Source: Lepidodermella squamata (lineage: Eukaryota; Animalia; Gastrotricha). From it: a stretch of DNA of 64,000 nucleotides. The notes beneath the pieces are model-generated. The model was not told where the DNA came from and did no database searches. It saw only the letters and a program-made list of their open reading frames with translations. Of this stretch, positions 1-64,000 are shown in pieces. The translations under genes were made by a program, and so were the position numbers. Numbering within the stretch: position 1 is the first letter of the stretch; each line of letters begins with the position of its first letter. Location: positions 496,001 to 560,000 of the forward strand of contig JBLDXI010000020.1 in NCBI GenBank assembly GCA_047495785.1, written 5' to 3'.

Positions 1-19
1 TCAGAGATTTATATCAAAG

Positions 20-594
20 CTAAATTTTTTCAGTTTCGTCATCCAATAGCAAAAAGTTGTTTGAAAGCCAAGCCTTGCTGCTGTTACTCAATAACAAGGC
101 TGGGGGCAAATGTTTTGAGCGCGCAAGCCGAAAAGGTTGCCGGTGGTCGAAAGGCTTGCCGATGACAAAGTCGTCGTCGCCAAGAGGCGAGTACGCGTCG
201 CCATCGCTGTAGTCGTCTTCAGGTACGTTTGTAGTTGTTGTCATCAAAGCCGCGGCATTAGTCTTCGGCGCCAGTGTCGGAGCTGTTATAAGCATCTCAG
301 CGTCCGGAACAGGCCGAACAAATACTGAGTTGACGATAGCGTCGTCGGCCTGGAGCGGCTCTTCGGTCGGCGCAGGTTTGCGCGGCGCCGACAAGGCCGC
401 AGTGCCAGTGTGCAGGGCGCCGATGGCCGGGCGCTGCTCTTCGATTTTTCGCGACGAAAATGGCAGCGATTCGATAACTGCAGGAGGTCTATTGCCGTAG
501 TTGCTTGGTGGTGCTGGTTGGCTGACGAAATTCGCCTGTGTCCGAGTTAGCGTTTGGCTAGCCGGCGACGGCGGCGGCGCCCTGAAATCTGCGG
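20..594 (-). CDS. Probable alternative terminal exon of the collagen gene (Pro/Thr/Ala-rich, no hydrophobic tail)
   Basis: 194-codon ORF without an upstream ATG. CAG acceptors at 595-597 and 589-591 both give phase 1, matching the collagen donor at 2282. Composition resembles the 855-1492 exon. Confidence 0.5.
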
Positions 595-854
595 CTGCCA
601 CCACAAAAATCGAATCGCATTTTTAGTATGAAAATAGCATAAAGAACCAATATTTGCAAAAGCGCGTAAAAAGGAAGACGGCGAAAATACTCGCTGTTAT
701 TATTGCGAAGATAAGCGTATAAGCACGCAAGAGTTATGTTTTTACAACATCGGCTACAACACATCGTTGATAGTATTTTCCGCGCTTGTAAAACAACACA
801 AAATATTTGGAGCTAAAATGAGCAGATATTCATAGCGGCGAATAAAGGCTATAG

Positions 855-3800
855 TCATCTCATGAGATATGCTAGCGACACAAGCAAGTAAGAGACTAGC
901 GTCGAGCTAGCCGTGCTAGCTGTGATGCGCTGCTGTTGCTTCGCAGCCGGCGGGCGTTGGGTCGCAACTGCCACCGGCGCCTCGGTGGGTTCAGGACTCG
1001 GACTCGCTGAAACCTCGACGTCGTACGCTTCGCCTGTGGTGCTCGAGGGAAAGAAAGGTGCGTCTGACGAGACAAGGTTTAAAGGGGTGGTGGTGCTTGT
1101 GCCGAAGTAGTAGAATGTCATCTCCGTCGTCTGCTGTAGGCTGCTCTTCATGGGGGTCACCGGTTTCTCGGGTTGCCACGTCGGTTCTTCGATAATGACG
1201 CCGGTTTCGGGCGCTTCGGTTGCCTCTCCATCGTCGTTGTCGTTTTCGTCGTTGTCATTAGTTTCATCGTCGCCATCGACGTTATCCGGCGCATCCTCGG
1301 CGTTCTTGAACCAGTAGGTCGACGCCGTACCCGCAGCCCCACCGTTATTGCCGGTCGTGTAAGCCATCTTGTCTAGCTGTGCCGATTTTTTAGTGGTAAC
1401 AACAGAGGATTGTGGAAACGACAAGAACAAGGTTTTAGTGCCAACAGTTGTTGTTGCTGGCTGATAATCGCCACTTTTGCCTTGGAACAACCCTGTCATT
1501 AGGCAATAATGAAGGTAAGACACATAAAATACCACCATTGGGAAAGGCTGAAAGTAATAATAATGCTAGTGCGCGTATTTTTCCAATTTGAAATAACCGC
1601 ATGTTTGATACTTATCCGATGAGAATAAAAAATTCAAAAATTCAATCACTTTGCAAATAACATTGAAAGCAGATATACGACGAAGCCAAAGCAATAACTA
1701 AAGTGACAATAATATGGCTATTGCAGTGAAAGCGAAAGCGAGACCGAATAGATAATAAATGGACGAATTTATTCTACGGACAAATCACAATTCATAAAAA
1801 GTTTTAGTGATTTGGAGACATGTTTGGCTCATCCTTTGGTGATATCGGATGAAAAGCGAATGAGCAGCGAAAATAAAATTGAAGAATGCAAAAAATAGCT
1901 AAGCGTAAAGATTGATTACCTATATGAATGCGAGCAACAGTACAGCTAAACTGACAATAGCAACAAACGACAGAAGTTTCATGAAGTTGGAAATCGAAGT
2001 TTCAGCAGGAAAAAGCCGAACAAGGCGTAGAATTAAGCCAGAATTTTAATGTTACCCTTGCAAGCAGCAGAGCTAATCTAATATCATCTATAACACACGG
2101 CTAATGCTAGGTTGCGATTTCAAACAAAACGTTAACAGTCCAAACACATCACTCAATACGACTAAGGTAAAATTGCTATTAGACATGCAGTTATTGTGAA
2201 ATTAAAAGATATTCGCGCAGAAATCCGAGTTATTCATTTCGAGCATGCCGCATTTTTTTTTGAATAAAAGTTAAATTATACCTGCACATTTGTCGCAAGT
2301 CTCGGGTGTGAGCTCTCCCCGATCTCCCTTGTCGCCTTTGACCGAAGAACCTGGTAAATTGAGAACAAAAAATGTAGCGACTTGAAGCCAAAAACTAAAA
2401 ATGACAACAAAAAATGAAACTCATGAAGGTATTCAGATAATTAAAACAAAGTTACGCCAACAGAAGCACGGTAAATTTTATTTCTGCTTACCTCTGTCAC
2501 CTTTAGATTTCAACATTTTCCATCAATGGCGGAGTGGTGACGAGTTTGGAAAAAAAACAAGAAAATGGGTATTAGTTGGATGTTTAATTTGCAAAACAAT
2601 AAAGATGTAAGGAAAACAAACCGCTCAAAAAGGAGCAAATAAAAATATCGCCGCGGTTGAAAATCAAATCACACAGAATCGCATAGTACATGAAAAAGGC
2701 GGTCAAAAGGCCGACCAAATCCATTGACACTGCAATACTAAAACTCAACCAAAACCGCGCATTTTCAGAAATTTGTAGGTAAATTGAGTAAAATAATGTA
2801 TAATGGCTAGTTATAACTAATGTCTTCAGCGTTGCTGGTGGGTGGACCAGCGAATGATCTACGCATGATTTGTATCTGCCGAATACGGGGTAATTTAACA
2901 CGGAAATCAGTCATTTAGCAGACGGTATCGGCAATAGACGCTCAGGCAGACGAATCGCTTATTTCGCCTAACAACAGATAGGCGATCGCTTGTATAGCTT
3001 TGCTACAGTGGAATCGATACGCTTATCATTAATCATGGTATAAGCAAGAAACCAAAATCAGCGTGCATTCGAACTACAGTACCAAGTATGTTATTGAAAA
3101 ATGAGGACTACAATCTAGCGGTTTTAGGATGTCTAATAAAACTACAGGTTGTGCCAGATAGAATCAAAAGTAAGTAGTAGTTTGAACTGAAGTGAAACTA
3201 GACGAAATGTTCTGTGAGTTTTGCTGTAGCCAACCTTTTTCGCCTGCAATAACAGATAAAATGAAAGCACATGTTAAGCCAATGAAAATTTGATTAACAT
3301 TTAAGTATAGACGTCAGTGAAACAATCACAAGAGGAGTGCGAGTTACAACAAATTCTCAAGACAAGTTCTAAGCCTGGAGACCTTTGTAGCCGAGGAAGC
3401 CAACCATGCCACGCTCGCCTCGATCACCTGTTAACGGTCGTCGGTTGAATTATTACCAAAATTGTTATTGCAATAGGTAAAAGCATGCCTTTCTCTCCTT
3501 TCTCGCCCCGATCGCCTTTCTCGCCTAAAATGTTAGTATTAAGAGGAACACAAATTACATGCGATTGTTGTTAGTTTTTGGGCACTATCTCACACTAATA
3601 TCAGTTTAGGCAAGACCAAACTTACATTGGCAATCAGCAAGTCCACCAGTTCCTTTGTCGCCTTTCTCGCCTTTTTCACCCATAGGTCCCAATTTCCCTC
3701 GTCGTCCTCGTTCGCCTGGAGGGCCAGGCTCTCCTTTAGGTCCTGAATCGCCTGAAAAAGATATAAATGTTTCCCAATTTAACAATTTCGCATAACTTTG

Positions 3801-5354
3801 GGATGACTAAATTGTATTATTTATAACCTAAATTCAAATAAATTGTTAGTCATGCTGATGTTTTCACACTGTTATTATTGAAGTTCAACCCATGCTTATA
3901 TCATCGAAAAACCAACCCCGATCACCCTTTGGACCGAACACACCAACGAGAGAGCCTTTATAACCCTTCTCTCCTTTGTCGCCTTTAACACCTACAAATT
4001 GATTTACCAAATAATCGTAGTTGATGCCATGATAATTCGGAAAATCTGATCTGTTTACCTTGGATGCCTTGAAGACCCCGGTTGCCTGACGGTCCAATGG
4101 GACCCAGATCTCCTTTTTCACCCTTCAGACCGGGTAAACCAGGCGGTCCTGGAACCCCAGGAGGTCCAGGTGGTCCCGGCACTACTTCTCGAGTCTCTTC
4201 GGTAAGGAAAGGTCGGCCGGTGAGGTTTGCAGCTCCTGGAAAGAGTATTGTAAAAAGGTTTCGAAAAAGTGGAGGCCATACCTTGTTCTCCCTTGTCTCC
4301 ACGAGGACCCGGAGGTCCAGGCGGCCCCGGTGGACCCGGTTCACCGCGTTCTCCTCGCAGACCCTGTGAAGCTGTGCTCGAGCAGTATGAGTCCATTTTT
4401 TTACAATACTCTTGCAAGGCAAACATCTGAAATTAGAATGTATTAGACAATTTCCACATAAGGTACTAATGAAAAATAATCTATGGAAATAGTAATTAAG
4501 TGACATACCGGTACTCTGGAATAAGGCGTGAGATAGGCCCATGAAGGATCATTTCCGAAAGCATCGACAGAGCCGCTCCTCAGGGCTTCATTGTTATTAC
4601 CGTCCTCTGAATTAGCTTTGAAACTGCTGTCATATTCGGTGCCTGATCGAAGGCTGGATCCTCCGCCGAAAAACGGCTTACTACTCCGCTCAGCCAAGCG
4701 GATATTTTGGTCCTTGAAATCGTCCCGTACCCGCCGTCGGCCGGAAACGAAAGAATGCTTATTGGATGACCCTCCGCTTCGTTTAATAGCTGGAGGCGCA
4801 CTTGGAGCACGATCGCGAAGCATCATTCGATCGTGGAGGTCGAAAGCGCTAACACCGTCGTCGTTACTCGCAAGCTCCTCCACGTTAATGTCGGAAAGAT
4901 CAGATAAATCTAGTTTGTCCAGCATGGACCTGGTCGTGGGGGCTTGTGTCTGGTGGGTTGTTAACGTTGCGGCTGTCAGCGGTTGCCGCGTTGGTTCATA
5001 CCCTTGGTCGAGGTCGATAGAAGTACGGAGATGCAACAGCTCCGCCCGGAGCGATCTGATTTCTGCATGTAAATGGCTTGCGAAAATTGAAAGGGAGACA
5101 ATAGCACCGAGCAAAATGGCGAAACCTGCCGCTGTGAGAAAAGTCGTGCGGCATAGTGACGAGCAAAGTTCGAGACAGCGGCTTTTTTCCGGCGCGTCCT
5201 TGACAGGACTGGTTTGCGTACGATTGGGGCCGAACCAACCGCGCCGTGTTGTCACTAGCAGTGGCGTCGGTTGATTGCTGTTGTCATCAGTCATTGCCGA
5301 ATCGGCTGATGAGTCCTTGCGAGACCAAGATGGCAGCCGGTTGTTCGGCTCCAT
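855..5354 (-). CDS. Type II transmembrane collagen (MACIT/colmedin-like) with interrupted Gly-X-Y domain and mucin-like C-terminal stalk
   Basis: Exon 5354-4509 encodes a cytosolic N-terminus, Cys cluster, TM ([21 protein letters not shown]), short coiled coil, furin-type RRRVR and [11 protein letters not shown]. Gly-X-Y exons follow at 4426-4281, 4235-4059, 3991-3917, 3751-3626, 3524-3489, 3427-3383, 3243-3235, 2500-2492 and 2350-2282, joined in phase 1. The Thr/Pro/acidic terminal exon runs from about 1492 to 855; its exact acceptor is uncertain. Confidence 0.8.
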
Positions 5355-8300
5355 CGCCGAATTATCATGCTGCTGAGTTTTCTTCTTCGCAGCGCCTACC
5401 AGCAGCGTGAACGCGTCGTTCGAATCTTTTTGGGGCTCCGCAATTTTTCAGATATTCAGATAAAAATCACAGCTAAACCAAACAAGGAAAAATCACTATA
5501 CGCAAAAACAACAAGTACATGAGTTGGGAAAAACAAGCCTGGGGACTTGATTAGTTGATTGCTGGAAAGAAGTCGCTGCCAGTGTTTATTCGCAAGTGTG
5601 GAGAAGTAAACACGTGGTTGGTAATTGGCGACGCGGTATGTTGCGCGCGCGCAAAAAATACACCGATGCGCGGTGCGGAAAAAACGCGCCAACCGGCGCA
5701 ATTTCATACCGCGCATCTCGTAAAGCCGTTGCCGCCTATAATGGGCATGAAAAGACAACAAACAATTGTTGGCCAAGACTCGAATGGCTGCGAAAGAATA
5801 ATAAACACTCTTCACGCGTTTCTGTGCAGGCGCCACGTGTCGGGCGTCCGGCTGCTAATATGCGCAATTTTACGTCATCGAACAGTGAAGCGATCGGTTA
5901 TATACTATCAATACATCCTAACAGGTAATCAAATTCGTCAATGTTGCTATTATTTTACCATCGCGCTCACGGCGGGCGTTACTATCGGTACTGGCGCCGC
6001 TGCGGCGCTGAGCAATTACCCGCGCAACCAGCGCCGTGTCGGGGCAGAAAATACAACAATAAACCGAGATCTTACAAGAACAAATTGCTTCAGTTGTTAT
6101 CACCCGGCGACGCACGCCCGGCATATTAGCCGCTAACATTATTTACGGCAGCGCACGTGTGTTGGCGCCGTTTCCAATAACGAAAGTATTAATTCGCTCT
6201 CGCCGTGGAAGTGTGAAACCCACCAACCTATTATAAGAATATGAGTGGCGCCATTACTTTTTCAGCCTTCTCGACTTTATAATATTGACGCAGGTGCCAA
6301 GATATCAACACTGACGCGTCGACATCCACAACGTAAAGCGGAACTGCGTTCGCTCGGCCTGCCTTGCGGCATTTGCCGGCGCCGCCATCGGCGCAACTAC
6401 GCGCACACGCTCAATCACGGCCACGCGCATTTGCCTCGCTTAACTTCAAGCATCGCTGCCACCACGCCAATAAGACCAGCAATGCTGGCTCAGAATCATT
6501 AACGCGAAAAAAGCGGATTCTAAAAGGCGGTGTCTAACCGCGTCTATTTAATTATAGACAGCGGTGATATTAAACTCATTTTTGGGCCACTTGAACTGGA
6601 GTTCAACCTAAAAAAAAGGAGTTGTCGATTCGTTTTGGAGCCGGATATGATCTTGCTGTAATAAAACTTTGGGAGGCGACACTTGAGTGCGAGGTAATCG
6701 AACTGGACAGTGTTTTAGCGCGCCGCAAAAAACTGCCAGGCCGCGTGTCACTGATGCTTGAATAATCGTATTGACGTGAGTGAATTTGTGCGTATTATAG
6801 TCAAGTTTCAAGAACGAACTACATATAAATTGGATCGTGAAATGAGAACCCCAATGTCCAGATTCAGCATCAGTTATAATAATCAGTGCAGCCGCGTTGT
6901 AAAAATAACAACGCCGGCCGCGAACAAAGCCAGCGCTGTCTGGACAAAAATGTGTGTTCATAGCTTGAAATGGCAATCACGAGAAAACAATCGGCGCATA
7001 GATCACCGATAAAAATAATGTTTTTGTGAAAGAAGCGTCTAATGCCGTTTCAGGCGGAAGAAAATGCGTTTGAGTTGTTTCTTTAATTTAGTTGACACTG
7101 CGCGCCACAGCGCCTCGCCATCCGACTTCACTATAAGGCGCGGGCCAAGTGAAGTGAAAATTAGTTTCAAAGCCGCGATATCGATAAAATGGGCACCGCA
7201 GCACCTATGCGCGCGCGCGGTCTATTGGGCCGAAGGTTCGTGGCATCGATATCGTTTGATAATAACAATAATAGTATTAATAATAGTAATAGAAAGTATT
7301 CTTATTAGAACAAGCTTACTCGATGACCATTTCGATTTGTTTCGATAGCCAGCTCATGACTAGAACAATGTGCACTTGTTTGTATTATTTGCCTAATAAC
7401 ATTTTTGTATACCTACCTTTCGCCGCCAAGCCAGTCATTGTAATCCGTAGTGTGACAGGCATACAAATCTAGATATATTTTAGAAAAACTTTGGGGGTGA
7501 ACGCGATTTTGCGCAGTCGATTTTCGCTTTGGGCGAACAAATTGAAAAACAAACATAGCGGCCGAAAAGGCACTAATCGCGCTATATAGCTTGCAAAATT
7601 TGAGGACACGGTGTGTTTGCCGTCTACGAACGGGCCAAGATGTGCGCGTGCCTCTCCTAAATGCGGACGGATGCTCAGCGTCGTCTTTTTACATGGCTCC
7701 ATTTTTGTAAGAGCTTCCTGTGGTCATTATGCCGGTAAATCACGGTACATAAATTTCGATTTTTGGCGGCTACGTCGCAAATTGATGAGCCTTATTTTGC
7801 CACCAAATTGAAATATACCTACCTACTAGCGACACGACGAAGAAAATTAGGTGCGGTCACCTAGAGGCTTCCAGAAGCTTAGGCCGAGGAAATTCTGGTG
7901 GTTATCAGGGAAAAATATCGCTATTATAGTAGGATAAAACAAAATTCTCAGAATGAAACGTAATAAACGTAATAGCCAAGATAATTGAATGGTGATCTAT
8001 CGGTCGAGTGGGAATTCGGCTAATTTCCGCATCGCGATCAATGGCGATTCCCGGCCCCTACGGAACACCGACCGCTGGCTATTGTCGAAGAATCGCTGGC
8101 GCCGCAAACATATGCACCTAGCGACGCAGTGAATAAACAAAAAACGCTAATCTGACTGATTGCTTTCGAGCTATAGTTTTTGCATGTCCAGGTGATGATA
8201 CACGTCGCTGACGTACCGCATCATTATCGATATTTGTTGACTCTATACAACGACCGAGCAGAGTTTTCCGATAATTAAGTTTAGTGGATATCCCAGAAGA

Positions 8301-9368
8301 AAAACAGCCATCTGTAATCGGTGTACCCAGGAGCCCTAAAATAATCAGTAAACAACAACTTGACGAGATGAACAGTTTCGCGCTTTTATTCATACTACAA
8401 CTCGTTTTCAGCATCATTAATACAAACTTTAATATGAATATTATAAGCAATAATAATTGATCAGAACATAGAATTTCATGTAATGATAGTAACGACATAA
8501 ATATTTTTTCATTATTCTACATCATCATAGTCAATAGAATCACGATTTGATAACTTTCGCGTATTTAAAGTCGAATATATCGCGAATTTCAACAGACAAC
8601 AACAGCAAGTGTAGAAGACCATCTTTCATGCGGGTTAAGTTGCCAGCATCTTTGTTCTTTAGCAATGATGATTCCAATAAATTGTTTGAGATGCTAGCAA
8701 GTATTTTGAAAGAGCTTCTCATTTCACGTTGGTGATGCAAGTGCAAATAAACTTTCGATGCGGTATCATACATATATGGGAGGGGCGGGGATCATGCACG
8801 AATCATAAAGCACAAATATATGTACACAATAAATATTCGTATTCATCTTCTTCATAAACAGGGTAGTTTATATATTACTTCGAGCAGGAATCATGCATTA
8901 TTCGACAGCTGGGTGTAAGTTTTATCGAATCCTCAATGCTTCGCTATTGGTCTACAATTGAAGTTGCACGATTCAGAGTTATTACTTTTGAAAAGTTTGA
9001 AAGAAAACGAAACTTTTATTTAAATTATGGCTCGTCCATTGCCAGAGGTATCAATCAAGTAATTCACAAGTTATTGATATCCTCATCTCTTTGATACCAC
9101 ATCGCGGTGAGTGCAGTCTAAAAATGCAGGACTCGGCAAGTCTTGTCGTCGTTTTACAATATAAGCGAACTCATGGGTCATTATAATATCGTTAAGCAAA
9201 TAATAAATACATGCGACGCAGCAGCCAAAAGGAAGAATAGCCGTATAAAAAATTGGCGCCGGCAAATCGAATTAAGGGTACCAACTTTGCTATATATGAA
9301 ATATAGTAGCGTGACGTATTTGTTTCGTCGAGAAGATCACAGATAAGTCCGTGTGACGACGCGCGAGT

Positions 9369-10878
9369 TCATTGCCACATGGAGCTGCTTGGCGGCGGCG
9401 GCGGCGGCGGCCAATCTCGGACGAAGAGCTGGGGCGTTTGGCTGGACAGCGGTGGGATGGCGATGGACGAGGTCGGGGGTTGAACCCCCGCCGCGCTCCA
9501 ACCGACGATTCCAGGCATGAATTCGTCGTCTTGTTCGTCGGGTTCGCCGTGGTCCCACTGGCCGAGATCGGACTGGTTCGCCGAGGCGTGACCGGGGCGC
9601 GACGAAAGACCGGCGACTGATGATGCGTTGGCACTGCGATGCACATCGTCGAGCGAGCGCGACCGCAACAATGGCGCTAGCGGGATCAGCGAGTCGGCCT
9701 CGCTGCTGCGGGTGGGCGACGAACCGGGCGTGATCGAGCGTGACTGAGATGAAATTGAACAGCTGTGGCGGAACAAGTGGTGACTGCCGTTGCCGTGAGC
9801 GGTCGAAGAAATCGGCAGACCTGTGGAAACGTTGAAGAGATTGCTGTCGTTGCGGATGGCTGAGACACAGGAAGCCGGGAAGTGGTACGGTTTTTGCCGC
9901 GCTTGCAGGTGGTGTCGGCAATAAAAGAGATGCCGTCGGGTCGAAGGACCCGCCGCAGCGGTGGATGAAGCGCGTGGCCGCCGGCTGTTCGAGATCTGAT
10001 GGCGATGTTGGTGATTAACATGGGAAGAATAGCCAGAATGCCTCAGCAAATGAGAAGATGGATCTGCGGAAAAAAATCAATTATTTGAGCAAGTGTATTA
10101 TTTTTCGAAAATTAAAGACTCAAGATTGCGGCTAAAAAATCCTTCGCTTGAATTTAATGTAAAAATTACCTGAGCTTTTTGAGTTTGAAACCAAAGTTGA
10201 AGTCGATGTAACTGGAAGAAGAAAGAAACTACTGTCGTTGCCGAGACCACTATCGACAGTTTCCGTCTCCAGCTGGTACGAATCGAGCGAACCAGGTACC
10301 GAGTTCGATAGAGGATTTCGCCTCTGCTGAGGAACATAGCCATTGTTTGATATTAATGGCTGATTTATGACATTCGATGCCGTTTGTGATAGTGGCGACG
10401 AAGTAATGCCGCCCAAGTGGCTCAGCTGAGGCACCTGCGGAGGCCGAAGGCTAGAAACTGGCGACGAGATCGGAGGCTCGCAAGATCTTCTTTGAGCTAA
10501 AGCTTGTTGGAATCGTCTTTCGGGAAGCCGAGATGGAGTAGCAACGGTTGCCGTTGGCACTGCCCCGGATATTAAACCCAAGCCCGAACTCATTCGGACT
10601 TGGTTGAGATCTGCCGAGTTCACGCTGAGAGACCGTTTGCTCCAGCTCAGCTGCTCGAGCTCGTGAAGGGCGACTGCGATTGTATCGAGGCTCAACGCGT
10701 CGTTTTGCCGAGAAATCGCCGGCATAGTGGGTTGAGATTGGGGAAGTCTAGCCCAAAACGGCTGTTGGACCTGATTGGTAACTGGCGTAGAAGTCGCCGT
10801 CATTTCCGTTAAGGAGGACGGCGCTGACATAATAGTCGCCAACTGAGGCGGGTTGAGGTGGTTAAAACCGGACTGCAT
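9369..10878 (-). CDS. Uncharacterised Ser/Pro-rich, probably disordered protein (at least 2 exons)
   Basis: Exons 10878-10170 and 10063-9369 join in frame across a GT-AG intron (G|gtaatt ... cag|AT). The frame stays open upstream to a TAG acceptor at 10937-10939. AATAAA lies near 9014-9019. No recognisable domain. Confidence 0.65.
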
Positions 10879-12280
10879 AACGACGGCTGGTCTATAACGT
10901 TGAGATCTGGCAAGATCTGGCAGCCGAGCATGAGTCCTAATAACGAAAACAAAATCGGCATTGCAATAACAAATAATAATAGTAATAGTAACGAATGTGG
11001 ATGAGTGAGCACGGATGAAGACATCGCTCTGAGGTGATAAAATACGGGCAATTAGCGGAAATGCAAAATGAATGATATAAAAACATGAACTGAATCCTGC
11101 CGAAGAGTATAACGAGGTCAGCGCTACTAAAAATCGACGTAAACATAAATCGCTTCGAACACCAAGCCGAGGCTTTCATAACGCAGCGATGTTCAGCCCA
11201 AATGAGCCGTAATAGCCGCGTTAGACTCAACAGAGCAACGCATTCGTGCTGTTGCGGCGGAAAACGATACGCACTACGAGAGGGAAACCGGCATTTTCTG
11301 GGGATGATGTTGTTTCGTTGGGCGGATATCGTGTACCGACAAATGCATAACAAACAAACCGCGCAGATCGGAGCCCAACAAACAAACGATCGAGGTTCAA
11401 GTAAGAAGCCGTTTATTATTATTAATATTAGCGATCAGTACGCGAATTGAAAGCAGCGGGCGGCCAATTAGAAAACTTAGGATCGATACTACGCTATGAT
11501 TAGGGCGCGCAAAAAATAGGCACACCGATCTCCGTTAATTCAAATTATTAAAAGTTTCAGCATGAGACTACGCGCGACTCACACCGCGAAAACGTGAGCA
11601 CTGCTTTTTATTACGCTTATTATCCCACGAAGCGAATACGACATAAAATATGGGATTACAACGCCGCGAAGCAAGATGAAGGCAACAAGAAAATTTAATA
11701 AAGATCTGAAAACATGGGCATATATACTTGGAAGCGCCATCACACATATTGGCATCGCTATACCATTCGCAATAACTGACTCTTTATCCCAGTACTAAAA
11801 CAGCTATGAGCTTCGGCCAATACTCAATACAGCGAACCATTAAAAGCAGTAGTTGTTATATCTACGCGGAGTTGTGGAATTATTCACTACAGCGAAAATC
11901 ATGCGTTGAATTCTATCGGCGATGATGAGAATGGCATAAAATCGATATTTATGCTAATTTTCCCCCAAAATTGTTACTGGACAGTCATAACTAAATATGC
12001 ACAATTAACTTGAATGACACCATGCGATTTCATATTATATGGTAGCCGACACAGACTAACAAAATCGCAGTTAAAGCGTGAATAAATATATTTACCTATT
12101 ATCATCTTCCAGTCGCAAATACGTCGTAGATTGTCGGTCAATTCATCATAAAATTCCTATAACAAACAGTATTTACTATCATCATCGTATACAATCCGAG
12201 CTGAAAGGATGACTAAAAAATCGAGAGAAAGAAAATGAGAACGAAGTGCATCGCAAGTAAAAATCGCCGGTATCAAATCA

Positions 12281-12995
12281 CTAGGATGTATCCGAGTCCA
12301 AGTCGATCACATCAGCAGGTTCTGATTTCTGAGCAAGGCGGTTATTGCCAGTTGTCGCCAATTCAGGGTAGATATGGCTCGCTAGAACCTTGTGCGGCAC
12401 AAATTCTATGGATGGAATTTGTCAACGTAAGGTATGCATGGTGTCATAAGGCAACGTGTAACTGTACCTTTTAAAAAGTCCAAGCGATCATTGGTGTGCA
12501 CAATATCGGCAAGGTGATCGTAATTAACAACAAGAACGTGTTCGCTAGAGCCATTCTGTTGAGCACCATTCAATCCATTAGCCAGAGCTTCCTCTGCCAT
12601 TCGATAAGCAATATCACTGATAAACAGCTCCTGTCGCGAGATGTTAAAACGATCGCTACTCAAATCTTTAACAAACGTACAGTAGCTTTCGCGACAATGA
12701 AAGTTGCATCCTGCGTGATATTTTGCACTGAAGCCTGAGTTTTCATTAAAGTGCGCATACGGTGAAATGAGAACGCGCTAGTGTCCGCTTCTTTCTTGGA
12801 GGCCCCTTTCTCGGCTACATTTCCACCACTTGCAGAAGTATTCCAACTTTTAGCCTTGCTCTTCTTAGGTTTTGCCTGGCCGTGTTTGTTTTCACTAGGA
12901 ACAGGTTTCTTTGCTTTGCTACCATGCGCAACAGTTGCTGTCTCCTTGGCAATAATTCCATCAGACTTAGCTGAAAATCCTAGATCGTCGTCCAT
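12281..12995 (-). CDS. CHRAC1: Chromatin accessibility complex protein 1 (CHRAC15-type H2A-like histone fold)
   Basis: Exons 12995-12681, 12630-12468, 12405-12281. Sequence RMRTLMK..ITQDATFIVAKATELFI..VNYDHLA..LDFLKEFVPHKVLAS matches the CHRAC1/POLE4 fold; the PHKVLAS tail favours CHRAC1. Confidence 0.8.
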
Positions 12996-13165
12996 CAAGT
13001 ACTGTTTTTTTTAAAAACCTACACGTATCATAGAAATAATAAAAATAATGAAAGGCCAAAAATGCCAATTCGGCAGATAGAATCTTTTTACTCTCGTCTC
13101 TCACAAAGTGCCAGCAAATCACACATCAGCTTCAAAGAATGTAATTCCAAGGCGTGACGAAAGGA

Positions 13166-13960
<795 letters not shown>

Positions 13961-14002
13961 CACTATAGATTTTAAAAATCCTAGGGATTAAAATAAAAAC
14001 AG

Positions 14003-14129
14003 AATTGTTTCTACAGTCCACATGTCTACATTCATGAGAGCTAATAATTATTGACGGTAGTATATGCCAAGTTATATAAAAAAGACAACCCGACCACAGC
14101 AGTGACAAATGGGGGCAAATGGTCAGAGG
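14003..14129 (-). ncRNA. Candidate intronic H/ACA snoRNA-like element in RPS5 intron 1
   Basis: Hairpin CTGACCAT...GTGGTCGG, H-box-like ATATAA (14077-14072), second stem CTACCGTC...GACTGTAG, then ACA (14008-14006). Pseudouridylation pockets are not convincing. Confidence 0.3.
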
Positions 14130-14206
14130 ATAGTGGTGAAAATAAAAGAGGAATAAGGTATATATAAATCTGAAATTTTTGAAACTTCAAAAAGAGCATC
14201 GCGTAC

Positions 14207-14262
14207 CGCCTTTCTATATGTTCCGCGGGTCGATTTCACCTAAGAACAAACCGCTGGGAAAG
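14207..14262 (-). promoter_or_regulatory. Putative non-coding first exon of RPS5 starting at a TCT/5'TOP-like CTTTCCC
   Basis: CTTTCCC on the minus strand at 14262-14256; donor G|GTACGC at 14206; acceptor TAG at 13965-13963, 2 nt before the ATG. Confidence 0.5.
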
Positions 14263-14600
14263 CAAATCCTGCGTGTTACGTCGCGAAAACTGAGGCCCTT
14301 GTAAAATCATTCAATTAGCTTTGTAGCATATAAATAAAAACTTAAAAATATCTAATTTAAATTAATATTTTAACAAATAGTCACAAATTAAAAACTATTT
14401 GCGCGGTAATTTTTCGCGTGCATGCGGCTTTAGCCACGTGGCTGGCAACTTTTAAGCGGCTTGGAAACGGCTGTTTTAACGTTGGTTAACGTAGTTAGAG
14501 CTACTTGAGTTTAGCATAGCGTTACGGTATTCCAATGCATACTAAGATATTAAGATTTTATCTAAGTGATGCATGTCAGTTGATTATTTTTGTGCTCTAG

Positions 14601-15115
14601 GTAGCATTTACGCCTTGCCGTTGAAGTGATGTAATGGTGATGCTTGATAGTGTGATAGCAAGGTTTTTGGAAGTGCAATTTAGCATTGCTTAAGGCTGAA
14701 ATGAGGGATAGAACCGACTTTAGAGCTAGGGTCACGCTTAGAATTGGGTTTGTGAGTCAAAAGGAAATTTTGTCCCTAATTGATTGGTCCACCGCTACAT
14801 ATGCATAATGGTGGGGAAGCGGCCTACTACTGCTACATGTTTTGGGTGTCATCGATTTCAGCTAGTTGATTGAGTGCCTAGTGTGGGCATTTGCTCTGGC
14901 ATTGGACATTGGCTCTGAAGCATTTTGGCTGCCACCAATGAGGTGAGTAAAGTGTATTTTATTGAAATTGACTAGCACTCCTTGGAATTGTTTCACGAAC
15001 TTATTTTTTGTGCAACAAATCTGCATCGTGCTTAGAGTTACGAAAATGTTCAGTCTGTTTCTGGCACATCATATGCTAGTAGACATTGGTTATAATTTTG
15101 ACATCTCTTTTTCAG
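14601..15115 (+). ncRNA. Possible spliced non-coding transcript (or distal 5'UTR exon) divergent from RPS5
   Basis: Acceptor ttttgtgctctag ending at 14600, consensus donor AG|GTGAGT at 14943 and acceptor ctctttttcag ending at 15115; no ORF of 60 aa or more in the exon. Confidence 0.3.
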
Positions 15116-17751
15116 ATTGTAATACGCGGCTTCTTCAAAATTGAGCGTCGACAGGGCAAGCCATTCCAAATCATGCAATTTCTACCTCAAATATCTCAAA
15201 GCTGGTGCCACTTTTCCTATGTTTGTACTCGTACTTTTTAAAACAATATGAGGGTCTAATAAACGAATGTTCATTCTTCTGACTTGAGTGTTGCGACGGT
15301 TAAATAATTGTTAAATGCCGAAGGCGAAACAGATGGTTGGCATCACGTTCGTGTAATATCGATTCACATGTTTGATGAAATACACGAGGCATGATTCCGA
15401 ATAACACTGCTGAAAATCATTTCCCAACTTTATTTCCGTGTAGCAGTTCGATTGTGAATTTGGCGTTGGTTAGATTCTGAGTTTTACGAGTGTGTACAGA
15501 AATGAGACCGTCCGCAAGAAATGCTGTGGTGATTTTTTCAGAGGTTCGTATCGAAAGCCCAGTCACAACGTTTTTTGATTGTGACTCACCGTACCATTGT
15601 GTAAATTATCACAGCTTTACTTGCGTACGGTCTCAAATCAACGTCTTTGAGAATTCTCTTTCGGTGATGTTATTTGAGACTTGGTATCTGATTCCAGCAC
15701 ATACTCGGCCTCTGTTGTCAATAGAAAACGGACGTTGCACATAAATGAGTGCAAATCAGCTTGCAAGTCACTCGTTTGATTCTCCAAAATAAGGAATGGC
15801 CCGAATCACTAGCCACGTCTCATTTATGAGCAATCTCGTGGTTGCTTTATCATGCTAATCCTCATCAATCACCCTGGTGTATGAACTAGCGACTCGTGTT
15901 CGTTGAAATTGCGTATTGGTTCTGTTACCTGAGACCCGAGAAGCGGTTCTGATATTAAACTATTCTTATAGCCATTTGAGCCAAACTTTCTGATGCATAA
16001 TCAATTTTACGCAATAGTCTCCATTTATTTTACAGGAAAATTTACCAGAATCACTTCTCACGTCTCAACTTTACTTCATTCGTTACTTTATTCTGCGATC
16101 TGCCCTCACTGTTTTATATTTACTTGGAAATCTTGGGCTTATCGTCATATTTGAATCAGCCATTTCTATGTGATTGCAGCCGATCTACACTAGACCCCCA
16201 AATCAAACTATGGCTTTCTGAGCGAATAATTCGAAATCACACGAGGTTCTCAATAACATGTGGCTAGTATAACCGGAACAAATTGTTGTTGTTTGGTCAC
16301 ACACTGCCGTCGGGTAGCAGGATAGGTAGCTCAAGTTGAGTTGGGTTTGCGCAAACAAACATGCAATAATTGGTCGAACTCAGTGATTGGTATTCTCAGA
16401 TTTGTTATGGAAATCCATTTCCGTTCAAATCATCAAATAATAGTGAACTGTTATTTGAAGAAGGAATTGGTTCAATTAATTTTTGTTTATTCCGCGGTTG
16501 AAAATGAAGAATCTTGCTTCTCGCCCTTAGCTTTTTCCGTGCAAATATTGCCAGAAACGCCTCGTATCTCAACCTTGTGTCTATACTAAGGAGCTGACTT
16601 CTTTCATTCGATTTGCATGCATTCTCATTCCTTTGAGAATCATCGAAGGGTTGAATTGTTCTTGTGAGAATTCTAGACCTTCAAGTTGGGCAATTACTTC
16701 TGTCTGATGGTGCTTCTGCTTCGGGAGTAAGAAAATATGTGCTTCAGAGGCTGTTTTTGCACTTGCGTGCCAGCTTATTGAAAATAAATGCGTGCAACAC
16801 TGTCTATGATCAAAACATTTCGCCCATAAATTCTTTATGCGATTAATTATCGGACCGATGTTTGGTGTGATGGCCTACATGCATACGATTTCTGAATAAT
16901 AATTCATTTTTAATTTGTGGCGATCAGCGCTTCTTGTTTATCTTCACGCCCGTCAACTATTTGTCACCTGCATGTTTTTCAACCTTTTGTTGAGCAAACT
17001 CATCTTAATGTATTTTGCGTGAAATTTTTCCCCAACTATGAATCTGTGTGTGTAGTTGTGCGTGTCGATCAGAGAGTGGGCCGGTGGTCAAAACACCGCG
17101 CCCACCGGTGACTGTGTCATAAGTCGCAACTTCAGTGCTTTTGTGTGTGATCGAAGCGCTGGCTCGTTAATAATTGACGAGGCCTCGCCGCGCTGTTGGA
17201 TTCGCGTTTGTCTACGGTTGGTGTAGCCGGCGTGTTTGCGCGTATTTATTCCGTAGCTTCGAATGACAACATTGGCTGATCGGTCCGGCAATGTCGTGTG
17301 ATAGCGAGCGAAAGATGCTTTATAATATATTTATGTACCTACATGCCGGTGTGTATTGTAGAAGCAGCTATAATATGCACGCATTACTATTATTATTTGT
17401 ATGTAATATTGCTGAGTTGGGAGCTGCCGGCGAGGTGGTAGGTAGTCTCGCGCAGTCGCATGCAGTCACAGCCAACACTGTGTACCGATGTTTAGGCAAG
17501 CGGGGAAGGGAAGGCCTGCGAGAGAAATCGATTTGAGCGCGCGCGCTGTTTGTGCACCTCCCGCCGCCTGTACCTGCGCCATCGCCGTCGTCGATCTAGC
17601 AGTGTGTACTATAATATTCTTTTATGCATTGCACCGCCGTTTATATATCTAGCCATCGTCATCATCGCCGATGTGCGCTTTAGTCAAATTCGCATTTAGC
17701 TTGCGCGCGCCCGCGTGTAGTCAGATATTCGATTGAAGCCGATGAACGAAG

Positions 17752-17798
17752 GAGCGAGTGAGCGAGCGAGCGAGCGAGCGAGCGACAACAACAACAAC
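17752..17798 (+). repeat. Compound microsatellite (GAGC)n(CAA)n
   Basis: About 8 GAGC units followed by about 4 CAA units, inside a CpG-rich region upstream of the KH gene. Confidence 0.9.
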
Positions 17799-19472
17799 GG
17801 CGATAGCAATAACAATGCGCGCCCGTTGTTGATGTTGTTGTTCCATCTAGGCAGCAATAATAGTCGTGGTGGCACAGGGACAGGTAGTAGCAATAGCGGC
17901 AGTTCGTTAGTTTGTTGTAGTTTGGGCCATGGGTGTGTCCCTGTGGCCGGCGTCCACTCGCGCCCTCCTCGGTCTTGTTGCTCTCAGTCGAAGGCGGCTG
18001 TGGGCTACCGGAAGAGGAAGGGAATATATTTATTATACACACGTGTACGCTAGAACAACACCGCCGCTGTAGACGGGCCTCGAGGGCGTCTGCAATAAAA
18101 TTGAGCTTGTCGTGCTCTCCGCCACCACCCGTTTGTCTCGCCGTCGTCGGCTGTCGGCAAGCGGGGGGCGGGCTAATAATTCATAAATCAGCAGTGATCC
18201 CATATTCCGACACTGTATTATCGCCCTTAATATTCTGATTCTGATTAGATGATGCTCCCAAAAGCGTAATCGCGAAAACACAACAATAACAACAAGCCCA
18301 GCCACCCATCACCCCTCCTACCTTCATTGCATTCATATTGTATCGGCGGCGGCTATTAATATTTGCTACCGGCCCAAATCATCATCTACATGCCGCGTCA
18401 ATAAAAGCGGGTCTGGCAGTTGTTGTTTTGTTCTCGCGGTTTAGTTGTCACTTAGCGATGTGCGTGATAGGTTTTCGTGTTTTTCGTCCGATTCCGCGCA
18501 TTTCTGCTTCAGTTTGCGAATTTCATTTCTTTATTGCACATTGCATTTGGCGACTCTACCGCCGCCTCCCTAGATCGCAATGTGAAATAAAGCAGCAACT
18601 GGGCAGCTTCTAAGGTTTTCTCTGTCTCGAATTAGATGCAATCGGACGCCGTCGCTGCGCCTGATCATCGCGAGTAATGCGCATCTTCACCTTTGTCGCC
18701 GACGGTTTCGTTTTAGTTTAATTAATGTCATCTGCTGAGTATCGAAATCGACGCGACTTACTCACCTTAGCGCTAATACTATTGCTACTAGTAGCAGGAC
18801 ACAGAGACAGTAAAAGGCGGCCGCCTTTAGCTCGATGACCTGCTCGCGTTCGTAGAATTACGATATTAGCCGCTGCTGCTCATCCTCTATAGCGGCCTGT
18901 AATTCGGCCTAATTGGCCTCTACACTTCGTGTCACATCCGCTATCCATTTTCGCTAATCCACACCTTTCAACGCGCGTCTGACACTCATCGTCGCGATTG
19001 CTGCCGTACAACTGTGAGTGTTTGCCGCTTGCAGTTGTTTACGGCGCCGTCGCGAATACCTAGCCCGCGATGCGCTCGCCGCTGCCGCATTATCTTTCAG
19101 TCACTTGGCCGCCATTTAGCAATTAGTCGCCGCTCGGGTGGGGTTTCACAACAAACGTGAATTGTACCTGTCTGCTCGCGCGCGGGCGCTCTGCTTTCAA
19201 TCTCGCTCTCGATCAGGCGTTGTCTCACGCATCATGTGGCGCTGCTCATCGTTCATTTGATAATTCTGCGCGCTTCGCTGTCGTCTTGAATTTCGTCTTC
19301 TGTGCCTTCGCTTCGCACATCCTGCCTGCATCAAACGTGCCAATTTACGTGATCTGTCATTTTCATTTACGCCTAACACTGCGCCGGCCACCTCGCGTGG
19401 CCACAAACAGCCGCATTTCATTTTCCATTTTGTCTCCCCTAGTTTAGACAACATTTTGTCTTTTTATCATTC

Positions 19473-21877
19473 ATGGCCTCATACCCGCCTGCGCGTCCAC
19501 GTCCTCGTAAAACTGCTGCTAAGCGTGAGCCCGTCGAACCCCACAACGGCCCGCCTCCCACTTCGAAACATCCCGATGTATCGCTGAAGATCCGTCTACT
19601 CATCCACACAATGGTTTGTTTCTGGCCTTAATTATTTGTAACATTGCTTATTTTATATATTTTCATAACAGCAAGTCGGCGCTGTGATTGGAAGAGCTGG
19701 TGAAAGGATCAAGAATCTTCGTAAAAATGTAAGTCGCATTGCGAGTTTGACCTAAAGCTGTCTAGTCCCGTTGTGTGTTTTCTTGATGCTAAACCTTGTC
19801 TGTGTTGTATTTCCTTACATAAACCCTACGCGTTCCGACCGACCCTGATCCGAACCCTGACCCGAAAAACCTACCATCGAACCTTGTTTGTATGTCCATA
19901 ACCAATCGTCCTTATATTCCGGGTTTGTAGTTCAGCGCCGTCATTGAAGTTGTGTCCGACTCTGAAAACCAAATCCCTGAACGGTTTGTTACTTGAACCT
20001 TAACCAACTAACCCTTGCAACGAATACCGATCACAAAACCAAGAAAGCATTGCCCTTTTTATATTATTTTTTCATTTTGTTTTCCTTTTCACCATGAAAA
20101 CAGTACGCTCACCATGTCGGCTACGATAAAAAATCTGCTGGCGATCATGCAAGAGCTGATTCCGGTGCTGAATGAAAGCCCGCCGCCGCCTCTACGTCAT
20201 CAGAAAAACGGAACAAGCGAAAATAACATTCGCCTTCTGGTTCACTACGTCGTCGCTGGATCGGTGATTGGCACAGGCGGGACGAATATTCGCAAGCTAC
20301 GGCAAGAAACCGGCGCTCACATCACGGTGTTCCCCGAATGCTGCCCGTCCTCGAGCGATCGCGTCATTCTCGCCTCAGGGTCGCTCGAATCTGTCATGGC
20401 GACGATGACTGCCGTACTCGATACGATCGCCGAGACTGACATTCGCGGGCAGGCCTTCCCGTACAATCCGTTTCAATCGTATCAACCCGGTATGATCCAG
20501 TCATATGGTGGCTTCCCGATGTTGAACGCCTACGGTCATGAAATGCCGCCTCAGTTCGCTGGGCCATACCCAGGTGGTAGCCAATACGATCACCCGCCAC
20601 TGCCGCCTCCTCTCTTCGGCGGGCCTCCGTCAATGCCAATGCCCCCGCCGTTGACAATGGACCCGGGCTATGGTTACTATCAGCCGCCGATGTACAATCC
20701 CTATCAACAACATGCCATGCAAGGGCAGCCTATGGATCGCAATCACAAGGGGACGAAAAGACGCCGCGTTGATGCTTCTCCTGAACCGATTCCTGGCCCT
20801 CCACCGCAAATGATCGCGCCTAGCTACATTCCACCGCCGTTGGTCAACGATGACCGCCCCTCAAGCAGCGGCTACACTGGCGGGTACTACTCGAACGGAT
20901 CCGGTGAGAAATCAGGCAAGATGCCTCGATACTTCGATGCAGAAGACAACAACATCTCCAATCATGGCGGGCTGCCTCCGAGTTTGATTTCAGAACCACC
21001 GATGCACCGGCAATACGCTTCGCAGTACGAACCGCCGCCTCAGAACGTGCCAATGCCGGTGCCACCGCCGCAGCCGGCACAGCAGGAGCAGCAAAGGGCC
21101 TCGGAACCGCCGCCACTGTTGTTCCCCCAGCAACCGGCGGCACAGGCAAGCGAGAAGTACACGATTCCGCCTGAAGCGGCCGGTGCCGTGATCGGACCGC
21201 GAGGCAAACGCGCCCATTTCGTTCGGCAGACGACCGGTGCTCGCGTGACGATTTCCGACGACGTGACCAAGTCAGGCAATCGTATCATTACTCTGACGGG
21301 AACGAAGGCACAAGTCGACGCAGCCAAGCATCACATGCGGACGTAGTAAGTTCATTTTTTGTTTCAAACCAAGTCGCATTATATTCATTCGCAAATGACT
21401 ACATTCGTTTCTAAAAGTTCAGCTACACGTACATTTGTATTTTTGTTGTCTTGTGTTCGTTTCGTCGTTTTGTTCGTTTTGTTTCGCGGGTGGGGTGGGT
21501 TCGTTGAAGAGGTCGTTCCGGCATGGAAGACTGGTGATTTTGTTGTTGGAAGCTGATAGCTACGGGCGAAGGCGGTTGTGAGCAACAATGAGTCACTCGT
21601 TTTCCTAATCGGGCTTCCGTGAAACTAACAGCAGCTTCACGTGTTGTGCCATTTATGTTGTTGTCGTTTCGTTGACGTTTCGTTCTTACATTCACACATC
21701 ACACATTTGAATTGCTACACTCTACGCCTATTTTATGTTCTAATTTCCGCTTTTCAAAACGAATCGCTTTGTTTCTTTTTCAGCCTTGCCGAGTTCTATC
21801 GCGCTCAGCAGCAACAGCCTGGCCAGACTACCTCTGACTTTTTCAACAACAGGGACGGCATCAATTTTTGTGATTGA
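19473..21877 (+). CDS. HNRNPK: hnRNP K-like triple-KH-domain RNA-binding protein
   Basis: Exons 19473-19613, 19672-19728, 19931-19983, 20104-21345, 21784-21877. KH1 GAVIGRAG; KH2 GSVIGTGG with ITVFPECCPSSSDRV (hnRNP K-type ECCPxSxDRV); KH3 GAVIGPRG..RIITLTGT after a long linker. Confidence 0.88.
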
Positions 21878-21921
21878 AAAATGATTCAATTTCGAAGAGA
21901 AATTATCCAGTGATCAAAGTG

Positions 21922-21927
21922 AATAAA
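21922..21927 (+). terminator. Polyadenylation signal of the hnRNP K-like gene
   Basis: AATAAA 45 nt after the stop, followed by T-rich sequence. Confidence 0.6.
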
Positions 21928-24137
21928 AACATGTATTCTTTTTTAATGTTTCGTCTTTTTACTTATGAGAATTCAAACAGATACCAAAGAGTGAATGTTC
22001 TGTGATGAGAAAAAATGCCGATTCCTGGAATAATTCATATTCCCATAAATGTCCAATCCATGATCCAAAGCCCAAGTTGAATGCCGATATAATGCACCAT
22101 TATTGAGCAATCAGGACATATGCAAAGATCTCGCATGATCTAAAACGAGCATGTGCTCACGCTAGATAAAAATATTGCTTGGGAAGTAGTTCCTCAGCTT
22201 CATTATCTCGCTACTCCTTCATTAATGAAAGCTGTTTATGCTGTTTATGCTATCGAAAATCGAAACAGGAAGGCAGGAGTTACCTAGAAGCATTGGGTTG
22301 AGACACAGGGGGTGAGCCCACTCTGAAATGTTACCCAATGAAGGTAGCTGAATAGTTTAACCTTCCGAGAGCTTCCGCAAATGTATGCCAAGATTATCTA
22401 ATATCTGATATTACATCTGATACATATTGTTCGCAGCTCATGAATCTACATTCTGAGGTCATGACATCGACTATCAAAGCCTTCTCACTGCTTCCGAAGA
22501 GTCCCGACTTTGCCATCTTCAAAGCGAACATTAACGCCTAATGTTTGAACATCTAGAACGCTCCTTAAATAGCCGAAAATTTACCCGGATATAATTCCAG
22601 CCTCAAATAAATGCCAATATAGGAGTTTCAATTCTGAATTCTGGGCACCTCTTTTCTGAACGCTTCTTAGTGCATCCGTTAACTTTGGTCGCTGGGTTTA
22701 AAACAATGAACATTGGCAATGGACAAACAATGAACGGTATTCTTTAGCCTCCTCCACTGGCTCATAATTGGAGTGATGGTATTATGTATAATTGGCGTAA
22801 TCAAAGGAGCCGTTTTACCGTTGGGTTTAGGGGAGGGTGGTCGCGAGGGCGCTTTTTAAACAAATAAATGAAATGTATTTTAATTTGGGCAGTGTGGTAT
22901 TCTTTCCCTAACTTCAGCTTGCCACATTACCTCTTTCAAACGATGTAGCCGTGACGAAAAGATGAATCTAAGGAGGAGACACCACCTCAAAATTGCTGAT
23001 TAGTTAATTTTACCAAAGTAATCATGCGCGTAGCTTCAGTAACCTACGCAATATATAAAACAGTGTTATATTGGAGACATTCTTCTCGGGTCCCAGGGTC
23101 CCAGGAACTTGATTTTCTTGTCATCAATTGCAATATCATGTCAGTCGCAGAAAGGAACAACCATGACAGAAAAAACCAATATAGGCAGGCTGCGATTTCG
23201 TAATCAGTGTTTTTCCTCATTATAACTTCTAACGATTTTCATTTTCAGATTCCAAAGTTATATTTGGATCGCGGATCGCAGATGGAATGGAGTTTTTCGA
23301 TGTGCTGTTGCCTGGTGCTTTTTTTGATGGCATTGCTCTAACCTAACCTTTTTCAGCGTTAGCGAACTTGAAAATATTATGAAGGCTCGTCTTTTACAGC
23401 TGAGTACTCAAGCATTGTCATGACGAATACCGAAAGCTACCACGCTGGTTATAACGATCTCCAATACCAAGCGTGAAGCACCGAGAACTTAGTGTCTTCT
23501 TTGATATGCGGCGTGTTTCACTAATAATTAACCTATGCTGGACTAATCCAAGACTTCTGCTTCTCCAGCTGAAACGATTAATAGCTAATAGTATGTTGAC
23601 AAGGTTTGAAGATCTCGATCGTTAAACAGCTTGTTTTCTGTGAAACCAAGTGACTAACAGCAGTAATTCAGCAGTAATTGAGTTTCCGATTGGAGTGGAA
23701 CTAAACGAATGACACAAACGAAGCCTGAGTTGCGGCTGCCAACAGGTCAACAGCTCATTTTGAACTTTTCCGTGATAATCACAAAAAACGCATAATTGAT
23801 TCTTCGCACGTTTGATTTTTATTTACAAAACAGGGGCAATCGCATTTGCTTTTACGCAGCGGCACTCATGACACCCAGACACAAACACATCTTACCAGAC
23901 ACAAACCAACAATACGACGGATGACTAAGCGCAACAAACGCAGCTATCTGAACGCGCTTCCTATCTGAATTTCAGCGTGAAAATCATTCAATATTTCAAA
24001 TTGTTTCTGTACAAGATGAGAGCAAGCGGCGTTTACACGGCAACAAAACATCCAAAACTTTTTACAACAAAAAAACCAAATGGGCATGTGAGCGTTACTG
24101 TGTGGAACACCGCCGACCTCTAATTAATTGGCTAAGT

Positions 24138-26615
24138 TCAACGTTTGTACGGGTGGTACGAGTTGCGATCTTGCCGACCGTAGTCCTCGCCCGACTTTTG
24201 CCCGTAGCCACCGGCCATCGCGCCGTCACCACCTGCGTTGTTCATGCCAAAACCGCCGTAGTTCGCCGCCTGCACGTTGCCGTCCGACCCAGTCGTCGGC
24301 GGCCCGACAGGCATCGGCATCGCGCCAGGCATGCCCGTCATATTCATCCCCGCCATGTTCATGCCAGCCATCGGCATCGTCATGCCCGCAGTCGCGCCTG
24401 GCATGCCGGGCATTCCGTACATGCCGGGAGTGGGGTAGCCCTGTGAGGAAGCAGACTTCAATAATATTTCAGTGAAACCAAAACCCAGTCCTGCGACTGG
24501 ACTCTCATCTACCTGGTACGCCGGGTTCCAGCCCATTGCGGCCCATTGTTGAGCAGCCCACGGAGCCGCCGCCATCGGACCATAATTCTTAAATCAAAAT
24601 AACATTACTGCATAGTTCGACTAATTAAGGGAGACATTTCATACCGGGTATTGGCCAATCGCAGCAGCCGCACCTGGACCAGCCAGGCCAGCGGCAGCAG
24701 CTGTCGCCGACATACCCCATGGAGTCATGTTGTTGCCGCCATCTCCATTGCCCATACCGCCGCCCATGCCGCGACCTCGACCGGAGGGTCCTCTAGTTTG
24801 AGGGGAAGCACCAACGTTTCCTGAGGGTTCGCGAGGCTCTGCGCATTTAATTTCGACCTGGCATTGATTAAAAAAACGAAGTTTATCCAAAGTTTATAAA
24901 TTTGGCATAAAAAACTGCACAAGTGCACCAAAATGCATCAAGAGAAAAGTAGCCAAGGTATAACCCCAACTAAGCCAAATATAAATAACCCAACTATGTA
25001 TATTTTTATCAATCGTAGATACGAAGTCTATAGACAAAATATGTAAATATATAACCAATCATAAATTTTACCGTAATTTAGTTAAATTAAGCCTAGTATT
25101 AAGGATTTAGAATAATTTAACCCAGTTACATTGGATAACAATAGGAGGAGGCACATGCTTTGAAATGGTGCATTCACACATGAAAAGCGCAATCGGGCGA
25201 ACAAAAATGGCGCGTGAACATGGCCTCCACAATCAAGTTCTCTTCTTTCAAGGCATACTCCAAAATACACACTTTTAAAAGAGAGCTAGCGGCAGAGGTC
25301 TATTATCACAGGTCCAGGTTTTTGTGCCACCCGGTGACCGCTCGTATTATATCACTGAAAGCAGTCATCATGTTGTAATATAATGATAATCATCAACACA
25401 GAGAGTGAGAATCATGTCGGTGTTTACCTGCTTGCCCTTGAAGTCAACAAAACGCATCTGAGTAAGGTGATTAACAGCCTCCGGCGTTTCAAATGAGACG
25501 AAGCCGAAACCTAGATCGAAGCCGCAGCCGAAGAGACAAATAAAACACAGATAAATGCAGTTGTTGATCAGTTGCCGTCGCGGGGTCGAGAATTCGCTTC
25601 TTCAACTCTGGGCTTATTAACCCATCAAGGTATTAATGTAACTTAGAGTTACAGTAATAGTACGTTTTAGTGTGGTAAGTTTTCGATTAAGTGGCAGACA
25701 AGTCATCAGTCATCACATTTTGAGCCTAGATAGCTAGGTAATATAATATAATAAATAAACAATTTAATTTAAATATTTATCGGAATTCAAACGGCTAACT
25801 TTTACCCATTCGACTCGAATCGTTAATATATTTTATAAAAATTGCCTATGACACACTTCATTCCCGGTAGTAATAATAATTATCATATTAATAGAAATAG
25901 TCAATTTTCGGAGGAAAAAATAATGAAAACTAAGGAACTCACATCTGCTTTGGCGATTTTCGGGATTCACAACGACGACTGCTTCTGTGACCTGTCAAAT
26001 ACGAGAAAATTAGGACGAGAAATTACGATATATTGAGACTTACTCGACCAAACATGGAGAAAAATTCCCGAACGTCAGTATCTTTAGCATCTTTAGGCAA
26101 GCCACCGACGAAGACCTGCAATGGAGAGGATTTCTGAGTAAACAAGGTCCCAATATCTGTTTTGTTAGTGATATGAGGTTAGCGACCGAAACCTTTTTAG
26201 ACAGCCGGCCGTCGCGATCGCCACCCATGCCGCCCATTCCGCCGCCGCCGCCTTGCATGCGATTCATGTTCATTCCTGGATTCTGAGCCCGGTTGGCTGC
26301 TGCTTGTTTCGGATTGCACCGTTTCGGATCGATCTGTTTACCGTCGAGGATGTGAGGGGCAGCAGCGAGGACGCCTTCTACTGATGAGGGTTCACGGAAT
26401 GTGACGAAACCGAAGCCCCTCGACTGGTCTGTGTTGGGGTCCCGCATGACAATGCACTCTGAAACTTCACCGTATCGACTGAAATAATTGAACATCGACT
26501 CTGAAATTATGAAAAATGTTACGTAATACTGAAGAAAAATCTGAATTTTAAACTCACGTTGCGTGGACAGCTTGCTGAGGCCACCAACAAACATTTTTCC
26601 TTCCTCGCCGCTCAT
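24138..26615 (-). CDS. DAZAP1: DAZAP1/Hrb27C-type two-RRM hnRNP protein
   Basis: Exons 26615-26558, 26500-26193, 26115-26044, 25991-25943, 25510-25428, 24857-24645, 24587-24513, 24440-24138. EEGKMFVGGL, SRGFGFVTF, PHILDGKQIDPKRCNP, KKVFVGGLP, GKQVEIKCAEPR, and a C-terminal PY-NLS-like YHPYKR. Confidence 0.88.
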
Positions 26616-27711
26616 TATGTCGATCACGATAATACAAATATAAGATATACAATGATCTACCTAAATTGAAAATTGAACACATTTACTCACATGGATAGTC
26701 ATTTATTTATATAACAAAATCTGAAAAGAAACACAACACCAACACAGTTACGCACATTGCCGAGTGCCACGTGTGTTGAAAAAAGTGTCTGAACTTGGGA
26801 AAGTTCAAGAGGTGTGTGAATAAGAAGGCTCTGAAATATCCATAAACAGCGTGGTTAGTATGTACATAAATAGTCGCAATGCTACAACAGGAAGAGATTT
26901 CTGTGTTATTGTTTCAAGAGAATAGCAAATAATAAAGATAAAAAAGATATCTCTCGCACTTGATAGCCAATAATGTAAAATTCACAATTTGTAACAAATC
27001 CAAAGAAAACGCGTCTACTATACCTTGGTTATTATAAATCGAAATGTGTTCCACGGAGTTATTATGCACCACGTTTTTCCAGAAGTCAATGTAGCCTAGC
27101 AGCTTTACATCCTCATAACAAAACGACGACGGACAATATCATCGGTCCACAGCGACGAAAAGCCTCTGATAAATTCAGAAGTTCAAGGAAAGAGAAGAGA
27201 AGCGAAATTAAAGAAAAAACACAGTCAAAGTTGGTCGTTATCAGCAGCACTTGCACAACAATTCGATTCTGTTGAACAGAATTAAAAAAGTTTATATCAA
27301 ACCCACAACCTTCGAAACTCGGAGAAGAAAAACAACGCAAGATTGAGCGCAGACTCTGGCTGGCTGAGATTGCAGCAAATATGCATGAAGATGAGCAATT
27401 GTCTCTTTTGTTAGCATGGCTATTGATTAGTAGAGATTAGTACAAAATGAGCGGCTTGTGTATATATTGCATAAAGAAAAATAAAACGTGAACGGCTCCT
27501 TCGCCTTCCCACATGTAGTCCATCAACGCAAACTTTTAGAACAAACGAAATAAATATATTATACGAGATAATGTGAGATTTTTGATTCTCTGCTGTCGGA
27601 ATAACAACGATTTTCCATCCTTTTGGCAACTCAATTCGCTCAATTGGTTACATTAATTAATCACAACAAAGTTAAAAAACAGTATTATAAGTTATTTCCG
27701 TCAATTTTCAA

Positions 27712-30123
27712 TCAAGCATCTGGAATTCTTTGCAGCCGGCGCTGCAGTTTCTCGATCAATTCAGCACTGCAAGTATCGAGGGTTAAATTAGCAGGTCGGG
27801 GCGGCAAACGCGGCGCCTGAGGCTGGATTTGCTGAGGACGAGCGTATTGCGGCTGGACTTGATTTCGGTTTCGATTCATCGTTTGCGCGATCACGTCGTC
27901 CGAATTAACATACAACTCATCGGTATCTTCTTCGCCGCCGAATAAATTTCCGTTAGGAGGCGGCGGTGGCGGGGGCGGAATGACTCGTGACTGGAGCGTT
28001 GAAGACAACAGTGGAATGTTATTAGCCCCGCCGTTATTTGAAAACGACGAAGACGGGCAACGGGTAGTATCATCTGACTCGAATGACTCTTTCCGCCGGC
28101 TGAGACGAGCTGATAACTCGTTTTGAAAGAACTGCCCCGAACCAGTGGCGTTATCGTCGTCATACGACTGAAGTTGCTGCTGTTGGCGAGATGAATTGTT
28201 ATTATTAGCATTCATCGTTCTGTTATTAGCCGGAACGACATTCGATTGCTGGTAGGCACTGTTCACACTGTACTGTTGCTGGCTATAGCCTTGCCGGGTG
28301 GCGGTCGATTGTGAGAAGTGAATGTGGGTGTTACTGGCTGTGTTTTCAATCATAACTCCGTCATTCAACTCATCACGCCCGTTTTCATCGTCTCCGGTCA
28401 CCGAGTAGTGACAGTCGTCGAGCCCATCGCCGTCGGCGTCGCAATCACAGCAGCCCCGCTGCGCATTGCCACCGTTTGAGTTCACGCTGATGCACGACTT
28501 GTTGTCCAAGAACTGGAACGCATCGTTAACAATGTCCATCGCCGAGTCTTTTCGCGACAAATTCATCATCCCACCACCGCCAACGCCACCTGTGTTATTA
28601 CTGCTGCCGTTGAAACGGCCGTGCTGGGCCGCCGTGGCCGCAACCGCGCTCTTTCCCGGCTTTGCGGTCGCACTCAGCAGCAAGTCCATGTCGTTTGTCC
28701 TCAGGGGCTGAGTTCCGGAGACGCTGACGAAGTAGGCCATGATGTCAGATAAACAACTCAGCGGTTCGTGCTGTGAAAACAGAACACACAGCGCGATATT
28801 ATAACACTGAATATTAATATACACACACACATAAGACGAAACTTCACAAAAGCAAAATATTTACACCGACACTAGCAGTGGTGTTACTTTCTTGAAACGC
28901 GCAACAGTGGTTAAAGCGCACAAACCTCGTAGTCGAACTGAATTTTGTAGCCACGAGCGACTCGCATGACCTGAAAATGGCTGAAACGCGTCGAAGAACC
29001 AGGAAAATTTCGCATTGATATAGTGTAGCTGCCCGAGTCGCGGAAAGTAGTCGATTCGCGCATTAAGACCGAGCCAAATGACTGCCCATATTCGAGAATT
29101 TGCTCAGCTCGATCGCGGTTACACGTCTCGAAAAACCATGGAGGAGAGCCTTCCATATTGAGTTCAGGGTCCTCGTGAAAACGATGTTTCTAAAATATTC
29201 CACCTTAAGATAAATTCATCAGATTTCAAATCAACAAACATTCTCTCTGATCTGAGGGATTGACGGGCGGCCACCAGACCCGCCTGATGAACTGGCCGAA
29301 CTCGCGGCTGAGACTGAATGAACTCCGTTAGTAACCATCACGGTGCCAGGGTTACCGTTCGAATGACCGTGCATAATATGGTGATGGTGATTCGGCGAGT
29401 CGATAAAATCACCGCCATTTGGCATAGGTGGAGGCACTGATCCCGGGGAAGGTCTGTTCGAGGCACAGTTTTGAAGGCGTTCGATTGCCGATGCGATGGC
29501 GTGAAGTTGAGATGGAGTCAACGGAACGTCCTCTGGAATACGCCCCGTCGCTAAACCGATAATATACCCTCGCCAAATATCTCTCTCCGGCCTGGTCTCA
29601 CATCTGGTGACGGTACAAATTATTCAAAAATCGCCAGGGTTCGTAGGTCAACTCTCTTACCGAAACCTGTTATGCATCATTTTGCCGTCTCTGTCGATTG
29701 TGTGCACATCAAATTTGAAACGACCAGGCTTGTCGTCGCCGCGGTTCTTGCAAACAGTGTGATAGTTCAGTAGTAGATACCCAATCAACTGTGCGAAGAA
29801 CAAAGGAATGGTTAAAATAAACAAGATAATTGTTTACAAATGCAACAAGGATGAGGTCATAGGGATGAAAGCACTAAATTACACACCTGGTCGGGTTTTT
29901 GGGTCTGCCGCGACTTGAATGCGAACATGAAATGGCCTCGAATGACGACCCATACTTTGTTCCACGACTAAAACATCAGCAAATTGAGTTAGGACGAGAA
30001 ATTTCAATATTTCCTGTTTAATTTTACCTTTCCTTTCGCGGTTTTGTGTTGCAGCCAGTCCTCATAAAATTTTTCAAGCCGCTGTCGCTCCGGAGAAGAC
30101 GCAGATGACAGAAATCCGTTCAT
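27712..30123 (-). CDS. STAP-family PH-SH2 signalling adaptor with long Gln/Pro-rich tail
   Basis: Exons 30123-30028, 29967-29887, 29788-29661, 29603-29240, 29189-28926, 28770-27712. PH domain (FYEDWL..WNKVWVVIRG..IWRGYIIGLA..IPEDVPLTPSQ, STAP-like) followed by SH2 (PPWFF..RDRAEQIL..GSVLMRES..GSYTIS). Confidence 0.78.
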
Positions 30124-33100
30124 TCTGTCGAGGAAGCGACGAAGTGAGGCAGATTAAGGGCTGAGTGGTTCGCTAAAACTTTGTATTAAACACACAAACG
30201 GCTAGACCCTATAACACAAAAGGTATTTAGATATTAATTGTCGCAGCGAGTAGAAAACAAAGAGCAAAATATGCCAACACAGTGTAAGGAAACACAGTTC
30301 TTATAGCAACACTGTAAATGAGCAAATGAAACAAAATAAGCAGTGTGAATAGAAAAACAGAGTGAAAAGTTGAATTCTAATTTTCCGCGCGTGATATTTG
30401 AAAATAACTAGAACTAAACAGCACACGCAAAGAAATTGCAGATTTGGCTCCAAAGGCACAGCGTATATTTTTGCGCTGCCCGCAGTGTCGTACAGGTATG
30501 TATTCATAGCAATTAAAGACAATGCATGCATACATAATATCGCTTATTACATTGAATGTGCGTGCGTGGAAGGGCGCGCGCGGAGACACATTTGCAAAGA
30601 CATCAGAAATATTTATATCACATATCATACCAGTGCATTGTATGACAACTGCCAAGCACGGCCAGAGTATTTGATGATATAGATAATACCTCTACACACA
30701 GGTAGGCTAGTCCACAAGAGAGCACTGTCGCTCCCAAGATGCAAGAAAATGAACTGTATCTTGTAAGTAAGCACGAAACAGGTCTAGCGTGGCCATGCTC
30801 TCCCGTTTACGTACGTGGGCGTGGTACGCTATCTGAATAGGAATACATGTTAATACTTTGTGCACACTCCATACAGGGAAGCAGGATGAAGGAGGTAAGC
30901 AATGAGACTAGTATATGGCTGTTGAACGCAATTGACGTTGGTAGTCCGCGACGCTTCGGACAGTTGGCAAACAGACTACAAGAGTCTCGCGCAATTGATG
31001 TGCGACGCACAGAAGTGAGCCGAGAATGGGAGAACATTTATCATCGAGAAAAGCTAAGCACAGATAGCTGGATGTGAAGGATGATCACAGTCTTGAAAAG
31101 AACCCACGCTACTCCCAAATACGTGAATACATATTTATATTCTGGGCATCTCCTCAGTACAGATCTGCAAAATAAGACACGGAAGAAGCAAAAGAGCCAG
31201 AGTAAGTCAGAGCAGTGCAAATTGAGCGCACCATTTATTACTCAATAACAGGTAAATAAATATAAGTATAGGTATATTAAAAATTAACTGTTGATCACAT
31301 ATCCAAACTCCTAACAATTAGCAAACCCGGGTGCAAACATTCATGACATCAATTAAAGATATTTATATCACGAATAACGAATACTTACTATCAAACCGCA
31401 GATAGCAAATTATCATGTAATAATCGCTTCACTATTTCCACTCTGATACAAGTACAAGCTTCACAGAAAAGCTCGATGATTATGATCAAGGTAAATTAAA
31501 AGTAACGAAGATGAGCGAACTCGAGGCCGACACATCTTATACCATGACCCATGACCGGCTGCCCAAAATCAGAAAAAATATGAAGAACATAGCTTTTGAA
31601 AGATGAAACACTGTCCCGAATAAATAGCCTTTAAACAGGAATTCATTTAGACTGCCTCTATCCATGATCAAATTATTTCTAAACAACTATTTTCCGAACA
31701 TTACTTCTCCGAATTTCGAACATCTCACAATCACTAATAAGATAACATGCCTCTTCGTAATAGGGAATAATTAATAAGAGAGCACTGAGCAAGAGGGGAC
31801 TGAAGCTTCTCAAAGCAAATACTAAACATTACTAGTAACCAACAAACTGGTAGAGCATGTATAGGCAACATTTTACATCTGATACTAAAACCGAAAACTC
31901 CCGAAGAAGTTCATAGAATCTTCAAGAGTAAAGCGAGAATTTATGTCCAAGATACCTATCAGATAGTATCAGATACCATTGCAGGGGCATGATAAAGGCA
32001 ACATGCACACTTGAAATGCCAACCTACAACCTGTAACTAAAGTCAGATTCATGATTCATCTGCAACCGCCAACTGCAACCGGCCACACTGCAAATTACGA
32101 ACCAAGAGCAAGTGATATATCAGTCGGTCAAGTTACTATTAGTTGTTGGTCATGTGCAACTTTAACGAAATGCAGGAGATTCTTAGGCTCTAATGCTACC
32201 GGACGAAGTTAAGCTAGGAGCAAGGATCCAGGTTAAGCCATAAGAAACACATATTCTATATTACTCAAAATTACTATATAATAATATCAAATATAAGCTC
32301 TTCCGTGATTCTTATCCTGCACGTTTATCCACGACTCCTACTAGATATCAAATATCAAATAGAACAGAGCGCACCCAACGCCAAGCTCTCCCTTTCGCAA
32401 GGGTGGAATGGGCGATTCGAGACACCAATCGTGCAGCGCATGGATCAGGAGGCTGGGAGAACAGCCACTCAGGTTTACACGTGGCATGGAGTTCCAAGGG
32501 TGCCAAGGGTCAGGGGTCAGGCGCCAGGCGACTTGGCGGAAACGTGGCGGTAGGGTGGCTAAACGACGAACCGCGCCGAACACGGCCGAAAAAAGCCGCA
32601 ACTTCCGCCGGCAACGCAAAATGCGTCACTTTCACCGCTTGCATTATATTATCATAAAAATAGTATTAAAAACAAATAAAAGATAATAAAGAAATATGTT
32701 AAATAATAAGGTCCCACCCATTGATCGCAGGCGATTAGCCAGTTCTTGGGTTTTGGGCTTGTTCTGGTTCCTCGTTCCAGCCTCCTTATCCTCAAGACGC
32801 GCCGTGATTACACGTTATCCTGAATTTCTAAATTTCTGGTTCGATTACGATGGATGAATCTGCAAGGCAAGCGTCCATCCCACCTGCCTACAACCGTGTG
32901 GATGTGCAGGGTGCTCCCGCTAACTAAGCCGCTGAGTCAGCAGCAAGGCCAAAACAAACGAGGGACCACCACCGGCAAGTGCGGCAAGCCTTCTTGCAAG
33001 CTCATCAAAGGCATACACTCGTCCCAACCAAGGCTAGTATCAAGTGGTGGAACCAGCTTATAGGAGACAGCTACCATAAACGGTTGCTCGCGGCAAGAAT

Positions 33101-33521
33101 AAGAAGATCAGAGAATTGGGGCTCCAATAAATAATGTCGCGATGGGAAATAGATTCTCTAGTTCCATTCTCGTGCGTGGAGGAGTAACAAGACCTCGTAA
33201 ACCGAGTTCTTCTTGAGGACATATTATTTGGAATGAAACATTAACCAAGAAAAAAGACGTCATATTGTATATTGAGTGAGAAAACGAGCAGTGTTGATCG
33301 AATAATGGAAGGTTACGGCTGATATTATTGCGGGATACAGCAGGTGACAGGTGACATCGGTGACTTCATCATCGCTCGGTACACACGACAAACGGCTAAG
33401 TAATTTTTTTGATGTTAAACTTTGCCTGGAGAAGCAAGGGATAAAGATTCGTTGAGTCTCAAGCGCTGTGCTCAAACAGAGAGAAATGGCATTACTTTAC
33501 TTATTTTACCATTTAATTTCG

Positions 33522-35318
33522 TTACAGATCTGAAAGCTCAGAATGTATTTTGTTGGCCGCCAATGGCTTAATAGCTCTGGCGTCCTTCTTTTTGTAAAGA
33601 GCGTCTTGCTCCACCTGCGACGCCGAAGCTGCCCTTTTCGATGCTTCTTTAAAAATGACGTCTTTGACAACAACATTTGAATTGTCTCCAGATAACGCGA
33701 ATTGCAAGGAGAAGGCGGCTGTTTCGTCTGAATCAGATCCATCCGGTTTTTTAAGCAGATACTGCCACGTTCTCACTAGTGATAAAAACTCTTGCAATGA
33801 CATCTTGGCAGGTAGCGAGTAGTGACGTATTACCTTGGTCTGAAGACGATGATTCTCGCAAATTGGCTGTTCCTCGTAGTAACAAGTCGCTATCAACTTT
33901 GAATTTGATTGTAACATAGCTTGTGGCTTCATCACCGCCTTCACTTTCATCGCTTTCCTTAGATTTATCTTTTGCCATGCAGGATATCGCGATGATGCGA
34001 TAAATGTCAAGAGCAACTATTATTCCATTTTTAGTAGCAAAGAATAGGTTTCCAAACTGCGAATCGGAGGAGAGAATAAGCTTTTATATGGGAAGCATCA
34101 AATTTCATACGGTAACTATTCGTAGACCGAAAAACAAATACAATCGCAATACGAAGAACAAAGCATCCATGCTGTTAATTTTACATCGAATGAAAAAACA
34201 ATGCGATATATTCTTCACCAATTACCTTATCATAGTGGCAACGATTACCCAGAGCTCAGATTCAAAACAGCAGCAGCAAACGTACTTTATTTTATGCTTT
34301 GCCTGAGCAACTATGTCCGGGTTTGCAGCTGGGTCATTCCATTGAACCTTTTCCTCCCTGGTAGCCGTGTAATTGAAAGTGAATTGAAAGTGGCTGCGAA
34401 GAAAAGATTCATATAAACAGCATATTGTATCTCTAACACATATTCTACCTGATAGTGTAAGCCGTCAGCACCACGTAAACTATATATGTGCTATATTACA
34501 GAAAATAATTGCTGAAAATGAGAAGACACGAAATATGCTGGAAAATAAGTCCACCTTTGCTTCACCAATTCATCTCGCAAATTATCCATGAGATCAAGTA
34601 TATCTGCGAATATTTTAGTTGATTGGAGGGGTATTGATTATCGCTGCTCAACTTACCTGATGCAATTCCAATGAAGCCGAGTAAAATTTGCGATAACTGG
34701 TCATGGCTTATACTTCCCCTTGGAGAGAGCCATTTAACGACTATTATTACAAGAAATGAGATTTGCTCGAGAATGCGAGCCCAACTCGGTGGGGTGAAGT
34801 ACAGGGGCAACCATAAAGAACCGAGCTTCGATAATGACTCCACCTCCCAGTCGCTGAATGAAGAATTGCTGAGTCGCTTCTGAATGTCGAGCTCTACAAC
34901 CCATACATTTGGAATATTGCAAACGCAGAAAATCGCGATCGAAGGCCACCACCATTTGTACTCGTGACCTTTGTTAACCACCAGAGCCACTATTAGCTCC
35001 GGAATGAACAAAATGATACCCCAACAAGGAAGCCAGGTCATACTGTGAGAGGGCGTAGTGTTAATGAACATTTAGAAACGCGCAATTTTCATTACAAAAA
35101 TGAGGAGCGAGTGGATCCGTCGGGGTTCGTAGCGCCAGGCAATTCGGCAGCGTTGCCGCTGGTTACCGTGGCTGCGCGCCAAGAGGTTAAGATTACACAT
35201 GCTCCCAACAATAATCGTGCGATAATGCCTTTGATTACAGCGCAACAGGAAACCTGCGGTGAATTGAAAACAAACAGTCAGTGGAAGATTCAGTATACCT
35301 ATAAACCTTTTTCGGCAT
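33522..35318 (-). CDS. TMEM26: Transmembrane protein 26 family member
   Basis: Exons 35318-35307, 35253-35096, 35042-34657, 34603-34555, 34490-34449, 34393-34226, 34171-34111, 34056-33834, 33775-33522. Motifs GHEYKWWWPSI, PNVWVVELD, KWLSPRGSISHDQLSQILLGFIGIASDILD, DALFFVLRL, FFATKN..DIYR. Confidence 0.88.
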
Positions 35319-35645
35319 CTTGGTGACTATTTGCAGCTAAGGTTCAACTACTGAGATGGCAATATTGCCTGCTAGCAATATGAATAGCAAGGTTCGCTTT
35401 ATATAAACTCTCTTTCTGATTAATTATTGATGTCACCAACAGTTTTAGACGAACCAATATTTCGATAAAAACATCGCTCCAACACCTTTGAATGAATCAT
35501 CCTCGTCTCCGGTGAATAATAAAGTAACACAGTTTTTTTATTAAACATGATCATATTCCAGTTGGTAACAGGTGTAAATAGAAAATAAAATAAACTTGAC
35601 AAATTTCGTATCACAGTTGTATACAGGTCTAGTTGGTCAAAATAT

Positions 35646-38600
35646 TCACGCTTTGCCAGATGGACTCGCAGTCACAAAAGCTCGGATCGACACGGGAATC
35701 TTCATTGAGACATCCGCTTTAGTTGCTATGATCATTGTGCAACTAACAGACGTGGAAATCTGCAAAGCAAAAATAACAGTTATAATGAAGTAACAATAAA
35801 TAGACAAGTCAGAAGTTTAAGAAGAAATAATCAGAATCAATGCATTTTCCCGAAGAAATAGCTCGCGGAATCGCAAGTTCGTCAAAGGGTGTCAGCAGAT
35901 GATGTGCTTCTTCAGAGGATTGTGCTTCCGAAGAGGATAGTTGGAATCTTTAGTTTGCAATATATTCAATTTATAGGATAGAGAAAGCGGAAACGATATC
36001 ATATAATGGATGCGGGTAGTTGAAAAAATGTCTTGAAAGAGGTCAGCGTTGGATATATTATAGAACAATTTCCAATTAGGGTTTATTATAAATAACGGGA
36101 AATTATCAGGGCTGAACTGAATTCTAGAAAAGTGGAAACAATCGCCATAGGAATGTACCTGGGCAAACAGACGGCGCTGAAAATCGAAAAAAATTAGGAG
36201 TTTCCCAGTTATGCCACATACTCAAAACCGCAGTTTTTCCCCTCAAATCATAAGTACCTAAGCAGGAAAAATACGCAAACATACCTTCTGATCAGCAGAT
36301 GGACGCCACGATACTTGAATGGTAGCTTCAGCGCCCATTTCTACCAAGCCCTGGCAAATTTGTAACCCATAACATCAGAAGAATCCAAGAAAAAGTGGAT
36401 AAATACATACCTTAGCTGGCTCAACGCTGATTCCAAGCTGTTTCAGCTGATTGAGGTTATCGATCAAGAACTCGGCATTCTACAATTTAAAAATAAAGGG
36501 GTGGATGTTAAGAGAAACAGCAAGTAATTTCACAATTTATATTTAACTGCATGCAACCGACTTGATAAAATAATAAAGAGTGATTACAATTCGCAGTGAT
36601 CCCGATTTACGACATTTTCACACTGCTTTTTTGTTATACAAGTTCAGACTCCGCTAGCTCCAGGTAACGCTCGTGAGGCTTATTTGTCCGCTTTCTCCCC
36701 GATTGACGTCTCAATTCTGCGATTTCCTCGGCCTTGAATTCCATCAATTTTTATAAAATTTACTCACTTATGGTAGTTAAGCCCTAATTGGTTTAATTAG
36801 CAAAATAATAATACCTTTCTAGCTGCAAGGAGAATAGAACGAGCGCAACCAATACGAATTGTCCGCTCGACAACTTGTTCGGAGGCGGAAAGCGGAAGCA
36901 GCAACAAGAGTGGCGGATGTTGATTGCCAGCTGCAGCGGCCGCCCCACCACCACCGGCATTTTCCTTCTTCTCGTCACCACTGCCGTCAGCCAGCTCTTG
37001 CTCCTGCTGCAAGGCAGCCGCGGCTAGCGAAGCGAGCGACATTGTTTCAGGCTCAAGTTGTTCGCCGCCGTACGCGTAAACAAGGCGCCTGCTCGATCGG
37101 CCAATCACTTTGAACGAGTAATTAGTAGCCGGCTTTTGGAACAGGAAAAAACACGCTTTTTCGGCAAAAGTGCCCGATCGATCTGGTGCGAAGTTGACGG
37201 TCAGTTGGCGCTTTTCTCCGGCGTGCAAAATTCCATTCTGAGGAACAATGTCGAAAACTGTTCTGCCGGATAGGTTAGCAACAGGATTGCCGCTGGGCGT
37301 AGCATGTGGATCCATCTCAATTCGGTATTCGACCGCAACAGAAGATTTGTTCTCCATCTTAAAATAACACCGCAATATTTGGGATGTATTGAATCGTAAA
37401 AATTGATATTTACCGTGAATGAACGGTCGGTATATTCACCAGCCAGCACACATCCAAGATCAAAGACTCGATCAACACCGAGTCCGGTGAATTCCAGGGC
37501 TGGTTTCACCCCTCTGCCACGCATGGTCATCGTCAAACAAGACAGCCCGCAATCTATTCGAATGTTCTCTTGATACTGCAGAGTGAAACAGTCAAAAATA
37601 AGTTGAATTCTAGTAGTTCTTAAATAAAATTACAAGTCGCTCTTCTTTCGGCTCGAATGCGAATATCGCCGTGATGATATTGCCTGGTTCCATTGCGGCC
37701 AACGCGTTTCGAAGCTCGAAAGGACCTGTTGGATCGAGAGCCGACGTTCTTACATCAAGTGTTTCATTCGAAACATTTTGAACAGAAACATGAGACCTCT
37801 CGATTTGCCCAACTGCGATCTATAATGCAAACATTTCACGTTTGGTCTATATATTTCGAATAAAACGTACCTCGCCGAAATCTTTGACATAGGAACCGAA
37901 GTCAGAAAGTAGTAGCATATGAGGTCGCACGGAGGGGCAATGCACAAGTAGATAGAGGGTGTTCTCGGTACTGAATAAAGAAAAATTAATTGATTGACGC
38001 AAGGTTTAGAGAGTTAAATACTTGAATTCCAGTTGATGTGTTGCAGATGCCTCGCCATAAGCTACGTAGCAGGGAATGACGTAGCTTTTCAAGTCCGGCT
38101 GAAATTAATCAGAAATAAAAACGGGAAGAGTTAGCGAATTATTCACTCACCTGATAAGACAGCAAAAGGTTTGTTTTGGCTTGGAAATAGACAGGCGAAG
38201 ATGGATCTACTTGTTCGGGCGTGACCTGCTTGACAGCAACCGCTTTCTTATCTCTTCCATGCCCAGCTTTTTGAGCAGCGGCGCCCGGTTTTTTTGGCCC
38301 CTAATATAGCCGAGGTAACGATTTAAGGAATGCCGAAAATAGACATATAGAATTACCTCCTCCACCTCGTTGCCCTGTTGGGACTGCTGATTTGCATGTA
38401 GTTGAGCAGTTGCAATTACAGCAGCTCGTTCTCTTATTTCAGCATCGGCAATAGTCGGCGCGAATCGCACTCGAATCGTCTCTTTATGGCCGGGTTTCAC
38501 AGTTCCGACACACGGAGAAACACTGATGGGGACATTTGGCGGCACGACAAAGTGAAATGACGTAGGGCCAACAGGTGAGACTTCGCCGGTACCAATGCGA

Positions 38601-41600
38601 GGCACGGCATGTGAAAATTCATTAGCTGAGACGTGTTCATTGATGACGAACAGCTTCGCTACGCTGTAGTCGTCAATGGCTGTTGGTCTAAAGTGAACCA
38701 CCTGTTCCGAAAGTTTGAGGGGAGGGTGAGCAGCTATTCCCTTGCACGGAATTTTGAACTCGCGCCCAGCCATTGTTTTACAGCAGAGTTCAAACTTGTA
38801 CTCGCCAGCTTTCGTTGGCAAAAAGACTACCTCAAGATTTAGCTCTTCTAGCGGCAATATGGTGCCGAAACCGTCAGCGGGCTGAACTTCGGCGTACTAA
38901 ATAAGAAGACACGATCTCAACTATTTGGTCTCTTCTTTACAAAAAAAATAACTCACCTCTGGCATGTTGAGGAAGGCGAATTCTTGTGGTAGTAGTGATT
39001 TACTTCGCATAGTCAACGGAACTCGAACTGCTTCATAAATTGTGCAACAGCCGAAGTCGATCGATTGCAAATCAAATTCGATGTCAGAATTTGTGACGAC
39101 TGCGCATATGTAGCACTCGATGGTTCTGGTCTAAAAACAAGGAAATCGAATTAGCATCGACGTATATTCTAAAATTCTGCAACTAAGATAACTAAGCCGC
39201 AATAAACACGTTCGAATTTCAGCACAAAAACAGCGAATCTGCGTGAAACTTGCTACACTTCTGTCTCTGATTTCCTTTAGGCCGATAACACAAATTCATA
39301 AAATCACAGCACGCCTACAGTCTCAAGCTTGGAAACATAACGCAAAGCAATTTTCTAACACTTCCAGTATTCAACTATAAAAATGTTACCTCTCGATCAT
39401 ACTTGGGATTAAGCGAAAAAGGGTTAGGGGTGAGCGGGATTAAAAGCTACTATAGTATGAAATTCATACCTGGTCTGCAACAACCACCGTCAGAGGGACC
39501 TCCAAAACGCCAGTAGATGGATCGTAATATTTTGTGCCAGTACACTCGAGGTCTTTCGGCAGAGTCAATTTCGGGAAGAACTTGACCTGAGCTGAAAATG
39601 CGCTTTCAGCCTGAATGTAGCCAGTATGAGGAAGAACGTCAAGATGATCTCGCAAGGCTGGAGGGATCGTGAAAGTCAACCGTAAAGCTGTTTTTGCTCT
39701 TCAAAAATACAAATCTTAGCTTAGGGAAAGGTTGAAAAGCAAGTATCACACCTGTTTCGCAAAATTATACTGTCTTGAAAAAGTCGATTGTAAGTACAGA
39801 TTCGCAAATCTACAGTTGTCCGCTCGAAATAAACGGGAACATCGCTGGCACTTCCGCGGACTATTATAGTAATCTGTTAAAAATATGCATTCCTTTAAAA
39901 TCGATACTCTCCTAATAGCGAAATTTACCGGTGGATTTTCAGGATGAGCGAAGGTAGCTACAAAATTAGCTGTGCATCTGCTCATGGGAATTTTCGGCTC
40001 CCATAGGATTTCACACTTGACCGAGCCGAATGGCGGGACGGTTCCCATAAACACATGCCCGTCTTCAGTTCTCAGGACATCGCTTGGAATAAGCTTGAAT
40101 TCTTCCTCCTCCTCAGCATTTCCACTGGATCCTTCGACATTTTCTTTTGCCACGGCCCCGCTGTTGTAGCCCTCGATTTTGAAATCTGTCGGCAGAGCGC
40201 CAGCGTTTGAAAATGTCACCGCTCTTTTGCTCGCACCATAGATGACCATTGTGCCGAAATCTACCGCCATCATCTCTCCAGCAGCAGCTTTTACCTCGTG
40301 AGACACGTATTCGTTTGTAGTTTCGGAGCAGGAAATCTAAAATGTTGGACTTCGGTAATATGGCCTTACCGTATAATTCTAGAACTTACAATGCATTTCT
40401 TAGTGCGAGCCTGGAATGGGACAGCGAATGCCCCGGTTGAAGCTAGGAAGCTTATTTCACCATCCAAATCGCAATTCAACTGTGGCGTGAAAGTCACGGT
40501 AAATTCGCAAGTCATGCCAGCCGAAATATGACCCGGAGGATTGAAACTGAATAGAAAGAAATAATGGTACAGCTCAATTGAATTTTTTCGACTTGAGGCT
40601 TCTCAATGCACTGAATTTCACTTAATTGAAGTACCGAGCTATTAACATGCCAAACTTACTCGATTTGGACAAAGTTTTTCAGCACCTCCGATAGATCGAC
40701 AAATTTGAGGGTATTGAGCGTGTAGGTAACGTTTGTCAACACAACCCGACGTTTGTAAGTCACGCCGATGTCAATGTCCTTGAAAAGGATAACTTTGGGC
40801 GTGCTATAAAATGGCGATTCTCCTTTGAACTCGCGGCCAGCTGCAATCTGACGCTGAACTGCGCCAGCGCGAAGCCTATCCATGCTTTTCTTTAGCATTT
40901 CCTAAAAGATAACCGGCAAAAAAGATAACCACTCGTAAATTGTCATCTTCGGAACCCACCTCTTCGAGCTTGCTCCGCTTGTTCAGCCCATTTTTCCCAT
41001 TTTTGTCAGCCTTTTTACCCGTCGCTTCAAGGCTATCTCGTTGAGCGGATCCTTCAGCTAACCACAAACCCTGAAATTCGGGAACAGCCAGTTCTTCCTC
41101 GTCATCGTCAATATAGACTTTTTGAGTCTCGGGTTTACGAATGTACAACTTCTGATCGGTTTCGGCGGACGGTGGCCGCCGAGGCAACTCGTCCTCTTCA
41201 TCACCAATCAAGTTAAAAATATCGTCTCCTTTGCGATGGGGCTGCAAAATTAGAGACATAATTAATGCGGCTTGGTACAACAAAAATCATACCTTGTTAG
41301 GACTCAAGCTCCGCGGCCGATTGACTTCCCTGGAGATAAGGCGAGTTCGCTGAGTTTCAAAAACGGGCCTCGCCGTTTGTAGGTCCAAGCTGGCTATCAT
41401 CTGGTTGACCACATTCAGAGGCTTCAATTTGACCTATTGCGATCATGTTTAGAAAAACATCTAAAAATTCATGTGAAAAAGCATACTTCATTTGGTACGA
41501 CTTGCTCTCTGAGCGGCCGAAAAAGATACGGCTGCCGTTCTTTGCGGCGCTCCATGCTGGTTTCCTCCTGAATCAATTTCGACGCAATCTCGACTTCTCG

Positions 41601-42876
41601 GATTCGGCTTTTCATGGCAATTTCACTGTAATAAATTATTCCGAACAGTAAATAAGGATCGGTTTAGCAACTACAACACCTACGCTTTGGCATCTTCAAG
41701 GGCTTTCAGTCGCTTCCGAACCAATAGCTGCTGGTCAGGGTGAAGACCTTGGCGCCTGAACTCTTCACGAAGAATTTTAATCTCAGCCTCGGTCGCAGCT
41801 TCGTTCGCTTTACGCCGCGCTTGGGATGCAGCTAATCCTTCCCTAAACAAAACATTCAAGGCTTCTAGAATGTAAATGAGAAACAAGAAATATTTACCTG
41901 TTTTTACGGATGTCCTCCTTCAGTTCCATAATTGCTGTTGTGCGGCGTTGAACCTCTTGCCGTCGAACCTGAGATTCCCGTTCTCGTTCGCGAGCTATTT
42001 TAGCTTCGAGCGACTCTCGGGCAGCAGCGGCACGTTGAAAAGCAACGTGAGCCGAATCTTGCCGGCGTTTGCTCTCTTCTGCCGCACGCTGAGCGCTGCG
42101 TTCCAATTTCCTATCATTATTCGAAAGATGCATCGATCATATCTCGCGCATGAAACTGGCTTACTTTTTCTTTGCTAGCTTTGAAGCTTCAGACAGAAAT
42201 ACCAGTTCATTTTCTCGTCTGATACGTTCTTCGGCCTCTTTTTCCTGAACAGTCTTCAAGTTGCCCTCAAGCTGCCGCAATTCGGCATCAACGAGCTGCA
42301 TTCGACCCTGTTGTACCTCTGCAATGGCCAAATCATACTCAGCTTGCCGTAGTTGCGTTCTAATTTGAGCTTCCAGTTCCGACTCAGTTGCCAGCTCTTT
42401 TAAAACGCGCTTCATTTCAGATTGCAGCCTGCCGGTTGCTGCAACGTTCGCTTTGTTTTCATCGAGTTGTTTCTCAATGCGATGCTTCTCCCTCTCCAGA
42501 AAACGTTGGCGATCGCGACAACAGTCAAGTTCATCTCTTCGACGTTGTACGTTATCTTGATTTCCAACATAGTCTTTATTTATTTGACCCAAGAAGGAGC
42601 GCAACTGAAACATCTCGGATTGTTCTCGGACTGTGAAGCTTCTCTGCTTGCCAGCACTTGGACTATGAATTATTTAAAATGATTCCCATTAAGGCAACAT
42701 TTCGTTGATATAACCTACCTTCGCTTTTCAGCGACTGAAGCTGCTTTCTCTTCAATCGTCATAGGTTTGTCGATCAGGTCAGCGTAATCCCCGTCACTGA
42801 GGTCATCTATGTCGTTTGGTCCATAATCTTCAAGGGCGGCAGAAGGCAACTCTGCATCGTATTCTTCCTCTTCCAT
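35646..42876 (-). CDS. CFAP74: Cilia- and flagella-associated protein 74
   Basis: About 20 exons joined in frame from ATG 42876 to TGA 35646. N-terminal coiled coil, then Ig-like/ASH-type repeats: PEFQGLW, QIAAGREFKG, FNPPGHISAGMTCEFTVTFTP, PHTGYIQAESAFSAQVKFFP, VQPADGFGTILPLE, HAVPRIG..PVGPTSF. Confidence 0.9.
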
Positions 42877-42886
42877 TTTTAAGACA

Positions 42887-42945
42887 CTAAGATAAATTAA
42901 AGTGTTTTAAAGCTAAGCACTGCGCTCAATAAAAAAGCGTTTATT
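42887..42945 (-). promoter_or_regulatory. FSIP1 polyA signal followed by an unpaired 3' splice acceptor upstream of CFAP74
   Basis: AATAAA at 42945-42940, T-rich spacer, then ttaatttatctTAG at 42889-42887, 10 nt before the CFAP74 ATG. No consensus donor lies in between. Confidence 0.6.
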
Positions 42946-42965
42946 CAGATTGTTTGCAAATTCAA

Positions 42966-45292
42966 TCATTTATTTGACGACGACCGAGAAGAGAAAGAGG
43001 TACCATCCAAACGTAGATCGGATAAATCTCTATCGATCGTCGAAGAACTACTTTTCCTCGACTCGGCTGAATTTCTTGAAGCCGCTTCAGATTTTGTTGT
43101 AGACCGACGACGAGCGTTGAGAGGTGGTAAAGTCGGCGAAGAGCAATTTTGATAATTTTTGGGCTCCTTGTACAAGTCGTTAAGATTAGGCCTATCTGAG
43201 AGACTTGGGGTCGGAGTTACACTTTCGACTTCTGCAGATTCTCTTATTTCATTAAGTTTGCCAGAAAAATTGCGAGGTTGAAGTGACGACGCCGTAATAT
43301 TGGCAGGTTCTTTTTCAGTCGTTTCCGAGGCTGAGATTACTGGCTCATTCGGAACTGCATCAGGTAGAGATCGAAGGAAAGCAGGAGGATACTCCAAATG
43401 CGCTTCAACTTCACGCAGGAAAGACCAAGTCTCATTGTCATAAAACTGATTCATTGAGCTTCCGTTAGTTAAATCGTCATAATTATACTGAGGTGGCTGA
43501 ATCGAAATTAATCCCAACTCTTGTTTTGCTTGATCTAACAACTTCTGCAGTGTTGCTTCTGGCAATCGCGAGGCCGATGCAATCACTTCGTCGTATGTCA
43601 TTACAGAGGAACCGTCGTCGATATCATTTTCTGATAGAACCGAAACACACTGACTGACAAGAGCTTGAACTTCGCTAGGAGCTAGTTTTGGAATCTCAGC
43701 CTCGACTGGATACAGATTGTTGCCTTTCATATCAGCCAATTGCTCGTCGATGCTCTCGAGTCGAGTGTTTAGTTCCCGAGTTTCACGCACCTCCATCAAC
43801 GCTTTTTCGCCGAGATAAGATTGACCACTAGCTTCGGCTGTACGTGGCGATATAGGATCCTCCATAATTATAGCCAGTGCATATTCATCGGATCTGTCTT
43901 CTTGTAATACTGATAGCCTGGAAGAATTGTGAGCAGCGCCCGATATGGGCAGTGAATGCGAGCTGCTTGTCGCCCTGAACGAATCAATGGAGCCAGTTGA
44001 ACTGTCTTTTCGAGAGCGAGAAGTATAACGGCTGACGTCTAGCTGTCGAGATCCCAAAGAGCGAAGACGACTATCGATGGCGCTTAACCGCTCAACCGCT
44101 GTGTCGTCAGGTTTATACCCTTCGCTGAGCATCGAGGATATGTTTGATGACCTCGAACTTGAAACTTCATGATTTTTTGGTACTAGCGCAGTTTCAGACT
44201 GAAGAGAATTCTCTGCTGTGTGTTCTCCTTCTTCCTCTAGATCGGCTAACAATTCCGAAAGTCGCTGTTTCTCGCTACTTGTCATCGGGACATTACTTGC
44301 TGCGTCTTGGGCCAGCTGTAATAAAAGAAAACATTAATAAGACATTCACAACTGAGCATGAACCGAGTAAATCTAACCTGGATATTTCTTGCTATGAAAT
44401 TTTTGTTCGATTTCTTCTTAGATGACACATTAGCACCTCCGTTCGATATGCTTTTCGACACAAAAGCTTCTTTAGTCTTACCGATAGATCGTTTCGCTGT
44501 CATTCCTCCTGACTTGCTCGCGCTATGAACATCTGGTGAATTGGTTTCACTGACGCTACTACGCGCAGTAGCGTAGTCAGATGATGAAGAGCAAGATGCC
44601 GGGTTCCTATTACGGTCATCTGTGTGGGTAATGGAAGCTCCAACTTTTGATTTTGTGAAATGAATATCATTAAGCTCAGTGGTGAACACTGGTACAACAT
44701 CACTCTGTGCATCAGATGAATCATCGCTGGCTTCGCTACCATCAGATAATGTTTCGCTTCCAGAGATTTCGCCTGCTTCAAGCTCCAATGTGACTTTGCG
44801 ATTCTTTTTCTTTTTCGGTGGTAAATCAATGGACAAAAACTTCGAAGTGTTTGCTTGCACAGTCGAGCAGTTGTTAGCACTCTTGGGATAATCAATAGCC
44901 AGCTGTTCAATTTCCTTGGCCATATTAGCTTCAAATATCAGCCGAGATCGTTTCGCCTCAATTTCAACCTTCGAAAGTCGCTTTAGATGGCGATCTAGTT
45001 TCTTTATGGTCAAATAACCATCTCGTACTTGCAACTCAGCATCCTGCGTTGATTCGCTAGCAACGTCGCTCAAAATCTGTCGATTGCTTAGTTCGAGCTT
45101 AGAAAGAATTTCTTCCAACCCTTGGGAATTGTGCAACATGTCGGCAATGCTCTCATCATCGTCATCATTGTCGTCTTTTACGACATTCACCTGGTCGTCA
45201 GTTTCATCCGCGTTTTCCTCCGACCCAACGAGATCATCACGATCCTCGCTATAATTGGATAAAGTTTCAACATCGGCGCTAGTCTGAATCAT
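42966..45292 (-). CDS. FSIP1: Fibrous sheath-interacting protein 1
   Basis: Exons 45292-44378 and 44315-42966. IKKLDRHL, NTSKFLS, PVFTTE, the junction NFIARNIQ|LAQDA..MTSSEKQRLSELLADLEE, EGY..LSAIDSRL and GEKALME..LESIDEQL match the FSIP1 motif order. Confidence 0.85.
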
Positions 45293-45949
45293 CTAAAAAC
45301 AATGGCAATTATTTTAGACTAGTTGTATGATACCCCTAAATGTATGACGACACAGCTGCAAGGAACTTTATGTCTCAAACGAGAGAGAATCAGGGAGAGA
45401 CAAAGCTGTATAAATAGTAACAGCTGCAAGCTACTGGATCCAAAGCGTAGGTATATAGCGTATAGTATTTAGCTACGCACATGAAATGCCTATATTGTAA
45501 CTGGTCTCAAAAGAAGGTACAAAAAGGCGGTTGATCTACTGAGGCAGCCAAGATACAACCATTGATCACATTGACAATCCAGAGTTTATTAGAAGGGTGT
45601 GAGTAACCAAGTTAACAAAACAACCGTTGCCGATTGACACGGCACTCTTCGATATACTCCAATTCCATAGGTAAAGCCACCCCATATAGCTGTTCGAGGG
45701 CCGCAGGCGCAGGGCGTCCCACAAGCGCACAGGCATGTACACGATACCATGGCAACTTTTTATTTTTATTATCAATTTGGTAATAATATACAAAATTATA
45801 AATATATCAATTTGTTTAAACATAGCTTGAGCAAATAAATTGTCGCAGGTTTTTGCACGGAAAAATCCAATCGCCCGATCGTGGCGCAGCATAAGGTCAT
45901 AACTCATTTCCCCTACCGCAAAAGGGCTCGTTAAATTGATTTTTAGCGA

Positions 45950-47301
45950 AATCAGCTAGAAAGATCCTTTCATGTTATTCCTATCGATATACAGAAGATA
46001 CGCGGGCCCCAGACCTTTCTTGATGGCTGACAAAGTTACGTCAACTTTTGTCAACTTGTCATTTTTCGATGAGCGCCCGTCAACTGCTTTTCGGCTGTAA
46101 TGGTGCATCTGGAGCACATCTGGCATTGTGAATATTGATGCTTACGAGCCATATTCAAGCCCGAACCAGCTCTGCAATAGTTGCTCGTCGCTGAACGCGA
46201 CATTACGTTCATTCAATGCTCTGCTGACACTGCGTGATGTTTACACCCTAACCATTCAATCTGTGTAAGTGTTGAATTCCTGTGCTTCTGTTCAACTGAG
46301 AGCCATATAGACATCGCAAACGACCGAAGTTGTTGGGAAATTCTCATAAGATATTTCGGGTTTGTTTAAGTAATAGTCCGATTTAATACCCTCTCAACCT
46401 TTATTGCAACGAGTATACATAGTTTCAAGCCACGTCAAGTGAACTTAATGTCGGCGGTTTCCTGGTTGATTAAGTCAGATTTTAGTTTTGCAGAGAAAGG
46501 AAGCCTGCCCTTTTAAGCAGTTACAATAAAAAACAAATCAGTTGCTCTGAAGTGATCGAATTGGTATTATAGACTAGAATTAATGTTGTTCAAATTTCGG
46601 TTTGCTTGCATTCCCGAAATGATTTCAGCTTGACCATTGACCATTGATCTCTCCAGCCGAGTCCAGGAAATCTCCTGCTAAGGTAGATAGGAGAAGCAAT
46701 TGCTTGAGGCAGCTGCTCTTGTTGAACGAATTGCTGAGGCTGAACAAACTGGGCTGGCTGAGCATACTTCCGATGCTGAGGGATTCCGGCGTGTAGGTCG
46801 TACTGCGGAGGCTCAGCGGAGGCTGCAGAGGTTGCGCGTAAAAGCAAGTAAGCTTGCCGTCAATATATGCCGAAGCTGGTAGTTGCTGCTGAACAGGCTG
46901 GTTGAAGGTTGAAGGTCATCTGCGCGCGGTTAAGCGACAGGCAGCTGAACAGCTTGATGTTTAATGAATGCTGCGCTCTTGAAAAGAATTTCGTCGGTAA
47001 ATCAGCCACGCCATCTCCTATCTTTCCAGTGAGGCCCGATGACAGCGTCTTCAGCTTCAGCTTGATGTTATCCGTAACTCCGAGTTCAGGCATGCGCGCT
47101 ACCACCGGCGACAGCCTCACCGGACCTGGTCCGCTGGGCAGAAGCGCGAACGGACAGAGCGATTAGCAGCGGCGGCTCGAGCAAACGGTCGTGGCGAAAG
47201 CGGATTTTATGGAGGGCGTTGGTGATACTCGGAGCAACACAGTCAAGCTTCATCGTAGCCGAACTAGCATTGAAAGCGGTGTCTCCAATAGGGCTGGTCA
47301 T
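45950..47301 (-). pseudogene. Decayed coding-like sequence of unknown origin (pseudogene or mobile-element remnant)
   Basis: Chain of overlapping or adjacent short minus-strand frames (47301-47086, 47120-46860, 46847-46590, about 46225-45956) broken by stops and frameshifts, with a Gln-rich repeat and a PPQY motif. No clear splice path. Confidence 0.3.
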
Positions 47302-48142
47302 AGATTTTCAGAATCCCGTCAAAGGTTTTATTATTTAAAGCATCAAAATAATCTATACATAGGGTGAGTAATGTTCCTTTGATGTTCATTTTGAGCAAAA
47401 TGCTGTTAATTAATTTCAAAGTTGATAAGCTTGGCTCTTGGTTCCCAATTAAGATAAATAATAGAAAGGTAGTCCCTTGGGATTGGCATTGGCCTCTCAG
47501 AATCCGTTTTCAAAGAAAGCTTTCAAAAACATCGAGGCCAGCTTAAGTTGTTCATAAATAAAGGATACAATTTCGTTAAGTCGTCGTGTTGCATTTGAAA
47601 GAAGCCGGTTTATCAGGGGAACATCATGTAAATGTTATTCAATTATTATTAATAAGGTACTGGCTGGCTCCTTTTAAACGAAATCGGCAAGTCAGATAGT
47701 TTCTGGCGCAGTTTGCCCGTTCTCAATAGAGAGATCAACAAAAGAAGTCGCAGTTCACAAAAGATCCTACTATCCGATACATCTCGAACAAGTTGTTTAT
47801 TCTGCTCGGGCTAATTTATCGTGAGCGGGTTTGTAATTAAGATGGATAGCTTTGAACAAGTTTCTTCTTACTCCGAAGAGAGCTTGTGAGAAAGGGCAAC
47901 AATGTTAAGTTTTCTAAACGCAAAGTCCTGCTTCTCGAAGCACTTCGAAACGTTGTAAATTCTTATTAGCCAAGGCACGGGTTCGAATTAAAGCCCATTA
48001 ACTCTTGTGGAAACAATGCGTCACACATTTCATTGCGGGATTCCTGGTCCGCTGGGTCCGGTAGATATTAGATATTCAGCATTGTTTACGCGCGATAAGC
48101 TACGACAACCTATTTTAAAACTCCTAATGGTGTTTGATACTA

Positions 48143-48578
48143 CCGTATTTTACGAGTTATAAGACCCTGCCCTGTATTTTTTTCAAACGAGGTTCAAGTC
48201 CTGCCCTGCATTTAGGGTCTGCCCTTTATTTTTCGAACCTAATCAGTCACCTGAAGAGTACCTAGATCAACAGTTAAATCCGCCGAATAACCACTGTAGC
48301 TACTGCCTTCCACCTGTGACCTGTGACTACACGCGTAAAGTGTTTGCTCAAGAGGATTAATGTGGATAAAGGGCGATTTGTGCACTTACTGACGAAAAAT
48401 CTCAACCTATCCAACTCTAACCACTCACCCAGCAGGCGCTCATCTAAGCCACTTCATACAAGGCCCTGCCTATTAATACGGTTCTGCCCTTTATTGTTCA
48501 AATGACCATTACCCCCTCTGCCCTTTATTCCGGTTCAGCCCTATAATTGGGTCCTGCCTAATAATTCGTAAAATACGG
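48143..48578. mobile_element. Non-autonomous Tc1/mariner-superfamily (Tc2/pogo-like) MITE
   Basis: TIR CCGTATTTTACGA(G/A)TTAT at both ends, TA at 48141-48142 and 48579-48580, and about 8 subterminal CTGCCCT(T/G)TATT-like repeats. Confidence 0.9.
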
Positions 48579-48590
48579 TATTTATAACGG

Positions 48591-48647
48591 CCCCTTAGAG
48601 ACCTTAGAGAGAGCCTTGGAGCCTTGGAGCCTGGGAGCCTTAAAGCC
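48591..48647 (+). repeat. Short degenerate tandem repeat (GCCTTGGA-like 8-mer)
   Basis: ccttagag accttagag agagccttgga gccttgga gcctggga gccttaaa gcc, directly beside the MITE. Confidence 0.7.
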
Positions 48648-51001
48648 GTAGATGCCAGCAGGGTTTATCTTTGATTTTTGGCACCGTATTTAATAAAGGA
48701 TCCATCATCAATACCGGAAAAGTCTCTAATGGCGTTTCATTGTAGCGCCCATAAATTTATCAAGAACGAGGCTAGTCATCAAAATCGATAACAAAAACGT
48801 AAAGGTTTGACCAAGTTACCTCTGAAGAAGTTTCCACTTGAGAAAAGTGTTGCCAAACGTAATCCTATCCTACTTCGCGAATTACTTCGAAAGGCCGTTG
48901 GTTAAAAGGTTTATTAGTCAAGGCACGGCGGGTTTTAATTTAGCGCGTCGATTGAAAAGCGATTGAAAAGCGGATGATCCCAGGTAGGCTGGTCATCATC
49001 CATCATGAGAAAGAAGAACGCTTTCAATATAATTTCAACTATGAGTTAAGTTTTCAGATCAAAGGATCCAGCATCCAGCCAGGTCACGGCTCAGCACAAT
49101 CATTTCCTGAGTCATCGTCAGACTAAAATCTCGACAAAATTCATTAAATGCTAGAATTACATAGTTGCCATTAATTGTTTCCGATACTTCAGCCAGAAAA
49201 TGTAGCGGAAGAACCTTGGAGCTTGGGAAGATGTTTTGACTTGGGAAAATAAGTTCCCCCAAACTTATAATACTCTGCTTCGCGAAGTACTTCGAAAGCC
49301 CGTTAGTTAAAAGGCTTATTTTTTAACAAGGGCACACGAGTTGATTAAGCTCATTGATTAAAAAGCGTAGCCATTCCCGGGATGATCCCAGGCATAGAGG
49401 GTCATCATGTCTAAGAATCAGCTGAACGTTGCTATCTAAGATATTGCAGCTGAGTAAAGTTTTTCGGATATAAGGAGGATTCCCGATACTTTAAGGGCAT
49501 AGACTGAAGTTTCCATGTTCTCTGGAATAGAGGATTCAACTTCGTGAGGTTCTTCGGATAAGTTCTTCGTGTCTTAAAACTAGCCAAGTCCCGGCTTCGT
49601 AATTAAGATCGATAAATGAAATGCTTAGCCACTCCAATAAAAAGATGCTCAAGGTCTCTCATACTCTGAAGGTAGTTTCCCCAGGTTTCCCACGGTAAAG
49701 GCTTTCAAAAAAATCGGGACCAACTAAAGGTTTTGAATGCTCGCAGCTCGCAATCGAGAATCTGCTGACCTCCTCAATGTAAGACTCTTGGAATCTGAGT
49801 CAAATATTCCTAAATATATTAAAGCAAACTATAAGGCTTTCCTAGTTGGATAAGCAGTCAGTTCTCTAGTTGGAAAGATTCTTAACTTGATTACGTAGCC
49901 TATCTAGTTAGGAATACCTTGAACCCCGAAATAAGAGGCAGAGCCGAAATACTCCCTCGATATAAGTGCCCTGGTTAAAGGCACGTTCCCTTATCTAGGG
50001 CTGTTTACGATCGAAAAGGATTAACGCCCCTGGCGGTGCCAATTTTCGTCATTTTCGTACCAAATGTTCGGCGAACAAAATAGATGACTGATTCATGTCG
50101 CCAAAGCCCCACGGAAACGTCGCAGAATCAAGATTTTCGTCATTTATCGGCAAGCTAAACTAAGGGCCATTACGCTAAGCGCGTGGTAAGCTGTAAGCTG
50201 AGCTTTCCACTGGTACCTATTACGCAGGTCAACGATAACAACTCAATAATATAGCAAGTTGCAAGTTGGGAATTCACTATAATGCGATTCAAGTTGAACT
50301 AATCATGTTCTTTGGAACCGAAACCGATGAAATCAATCGTTTCACGCAGGTAAAAGCGATCGAGACGAAGTGGGGTGACTTGGCCGCATGACTATTTCGC
50401 TCGAGAACCGTGACACGGAATGACACGGAAACCGTCGATTCCCGCAACAGGTGTCATTTGAAAGCGGTCATCGAGAGGAATCTGTTGGTGAAAACTCGGT
50501 TGCCCTAAGGTCCGAAAATTCCGAGATATTAAGGCTTAAAATATCGAGACCTAAAATCGATTAGCTGGTAATGCCAATTTATTCAAAAGGAAGACTACTT
50601 CTCGAATTCGGAAAAATGTACGCAGTAGCATAGGTGCCAAGTAATGTTCCCGTCAAATAAACTTCGGAGAAAATCTACCTCTTGCTGAAATATCTGTGAA
50701 GTGCTTTAAGTCTAGAGGATGCAATTTTGCTAGTTTTTTCGAAAATTCACTTGAGAATAAGCGCAGCTGAAAAATTCTTTGGAGGAAAGGAAAGTAGACT
50801 ACCGTCGTTTGGGGCGAGTTGGGCAGTGAAAAAAAATTACCCCCTGATTTTATTGCATATTTACACGTTTCCAAGGGTCCTGATTCCGAAAATTCATGTA
50901 TCTCAATTCGCCCCAGGTTTGGGGCTAATTGGGCAGGTGGCTTGGGGCGAATTGGGCAGCTTAATCTTTATAAATGAATGATGAAAGAAATAGTTTGAGA
51001 T

Positions 51002-51077
51002 TGTTGAGTGGTCGAGTGGATATGATGCGCCGCATGTCTGTGGCGGATGATGGTTCTACTCCGGTGGCAACATTTTT
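51002..51077 (+). other. tRNA-derived Pol III cassette (A box, B box, T-run); not a functional tRNA
   Basis: A box TGGTCGAGTGG at 51009-51019, B box GGTTCTACTCC at 51052-51062, TGTTG/CAACA outer stem, central hairpin CGCCGCA-TGTC-TGTGGCG, then TTTTT. Confidence 0.55.
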
Positions 51078-51630
51078 ATTTGCTTTTTTTACTTTATTTT
51101 TTATTAATTTATTAATTATTTTTAATTAATATAATGTTAAAATAATTTTTTTTATATTCCTGGCTTTCCTCCTGACTGTCCTAAGTGGTCGGAGGACGTT
51201 TAAAAGGTTCTCATAATTAAATAGACTAATTAAACCAAAAGACCAATTCGCCCCCATTGATGATTTTTCCATGGGGCAATTTGGGCGCAATTACCTGGCC
51301 ATACCTGTGCATCACCTCGGGTCGCGGTTTTTTTCCTTGTTATCACCAAAGGAAATGGTCGAAGGAAAAAATGTCATTTGAACTCAAAGCCTTTTGATTG
51401 GTTACAGATAATTCAATTCATATGGGTCGTTTTTACCCGTCTAAACTTACCTGTAAATACTGGGCTGCCGTGACCTCATTTTGGGACATCACTGGCTGAA
51501 ACTTTTTACAGATGCAGGAGGTCTGTTGAAGATCATCTGCACAAATTTTTTCAGAGATCTGACTTACAGTCTATGAGCCTTTAAAAGTAATGTGATGACA
51601 TCAATTTTCGGCCAAATCGCCCCAAGTGCC

Positions 51631-52075
51631 CATGAGACGTACTAGGACGCCGGGGCTCGTCAAGAACGCTTGCTTTTTGTGTTATTTTCTAATGAGGTCC
51701 AAAGGTCATCGTGGCTATAAATAACCTCATTAGCAGCATTAGCAGCAATCGCTTTTTTCCATCTGCGAACAGCAAAAAAATCTCATTCATAGAAGGCACG
51801 TGTTTACGCAAAGATCCCCTTTTTGCAGCGACCTGAAGTTCTCGATCTTGAGAAAGCGACGAGTTTCGCGCGCGGTTTCTTGTAATTTGAATGAAAAAAA
51901 TTCACGTGTAAAAATATTTTCAAATGGCAAATAATTGAAATAAATAATTTTCTATTTGCCACAAAATTAATGAATTTAGTCCGGATTCACGTGATTTTTC
52001 CGTCGTATTCCGGCACGTGACGCAGAGATTTTTGTTAAGGAGGATTCAAGCCCCGGCGTCCTAGTACGTCTCATG
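51631..52075. mobile_element. hAT-type MITE with perfect 27-bp TIR and 8-bp TSD
   Basis: TIR CATGAGACGTACTAGGACGCCGGGGCT at 51631-51657 and inverted at 52049-52075; TSD CAAGTGCC at 51623-51630 and 52076-52083. Confidence 0.95.
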
Positions 52076-54627
52076 CAAGTGCCCATTTCACCCCAAATGA
52101 CGGTAATTTGTAGCTTATTTTCGTCATTTTCCGAGGATGATTGGGCGAAAATTGCGACCGACCGACAATAAATCAATAAAAATCTTTGTTGTGATTTTAA
52201 ACAATAATTTTGGCGATAAAGCATTGAAATTTACATGACTAGGTAGGGGTTATCGCGCTGATTCAAGAGATATATTTTTCACCTGAATCGCAATCGAAAT
52301 GGGTCTAAAAGCGACAAAAATGACTTTTTCTTTGTCTAGAGTAACAGGCCTAAGCAGATAAAATGGTGTATGCTGGGTAAAAATAAGAAGAAAAGGCATG
52401 AAAAGGATGCGTCTGTTGGGATGAAAATGTTGTTTATGAGCAGCAGCTTCTTCATGGCGGCTTCGATTTGTGCGCATCTGGAGCCATTTATGCCGTAAAC
52501 AACGCGCTTGCGCCGGTAACGCATCTACTTCGCAGTACATTCTTTGCAATAATGTGGCCGATGAATCACGCGCAATCTATATAAGAGAAGTACTGCGGCG
52601 GAACTAATTACCGAAATTGTGTCGCGATTCGTGTGTTTGTTGACATTTGAACCAATCTCGGTGATGGCGCTGTATAAAACACGCCGATAACTGTTTTCAG
52701 CTCGAAAAAGCGATATTCCTAGCCCAAGTTATTCACGAAATATAAAATCATCTTTTTCCTCCGCTGGATCGGGCTGAGTTTATATGACCTTATGCTGCGC
52801 CACGATCGCGCATGCGTGATTCGCGAAATCTTTTGCGAAATATTTATCCTACCTAATAGCACAATGAAGTGTTTATATTCTCTTGAATTATAGTGGCCCT
52901 GGGGCAGCTTGTAAATCATTATACAATTTTACCGCAGATTCACCTTTAAAAATGGTCACTTCGATTTGCTCTGGAGTTTTTGCGTAGTGTTTCTCTCCCC
53001 TTCTTTGATCCGCTCAGCTACATCTTCTTGCATATTTTGCTTTTTAATGTGCTGCAAAATGCCTGAGATTTTTTGAGACGGTCTTACTTCCTAGAATAGA
53101 TCTCAACGGATTGTAAAAACTTATATATCTGTCATCTGCTCAAGCCGAAGCTTGTGGCTCAATTCGAAGTTCACAGGCACAGACTCGAGGTAATGTTGAG
53201 ATCCTTATATCACACCCAAGCACACCCATGTAATCACCTGAATCTCACCTAGGAGTGGCAAACTTTTTGTTCGAGTCATTAAGTAATGGATTAGCTATAG
53301 ATAATAGAGTTTTGAAGCGTAATACTTCTTATTTCAGTGAGCCAAGTGCCACCTGCGACATGTTATTGGGCTCACGTTGGCTGGAGTTTCGTCTGGCAGA
53401 TGCCAGGCGTTACACGTCCCAACTTGCTTCAAGCTGAGGTAGTCTCCTATAAGCCTGTTTAACCTTCGAGCTTTTAGTGGCTCGGCCCCATAATAGAGCT
53501 ATGAATTGTAACATTACCCACACTTCTGCATTTGCCTTCGCTCAATGCCACTCATGGTATCTTCATGCAAATGCAAATGGAGCTGCAGCGGAAACTACCC
53601 ACGCTAGCTGAAAATCGTGGCACCTTTAACGCTGTTTCCATTCGATTTTTTCACCATCAACCATTTAGTTATTTGAAATCGGCATTTTTCAAAGTATCTG
53701 CTTTATTAGTATTCATAATATATATACACATCGTTGTAAATAGGTATAATGAATACATACATACATGAATCAAGATATATTATTTCATCTCAACCACCGT
53801 AGTACCAATAATGCTTCGTCATCATGGTGGACCTTGCACATAAGAGTATAAAACCATGTCCACCATACGCGATTCAAATCGAAGAAAACAAAAATCGACT
53901 AGTCTCAACAATCGCTGTTGGAGACCATCAAAGGCGTGATCCACTGTGCCTGTTGAAGTGAGTGGCACTCAAATACGCAAAACAAACAATTAAGCACCAT
54001 GACCATCAAATGCCGATGTGTCGCGAAAAAAATTACGCATCAAAGAACAGACACATCACTGGTATTGACGGACATGTTCGAGCAATGGCGACGAAGGCAG
54101 CAGAGAAAAAATAAAAAAAGCTGCAATAGTTACAAGCAAACACAGTGGACGAGTAGCACAAACAACGGACGATCACATGTCCAGAAGGTGTCGACTTGAT
54201 AAATTTTGTTTCCGTCTCTATATTATAACTGGCATGTTTCGAGTTGATACTTGTATTCGTGTTTCCAGCTAATAAAATTTGTCACATTCAAAGATTTATA
54301 ACAAGAAAAGCCGCAAATGCAAATAGCGTGAAAGCCTTTTGTTAAGACAAAAATATAAACGGAATACTTACGACGGGAATAGAAAACACAACGGGCACAG
54401 TTCAGTTCACTCGTCCGACATCATTTTTAGGTATAAAAAGACAATCAGCAAAATCAGAATGGCATTATGTATAGATATCGTACAGATTTCAAAATAAGAT
54501 TGCACGCTCTCGTGTCAACCTATCGCAAGTGGACTGGATTACCAAACATTTTTACATGTGACTGGATTGGAATAGTTTATAAGCCGTATATCCACAAATT
54601 TGCTATAGATCCCGAAAATGCCAAGTT

Positions 54628-57600
54628 TTACACCGGTCTTCTCTCTGACTTCAGTTTCACAAATTCCTTGGCAACATCGTCGTTCGAGCGCTGTGACAAA
54701 ATCCGCAAAATGGTGTAGCCAGTATCATCAAGCTTGATGGTGCCCGCCAGCGGCAACCATGTCTGCAAAGTCCCTTGATGAATGTTGGCGAGATCTGTTA
54801 ACTTAATAACGGAGATGCCAATAATCTTATCGTCTGTGCCAAAACAATAATCCTTCACTGAATAGTGAAGTTCGTAATCGCCGATTTCGCCCTCATTTCC
54901 GATCATGCTGAAATTAAATGATATGCGGATGAGCCTAAAATAGCATTTCAAGAAAAAATTACAATTGATAGCTTTCGTTGAAAACAGGAGCAAGAGTGCC
55001 GGTCTTCGACTTGGTGTCCCATTTTCTCTTTCTTTGGGCTAAACTAGGACCAACCAGAGTGACACTCACGAAAGGCCGCGCCGAACTTGACCACCGAAGA
55101 TTGTTACACGCAACCACTGTATTGAAGAAACAGTGGAAACCACGATTTCCAAATAGTAGAACAAAACACAAACCTTTGACGTTAACTTTGTGCTCGCCTG
55201 TTCCGGGATGCGTGAACAGGTCAATTTGAATATGCAAGTCGCCAGCAGATTCAGAAGCTGCGCTTGCATCCTGCTTCTGTTGCGTCTGGACAAACGTTTT
55301 GATAAGGGTATCCGTTGTATGAGTGTACAATGAAAGCGCGTATTGAAGTGATTTCAACTGCGGACTCTTTTCTAGATAAGGCATTTTCAAGCCCTGCCCA
55401 TCAGCGTGGAAGTAGCCCTTGATTGTTTCGAGGGCGGCCTGGATCACGGCGCACTGACGAGCAGAAAGGCTTCGCTCGCTATCCCGAGAAATATCCTGGA
55501 AATTGAGAATCAAGTTCAATAAAGTTCAAAAATGCCATAAAAATGGTTATCCATCGCCAAGAAAGGCATGCAACAAACCTGGATGATGGAAACGACGTTA
55601 AGGTTGCCTGCTTGCTTTTGCACTTTGTTAAAAAGCAGACTAGAGACGTCTTTAACTTTGTCTTTCGCAGAATCCGTCCCGAGAGTTGCGAGAGAAAGCT
55701 GTTTGTTAGAATAAGAAGCGTTAGTCTAGGTAAGCGATGTTAAAAATGTTAGATTTTAAGCCCCAATAAACCATTCGTTAGTCGAAATGATCTAAAAATT
55801 ATCACCTGCTCATTAGACCCAAAAAATGGGAATCCCTTCAGAAACTACACGGGGACATGAGCTCCATTTCGAAAGGCTAATAGGCTAGCATACCTTTTTG
55901 GAGTCTTGCGGTGGTAAAACTATCGTTTTCTCGAGGTTGGTCAGCGTGACTATCCACAGCTCTTTGAGCATGCGCTTGAGGATAGTTTTGTCGCAGTTGT
56001 CAGCGTACACCGAAATGCAGTTCTCAAGGTACTCCATCAAAGGCTGCACGATCAAATCGCTCTCTTGGTGTATCTGATCGATAACCGATGGCTGCGTTAG
56101 AGGCTGGTTCGGCTGGTTGCCCTTGACTTTCTGCTGGAGTAGCTTCGACATTTCGACGATTTGCATTTGAATCTGCGGCGACAGGCCCTCGGCGCACATT
56201 GTACACAACCGGTCGAGATAGCTGTTCAGTTTTTCTTGTAACTCGTTCAGCACCTCCGCTGTATTCTTGTCCAAATCTTTGCCACCCATCAGCTCAAACA
56301 ATTTTTCGAGATTCACGCGAGTTTGCTGCATGTTATTCAGCAGGATGCAGGTCTAAAACGGTTGCAAGAAATATTAAATCGATATCAAACAAAAATAGAT
56401 ATACTCACCGTTTTTTGATCTTGAATTGAATTGAAGAAGTCGTTTTCGATGAAATCGCCGTAAGATATTAGCACCTTTTCGATAGTCTTGGCGAAGCGGG
56501 CCATGTACACGTTTTTGATAGAAGGATCAGGACACTCGAGTTTTTTGATAACATCATGACACTGGGTAAGTTGGCTGAACATGTCAACGACTGAATTCGA
56601 GAAGTTGGTCTGTTCGGATGTTTTTGGAAACTGAAAGATGAAAAATTACAGTTAGCTGACGAGTGGCTAAAATGCAAAGAATAAAAATACCCCATCACGC
56701 TTATCGCGCTCGTACGCCGATTTGACACAGTCCAAAGAAACTTCGTCGTTGTCGTTCAGCCAGATCATGACGAATGCCTCGAACCAACGCGGATATTCGG
56801 CAGCTTTTGATTTCATCTCGGGTAAAACGGCCACGTATTTCGAGTAGAGCCATTTGATTTTGAAGTGAAGGTTCATGTACTCGGACGACTTGCATTTGTT
56901 ACGAGATCTTTCGTGCTCGAGAAGCGCCCCCTCCAGATCATCAGCCAACTGCTGCCACAAAATCAGAGCGCTAATATCTCCAACTTTAACACTCGGAAAT
57001 CTGTTGAAGAATTACAATTTAGATAATTCAATTCAAATTAATGGCAATAAGCATACTGATTGAGCACTGGGCCATAAGTGTTTCGGTCCTCTTCGATCAC
57101 TGAAACTATCAACGCGATGAGCTTATGCCAGAAGTCGAGGTTTTTGAGAACTGGGCCGCGATCGCCGTCCTCCTGTGTTTCGGCTGGTTGAGCCTTGTTC
57201 TCGTCCGCTCCTTCGAACTCCTTTTGATACAGCTCGTAGCAGTGATCGTACAGGAATTGATACGTTCGTCGCATATTCGCTTTTATGCACTCTTCGACGA
57301 CCGCCGATGCCTTTGGAGGTGACACTAGTCCTTGCACCTGAAAAATTATGATGAAAATGTATTAATTGTCATAATAGATGATGCAAAAAATGCCGGTGCT
57401 AATAACCTCTAATTCGTCAGTACTAGACGATACAGTGCACCCTAAAGAGTTCTCGATCTTAACGACCCTCTCGTCGAGGCGCTTGAACGCGTTTTCTAAT
57501 CTTTGCAGGTAGGATTCAAATGAGTTGATCAATTGGAACAACACCACAAGGTTGTCCACAGCTGAATTCAGCTGCTGACTCGTCGCAATCGATGCAGCGC

Positions 57601-60600
57601 AACTGTGATCAGACTCGTAAATTTCCGAAATTTTACTGCCGGAAGGCGGCATATCAGGGCTGGTTTTCAAAGGGGTAACTGAAGGCACACTGTGAATTAT
57701 TGATAACCGCCGACGTCTGACTGAATCCACTGCCAGTTGACGAGTTCGAGATGATCGAGAAGTGACAGAGCTGATACTAGGTCGGCGGCTGACGGAGCCT
57801 CTAACGCTGCCGTTTGGGGGCTGGCCGGCCAACGCAGTTGGAATGTTCATAAGGCCGTGTAAATTGTGCATAAGCACGGCCACGGTAGACATTGTTTATG
57901 AGTAATAAAACGACAGCGTATAATATCGCCAGGAAACTTCAGTATTATCGATTTCAGAAAGCGAAAATGCGCACTGTAAAATCGCGTTTAATGAAATGGA
58001 AACTTCTCAACGATTCGCGTCTATTTCGAATCGATGGCGACTAATTATCGAAAGTTGCCCGAGTCATGATATAGGCAAACGAGCGCGGGTAAGAGGATTC
58101 ATTTTTTTTACTAAGCTGCACCAACAAAAAAAACAGGCACTAATACCCAATATTCTCGCCAAGATTATGTCTTGTGCGCTCAGGCAACGTCAGTGTAGTT
58201 GGGTGTAGTAATAATGTTAGCATTAATTACGCGAAAAAACGATGAGCTTACTTTCATACGGAAGAAGTTTATCGACGTGAGTAAGTCGACACATGCCTGC
58301 AGATCGCGAAGCCTCAGCGGTTCAGAGGCAGGGAAGTTATTCTACATGACGAGAAAAAAACACGTACTTATTCAACATGTATCTGCGCGGCGTAAACGCT
58401 AATAAGCACTCACCCGATAATCGATGAGCTCGAGGCGAATCGAGTTGTGCAACTGATCGAGAAGTTTCGTAAACTTTTCTTTCTAAAATAGAAAAATCGA
58501 GTAAGAAAGCTGTTGCTGCTGACCTTAAGGCGATCTTACCCGGAAATTTGACGCGTTAAATCGATTCTGGCTGCTATTGCCAGTGCCAGAGGAAGATAGC
58601 GAGCTTCCCGCAGCGGAAGCGCTGTGTGCATAATGAACATTGATGTGGGCGAGAAGATCACTAAGCAGCGGTGGAACCGAAGGATTCAGCAGTTTAGTTG
58701 CAAGGCATGAAAAATGCGTCATCGCCTGTATAAAACAACCTCGCGTTTCGCATTCAATTGGTTAATAATTACTACATACCATGTATATCCGATCTATGCC
58801 GTAACGTTGAGCAAATTCCTCGACAATCTCCTGCACCTGAGGCTCGAAATAACGTTCCCATGCATCGCTAGAGTCGCCGGGCGGTATCTATTGCGGAACA
58901 GATCGAGTCATAAATCGATCGGATTTATTGTCTTCGCTATGGTAACTTACGTAAGACGGAGGTGAGTTTGGCTGGTCGTAAATGTAATGGAAGAAGTTTT
59001 CATGAAGGCAGGTGTACTGGTCAAAATAGGGCGCGACTTTCTCCTCTCCTTTGATTTCGATACTGATCTGAAGGCGAATGGCACCGGAAACCATGGAGCG
59101 ATCAGTTCTCTTTTCTAAAAAAATTAAAAAATAAGAATAAGCGTTACCTCGATAAAAAGCGATCAATGTAAAGCATAGAGGTAACCCGCAGAAAACCCTT
59201 GCTTATTACTAGGCCCCAAAACCGTTTTCATGGCATTCGCAATTAATTTATGTTGTACCAAGCGGATAGCACAGGCAAGAATCCCCGCTCAGTTGGCGCA
59301 TTTGTAATACTGTTTGACCCAAAAAATCGTCCTTTTCTTTCGTCAAGAAGTACATGAACTTGGAGCAAATGTCGCGATCTTCATCCCTAAACGCAGTGAA
59401 ATCGAGGTTCAACTTCCAAGTAATCGATCAAATTGTCAATTCTAATTTCTATCTAGGGTAATACCGTGGGGGTGGGGGTTCGATAAGTTAAATTACCTAA
59501 ATTGCACCAAATATCAGAATCGCCGCACAGTTTGGAGACGTCAATAATGTATTGACCGAGAAAATCGTCGGACTCGCGAGTGAACTTTTGTCGAAGCCGA
59601 GACTTGAAGTCGTCATCCTCGTCCCTATAAATCGATGATTCATGGTTGGGTAATTTTGTAAGGGGACCGAGACGATGGATAGCTATACTACAACATTCTA
59701 GAATATCAACCTACCAAACTCGTATCTTGATGCGCTCTGAGATGTTGTGGCATTCACTAGAAAGCACAGATTTAATGAATATTTAAGCAGCGCGGTAAAA
59801 AGCTCACAAGAAAAACTTTTCGTTCCACTCTGGATTGAGGGTTTTGAACTTGGTTTTTGTTCGCCTCTTCGTTCTACCCAGCTGTATGGTGACGTAAGGA
59901 TCACTAGTTCCCGTTGCATCTTTACCCATGAGGCCTTGAGCGGACACAACTGAAAAAATTGATTGTGTTAAATTCGGCGGAAAATTATCAAATAAACCAT
60001 CACAACATAGCAAAGCAACTGCAACTAAACGATATATGACAATACATGCACCCACGAGGAGGCGTAAATCAACAAAGGAAACGGAAAAAACTGTAAAATT
60101 GCTGCAAATCGCTAGGGTGTTTTAGTGAAGCAGCTATAATGTAACATTAGGTAATCGAAAAGCAACCAGGTAAAATTGGAAACAAGAACCAAAAGGGAAA
60201 AGTTCAAACTAAAAAGCGGCAGGATATTTGCAGCAAAGCATTGCATCGATACAAAAGCTTGTGGCGATTTAATAATACCTGTGACACTAATGTTAGCCGA
60301 CCATTTCGACGCCCCGTCCAGCATGGCCTGCTTGGACTGATCAATGGCCTGCTGGTGAACTTTTGGTTCGACTTTGAAAATTTTGCTAAACAACCAAATC
60401 CATCAAAGAAAAACAAGGGATTACACAAAGTTGAAACCAGCTAAATTGTCGGTTTTTGAAGTACTTAACGGGGTCAACTCAGACGATTCATTTCGAAATT
60501 CAAATAATAATGGTAAAGATACGAGATGTACGCCCTCCCGTCGTCAACTACCGAAGTGCTTTATGACTATTATCAAGTGCTGATCGTACTCGAGTTATAA

Positions 60601-63509
60601 TGTTAAGACACAAGCTACCCCATTGAACATCAGTACGACAGAGTAATCTTCTCGAAAGACAAGTGCACGATTGACAAACTTGTGATGGTAACATCCGCCG
60701 ACCACTTAGTGGCCAGTATAGTCTGCTCAGTTTCTTTCATGAATAGCTTATGAATTTTGTTATCAATGCAGAATACGCGCCTGTGTAGTCAACATGACAA
60801 ATTTCGGTAAGTAGTTTTCAAAATTTGGAAAAGAGATGCAAACATTGTAGTAAATTAACCCAATTTTCTCCGCTAACGGGATTTTTCGGGCCGATTCTCT
60901 CTAAATTGAAACAAAAATAACGTACCTGACGAGGTCAAACGTTTCTTTCTTCTCGACTTCACGCTTTTTCATCAGGTCCGTAATAATGTTCATGAAAACT
61001 TGAGCTCTGTCGTGCGCACCCTGGCGAGCACTCTTTTCAGCAGCGCCTATTCGCGGAAAACAGATTAATTTCACGGAAATTTAGTTCAAATGTTGACAAA
61101 CGTTGCAAACAATCGGCATTCATTAAGGCTTTGCATCTATCGTGGCATTTGACGCCGCACTGGGTACATCGAAGGCCCTGGCGAGCAAGACCCCACAAGA
61201 GACCTTCACATTCAAAGCAGTAGGTAGGGTGTTTGGCACTGAAGATTTCGAATTTGTGATCGCCGCTCGTTTTCGACATTGGATATAACAGCGCCTGCAG
61301 CGTCTTCTTGTAGACATGCATTTTCTAAGAATAGAAAATTCAGCTATTCGACGAATAACTGCAATCAATTAATCACTCACAAGTTCTTCATCATTAAGTG
61401 CCCGACTTGTGATGACAGCAGTTTGTGCTTCTGCTTTGCGCTTGTTGGCGGCGACCGTCTGAAAAAATAGGCGCATCGCACTTCAAATGACTGACTAGAA
61501 ATAACATTTCCCAAGGCAAAATGAAGCAAACAGAAAATTGAGATTTCAAAGTAAAAGCAAGGTTAGTTATGCAGTCGGATGCAGGAATTGATAAAAAAAT
61601 AAAAACGAAAGCCGGCATCGGCCAACTTTTGATCAATTAGTTAGGGTGTAAATAGCAGGAGTATTGATATAAAAAATGAAATCGCAACACAGCAAAAAGG
61701 ATTCAAACAAAAATTCGACAAAACTGTCATCTCTCTATGTTACAAGACTCTCACCTTCATCACCTATATAACACCAAATTAGTAGCATAAGAAATATGTT
61801 AGTATCAGAATGTAATTGTCTTCCAATTCAAAAATTAACTACTCGAAAACAACTGAAAACAGCAGCAGTTTCAAATCAATGAATAGAAATCTGACACTCA
61901 AAAAAATCGCTGTTGGTCACTCTTTTCTTTACAAACATACAGATATTGTGGAAACGACGTCAGCTAATGTCTTGCGTTGCTTTTGAGAATTGAAAATAAC
62001 GTCAATAAAAACGGGGTGAAAATGAGCGACCCAGCAAACAAGATGTTCGCTGATACGCGATCTGACTAGTAGAGTGTACTATCAACAAGAAGTGTTGATT
62101 CACACGAAATGATACGACTAATGTTACAATATTGATTCAAGGCTCATCAACTTACAAGCTCGCTAACGTGAGACATCTTCGCTAGCCTTGGCTTCAGATC
62201 GGAAGAAGTGTTAATTTGGTTGTAGAAATCGGTGCGGCCCCTGCAATTGTTATCATTGAAAGCGTCAAGATAAAAGCAAATAAGAGATAACATCATTTGG
62301 TTAATAGGGAAATAGTTTTAGTACCAATGGATATCGAGATTAATGTGTTATTTTGGCAGGCATCCTTTACCCCGAAATAAGCCAAGTTAGTATTTAGCGC
62401 TAGCAATGGCAAGCCTTCTGAAAATTCAAATTATTTTTACTTCATCCCCTCGAAAGATCACGGATGCCCGGCGTGGTTTCAGCTTAACCATATCAACATC
62501 CACGTCCATATTGAAATTTTTAGTTACGTCACCATCCGCGGTCATTTTCTGGTTTTTATAACGCCTGAAATTGAAAGCATTAGCAAGTTAATAACCGCCA
62601 GCCATGTAATGGGAAGGGAATAAATGCAGGGTAAACCCAGGAAACATGGAAAATACTTATCACATACCTGTCGCCGCCACCTGGCATGTCTGACATCGTA
62701 TCGGTCTCCTCGCTGAGCAGATTGTCCTGTAAACGAGATTGAAGCAGCTTAAACATGTTGTTTCGCACGGTGTTAACAGAAAAATGAGGCAGCAATGAAA
62801 TAATACTACAATAAACTCGCTCCCCCTCACTCCAGGTGCAAGTTGCCAACAACTTGCTAAAACAAACAAGTATTCATCATCTCTCAAGCTCTGCATCTAT
62901 TATTGCCCACCTTAACGCGAACGTGTTGGCCATGCGGCCCTCTCTTTCTTGTCAAAAGCCGCTGTGATATGAAATATATGCTAATTTTTTCAGCGACAAG
63001 TCTTGCATAAAACTGGATGTTTCACGCTGACCAAGCGTAAAATCGCAACTCACGAGTATAGTACGCCTCGGTAGCAGGCTAGCACAGGCTGAACATTCGC
63101 AAATGACTCCGCAAGTCATTCGACGCTTGCTCTGCTGGCGAATAGCCGATACGCTGTTATCACACACGTTTCGAGGGCGTAGAACAGATGAGTATTTCCA
63201 GGTCATGTTCGCGCTTGGACCGCTGGATAAATCGACTTCTTTGCCCGTAGATGGGTCGATTGGAATCAGCGTGTCACCGCCACGTCGACCAGAAGAAAAA
63301 TAGGCGAATAATTTGGGCGAATCGGGCGATAAAGAGCCTGAACTGTGCGATGGGGCAGGGCTCGGCGGCTGGTCGAGAATCTCTTGTACCATTTTCAGTT
63401 CCTCCTCCTCCTCCTGCGTGCAGCTAACAGCCGCATCGGTTGGCGCCGAGGCAAATGCAGAACTCATCCTCTTCTTGACTGCTTGAGCAAGATACGAAAC
63501 AATACTCAT
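54628..63509 (-). CDS. unc-13: UNC-13/Munc13 synaptic vesicle priming protein (C1-C2B-MUN-C2C); further 5' exons may lie beyond the window
   Basis: [22 protein letters not shown]1 ([24 protein letters not shown]), C2B ([18 protein letters not shown]), [18 protein letters not shown] ([29 protein letters not shown]), C2C ([18 protein letters not shown]) and terminal [23 protein letters not shown]. More than 25 exons join in frame. Confidence 0.97.
57407..57892 (-). CDS. Putative internal alternative first coding exon of unc-13
   Basis: ATG-initiated 162-codon segment inside the 914-nt intron 57338-58251. Donor GAG|gttatt at 57406 is phase 0 and a 69-nt intron joins it in frame to the VQGLVSPP exon. 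Confidence 0.6.
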
Positions 63510-64000
63510 GGTAGCGGCCGAAAATGGTCCAATAAACGGCTGATAATTAAACTTGACTCGAGAGTCACTTTCCGGTGCAATCGATCCGATGCATTGCAGC
63601 CAATATACCGGGAGATGTATAATAGCTATTACGAATGCAGGCGCCGCTTTTCTCACTCATTAAAATCGCGGTCGATCAATCAATGCAGCGGCAAGTTTTT
63701 TTATGGTGATGAACTCTGAACAGACCACAGGCGAGGATTTCAAGATATTTAATTGGTTATCATATGCGTGAAAATATAGCAGGGCAGTGATAGCTATTCC
63801 TCTCGCGATTTTTCAGATGACTTGGGCAAATAATTTAAGCACCAACGCGAAATCAGAGAAAAGAGGTATATTCACGAAAATCATGTGCCTCTAGTGGTCT
63901 CTTTGGCGATAGTAGTCACGCCGCTAAGTCGTCACTGACAGCTTTCTATCGTAGTTTCTTTTAGAGTGATCATCAAATCTCGATAAGTCTGTCGGGTCTA

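Follow-up and report, generated by a model that had tools for sequence, protein, structure and literature searches.

A candidate spliced-leader-type operon of FSIP1 and CFAP74 in the gastrotrich Lepidodermella squamata

Two cilia-associated genes in tandem

On the minus strand of the window (the whole 64,000-nucleotide stretch of DNA analysed here), an FSIP1-family gene and CFAP74 lie head to tail, with 89 nt between the stop codon of the first and the ATG of the second. The features of the locus, in the direction of transcription, are as follows.

45743 to 45756, no strand assigned: RFX X-box-like palindrome GTTGCCATGGTATC, a candidate ciliary promoter element (motif match), 451 nt 5' of the FSIP1 ATG
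45293 to 45301, minus strand: acceptor-like TGTTTTTAG, candidate trans-splice site for FSIP1 (from sequence), ending directly at the FSIP1 ATG
44378 to 45292, minus strand: FSIP1-family exon 1, 305 codons, an open reading frame from ATG 45292 with its end fixed by a spliced RNA-like contig
44316 to 44377, minus strand: FSIP1 intron, 62 nt, GTTAGA...TTACAG (spliced contig of run X1 and sequence)
42966 to 44315, minus strand: FSIP1-family exon 2, 449 codons, with stop TGA at 42968-42966 (Pfam PF15554 and RNA-like contigs)
42877 to 42965, minus strand: spacer between FSIP1 stop and CFAP74 ATG, 89 nt, 72% A+T
42940 to 42945, minus strand: candidate AATAAA poly(A) signal (from sequence), 20 nt 3' of the FSIP1 stop
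42887 to 42895, minus strand: acceptor-like TTATCTTAG, candidate trans-splice site (from sequence), 10 nt 5' of the CFAP74 ATG
42719 to 42876, minus strand: CFAP74 exon 1, 158 nt, with ATG at 42876 and a spliced contig joining 42662 to 42719
36637 to 42662, minus strand: remaining CFAP74, many exons with short introns, 3' limit approximate (Pfam, 9ijj_C matches and spliced contigs)

The identities given to both genes in the preliminary description are borne out by protein matches, which for these spliced genes come from exon-by-exon searches. FSIP1, familiar from the sperm fibrous sheath, is recognised in exon 2 by Pfam PF15554 with 36 bits (E 5.6e-9), above the curated cut-off of 27; the match spans profile positions 272-395 of 396 and thus covers no more than the C-terminal third of PF15554. 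In a six-frame genome search with PF15554 this locus was the sole FSIP1 match (51 bits), and exon 1 has no Pfam match at E 0.01. The family domain ends at about residue 187 of exon 2. Beyond it, a Ser-rich, fast-evolving tail without a match to the family takes up the final 750 nt of the exon; many allelic differences fall in this tail region, at 43051-43291. The minus-strand frame closes with ...S S S N K before the TGA. A further AATAAA at 42974-42969, absent from the preliminary description, adjoins this stop codon. The intron is seen directly in an RNA-like contig, where the joint 44315/44378 skips 62 nt bounded by GT..AG on the minus strand.

CFAP74, known as FAP74 in its guise as a central-apparatus C1d protein, is identified by its specific Ig-like domains (Ig_CFAP74_1st, E 2.9e-16; Ig-CFAP74_2, E 1.1e-14; Ig-CFAP74_4th, E 3.6e-13), which occur in order and are colinear with the solved CFAP74 chain 9ijj_C over residues 72-220, 485-561 and 1408-1502. 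It also matches Chlamydomonas FAP74 (7n6g). The first intron (42663-42718, 56 nt, GT..AG) is spliced in a contig that has 59 nt in exon 1, and four more introns are spliced in RNA-like contigs. A start at ATG 42876 places residue 71, in exon 2, on residue 72 of 9ijj_C. Because the N-terminus is therefore colinear to one residue, the sequence comparison indicates that ATG 42876 is the real CFAP74 start and that no upstream coding exon is missing. As such, the earlier claim that the spacer leaves no room for an upstream cis exon holds for a coding exon. FSIP1 and CFAP74 are each single-copy in the genome.

Two sequencing runs contain the locus, both as contigs: X1, which is RNA-like, and X2, which is DNA. 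FSIP1 and CFAP74 are both transcribed and cis-spliced in X1, at contig depths that differ between them (~25-30 vs 4-16), although such depths are unfit for ranking genes. FSIP1 is covered by X1 contigs over 44378-45248 and 43170-44315; these stop at 45248, short of the ATG at 45292, so that they show no leader on FSIP1, and depth is zero over 45314-46435. The junction between the two genes falls outside the RNA data, in a coverage gap at 42778-43169 (zero depth at 42883-43069), so that a leader, a poly(A) end or a bridging transcript would be invisible there; such a gap is no evidence of absence. Among the loose contig ends listed for X1, none is at 42887. An X2 contig of 3173 nt, which differs from the window at 16 places, covers 42702-45874 without a break. 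As it looks independent and spans the junction with allelic differences, an assembly artefact is rejected as the cause of the adjacency, which is not peculiar to the assembly consensus, although X2 may be from the same sample.

Signals in and around the spacer

The arrangement proposed in the preliminary description for the 89 nt, namely stop, AATAAA, spacer, TAG and ATG, proved correct to the base. Twenty nucleotides (42965-42946) separate the FSIP1 stop from AATAAA, and a further 50 nt (42939-42890; T 22, A 12, C 9, G 7, that is 44% T) separate AATAAA from the TAG at 42889-42887. This TAG sits in TTATCTTAG and is followed by 10 nt, TGTCTTAAAA, and then by the ATG at 42876-42874. The reading frame is open between the acceptor at 42887 and the CFAP74 ATG; an in-frame stop lies at 42909-42907. 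The acceptor had also been called unpaired, which is true over the 500 nt upstream: no strong donor (GTRAG, GTATG, GTTAG) occurs at 43400-42887 on the minus strand. A further TTAG, at 42916-42913, lies within the spacer and had not been described. At the gathering threshold, Rfam gave no match anywhere in the window.

When the 89-nt spacer was shuffled 20,000 times, AATAAA landed within the first 50 nt in 5.4% of cases and a pyrimidine-preceded TAG within the last 20 nt in 14.9%, with the two occurring jointly in 0.8%; the criteria were chosen post hoc, the sequence already being known. Genome-wide, the chain AATAAA-N40-55-TTTAG-N0-12-ATG is not enriched (1019 occurrences vs 1366 for the reversed control), and the bare chain is therefore weak evidence by itself. 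An AATAAA-TAG-ATG lookalike on the plus strand at about 18400-18460 marks no recognisable gene junction. ORF-based counting of gaps over 264 kb showed no more than a weak peak at 30-59 nt (8 cases), and in a second ORF-based count gene junctions were not separable from introns.

Further candidate signals lie on the upstream side of FSIP1. GTTTTTAG stands immediately 5' of its ATG, where the acceptor-like stretch listed above ends. Farther out, the site at 45743-45756 comes closer to GTTGCCATGGCAAC than any other site of the window, with 2 mismatches; it has 1 mismatch to GTHNYYATRRNAAC and agrees with GTTRCCATGGYAAC at 13/14 positions. Across the genome GTTRCCATGGYAAC has 29 sites vs 0 for the reversed control, a strong excess of perfect X-boxes, and the exact TATC variant has 4 sites vs 0 for its control. 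X-box-like sites are absent from the interval between the two start codons (42877-45292). With an X-box defined as an RFX-bound match to GTNRCC-N(0-3)-RGYAAC that lies 5' of a ciliary gene, the motif is like those of RFX-controlled ciliary genes in being near-palindromic (GTTGCC-AT-GGTATC) and upstream of a cilia gene; it is unlike them in that its right half-site departs from RGYAAC at one position and that it lies 451 nt from the ATG. On its sequence, the site is a candidate ciliary promoter element for FSIP1 and CFAP74 together.

The absence of SL RNA from the species, which the preliminary description had held to be incompatible with its proposal, is not what the genome presents. Two SL-RNA-like genes lie next to the 5S gene in the rDNA spacer, in at least 40 identical copies, and are present in every rDNA spacer checked. 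In both, a leader ends at a GT donor (..TTTTCAGG|GTTAGT and ..TTCTAAG|GTATGA), and there is also an Sm-like site (AAUUUUCUGG; AAUUUGAGG) as well as a 3' hairpin. By their anatomy alone they are classed here as SL-RNA-like.

One transcript or two

We propose that FSIP1 and CFAP74 make up a spliced-leader-type operon of two genes, with a probability of about 0.5. A single promoter upstream of 45293, possibly including the X-box-like site, would drive a precursor across both genes. A leader would be joined to the FSIP1 message at the acceptor adjoining its ATG, and this message would be cleaved and polyadenylated ~15-25 nt past the AATAAA at 42945-42940. Trans-splicing of a leader at 42887/42886, 10 nt before the ATG, would then free the CFAP74 message and provide its cap. 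Here we infer the use of the poly(A) signal and of the acceptor, leader addition at 42887, co-transcription and control by RFX.

Several observations favour this operon. The two genes are 89 nt apart on one strand of a genome of 121 Mb, whereas on the upstream side of FSIP1 no RNA is seen over more than 1.1 kb, and operons in Ciona and Oikopleura have been called on distance alone (PMC7986045). The joint occurrence of AATAAA and the TAG is rare in the shuffled spacers; the acceptor has no strong donor over the 500 nt before it, and the CFAP74 N-terminus is already accounted for by the match to 9ijj_C. Moreover, TGTTTTTAG at the FSIP1 ATG is what would be expected if leaders are added beside start codons, in a genome that has SL-RNA-like genes. 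The X-box-like site lies upstream of FSIP1 alone, and both genes are single-copy, transcribed and spliced in X1. Counted against the operon are the unequal contig depths and the lack of genome-wide enrichment of the motif chain; in addition, no X1 contig shows a leader at 42887, a poly(A) end near 42920 or a transcript crossing the spacer, X1 being without coverage there.

The alternative that survives best is independent transcription of two tightly packed genes, which we consider unlikely but deserving of serious weight. CFAP74 would have its own promoter in the last exon or 3' UTR of FSIP1, and a short outron would be trans-spliced at 42887, the leader being added without a polycistronic precursor as in the "hybrid" operons of C. 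elegans with internal promoters. The acceptor anatomy would be the same as in an operon; since an acceptor by the ATG is also expected where a trans-spliced gene has a promoter of its own, the acceptor alone is no proof of co-transcription. Monocistronic trans-splicing is furthermore the rule in organisms with spliced leaders (PMC7986045), and the unequal contig depths, a weak measure, lean the same way. The fast-evolving Ser-rich tail of FSIP1, with its many allelic differences, could tolerate embedded regulatory sequence. However, a promoter in a coding exon would be unusual, the sole X-box-like site of the locus lies upstream of FSIP1 rather than at 42877-45292, and no RNA start is seen in the exon, in data too thin to show one.

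An ordinary compact pair with no trans-splicing at this locus is clearly less probable. A minimal promoter would then lie in the spacer (for example around TTTAAAAC at 42911-42904), CFAP74 would have a capped 5' UTR of few bases, and AATAAA and TAG would be chance occurrences. In a spacer of 72% A+T each motif is likely enough by chance (5% and 15%), the chain shows no genome-wide enrichment, and no leader is seen at 42887, where X1 has no contig. Chance explains the motifs less well when they are taken jointly (0.8% of shuffles), and the FSIP1 poly(A) site together with a whole promoter would have to be squeezed into ~60 nt. The SL-RNA-like genes, and the same acceptor-at-ATG layout at FSIP1, also speak against this arrangement.

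It is very improbable that 42887 is a cis acceptor, serving a non-coding first exon of CFAP74 within or beyond FSIP1 or joined FSIP1-CFAP74 transcripts: the frame is open from acceptor to ATG and splicing over 42778-43169 is unreadable for want of RNA coverage, but no strong donor occurs over 500 nt upstream, the CFAP74 N-terminus is already full length against the solved protein, FSIP1 terminates in a stop followed by AATAAA, and its exon is continuous in RNA-like contigs from 43170 upward with no joint toward 42887.

Comparison with known operons

The locus is a candidate of note mainly for its pairing of two single-copy cilia genes. Animal operons are generally regarded as collections of broadly expressed genes that are unrelated to one another, and those of nematodes comprise chiefly broadly or germline-expressed genes, unlike cell-type-specific cilia genes. 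If a cilia-specific pair were indeed placed under one ciliary promoter, it would represent a rarer, functionally coherent kind of animal operon. This fuller proposal, in which two single-copy motile-cilia genes share one RFX-type ciliary promoter and are resolved by leader trans-splicing, is put forward tentatively, with the odds leaning against it. That the two proteins are functionally linked, as suggested in the preliminary description, is a hint drawn solely from their adjacency and shared ciliary annotation; we found no paper connecting FSIP1 with CFAP74. If true, it would give the testable suggestion that FSIP1 acts with CFAP74 and the C1d central-pair projection in ordinary motile (somatic) cilia. 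The locus would also add one case to the evidence for spliced-leader operons in gastrotrichs, a phylum for which we found no paper reporting trans-splicing or spliced-leader operons.

Protein word searches gave no match for a 439-aa FSIP1 exon or for a 186-aa CFAP74 exon, the length window of the latter search excluding full-length CFAP74 proteins, and no metagenome locus was retrieved with a 216-aa CFAP74 exon. Flatworms have a few short-spacer operons, and their leaders end in AUG. Trans-splicing of spliced leaders in Schistosoma and planarians is the likeness to the arrangement proposed here; the leader-like sequences of L. squamata, in contrast, end in ..CAGG and ..UAAG, with no evident similarity. 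Flatworms are likely the sister phylum of gastrotrichs (PMC6468455).

Operons of tunicates are likewise made up of same-strand genes at short distances, called at <100 bp in Ciona and <=60 bp in Oikopleura, and are mostly dicistronic with a single leader (PMC7986045). Ciona operons differ in usually having no intercistronic region (median 1 bp), whereas at the present locus 89 nt, including a separate poly(A) signal, lie between stop and ATG. The SL2-type operons of C. elegans, with intercistronic spacers of ~100 bp (PMC7986045), are similar in their same-strand genes ~100 nt apart, AAUAAA, U-rich stretch and acceptor before the ATG. They belong to another phylum, and the 50 nt from AATAAA to the acceptor seen here are below the typical nematode spacing. 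In nematodes a specialised second leader is used for downstream genes; L. squamata has two leader-like genes in the rDNA spacer. The intercistronic spacer also has a small hairpin (CGCU..AGCG), and UAUCUU within it fits the nematode UAYYUU, a resemblance that, hairpin included, was drawn by eye only.

The junction between FSIP1 and CFAP74

The most likely reading of the FSIP1-CFAP74 locus, to which a probability of about one half is given, is a dicistronic operon headed by FSIP1 and resolved by a spliced leader (SL). The true discriminator for an operon is the distance from the FSIP1 stop to the CFAP74 ATG, which is 89 nt (A+T 72%); in tunicates a short intergenic distance has by itself served to define operons (PMC7986045), but such a distance is not proof. 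Both genes and all elements of the junction are on the minus strand.

Features of the junction, read from the sequence in the direction of transcription
42968-42966, minus strand: TGA ending the FSIP1 frame (...SSSNK)
minus strand: 20-nt stretch between the TGA and AATAAA
42945-42940, minus strand: AATAAA
minus strand: 50-nt stretch, 44% T, between AATAAA and TAG
42889-42887, minus strand: acceptor-like TAG within TTATCTTAG
minus strand: 10 nt between the TAG and the CFAP74 ATG
42876, minus strand: CFAP74 ATG

The preliminary description had proposed a ciliary operon from this layout, and its coordinates and spacings proved exact when the sequence was re-read. It did not mention an extra AATAAA adjoining the FSIP1 stop (42974-42969) or a further TTAG in the spacer (42916-42913). 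The adjacency of the genes is real, since a single 3173-nt DNA contig of X2, one of the only two public sequencing runs containing the stretch (both as contigs), spans 42702-45874 with 16 differences from the window.

Leader-resolved operons are a known kind of mechanism and appear to be unpublished in gastrotrichs. Our literature search found no relevant paper joining gastrotrichs and spliced leaders, and the published Lepidodermella squamata assembly paper (122 Mb, 157 contigs) has no mention of trans-splicing or operons (PMC11660948).

Gene models and transcripts

Exons at the junction
45292-44378, minus strand: FSIP1 exon 1, from a spliced contig of X1 (the other run) at its intron joint
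44315-42966, minus strand: FSIP1 exon 2, from Pfam FSIP1 and the X1 spliced contig
42876-42719, minus strand: CFAP74 exon 1, its end fixed by a spliced contig (42662/42719)

Family and structure matches were sought with the spliced models, exon by exon. FSIP1 exon 2 scores above the curated cut-off of the Pfam FSIP1 profile, over its positions 272-395 of 396 (E 5.6e-9), which upholds the naming of the upstream gene, and this locus is the sole FSIP1 match in the genome. The two exons together hold 754 codons around a 62-nt GT..AG intron seen in the X1 spliced contig, and the C-terminal ~250 residues form a Ser-rich tail that matches no family. Of the 16 differences that separate X2 from the window, seven crowd into 240 nt of this tail (43051-43291), pointing to its fast evolution. 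The downstream gene was likewise correctly identified as CFAP74: Pfam recognises the first, second and fourth of the CFAP74 Ig-like domains in its later exons, and these exons are colinear with residues 72-220, 485-561 and 1408-1502 of the solved CFAP74 chain 9ijj_C. Its 3' end is at 36637 or beyond, for example with an exon at 36479-36411, and it is single-copy barring one weak paralogue-like match elsewhere in the genome. The pairing of two single-copy motile-cilia genes makes the locus moderately interesting; no published link between FSIP1 and CFAP74 was found in the literature.

X1 has GT..AG joints at six introns and zero depth across the 1.1 kb upstream of FSIP1. It behaves as RNA, and thus both genes are transcribed and spliced as modelled. 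X1 contigs are absent between 42778 and 43169 and end at 45248, 44 nt before the FSIP1 ATG; as a region without contigs, the gap proves nothing on a leader, a poly(A) end or a bridging molecule. It coincides with the region dense in allelic differences in X2 (43051-43291), whose density probably breaks the short X1 contigs.

FSIP1 and its own upstream neighbour are separated by over 1.1 kb in which no RNA is seen; they are not tightly linked, so FSIP1 would head the unit. Directly before its ATG stands TGTTTTTAG, the layout that would be expected where a leader joins beside the start codon.

Spliced leader-like genes and alternative readings

The rDNA was located in the genome and one intergenic spacer (L005; G000:C62:112000-116500 of the assembly) was read.

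Features of the rDNA spacer, all on the strand opposite to 18S/28S
L005:1132-1262, same strand as 5S: SL-RNA-like unit 1, leader ending ..TTTTCAGG before GTTAGT
L005:2485-2585, same strand as 5S: SL-RNA-like unit 2, leader ending ..TTCTAAG before GTATGA
L005:2741-2859, opposite to 18S/28S: 5S rRNA gene

Unit 1, whose donor lies in a first stem, also contains an Sm-like AAUUUUCUGG together with a strong 3' hairpin (z -2.85). Unit 2 has AAUUUGAGG and a hairpin after the donor, and its identical copies number at least 40, one in each rDNA repeat. The operon proposal would have failed in a species lacking SL RNA; judged by anatomy, this genome has SL-RNA-like genes. The two leaders share a common start, AAATATCTGCG, and then differ, and may serve different gene classes in the style of C. 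elegans SL1/SL2.

Where trans-splicing operates, genes with their own promoter should likewise have an acceptor beside the ATG. That CFAP74 is trans-spliced but driven by an internal promoter, located in the 3' region of FSIP1, is a possible, if rather unlikely, alternative. The window's best match to the RFX-type ciliary promoter motif (X-box) lies elsewhere, 451 nt ahead of the FSIP1 ATG, at the palindrome GTTGCCATGGTATC (45743-45756, motif match), and the interval between the FSIP1 and CFAP74 start codons contains no sequence that fits GTHNYYATRRNAAC with at most one mismatch. This placement would fit one ciliary promoter for both genes, in a post-hoc motif argument.

Transcription of CFAP74 from a minimal promoter within the spacer, with no trans-splicing, seems doubtful. 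AATAAA and a pyrimidine-preceded TAG fell jointly in the right places in 0.8% of spacer shuffles. Two results caution against reading too much into the operon-like layout: genome-wide (121.2 Mb, 151 contigs), the bare motif chain was not enriched (1019 matches vs 1366 for the reversed control), and ORF-based counts in 264 kb, in which gene junctions were inseparable from introns, gave only a weak bump in spacing. A cis-spliced upstream exon or fusion is very improbable: the acceptor at 42887 is unpaired over the 500 nt upstream, in which no strong donor lies, and, counting from the ATG at 42876, residue 71 pairs with residue 72 of 9ijj_C, so that the gene model already includes the whole CFAP74 N-terminus and lacks no coding exon upstream.

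X-box-like sites and neighbouring genes

Perfect X-boxes (GTTRCCATGGYAAC) number 29 in the genome vs 0 for the reversed control, 19 of them being GTTGCCATGGCAAC, and the TATC variant has four sites vs 0. Together the 29 could provide a ready-made ciliary promoter map for Lepidodermella squamata. The next X-box-like site, GTGTTTATGGGAAC, with one mismatch to the loose consensus, is inside a CFAP74 coding exon (40041-40054). X2 contig depth rises to ~670 at 45875-46061 vs ~95 in neighbours, and 45873-45910 is where several contigs break off; this places a multicopy repeat ~600 nt before the FSIP1 start, immediately beyond the X-box-like site at 45743-45756.

Other genes in the window
34562-35071, minus strand: TMEM26 (Pfam E 3.7e-26), downstream of CFAP74 on the same strand
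28911-29156, minus strand: SH2-domain exon
26040-26627, minus strand: RRM exon
20015-21346, plus strand: multi-KH-domain gene

Follow-up and report, generated by a model that had tools for sequence, protein, structure and literature searches.

The unc-13 gene, a synaptic vesicle-priming gene, carries an open reading frame (ORF) inside one of its introns in the 64,000-nt window analysed here, and the question is whether this ORF encodes an alternative beginning of the UNC-13 protein. All coordinates are positions in this window, and unc-13 lies on its minus strand. We propose, with a probability of about 0.75, that the ORF serves unc-13 as an alternative first coding exon, specific to this lineage, which is maintained by selection, begins a transcript started within the intron, and is spliced from 57407 to 57337. 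The features on which the argument rests are as follows:

59807..61324, minus strand: exons encoding C1 and C2B (Pfam C1 at 61324-61040; Pfam C2, corresponding to C2B, at 59959-59807)
58252..58341, minus strand: final canonical exon ahead of the host intron, ending in ...FFRMK, phase 0
57893..58251, minus strand: upstream part of the host intron, 359 nt, presumed to hold a promoter or trans-splice acceptor and the 5' UTR
57407..57892, minus strand: predicted alternative first coding exon, whose 162 codons run from the ATG to a GAG/GT donor
57815..57892, minus strand: N-terminal motif, residues 1-26 (16/26 identical between two species)
57443..57580, minus strand: amphipathic heptad helix, residues 105-150, conserved
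57338..57406, minus strand: short intron after the alternative exon, 69 nt, GT...TTTTCAG, which includes the stop of the ORF (57364-57362)
57057..57337, minus strand: shared receiving exon (Pfam MUN, E = 8.5e-22, model positions 2-80)
54631..57000, minus strand: other shared exons, encoding the rest of MUN and C2C to the stop (Pfam MUN positions 83-473 and a C2 match)

Similarity searches run exon by exon revealed that the host gene encodes (i) a C1 domain followed by C2B (Pfam C1_1, E = 6e-15; C2, E = 5e-16); and (ii) a MUN domain followed by a C-terminal C2C, with the exons from 57337 to 54962 covering Pfam MUN model positions 2-473 and the last exon aligned to Munc13-1 C2C (E = 2.5e-24). 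The exons of C1 and C2B sit upstream of the host intron and of the intronic ATG, outside the predicted short isoform; a product starting at this ATG cannot include either domain, as the original prediction had it. The Pfam MUN match begins at model position 2, on residue 13 of the receiving exon. Compared with PDB Munc13-1 chains (E = 8e-26), this exon aligned at position 54-56 of the MUN crystal chains 6A30 and 4Y21, and its counterpart in rat Munc13-1 is approximately residue 980-990.

The host intron spans 914 nt (58251-57338, minus strand); the preceding exon ends in ...ATGAAA at 58252, and the intron begins with GTAAGC. Reading of the minus strand confirmed a same-strand ORF, which starts with an ATG at 57892-57890, is preceded two codons upstream by an in-frame TAA (57898-57896), and stays open to its own TAA, giving 176 aa. 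The proposed donor GAG/GTTATT places the last exon base at 57407, giving an exon of 486 nt, and the shared acceptor TTTTCAG/G places the first base of the receiving exon at 57337, in phase 0. The 14 codons of the ORF past the donor, which are non-conserved, fall inside the 69-nt intron. Most unc-13 donors are stronger than GTTATT; a pyrimidine at +3 is also seen among the donors of the constitutive unc-13 introns. The 121-Mb genome contains a single copy of the ORF.

A related animal, known solely from metagenome contigs, has an equivalent exon in the same intron of an unc-13 gene that is collinear throughout with the gene in the window. In this relative, an ATG and 168 codons are followed by a phase-0 donor (GAG/GTTACT), an 88-nt intron, the acceptor TTTTCAG/G, and a near-identical shared exon; that is to say, donor position, phase, and acceptor all match. 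The original prediction had looked to conservation in relatives, and the exon from the ATG to the donor is indeed conserved in this one, with 41% protein identity. By comparison, the protein encoded by the canonical exon 58252..58341 is 94% identical between the two genes, and its donor reads AAA/GTAAGC in the window and AAG/GTCTGT in the relative. The alternative exon has a pN of 0.43 versus a pS of 0.78 between the species (pS 0.76-0.89 in the flanking exons; synonymous sites are saturated), and its alignment gaps are all whole codons. At the DNA level, the local alignment score of the exon is high (z = 20), whereas no alignment was found for the 359-nt upstream part of the intron (z = -1.4) or between the 69-nt intron and the 88-nt intron of the relative (z = -0.1).

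Variation within the relative, compared across six contigs, has the same boundary. The exon contains 9 SNPs, of which 8 are synonymous third-position changes and 1 exchanges Ser and Asn (p ~1e-3, binomial), and no indels; the canonical exons are alike in that all variable sites are synonymous (14/14). In the 88 nt past the donor there are 7 SNPs, 3 of them in the ORF tail, where they alter two residues. Because conservation and SNP pattern both stop at the donor, the ORF is read as a coding exon ending there, and neither as a nested gene nor as a chance ORF. The conservation from the ATG to the donor in these sequences indicates that the exon is coding and under purifying selection on its reading frame.

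These data bear on three other explanations. That the ORF is a chance open frame, or that the intron holds a conserved non-coding element such as an enhancer, is highly improbable and strongly disfavoured: although a 64-kb stretch should hold 1-2 such open segments, as estimated from stop-codon frequency, 2000 dinucleotide shuffles of the intron produced an open segment of at least 177 codons only 7 times, and neither protein conservation at saturated synonymous divergence, nor whole-codon gaps, nor the third-position bias of the SNPs fits such an origin. A separate nested gene, encoding a 176-aa coiled-coil protein that stops at 57362 with no junction to unc-13, was the outcome that would have contradicted the original prediction. 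The ORF does possess its own ATG and stop, and its counterpart in the relative is nearly equal in length (177 aa). We consider this nested gene quite unlikely nonetheless, as (i) conservation ends at the donor, and the tails, 14 codons in the window and 9 in the relative, cannot be aligned; (ii) amino-acid-changing SNPs occur in the tail of the relative, while those of the exon are almost solely synonymous; (iii) the shared exon follows only 24 nt after the stop, and AATAAA is absent there in both species; and (iv) the two species have the donor position, phase 0, and a short intron in common. It is also unlikely that the exon, while coding and selected, serves another use, namely an intron-retaining or otherwise spliced transcript or a separate peptide without the downstream Unc13 part. 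The suboptimal donor (GTT) would suit such a use, but in both species the alternative exon still fits the shared one in phase 0 despite different intron lengths and sequences, and reading of the two sequences found no other in-phase donor that they share.

On the preferred reading, an alternative first exon joined to the shared unc-13 exons, the transcript would begin inside the intron, through its own promoter or through trans-splicing. A search for promoter motifs upstream of the ATG common to both species found none above shuffles, and a bacterial-type promoter scan was discounted because the host gene is animal. A candidate TTTTACAG acceptor was seen by eye at approximately 57974, and the following 81 nt up to the start codon contain no ATG. 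The SL1 sequence was not found in the genome, and a nematode origin was rejected on this basis. Translation would start at the ATG at 57892, conservation of donor, phase, and acceptor predicts a junction between 57407 and 57337, where the shared acceptor lies, and exon 58252..58341 would be skipped.

The predicted product, of approximately 880 aa, would consist of four parts: the 26-residue motif, a basic Ser-rich disordered stretch, a 45-residue heptad helix, and the Unc13 region. The Ser/Arg motifs and the heptad coiled coil noticed originally were located at residues 36-39 and 59-64 and at residues 115-150, respectively; the latter form a continuous 3-4-3-4 heptad with 11 hydrophobic positions, as read from the translation. 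AlphaFold2 predicted a confident helix at residues 105-149 (pLDDT ~90) and a low-confidence helix at residues 3-15, with the rest disordered. The helix core (residues 110-136) is identical at 25 of 27 positions between the two species. The perhaps kinase-regulated character suggested in the original prediction is weakly supported: the relative has Ala in place of the Ser in RRRRLS, and what is kept in both species is the basic Ser-rich composition and one RRxS-type site of shifting position only.

Two candidate relationships were rejected. Kinship with Dynactin subunit 2 (E = 0.057) or BLOC1S2 (BLOC1_2, 17 bits versus a cut-off of 33) was not reproducible, as both matches were lost with the exon of the relative and with a two-sequence profile, and they are therefore regarded as chance coiled-coil matches. 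Local alignment of the helix with the replaced MUN helices (exons 58482-58414 and 58341-58252) did not differ from shuffles (p = 0.2-0.8), and an origin by exon duplication was therefore rejected.

The Unc13 region of the product would run from the position of rat Munc13-1 residue ~980-990 to the end, comprising most of MUN and C2C. With no C2A, calmodulin site, C1, or C2B, and with subdomain A of MUN lacking its first helices, the product would be unable to sense diacylglycerol or Ca2+/PIP2 through those domains. The claim that the exon joins in phase at the start of MUN holds for the phase, which is 0 at donor and acceptor in both species, and for the start of the Pfam model, but not for the structural domain. 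The structural MUN begins at residue 828, approximately 150 residues ahead of the receiving exon (PMC5344669); subdomain A of the isoform would therefore be truncated and its MUN not intact. According to the authors of the crystal structure, fragments without neighbouring interfaces are unstable (PMC5344669), and poor folding or function is possible for a MUN that lacks most of subdomain A. As a guess, the new helix might dimerise or target the protein, or might cap the helical bundle opened by the missing helices. Only tentatively do we suggest a natural Unc13 without the regulatory module, in which the coiled-coil N-terminus dimerises or targets a partial MUN-C2C for priming independent of diacylglycerol, Ca2+/PIP2, RIM, and calmodulin.

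The alternative exon was found in the two species only. An HMMER profile search for further relatives of the N-terminus among 1.84 billion representatives returned the relative alone, and two JGI metagenome scans and the ESM Atlas gave no further match to the exon. The exact ORF had no record elsewhere, a word search found no transcript-derived fragment across the junction, and the N-terminal sequence matched no N-terminus of other Unc13 isoforms. The exon exemplifies how metagenome contigs of unsequenced relatives can validate exons without RNA data.

C1-C2B-MUN-C2C is described as common to all neuronal Unc13 isoforms (PMC9282427), and work on the role of C1-C2B has hitherto relied on engineered deletions. 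In agreement with the original prediction, an Unc13 isoform without C1-C2B is not described in PMC9282427, PMC3743133, or PMC9797049. A natural isoform without C1-C2B and part of subdomain A would (i) reveal which Unc13 parts are dispensable in evolution; (ii) offer a new N-terminal module, motif plus coiled coil, whose binding partner could be sought; and (iii) supply a ready construct with which rescue of unc-13 mutants could be tested in worm or mouse. If the regulator-free reading is true, the isoform would be a selection-tested counterpart of engineered hyperactive or minimal constructs, and might serve another cell type or secretory pathway than the canonical isoforms.

The closest known arrangement is C. 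elegans UNC-13S (the MR isoform), which has an intronic promoter and one unique exon (PMC3743133); it likewise starts in an intron and joins a unique, poorly conserved single-exon N-terminus to the shared C-terminal part (PMC3743133, PMC9282427). By analogy, the exon may also be compared with the start-site variants bMunc13-2, Munc13-3, Drosophila Unc13B, and Aplysia unc13. All of these, including UNC-13S, join upstream of C1 and therefore keep C1-C2B-MUN-C2C, whereas the exon here would join past C2B, inside MUN subdomain A; a selected, unique intronic first exon is thus present, and retention of C1-C2B-MUN-C2C is not. Engineered C. elegans sUNC-13, in which X, C1, and C2B are deleted, and MUN-C2C fragments likewise lack the C1-C2B module, and in worms deletion of these inhibitory domains yields a hyperactive protein with raised release probability (PMC6779330). 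However, both are laboratory constructs, and sUNC-13 keeps C2A, linkers essential for activity, and the full MUN, whereas the exon here is natural, encodes another N-terminus, and would remove part of MUN. Munc13-4 and BAIAP3 (C2-MUN-C2, no C1) are likewise MUN priming factors outside diacylglycerol control, but their genes are distinct, diverged long ago, and encode an N-terminal C2 (PMC9282427, PMC3328385); the product predicted here would come from the neuronal-type unc-13 gene itself, with a coiled coil in place of that C2.

The minus strand of the window carries the C-terminal two-thirds, complete, of an unc-13/Munc13 gene, the exons of which match solved rat Munc13-1 chains (E = 8e-26 and 2.5e-24). 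The original prediction concerned 57338–58251, which is exactly one 914-nt intron of this gene, and described in it an ATG-initiated ORF with an upstream in-frame stop that joins in phase to an exon of the MUN region. Reading of the minus strand confirmed these coordinates. The relevant features are as follows (domains from Pfam, all others from the sequence itself):

61324–61040, minus strand: C1 domain
59959–59807, minus strand: C2B domain
58252, minus strand: end of the last exon before the host intron (...FFRMK)
58251, minus strand: 5' end of the host intron (GTAAGC)
57892, minus strand (that of the gene): ATG of the ORF, with TAA two codons upstream
57407, minus strand: last base of the alternative exon, after codon 162 (donor GAG/GTTATT)
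57362, minus strand: the ORF's own stop, 176 codons in all
57337, minus strand: start of the shared exon, preceded by TTTTCAG
57337 to about 54962, minus strand: exons of MUN (model positions 2–473), followed by C2C

The donor at 57407 lies 69 nt from the shared acceptor, an intron of the short kind typical here; the two exons join in phase 0. Having T at +3, this donor is weaker than most. It is fairly common for a constitutive donor of unc-13 to carry a pyrimidine at +3, both in the window animal and in the relative described below: GTTTGT, GTTGAT and GTCTGT each occur in at least one of them, at 60678 and 55578 (minus strand) in the window and at 6333, 7012, 9345 and 9625 in L004, a long contig of the relative. 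When the host intron was shuffled 2000 times with dinucleotides preserved, 7 shuffles contained an open segment of the ORF's length; taken alone, the ORF is thus moderately unusual, with 1–2 chance cases expected per 64 kb by our own estimate. The decisive support for the putative exon is comparative.

A word search yielded a single homologue, an ORF of 177 aa with 41% identity, carried by metagenome contigs of a related animal. The conservation looked for in relatives is therefore present, and comparison between the window and the relative revealed a matching architecture: (i) the preceding unc-13 exon likewise ends in ...FFRMK before an intron; (ii) the ATG has an in-frame stop 13 codons upstream; (iii) 168 codons from the ATG are followed by a GAG/GTTACT donor in phase 0; and (iv) the subsequent 88-nt intron ends in TTTTCAG/G and leads to the shared exon, in which 26 of 27 residues are identical. 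Longer contigs of the relative are collinear with the window across the entire gene. Synonymous divergence (pS) was 0.76–0.89 in the flanking canonical exons and 0.78 in the alternative exon; the two animals are thus far apart, with synonymous differences saturated. The alternative exon nevertheless aligns at z = 20 (canonical exons, z = 28), whereas the parts of the host intron on either side are unalignable (z = −1.4 and −0.1). Conservation begins at the ATG, and every gap in the alignment of the two exons spans whole codons.

Population SNPs came from six of the relative's contigs, which belong to different samples. The relative's alternative exon contains 9, of which 8 are synonymous third-position changes and 1 is Ser/Asn; at least 8 of 9 at third positions would occur without constraint with a probability of about 1e-3 (our own binomial arithmetic). 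Among the four long contigs, variable sites were synonymous third positions in the alternative exon (7/7) and synonymous in the canonical exons (14/14). By contrast, the 88 nt after the donor contain 7 SNPs, 3 of them in the ORF tail, where they alter two residues, and the tails past the donor (14 codons in the window, 9 in the relative) cannot be aligned. Because the SNP pattern switches after the donor and the tails differ between species, coding constraint ends at the GT. This is consistent with a splice donor and speaks against an independent gene nested in the host intron and translated to its own stop at 57362. In such a gene, the stop would also be followed after only 24 nt by the next unc-13 exon, and a polyadenylation signal is absent after the stop in both species. 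On the sequence evidence, the ORF is a genuine alternative first coding exon of unc-13 and is under selection. Upstream of its ATG, the closest plausible acceptor is TTTTACAG at about 57974, a distance of 81 nt with no ATG in between; the nematode SL1 leader is absent from the L. squamata assembly (121 Mb, 151 contigs).

The product of the alternative exon is very probably a short Unc13 that lacks C1–C2B, predicted at roughly 880 residues (162 new and about 716 shared, summed over conserved exon blocks). The Pfam domain map bears out the predicted absence of C1 and C2B, and hence of the DAG-binding and Ca2+/PIP2-binding modules. The proposed join to the beginning of MUN holds for the Pfam model but not for the structure. 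It falls at position 54–56 of 6A30 and 4Y21, two MUN fragments with crystal structures; since the fragment of Yang et al. begins at residue 933 (PMC5344669), this corresponds to about residue 980–990 of rat Munc13-1. In the C1C2BMUN crystal structure, MUN truly begins at residue 828 and seven helices make up its subdomain A (PMC5344669). The losses of the short isoform would therefore extend beyond C2A, the calmodulin site, C1 and C2B to most of subdomain A, including the C2B–MUN interface around N940.

The new N-terminus comprises a short motif, a basic Ser-rich stretch that is disordered in AlphaFold2, and a confidently predicted helix (residues 105–149), with an uninterrupted 3-4 heptad of eleven hydrophobic positions from residue 115 to 150. 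This helix may serve as a cap for the truncated bundle or assemble into a coiled coil; its derivation from a diverged copy of the replaced MUN helices was rejected (p = 0.2–0.8). Best conserved, and thus the likeliest functional elements, are residues 1–26 and the core of the helix. The suggested kinase control finds little support, the Ser of the RRRRLS site being Ala in the relative, which keeps only the basic Ser-rich composition and one shifting RRxS-type site. C. elegans UNC-13 with X, C1 and C2B deleted is hyperactive, in a construct that requires C2A and linkers (PMC6779330), and the C1–C2B region is proposed to bridge vesicle and plasma membranes (PMC6407922); the short isoform could therefore be disinhibited or weak, or its new N-terminus could redirect it.

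Further features of unc-13 and of other loci are as follows:

63392–63048, minus strand: exon with initial Met in both species, just 37% identical
60782–60678 and 60387–60271, minus strand: tandem similar exons, C1–C2B linker
59629–59495 and 59394–59257, minus strand: tandem similar exons, C2B calcium-binding loop
About 57056–57001, 56408–56353 and about 55150, minus strand: short introns missing at the same positions in L004
G000:C54:4053636–4055384, another L. squamata contig: second MUN-domain gene (Pfam MUN, up to 119 bits)
L004 13926–19832: opposite-strand ligand-gated ion channel gene and LIM-homeobox gene downstream of the relative's unc-13

Both tandem pairs, also present in the relative, are probably mutually exclusive. 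In the second C2B variant the acidic run DEDDD becomes DEDRD (DEDGD in the relative), which may alter Ca2+ binding. The exon at 63392–63048, similar in conservation to the alternative exon, is probably a further isoform-specific first coding exon. The three introns reflect gain or loss between the window animal and the relative, and include one of about 57 nt that is in-frame and stop-free. Candidates for the second MUN-domain gene are a second unc-13 or a Munc13-4/BAIAP3-type gene.

Full-text literature searches found no natural Unc13 isoform without C1–C2B, in line with the original prediction, which knew of no described case. In a profile search against 1.84 billion representative proteins, this N-terminus turned up in no further protein, although an isoform that has about 80% of its length in common with a canonical Unc13 could be concealed within the cluster of that protein; weak matches to dynactin-2 and BLOC1S2 vanish with the relative's sequence or a two-sequence profile. 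One RNA-seq library would allow a direct test of the short isoform. Unc13 genes as a rule have alternative starts within introns that give unique N-termini: in C. elegans, UNC-13S has a promoter within an intron and a unique region of one exon (PMC3743133), and Aplysia has four start-site variants (PMC9282427). The present exon, known from two species only, adds to this kind of diversity, and its visible distribution is limited to one small lineage. All bilaterian neuronal isoforms share C1–C2B–MUN–C2C (PMC9282427), and in Drosophila a tag ahead of all annotated domains is spliced into every annotated transcript (PMC9797049). Whereas the start variants described in these sources retain C1–C2B–MUN–C2C in their shared part, the predicted short isoform would dispense with C1–C2B.
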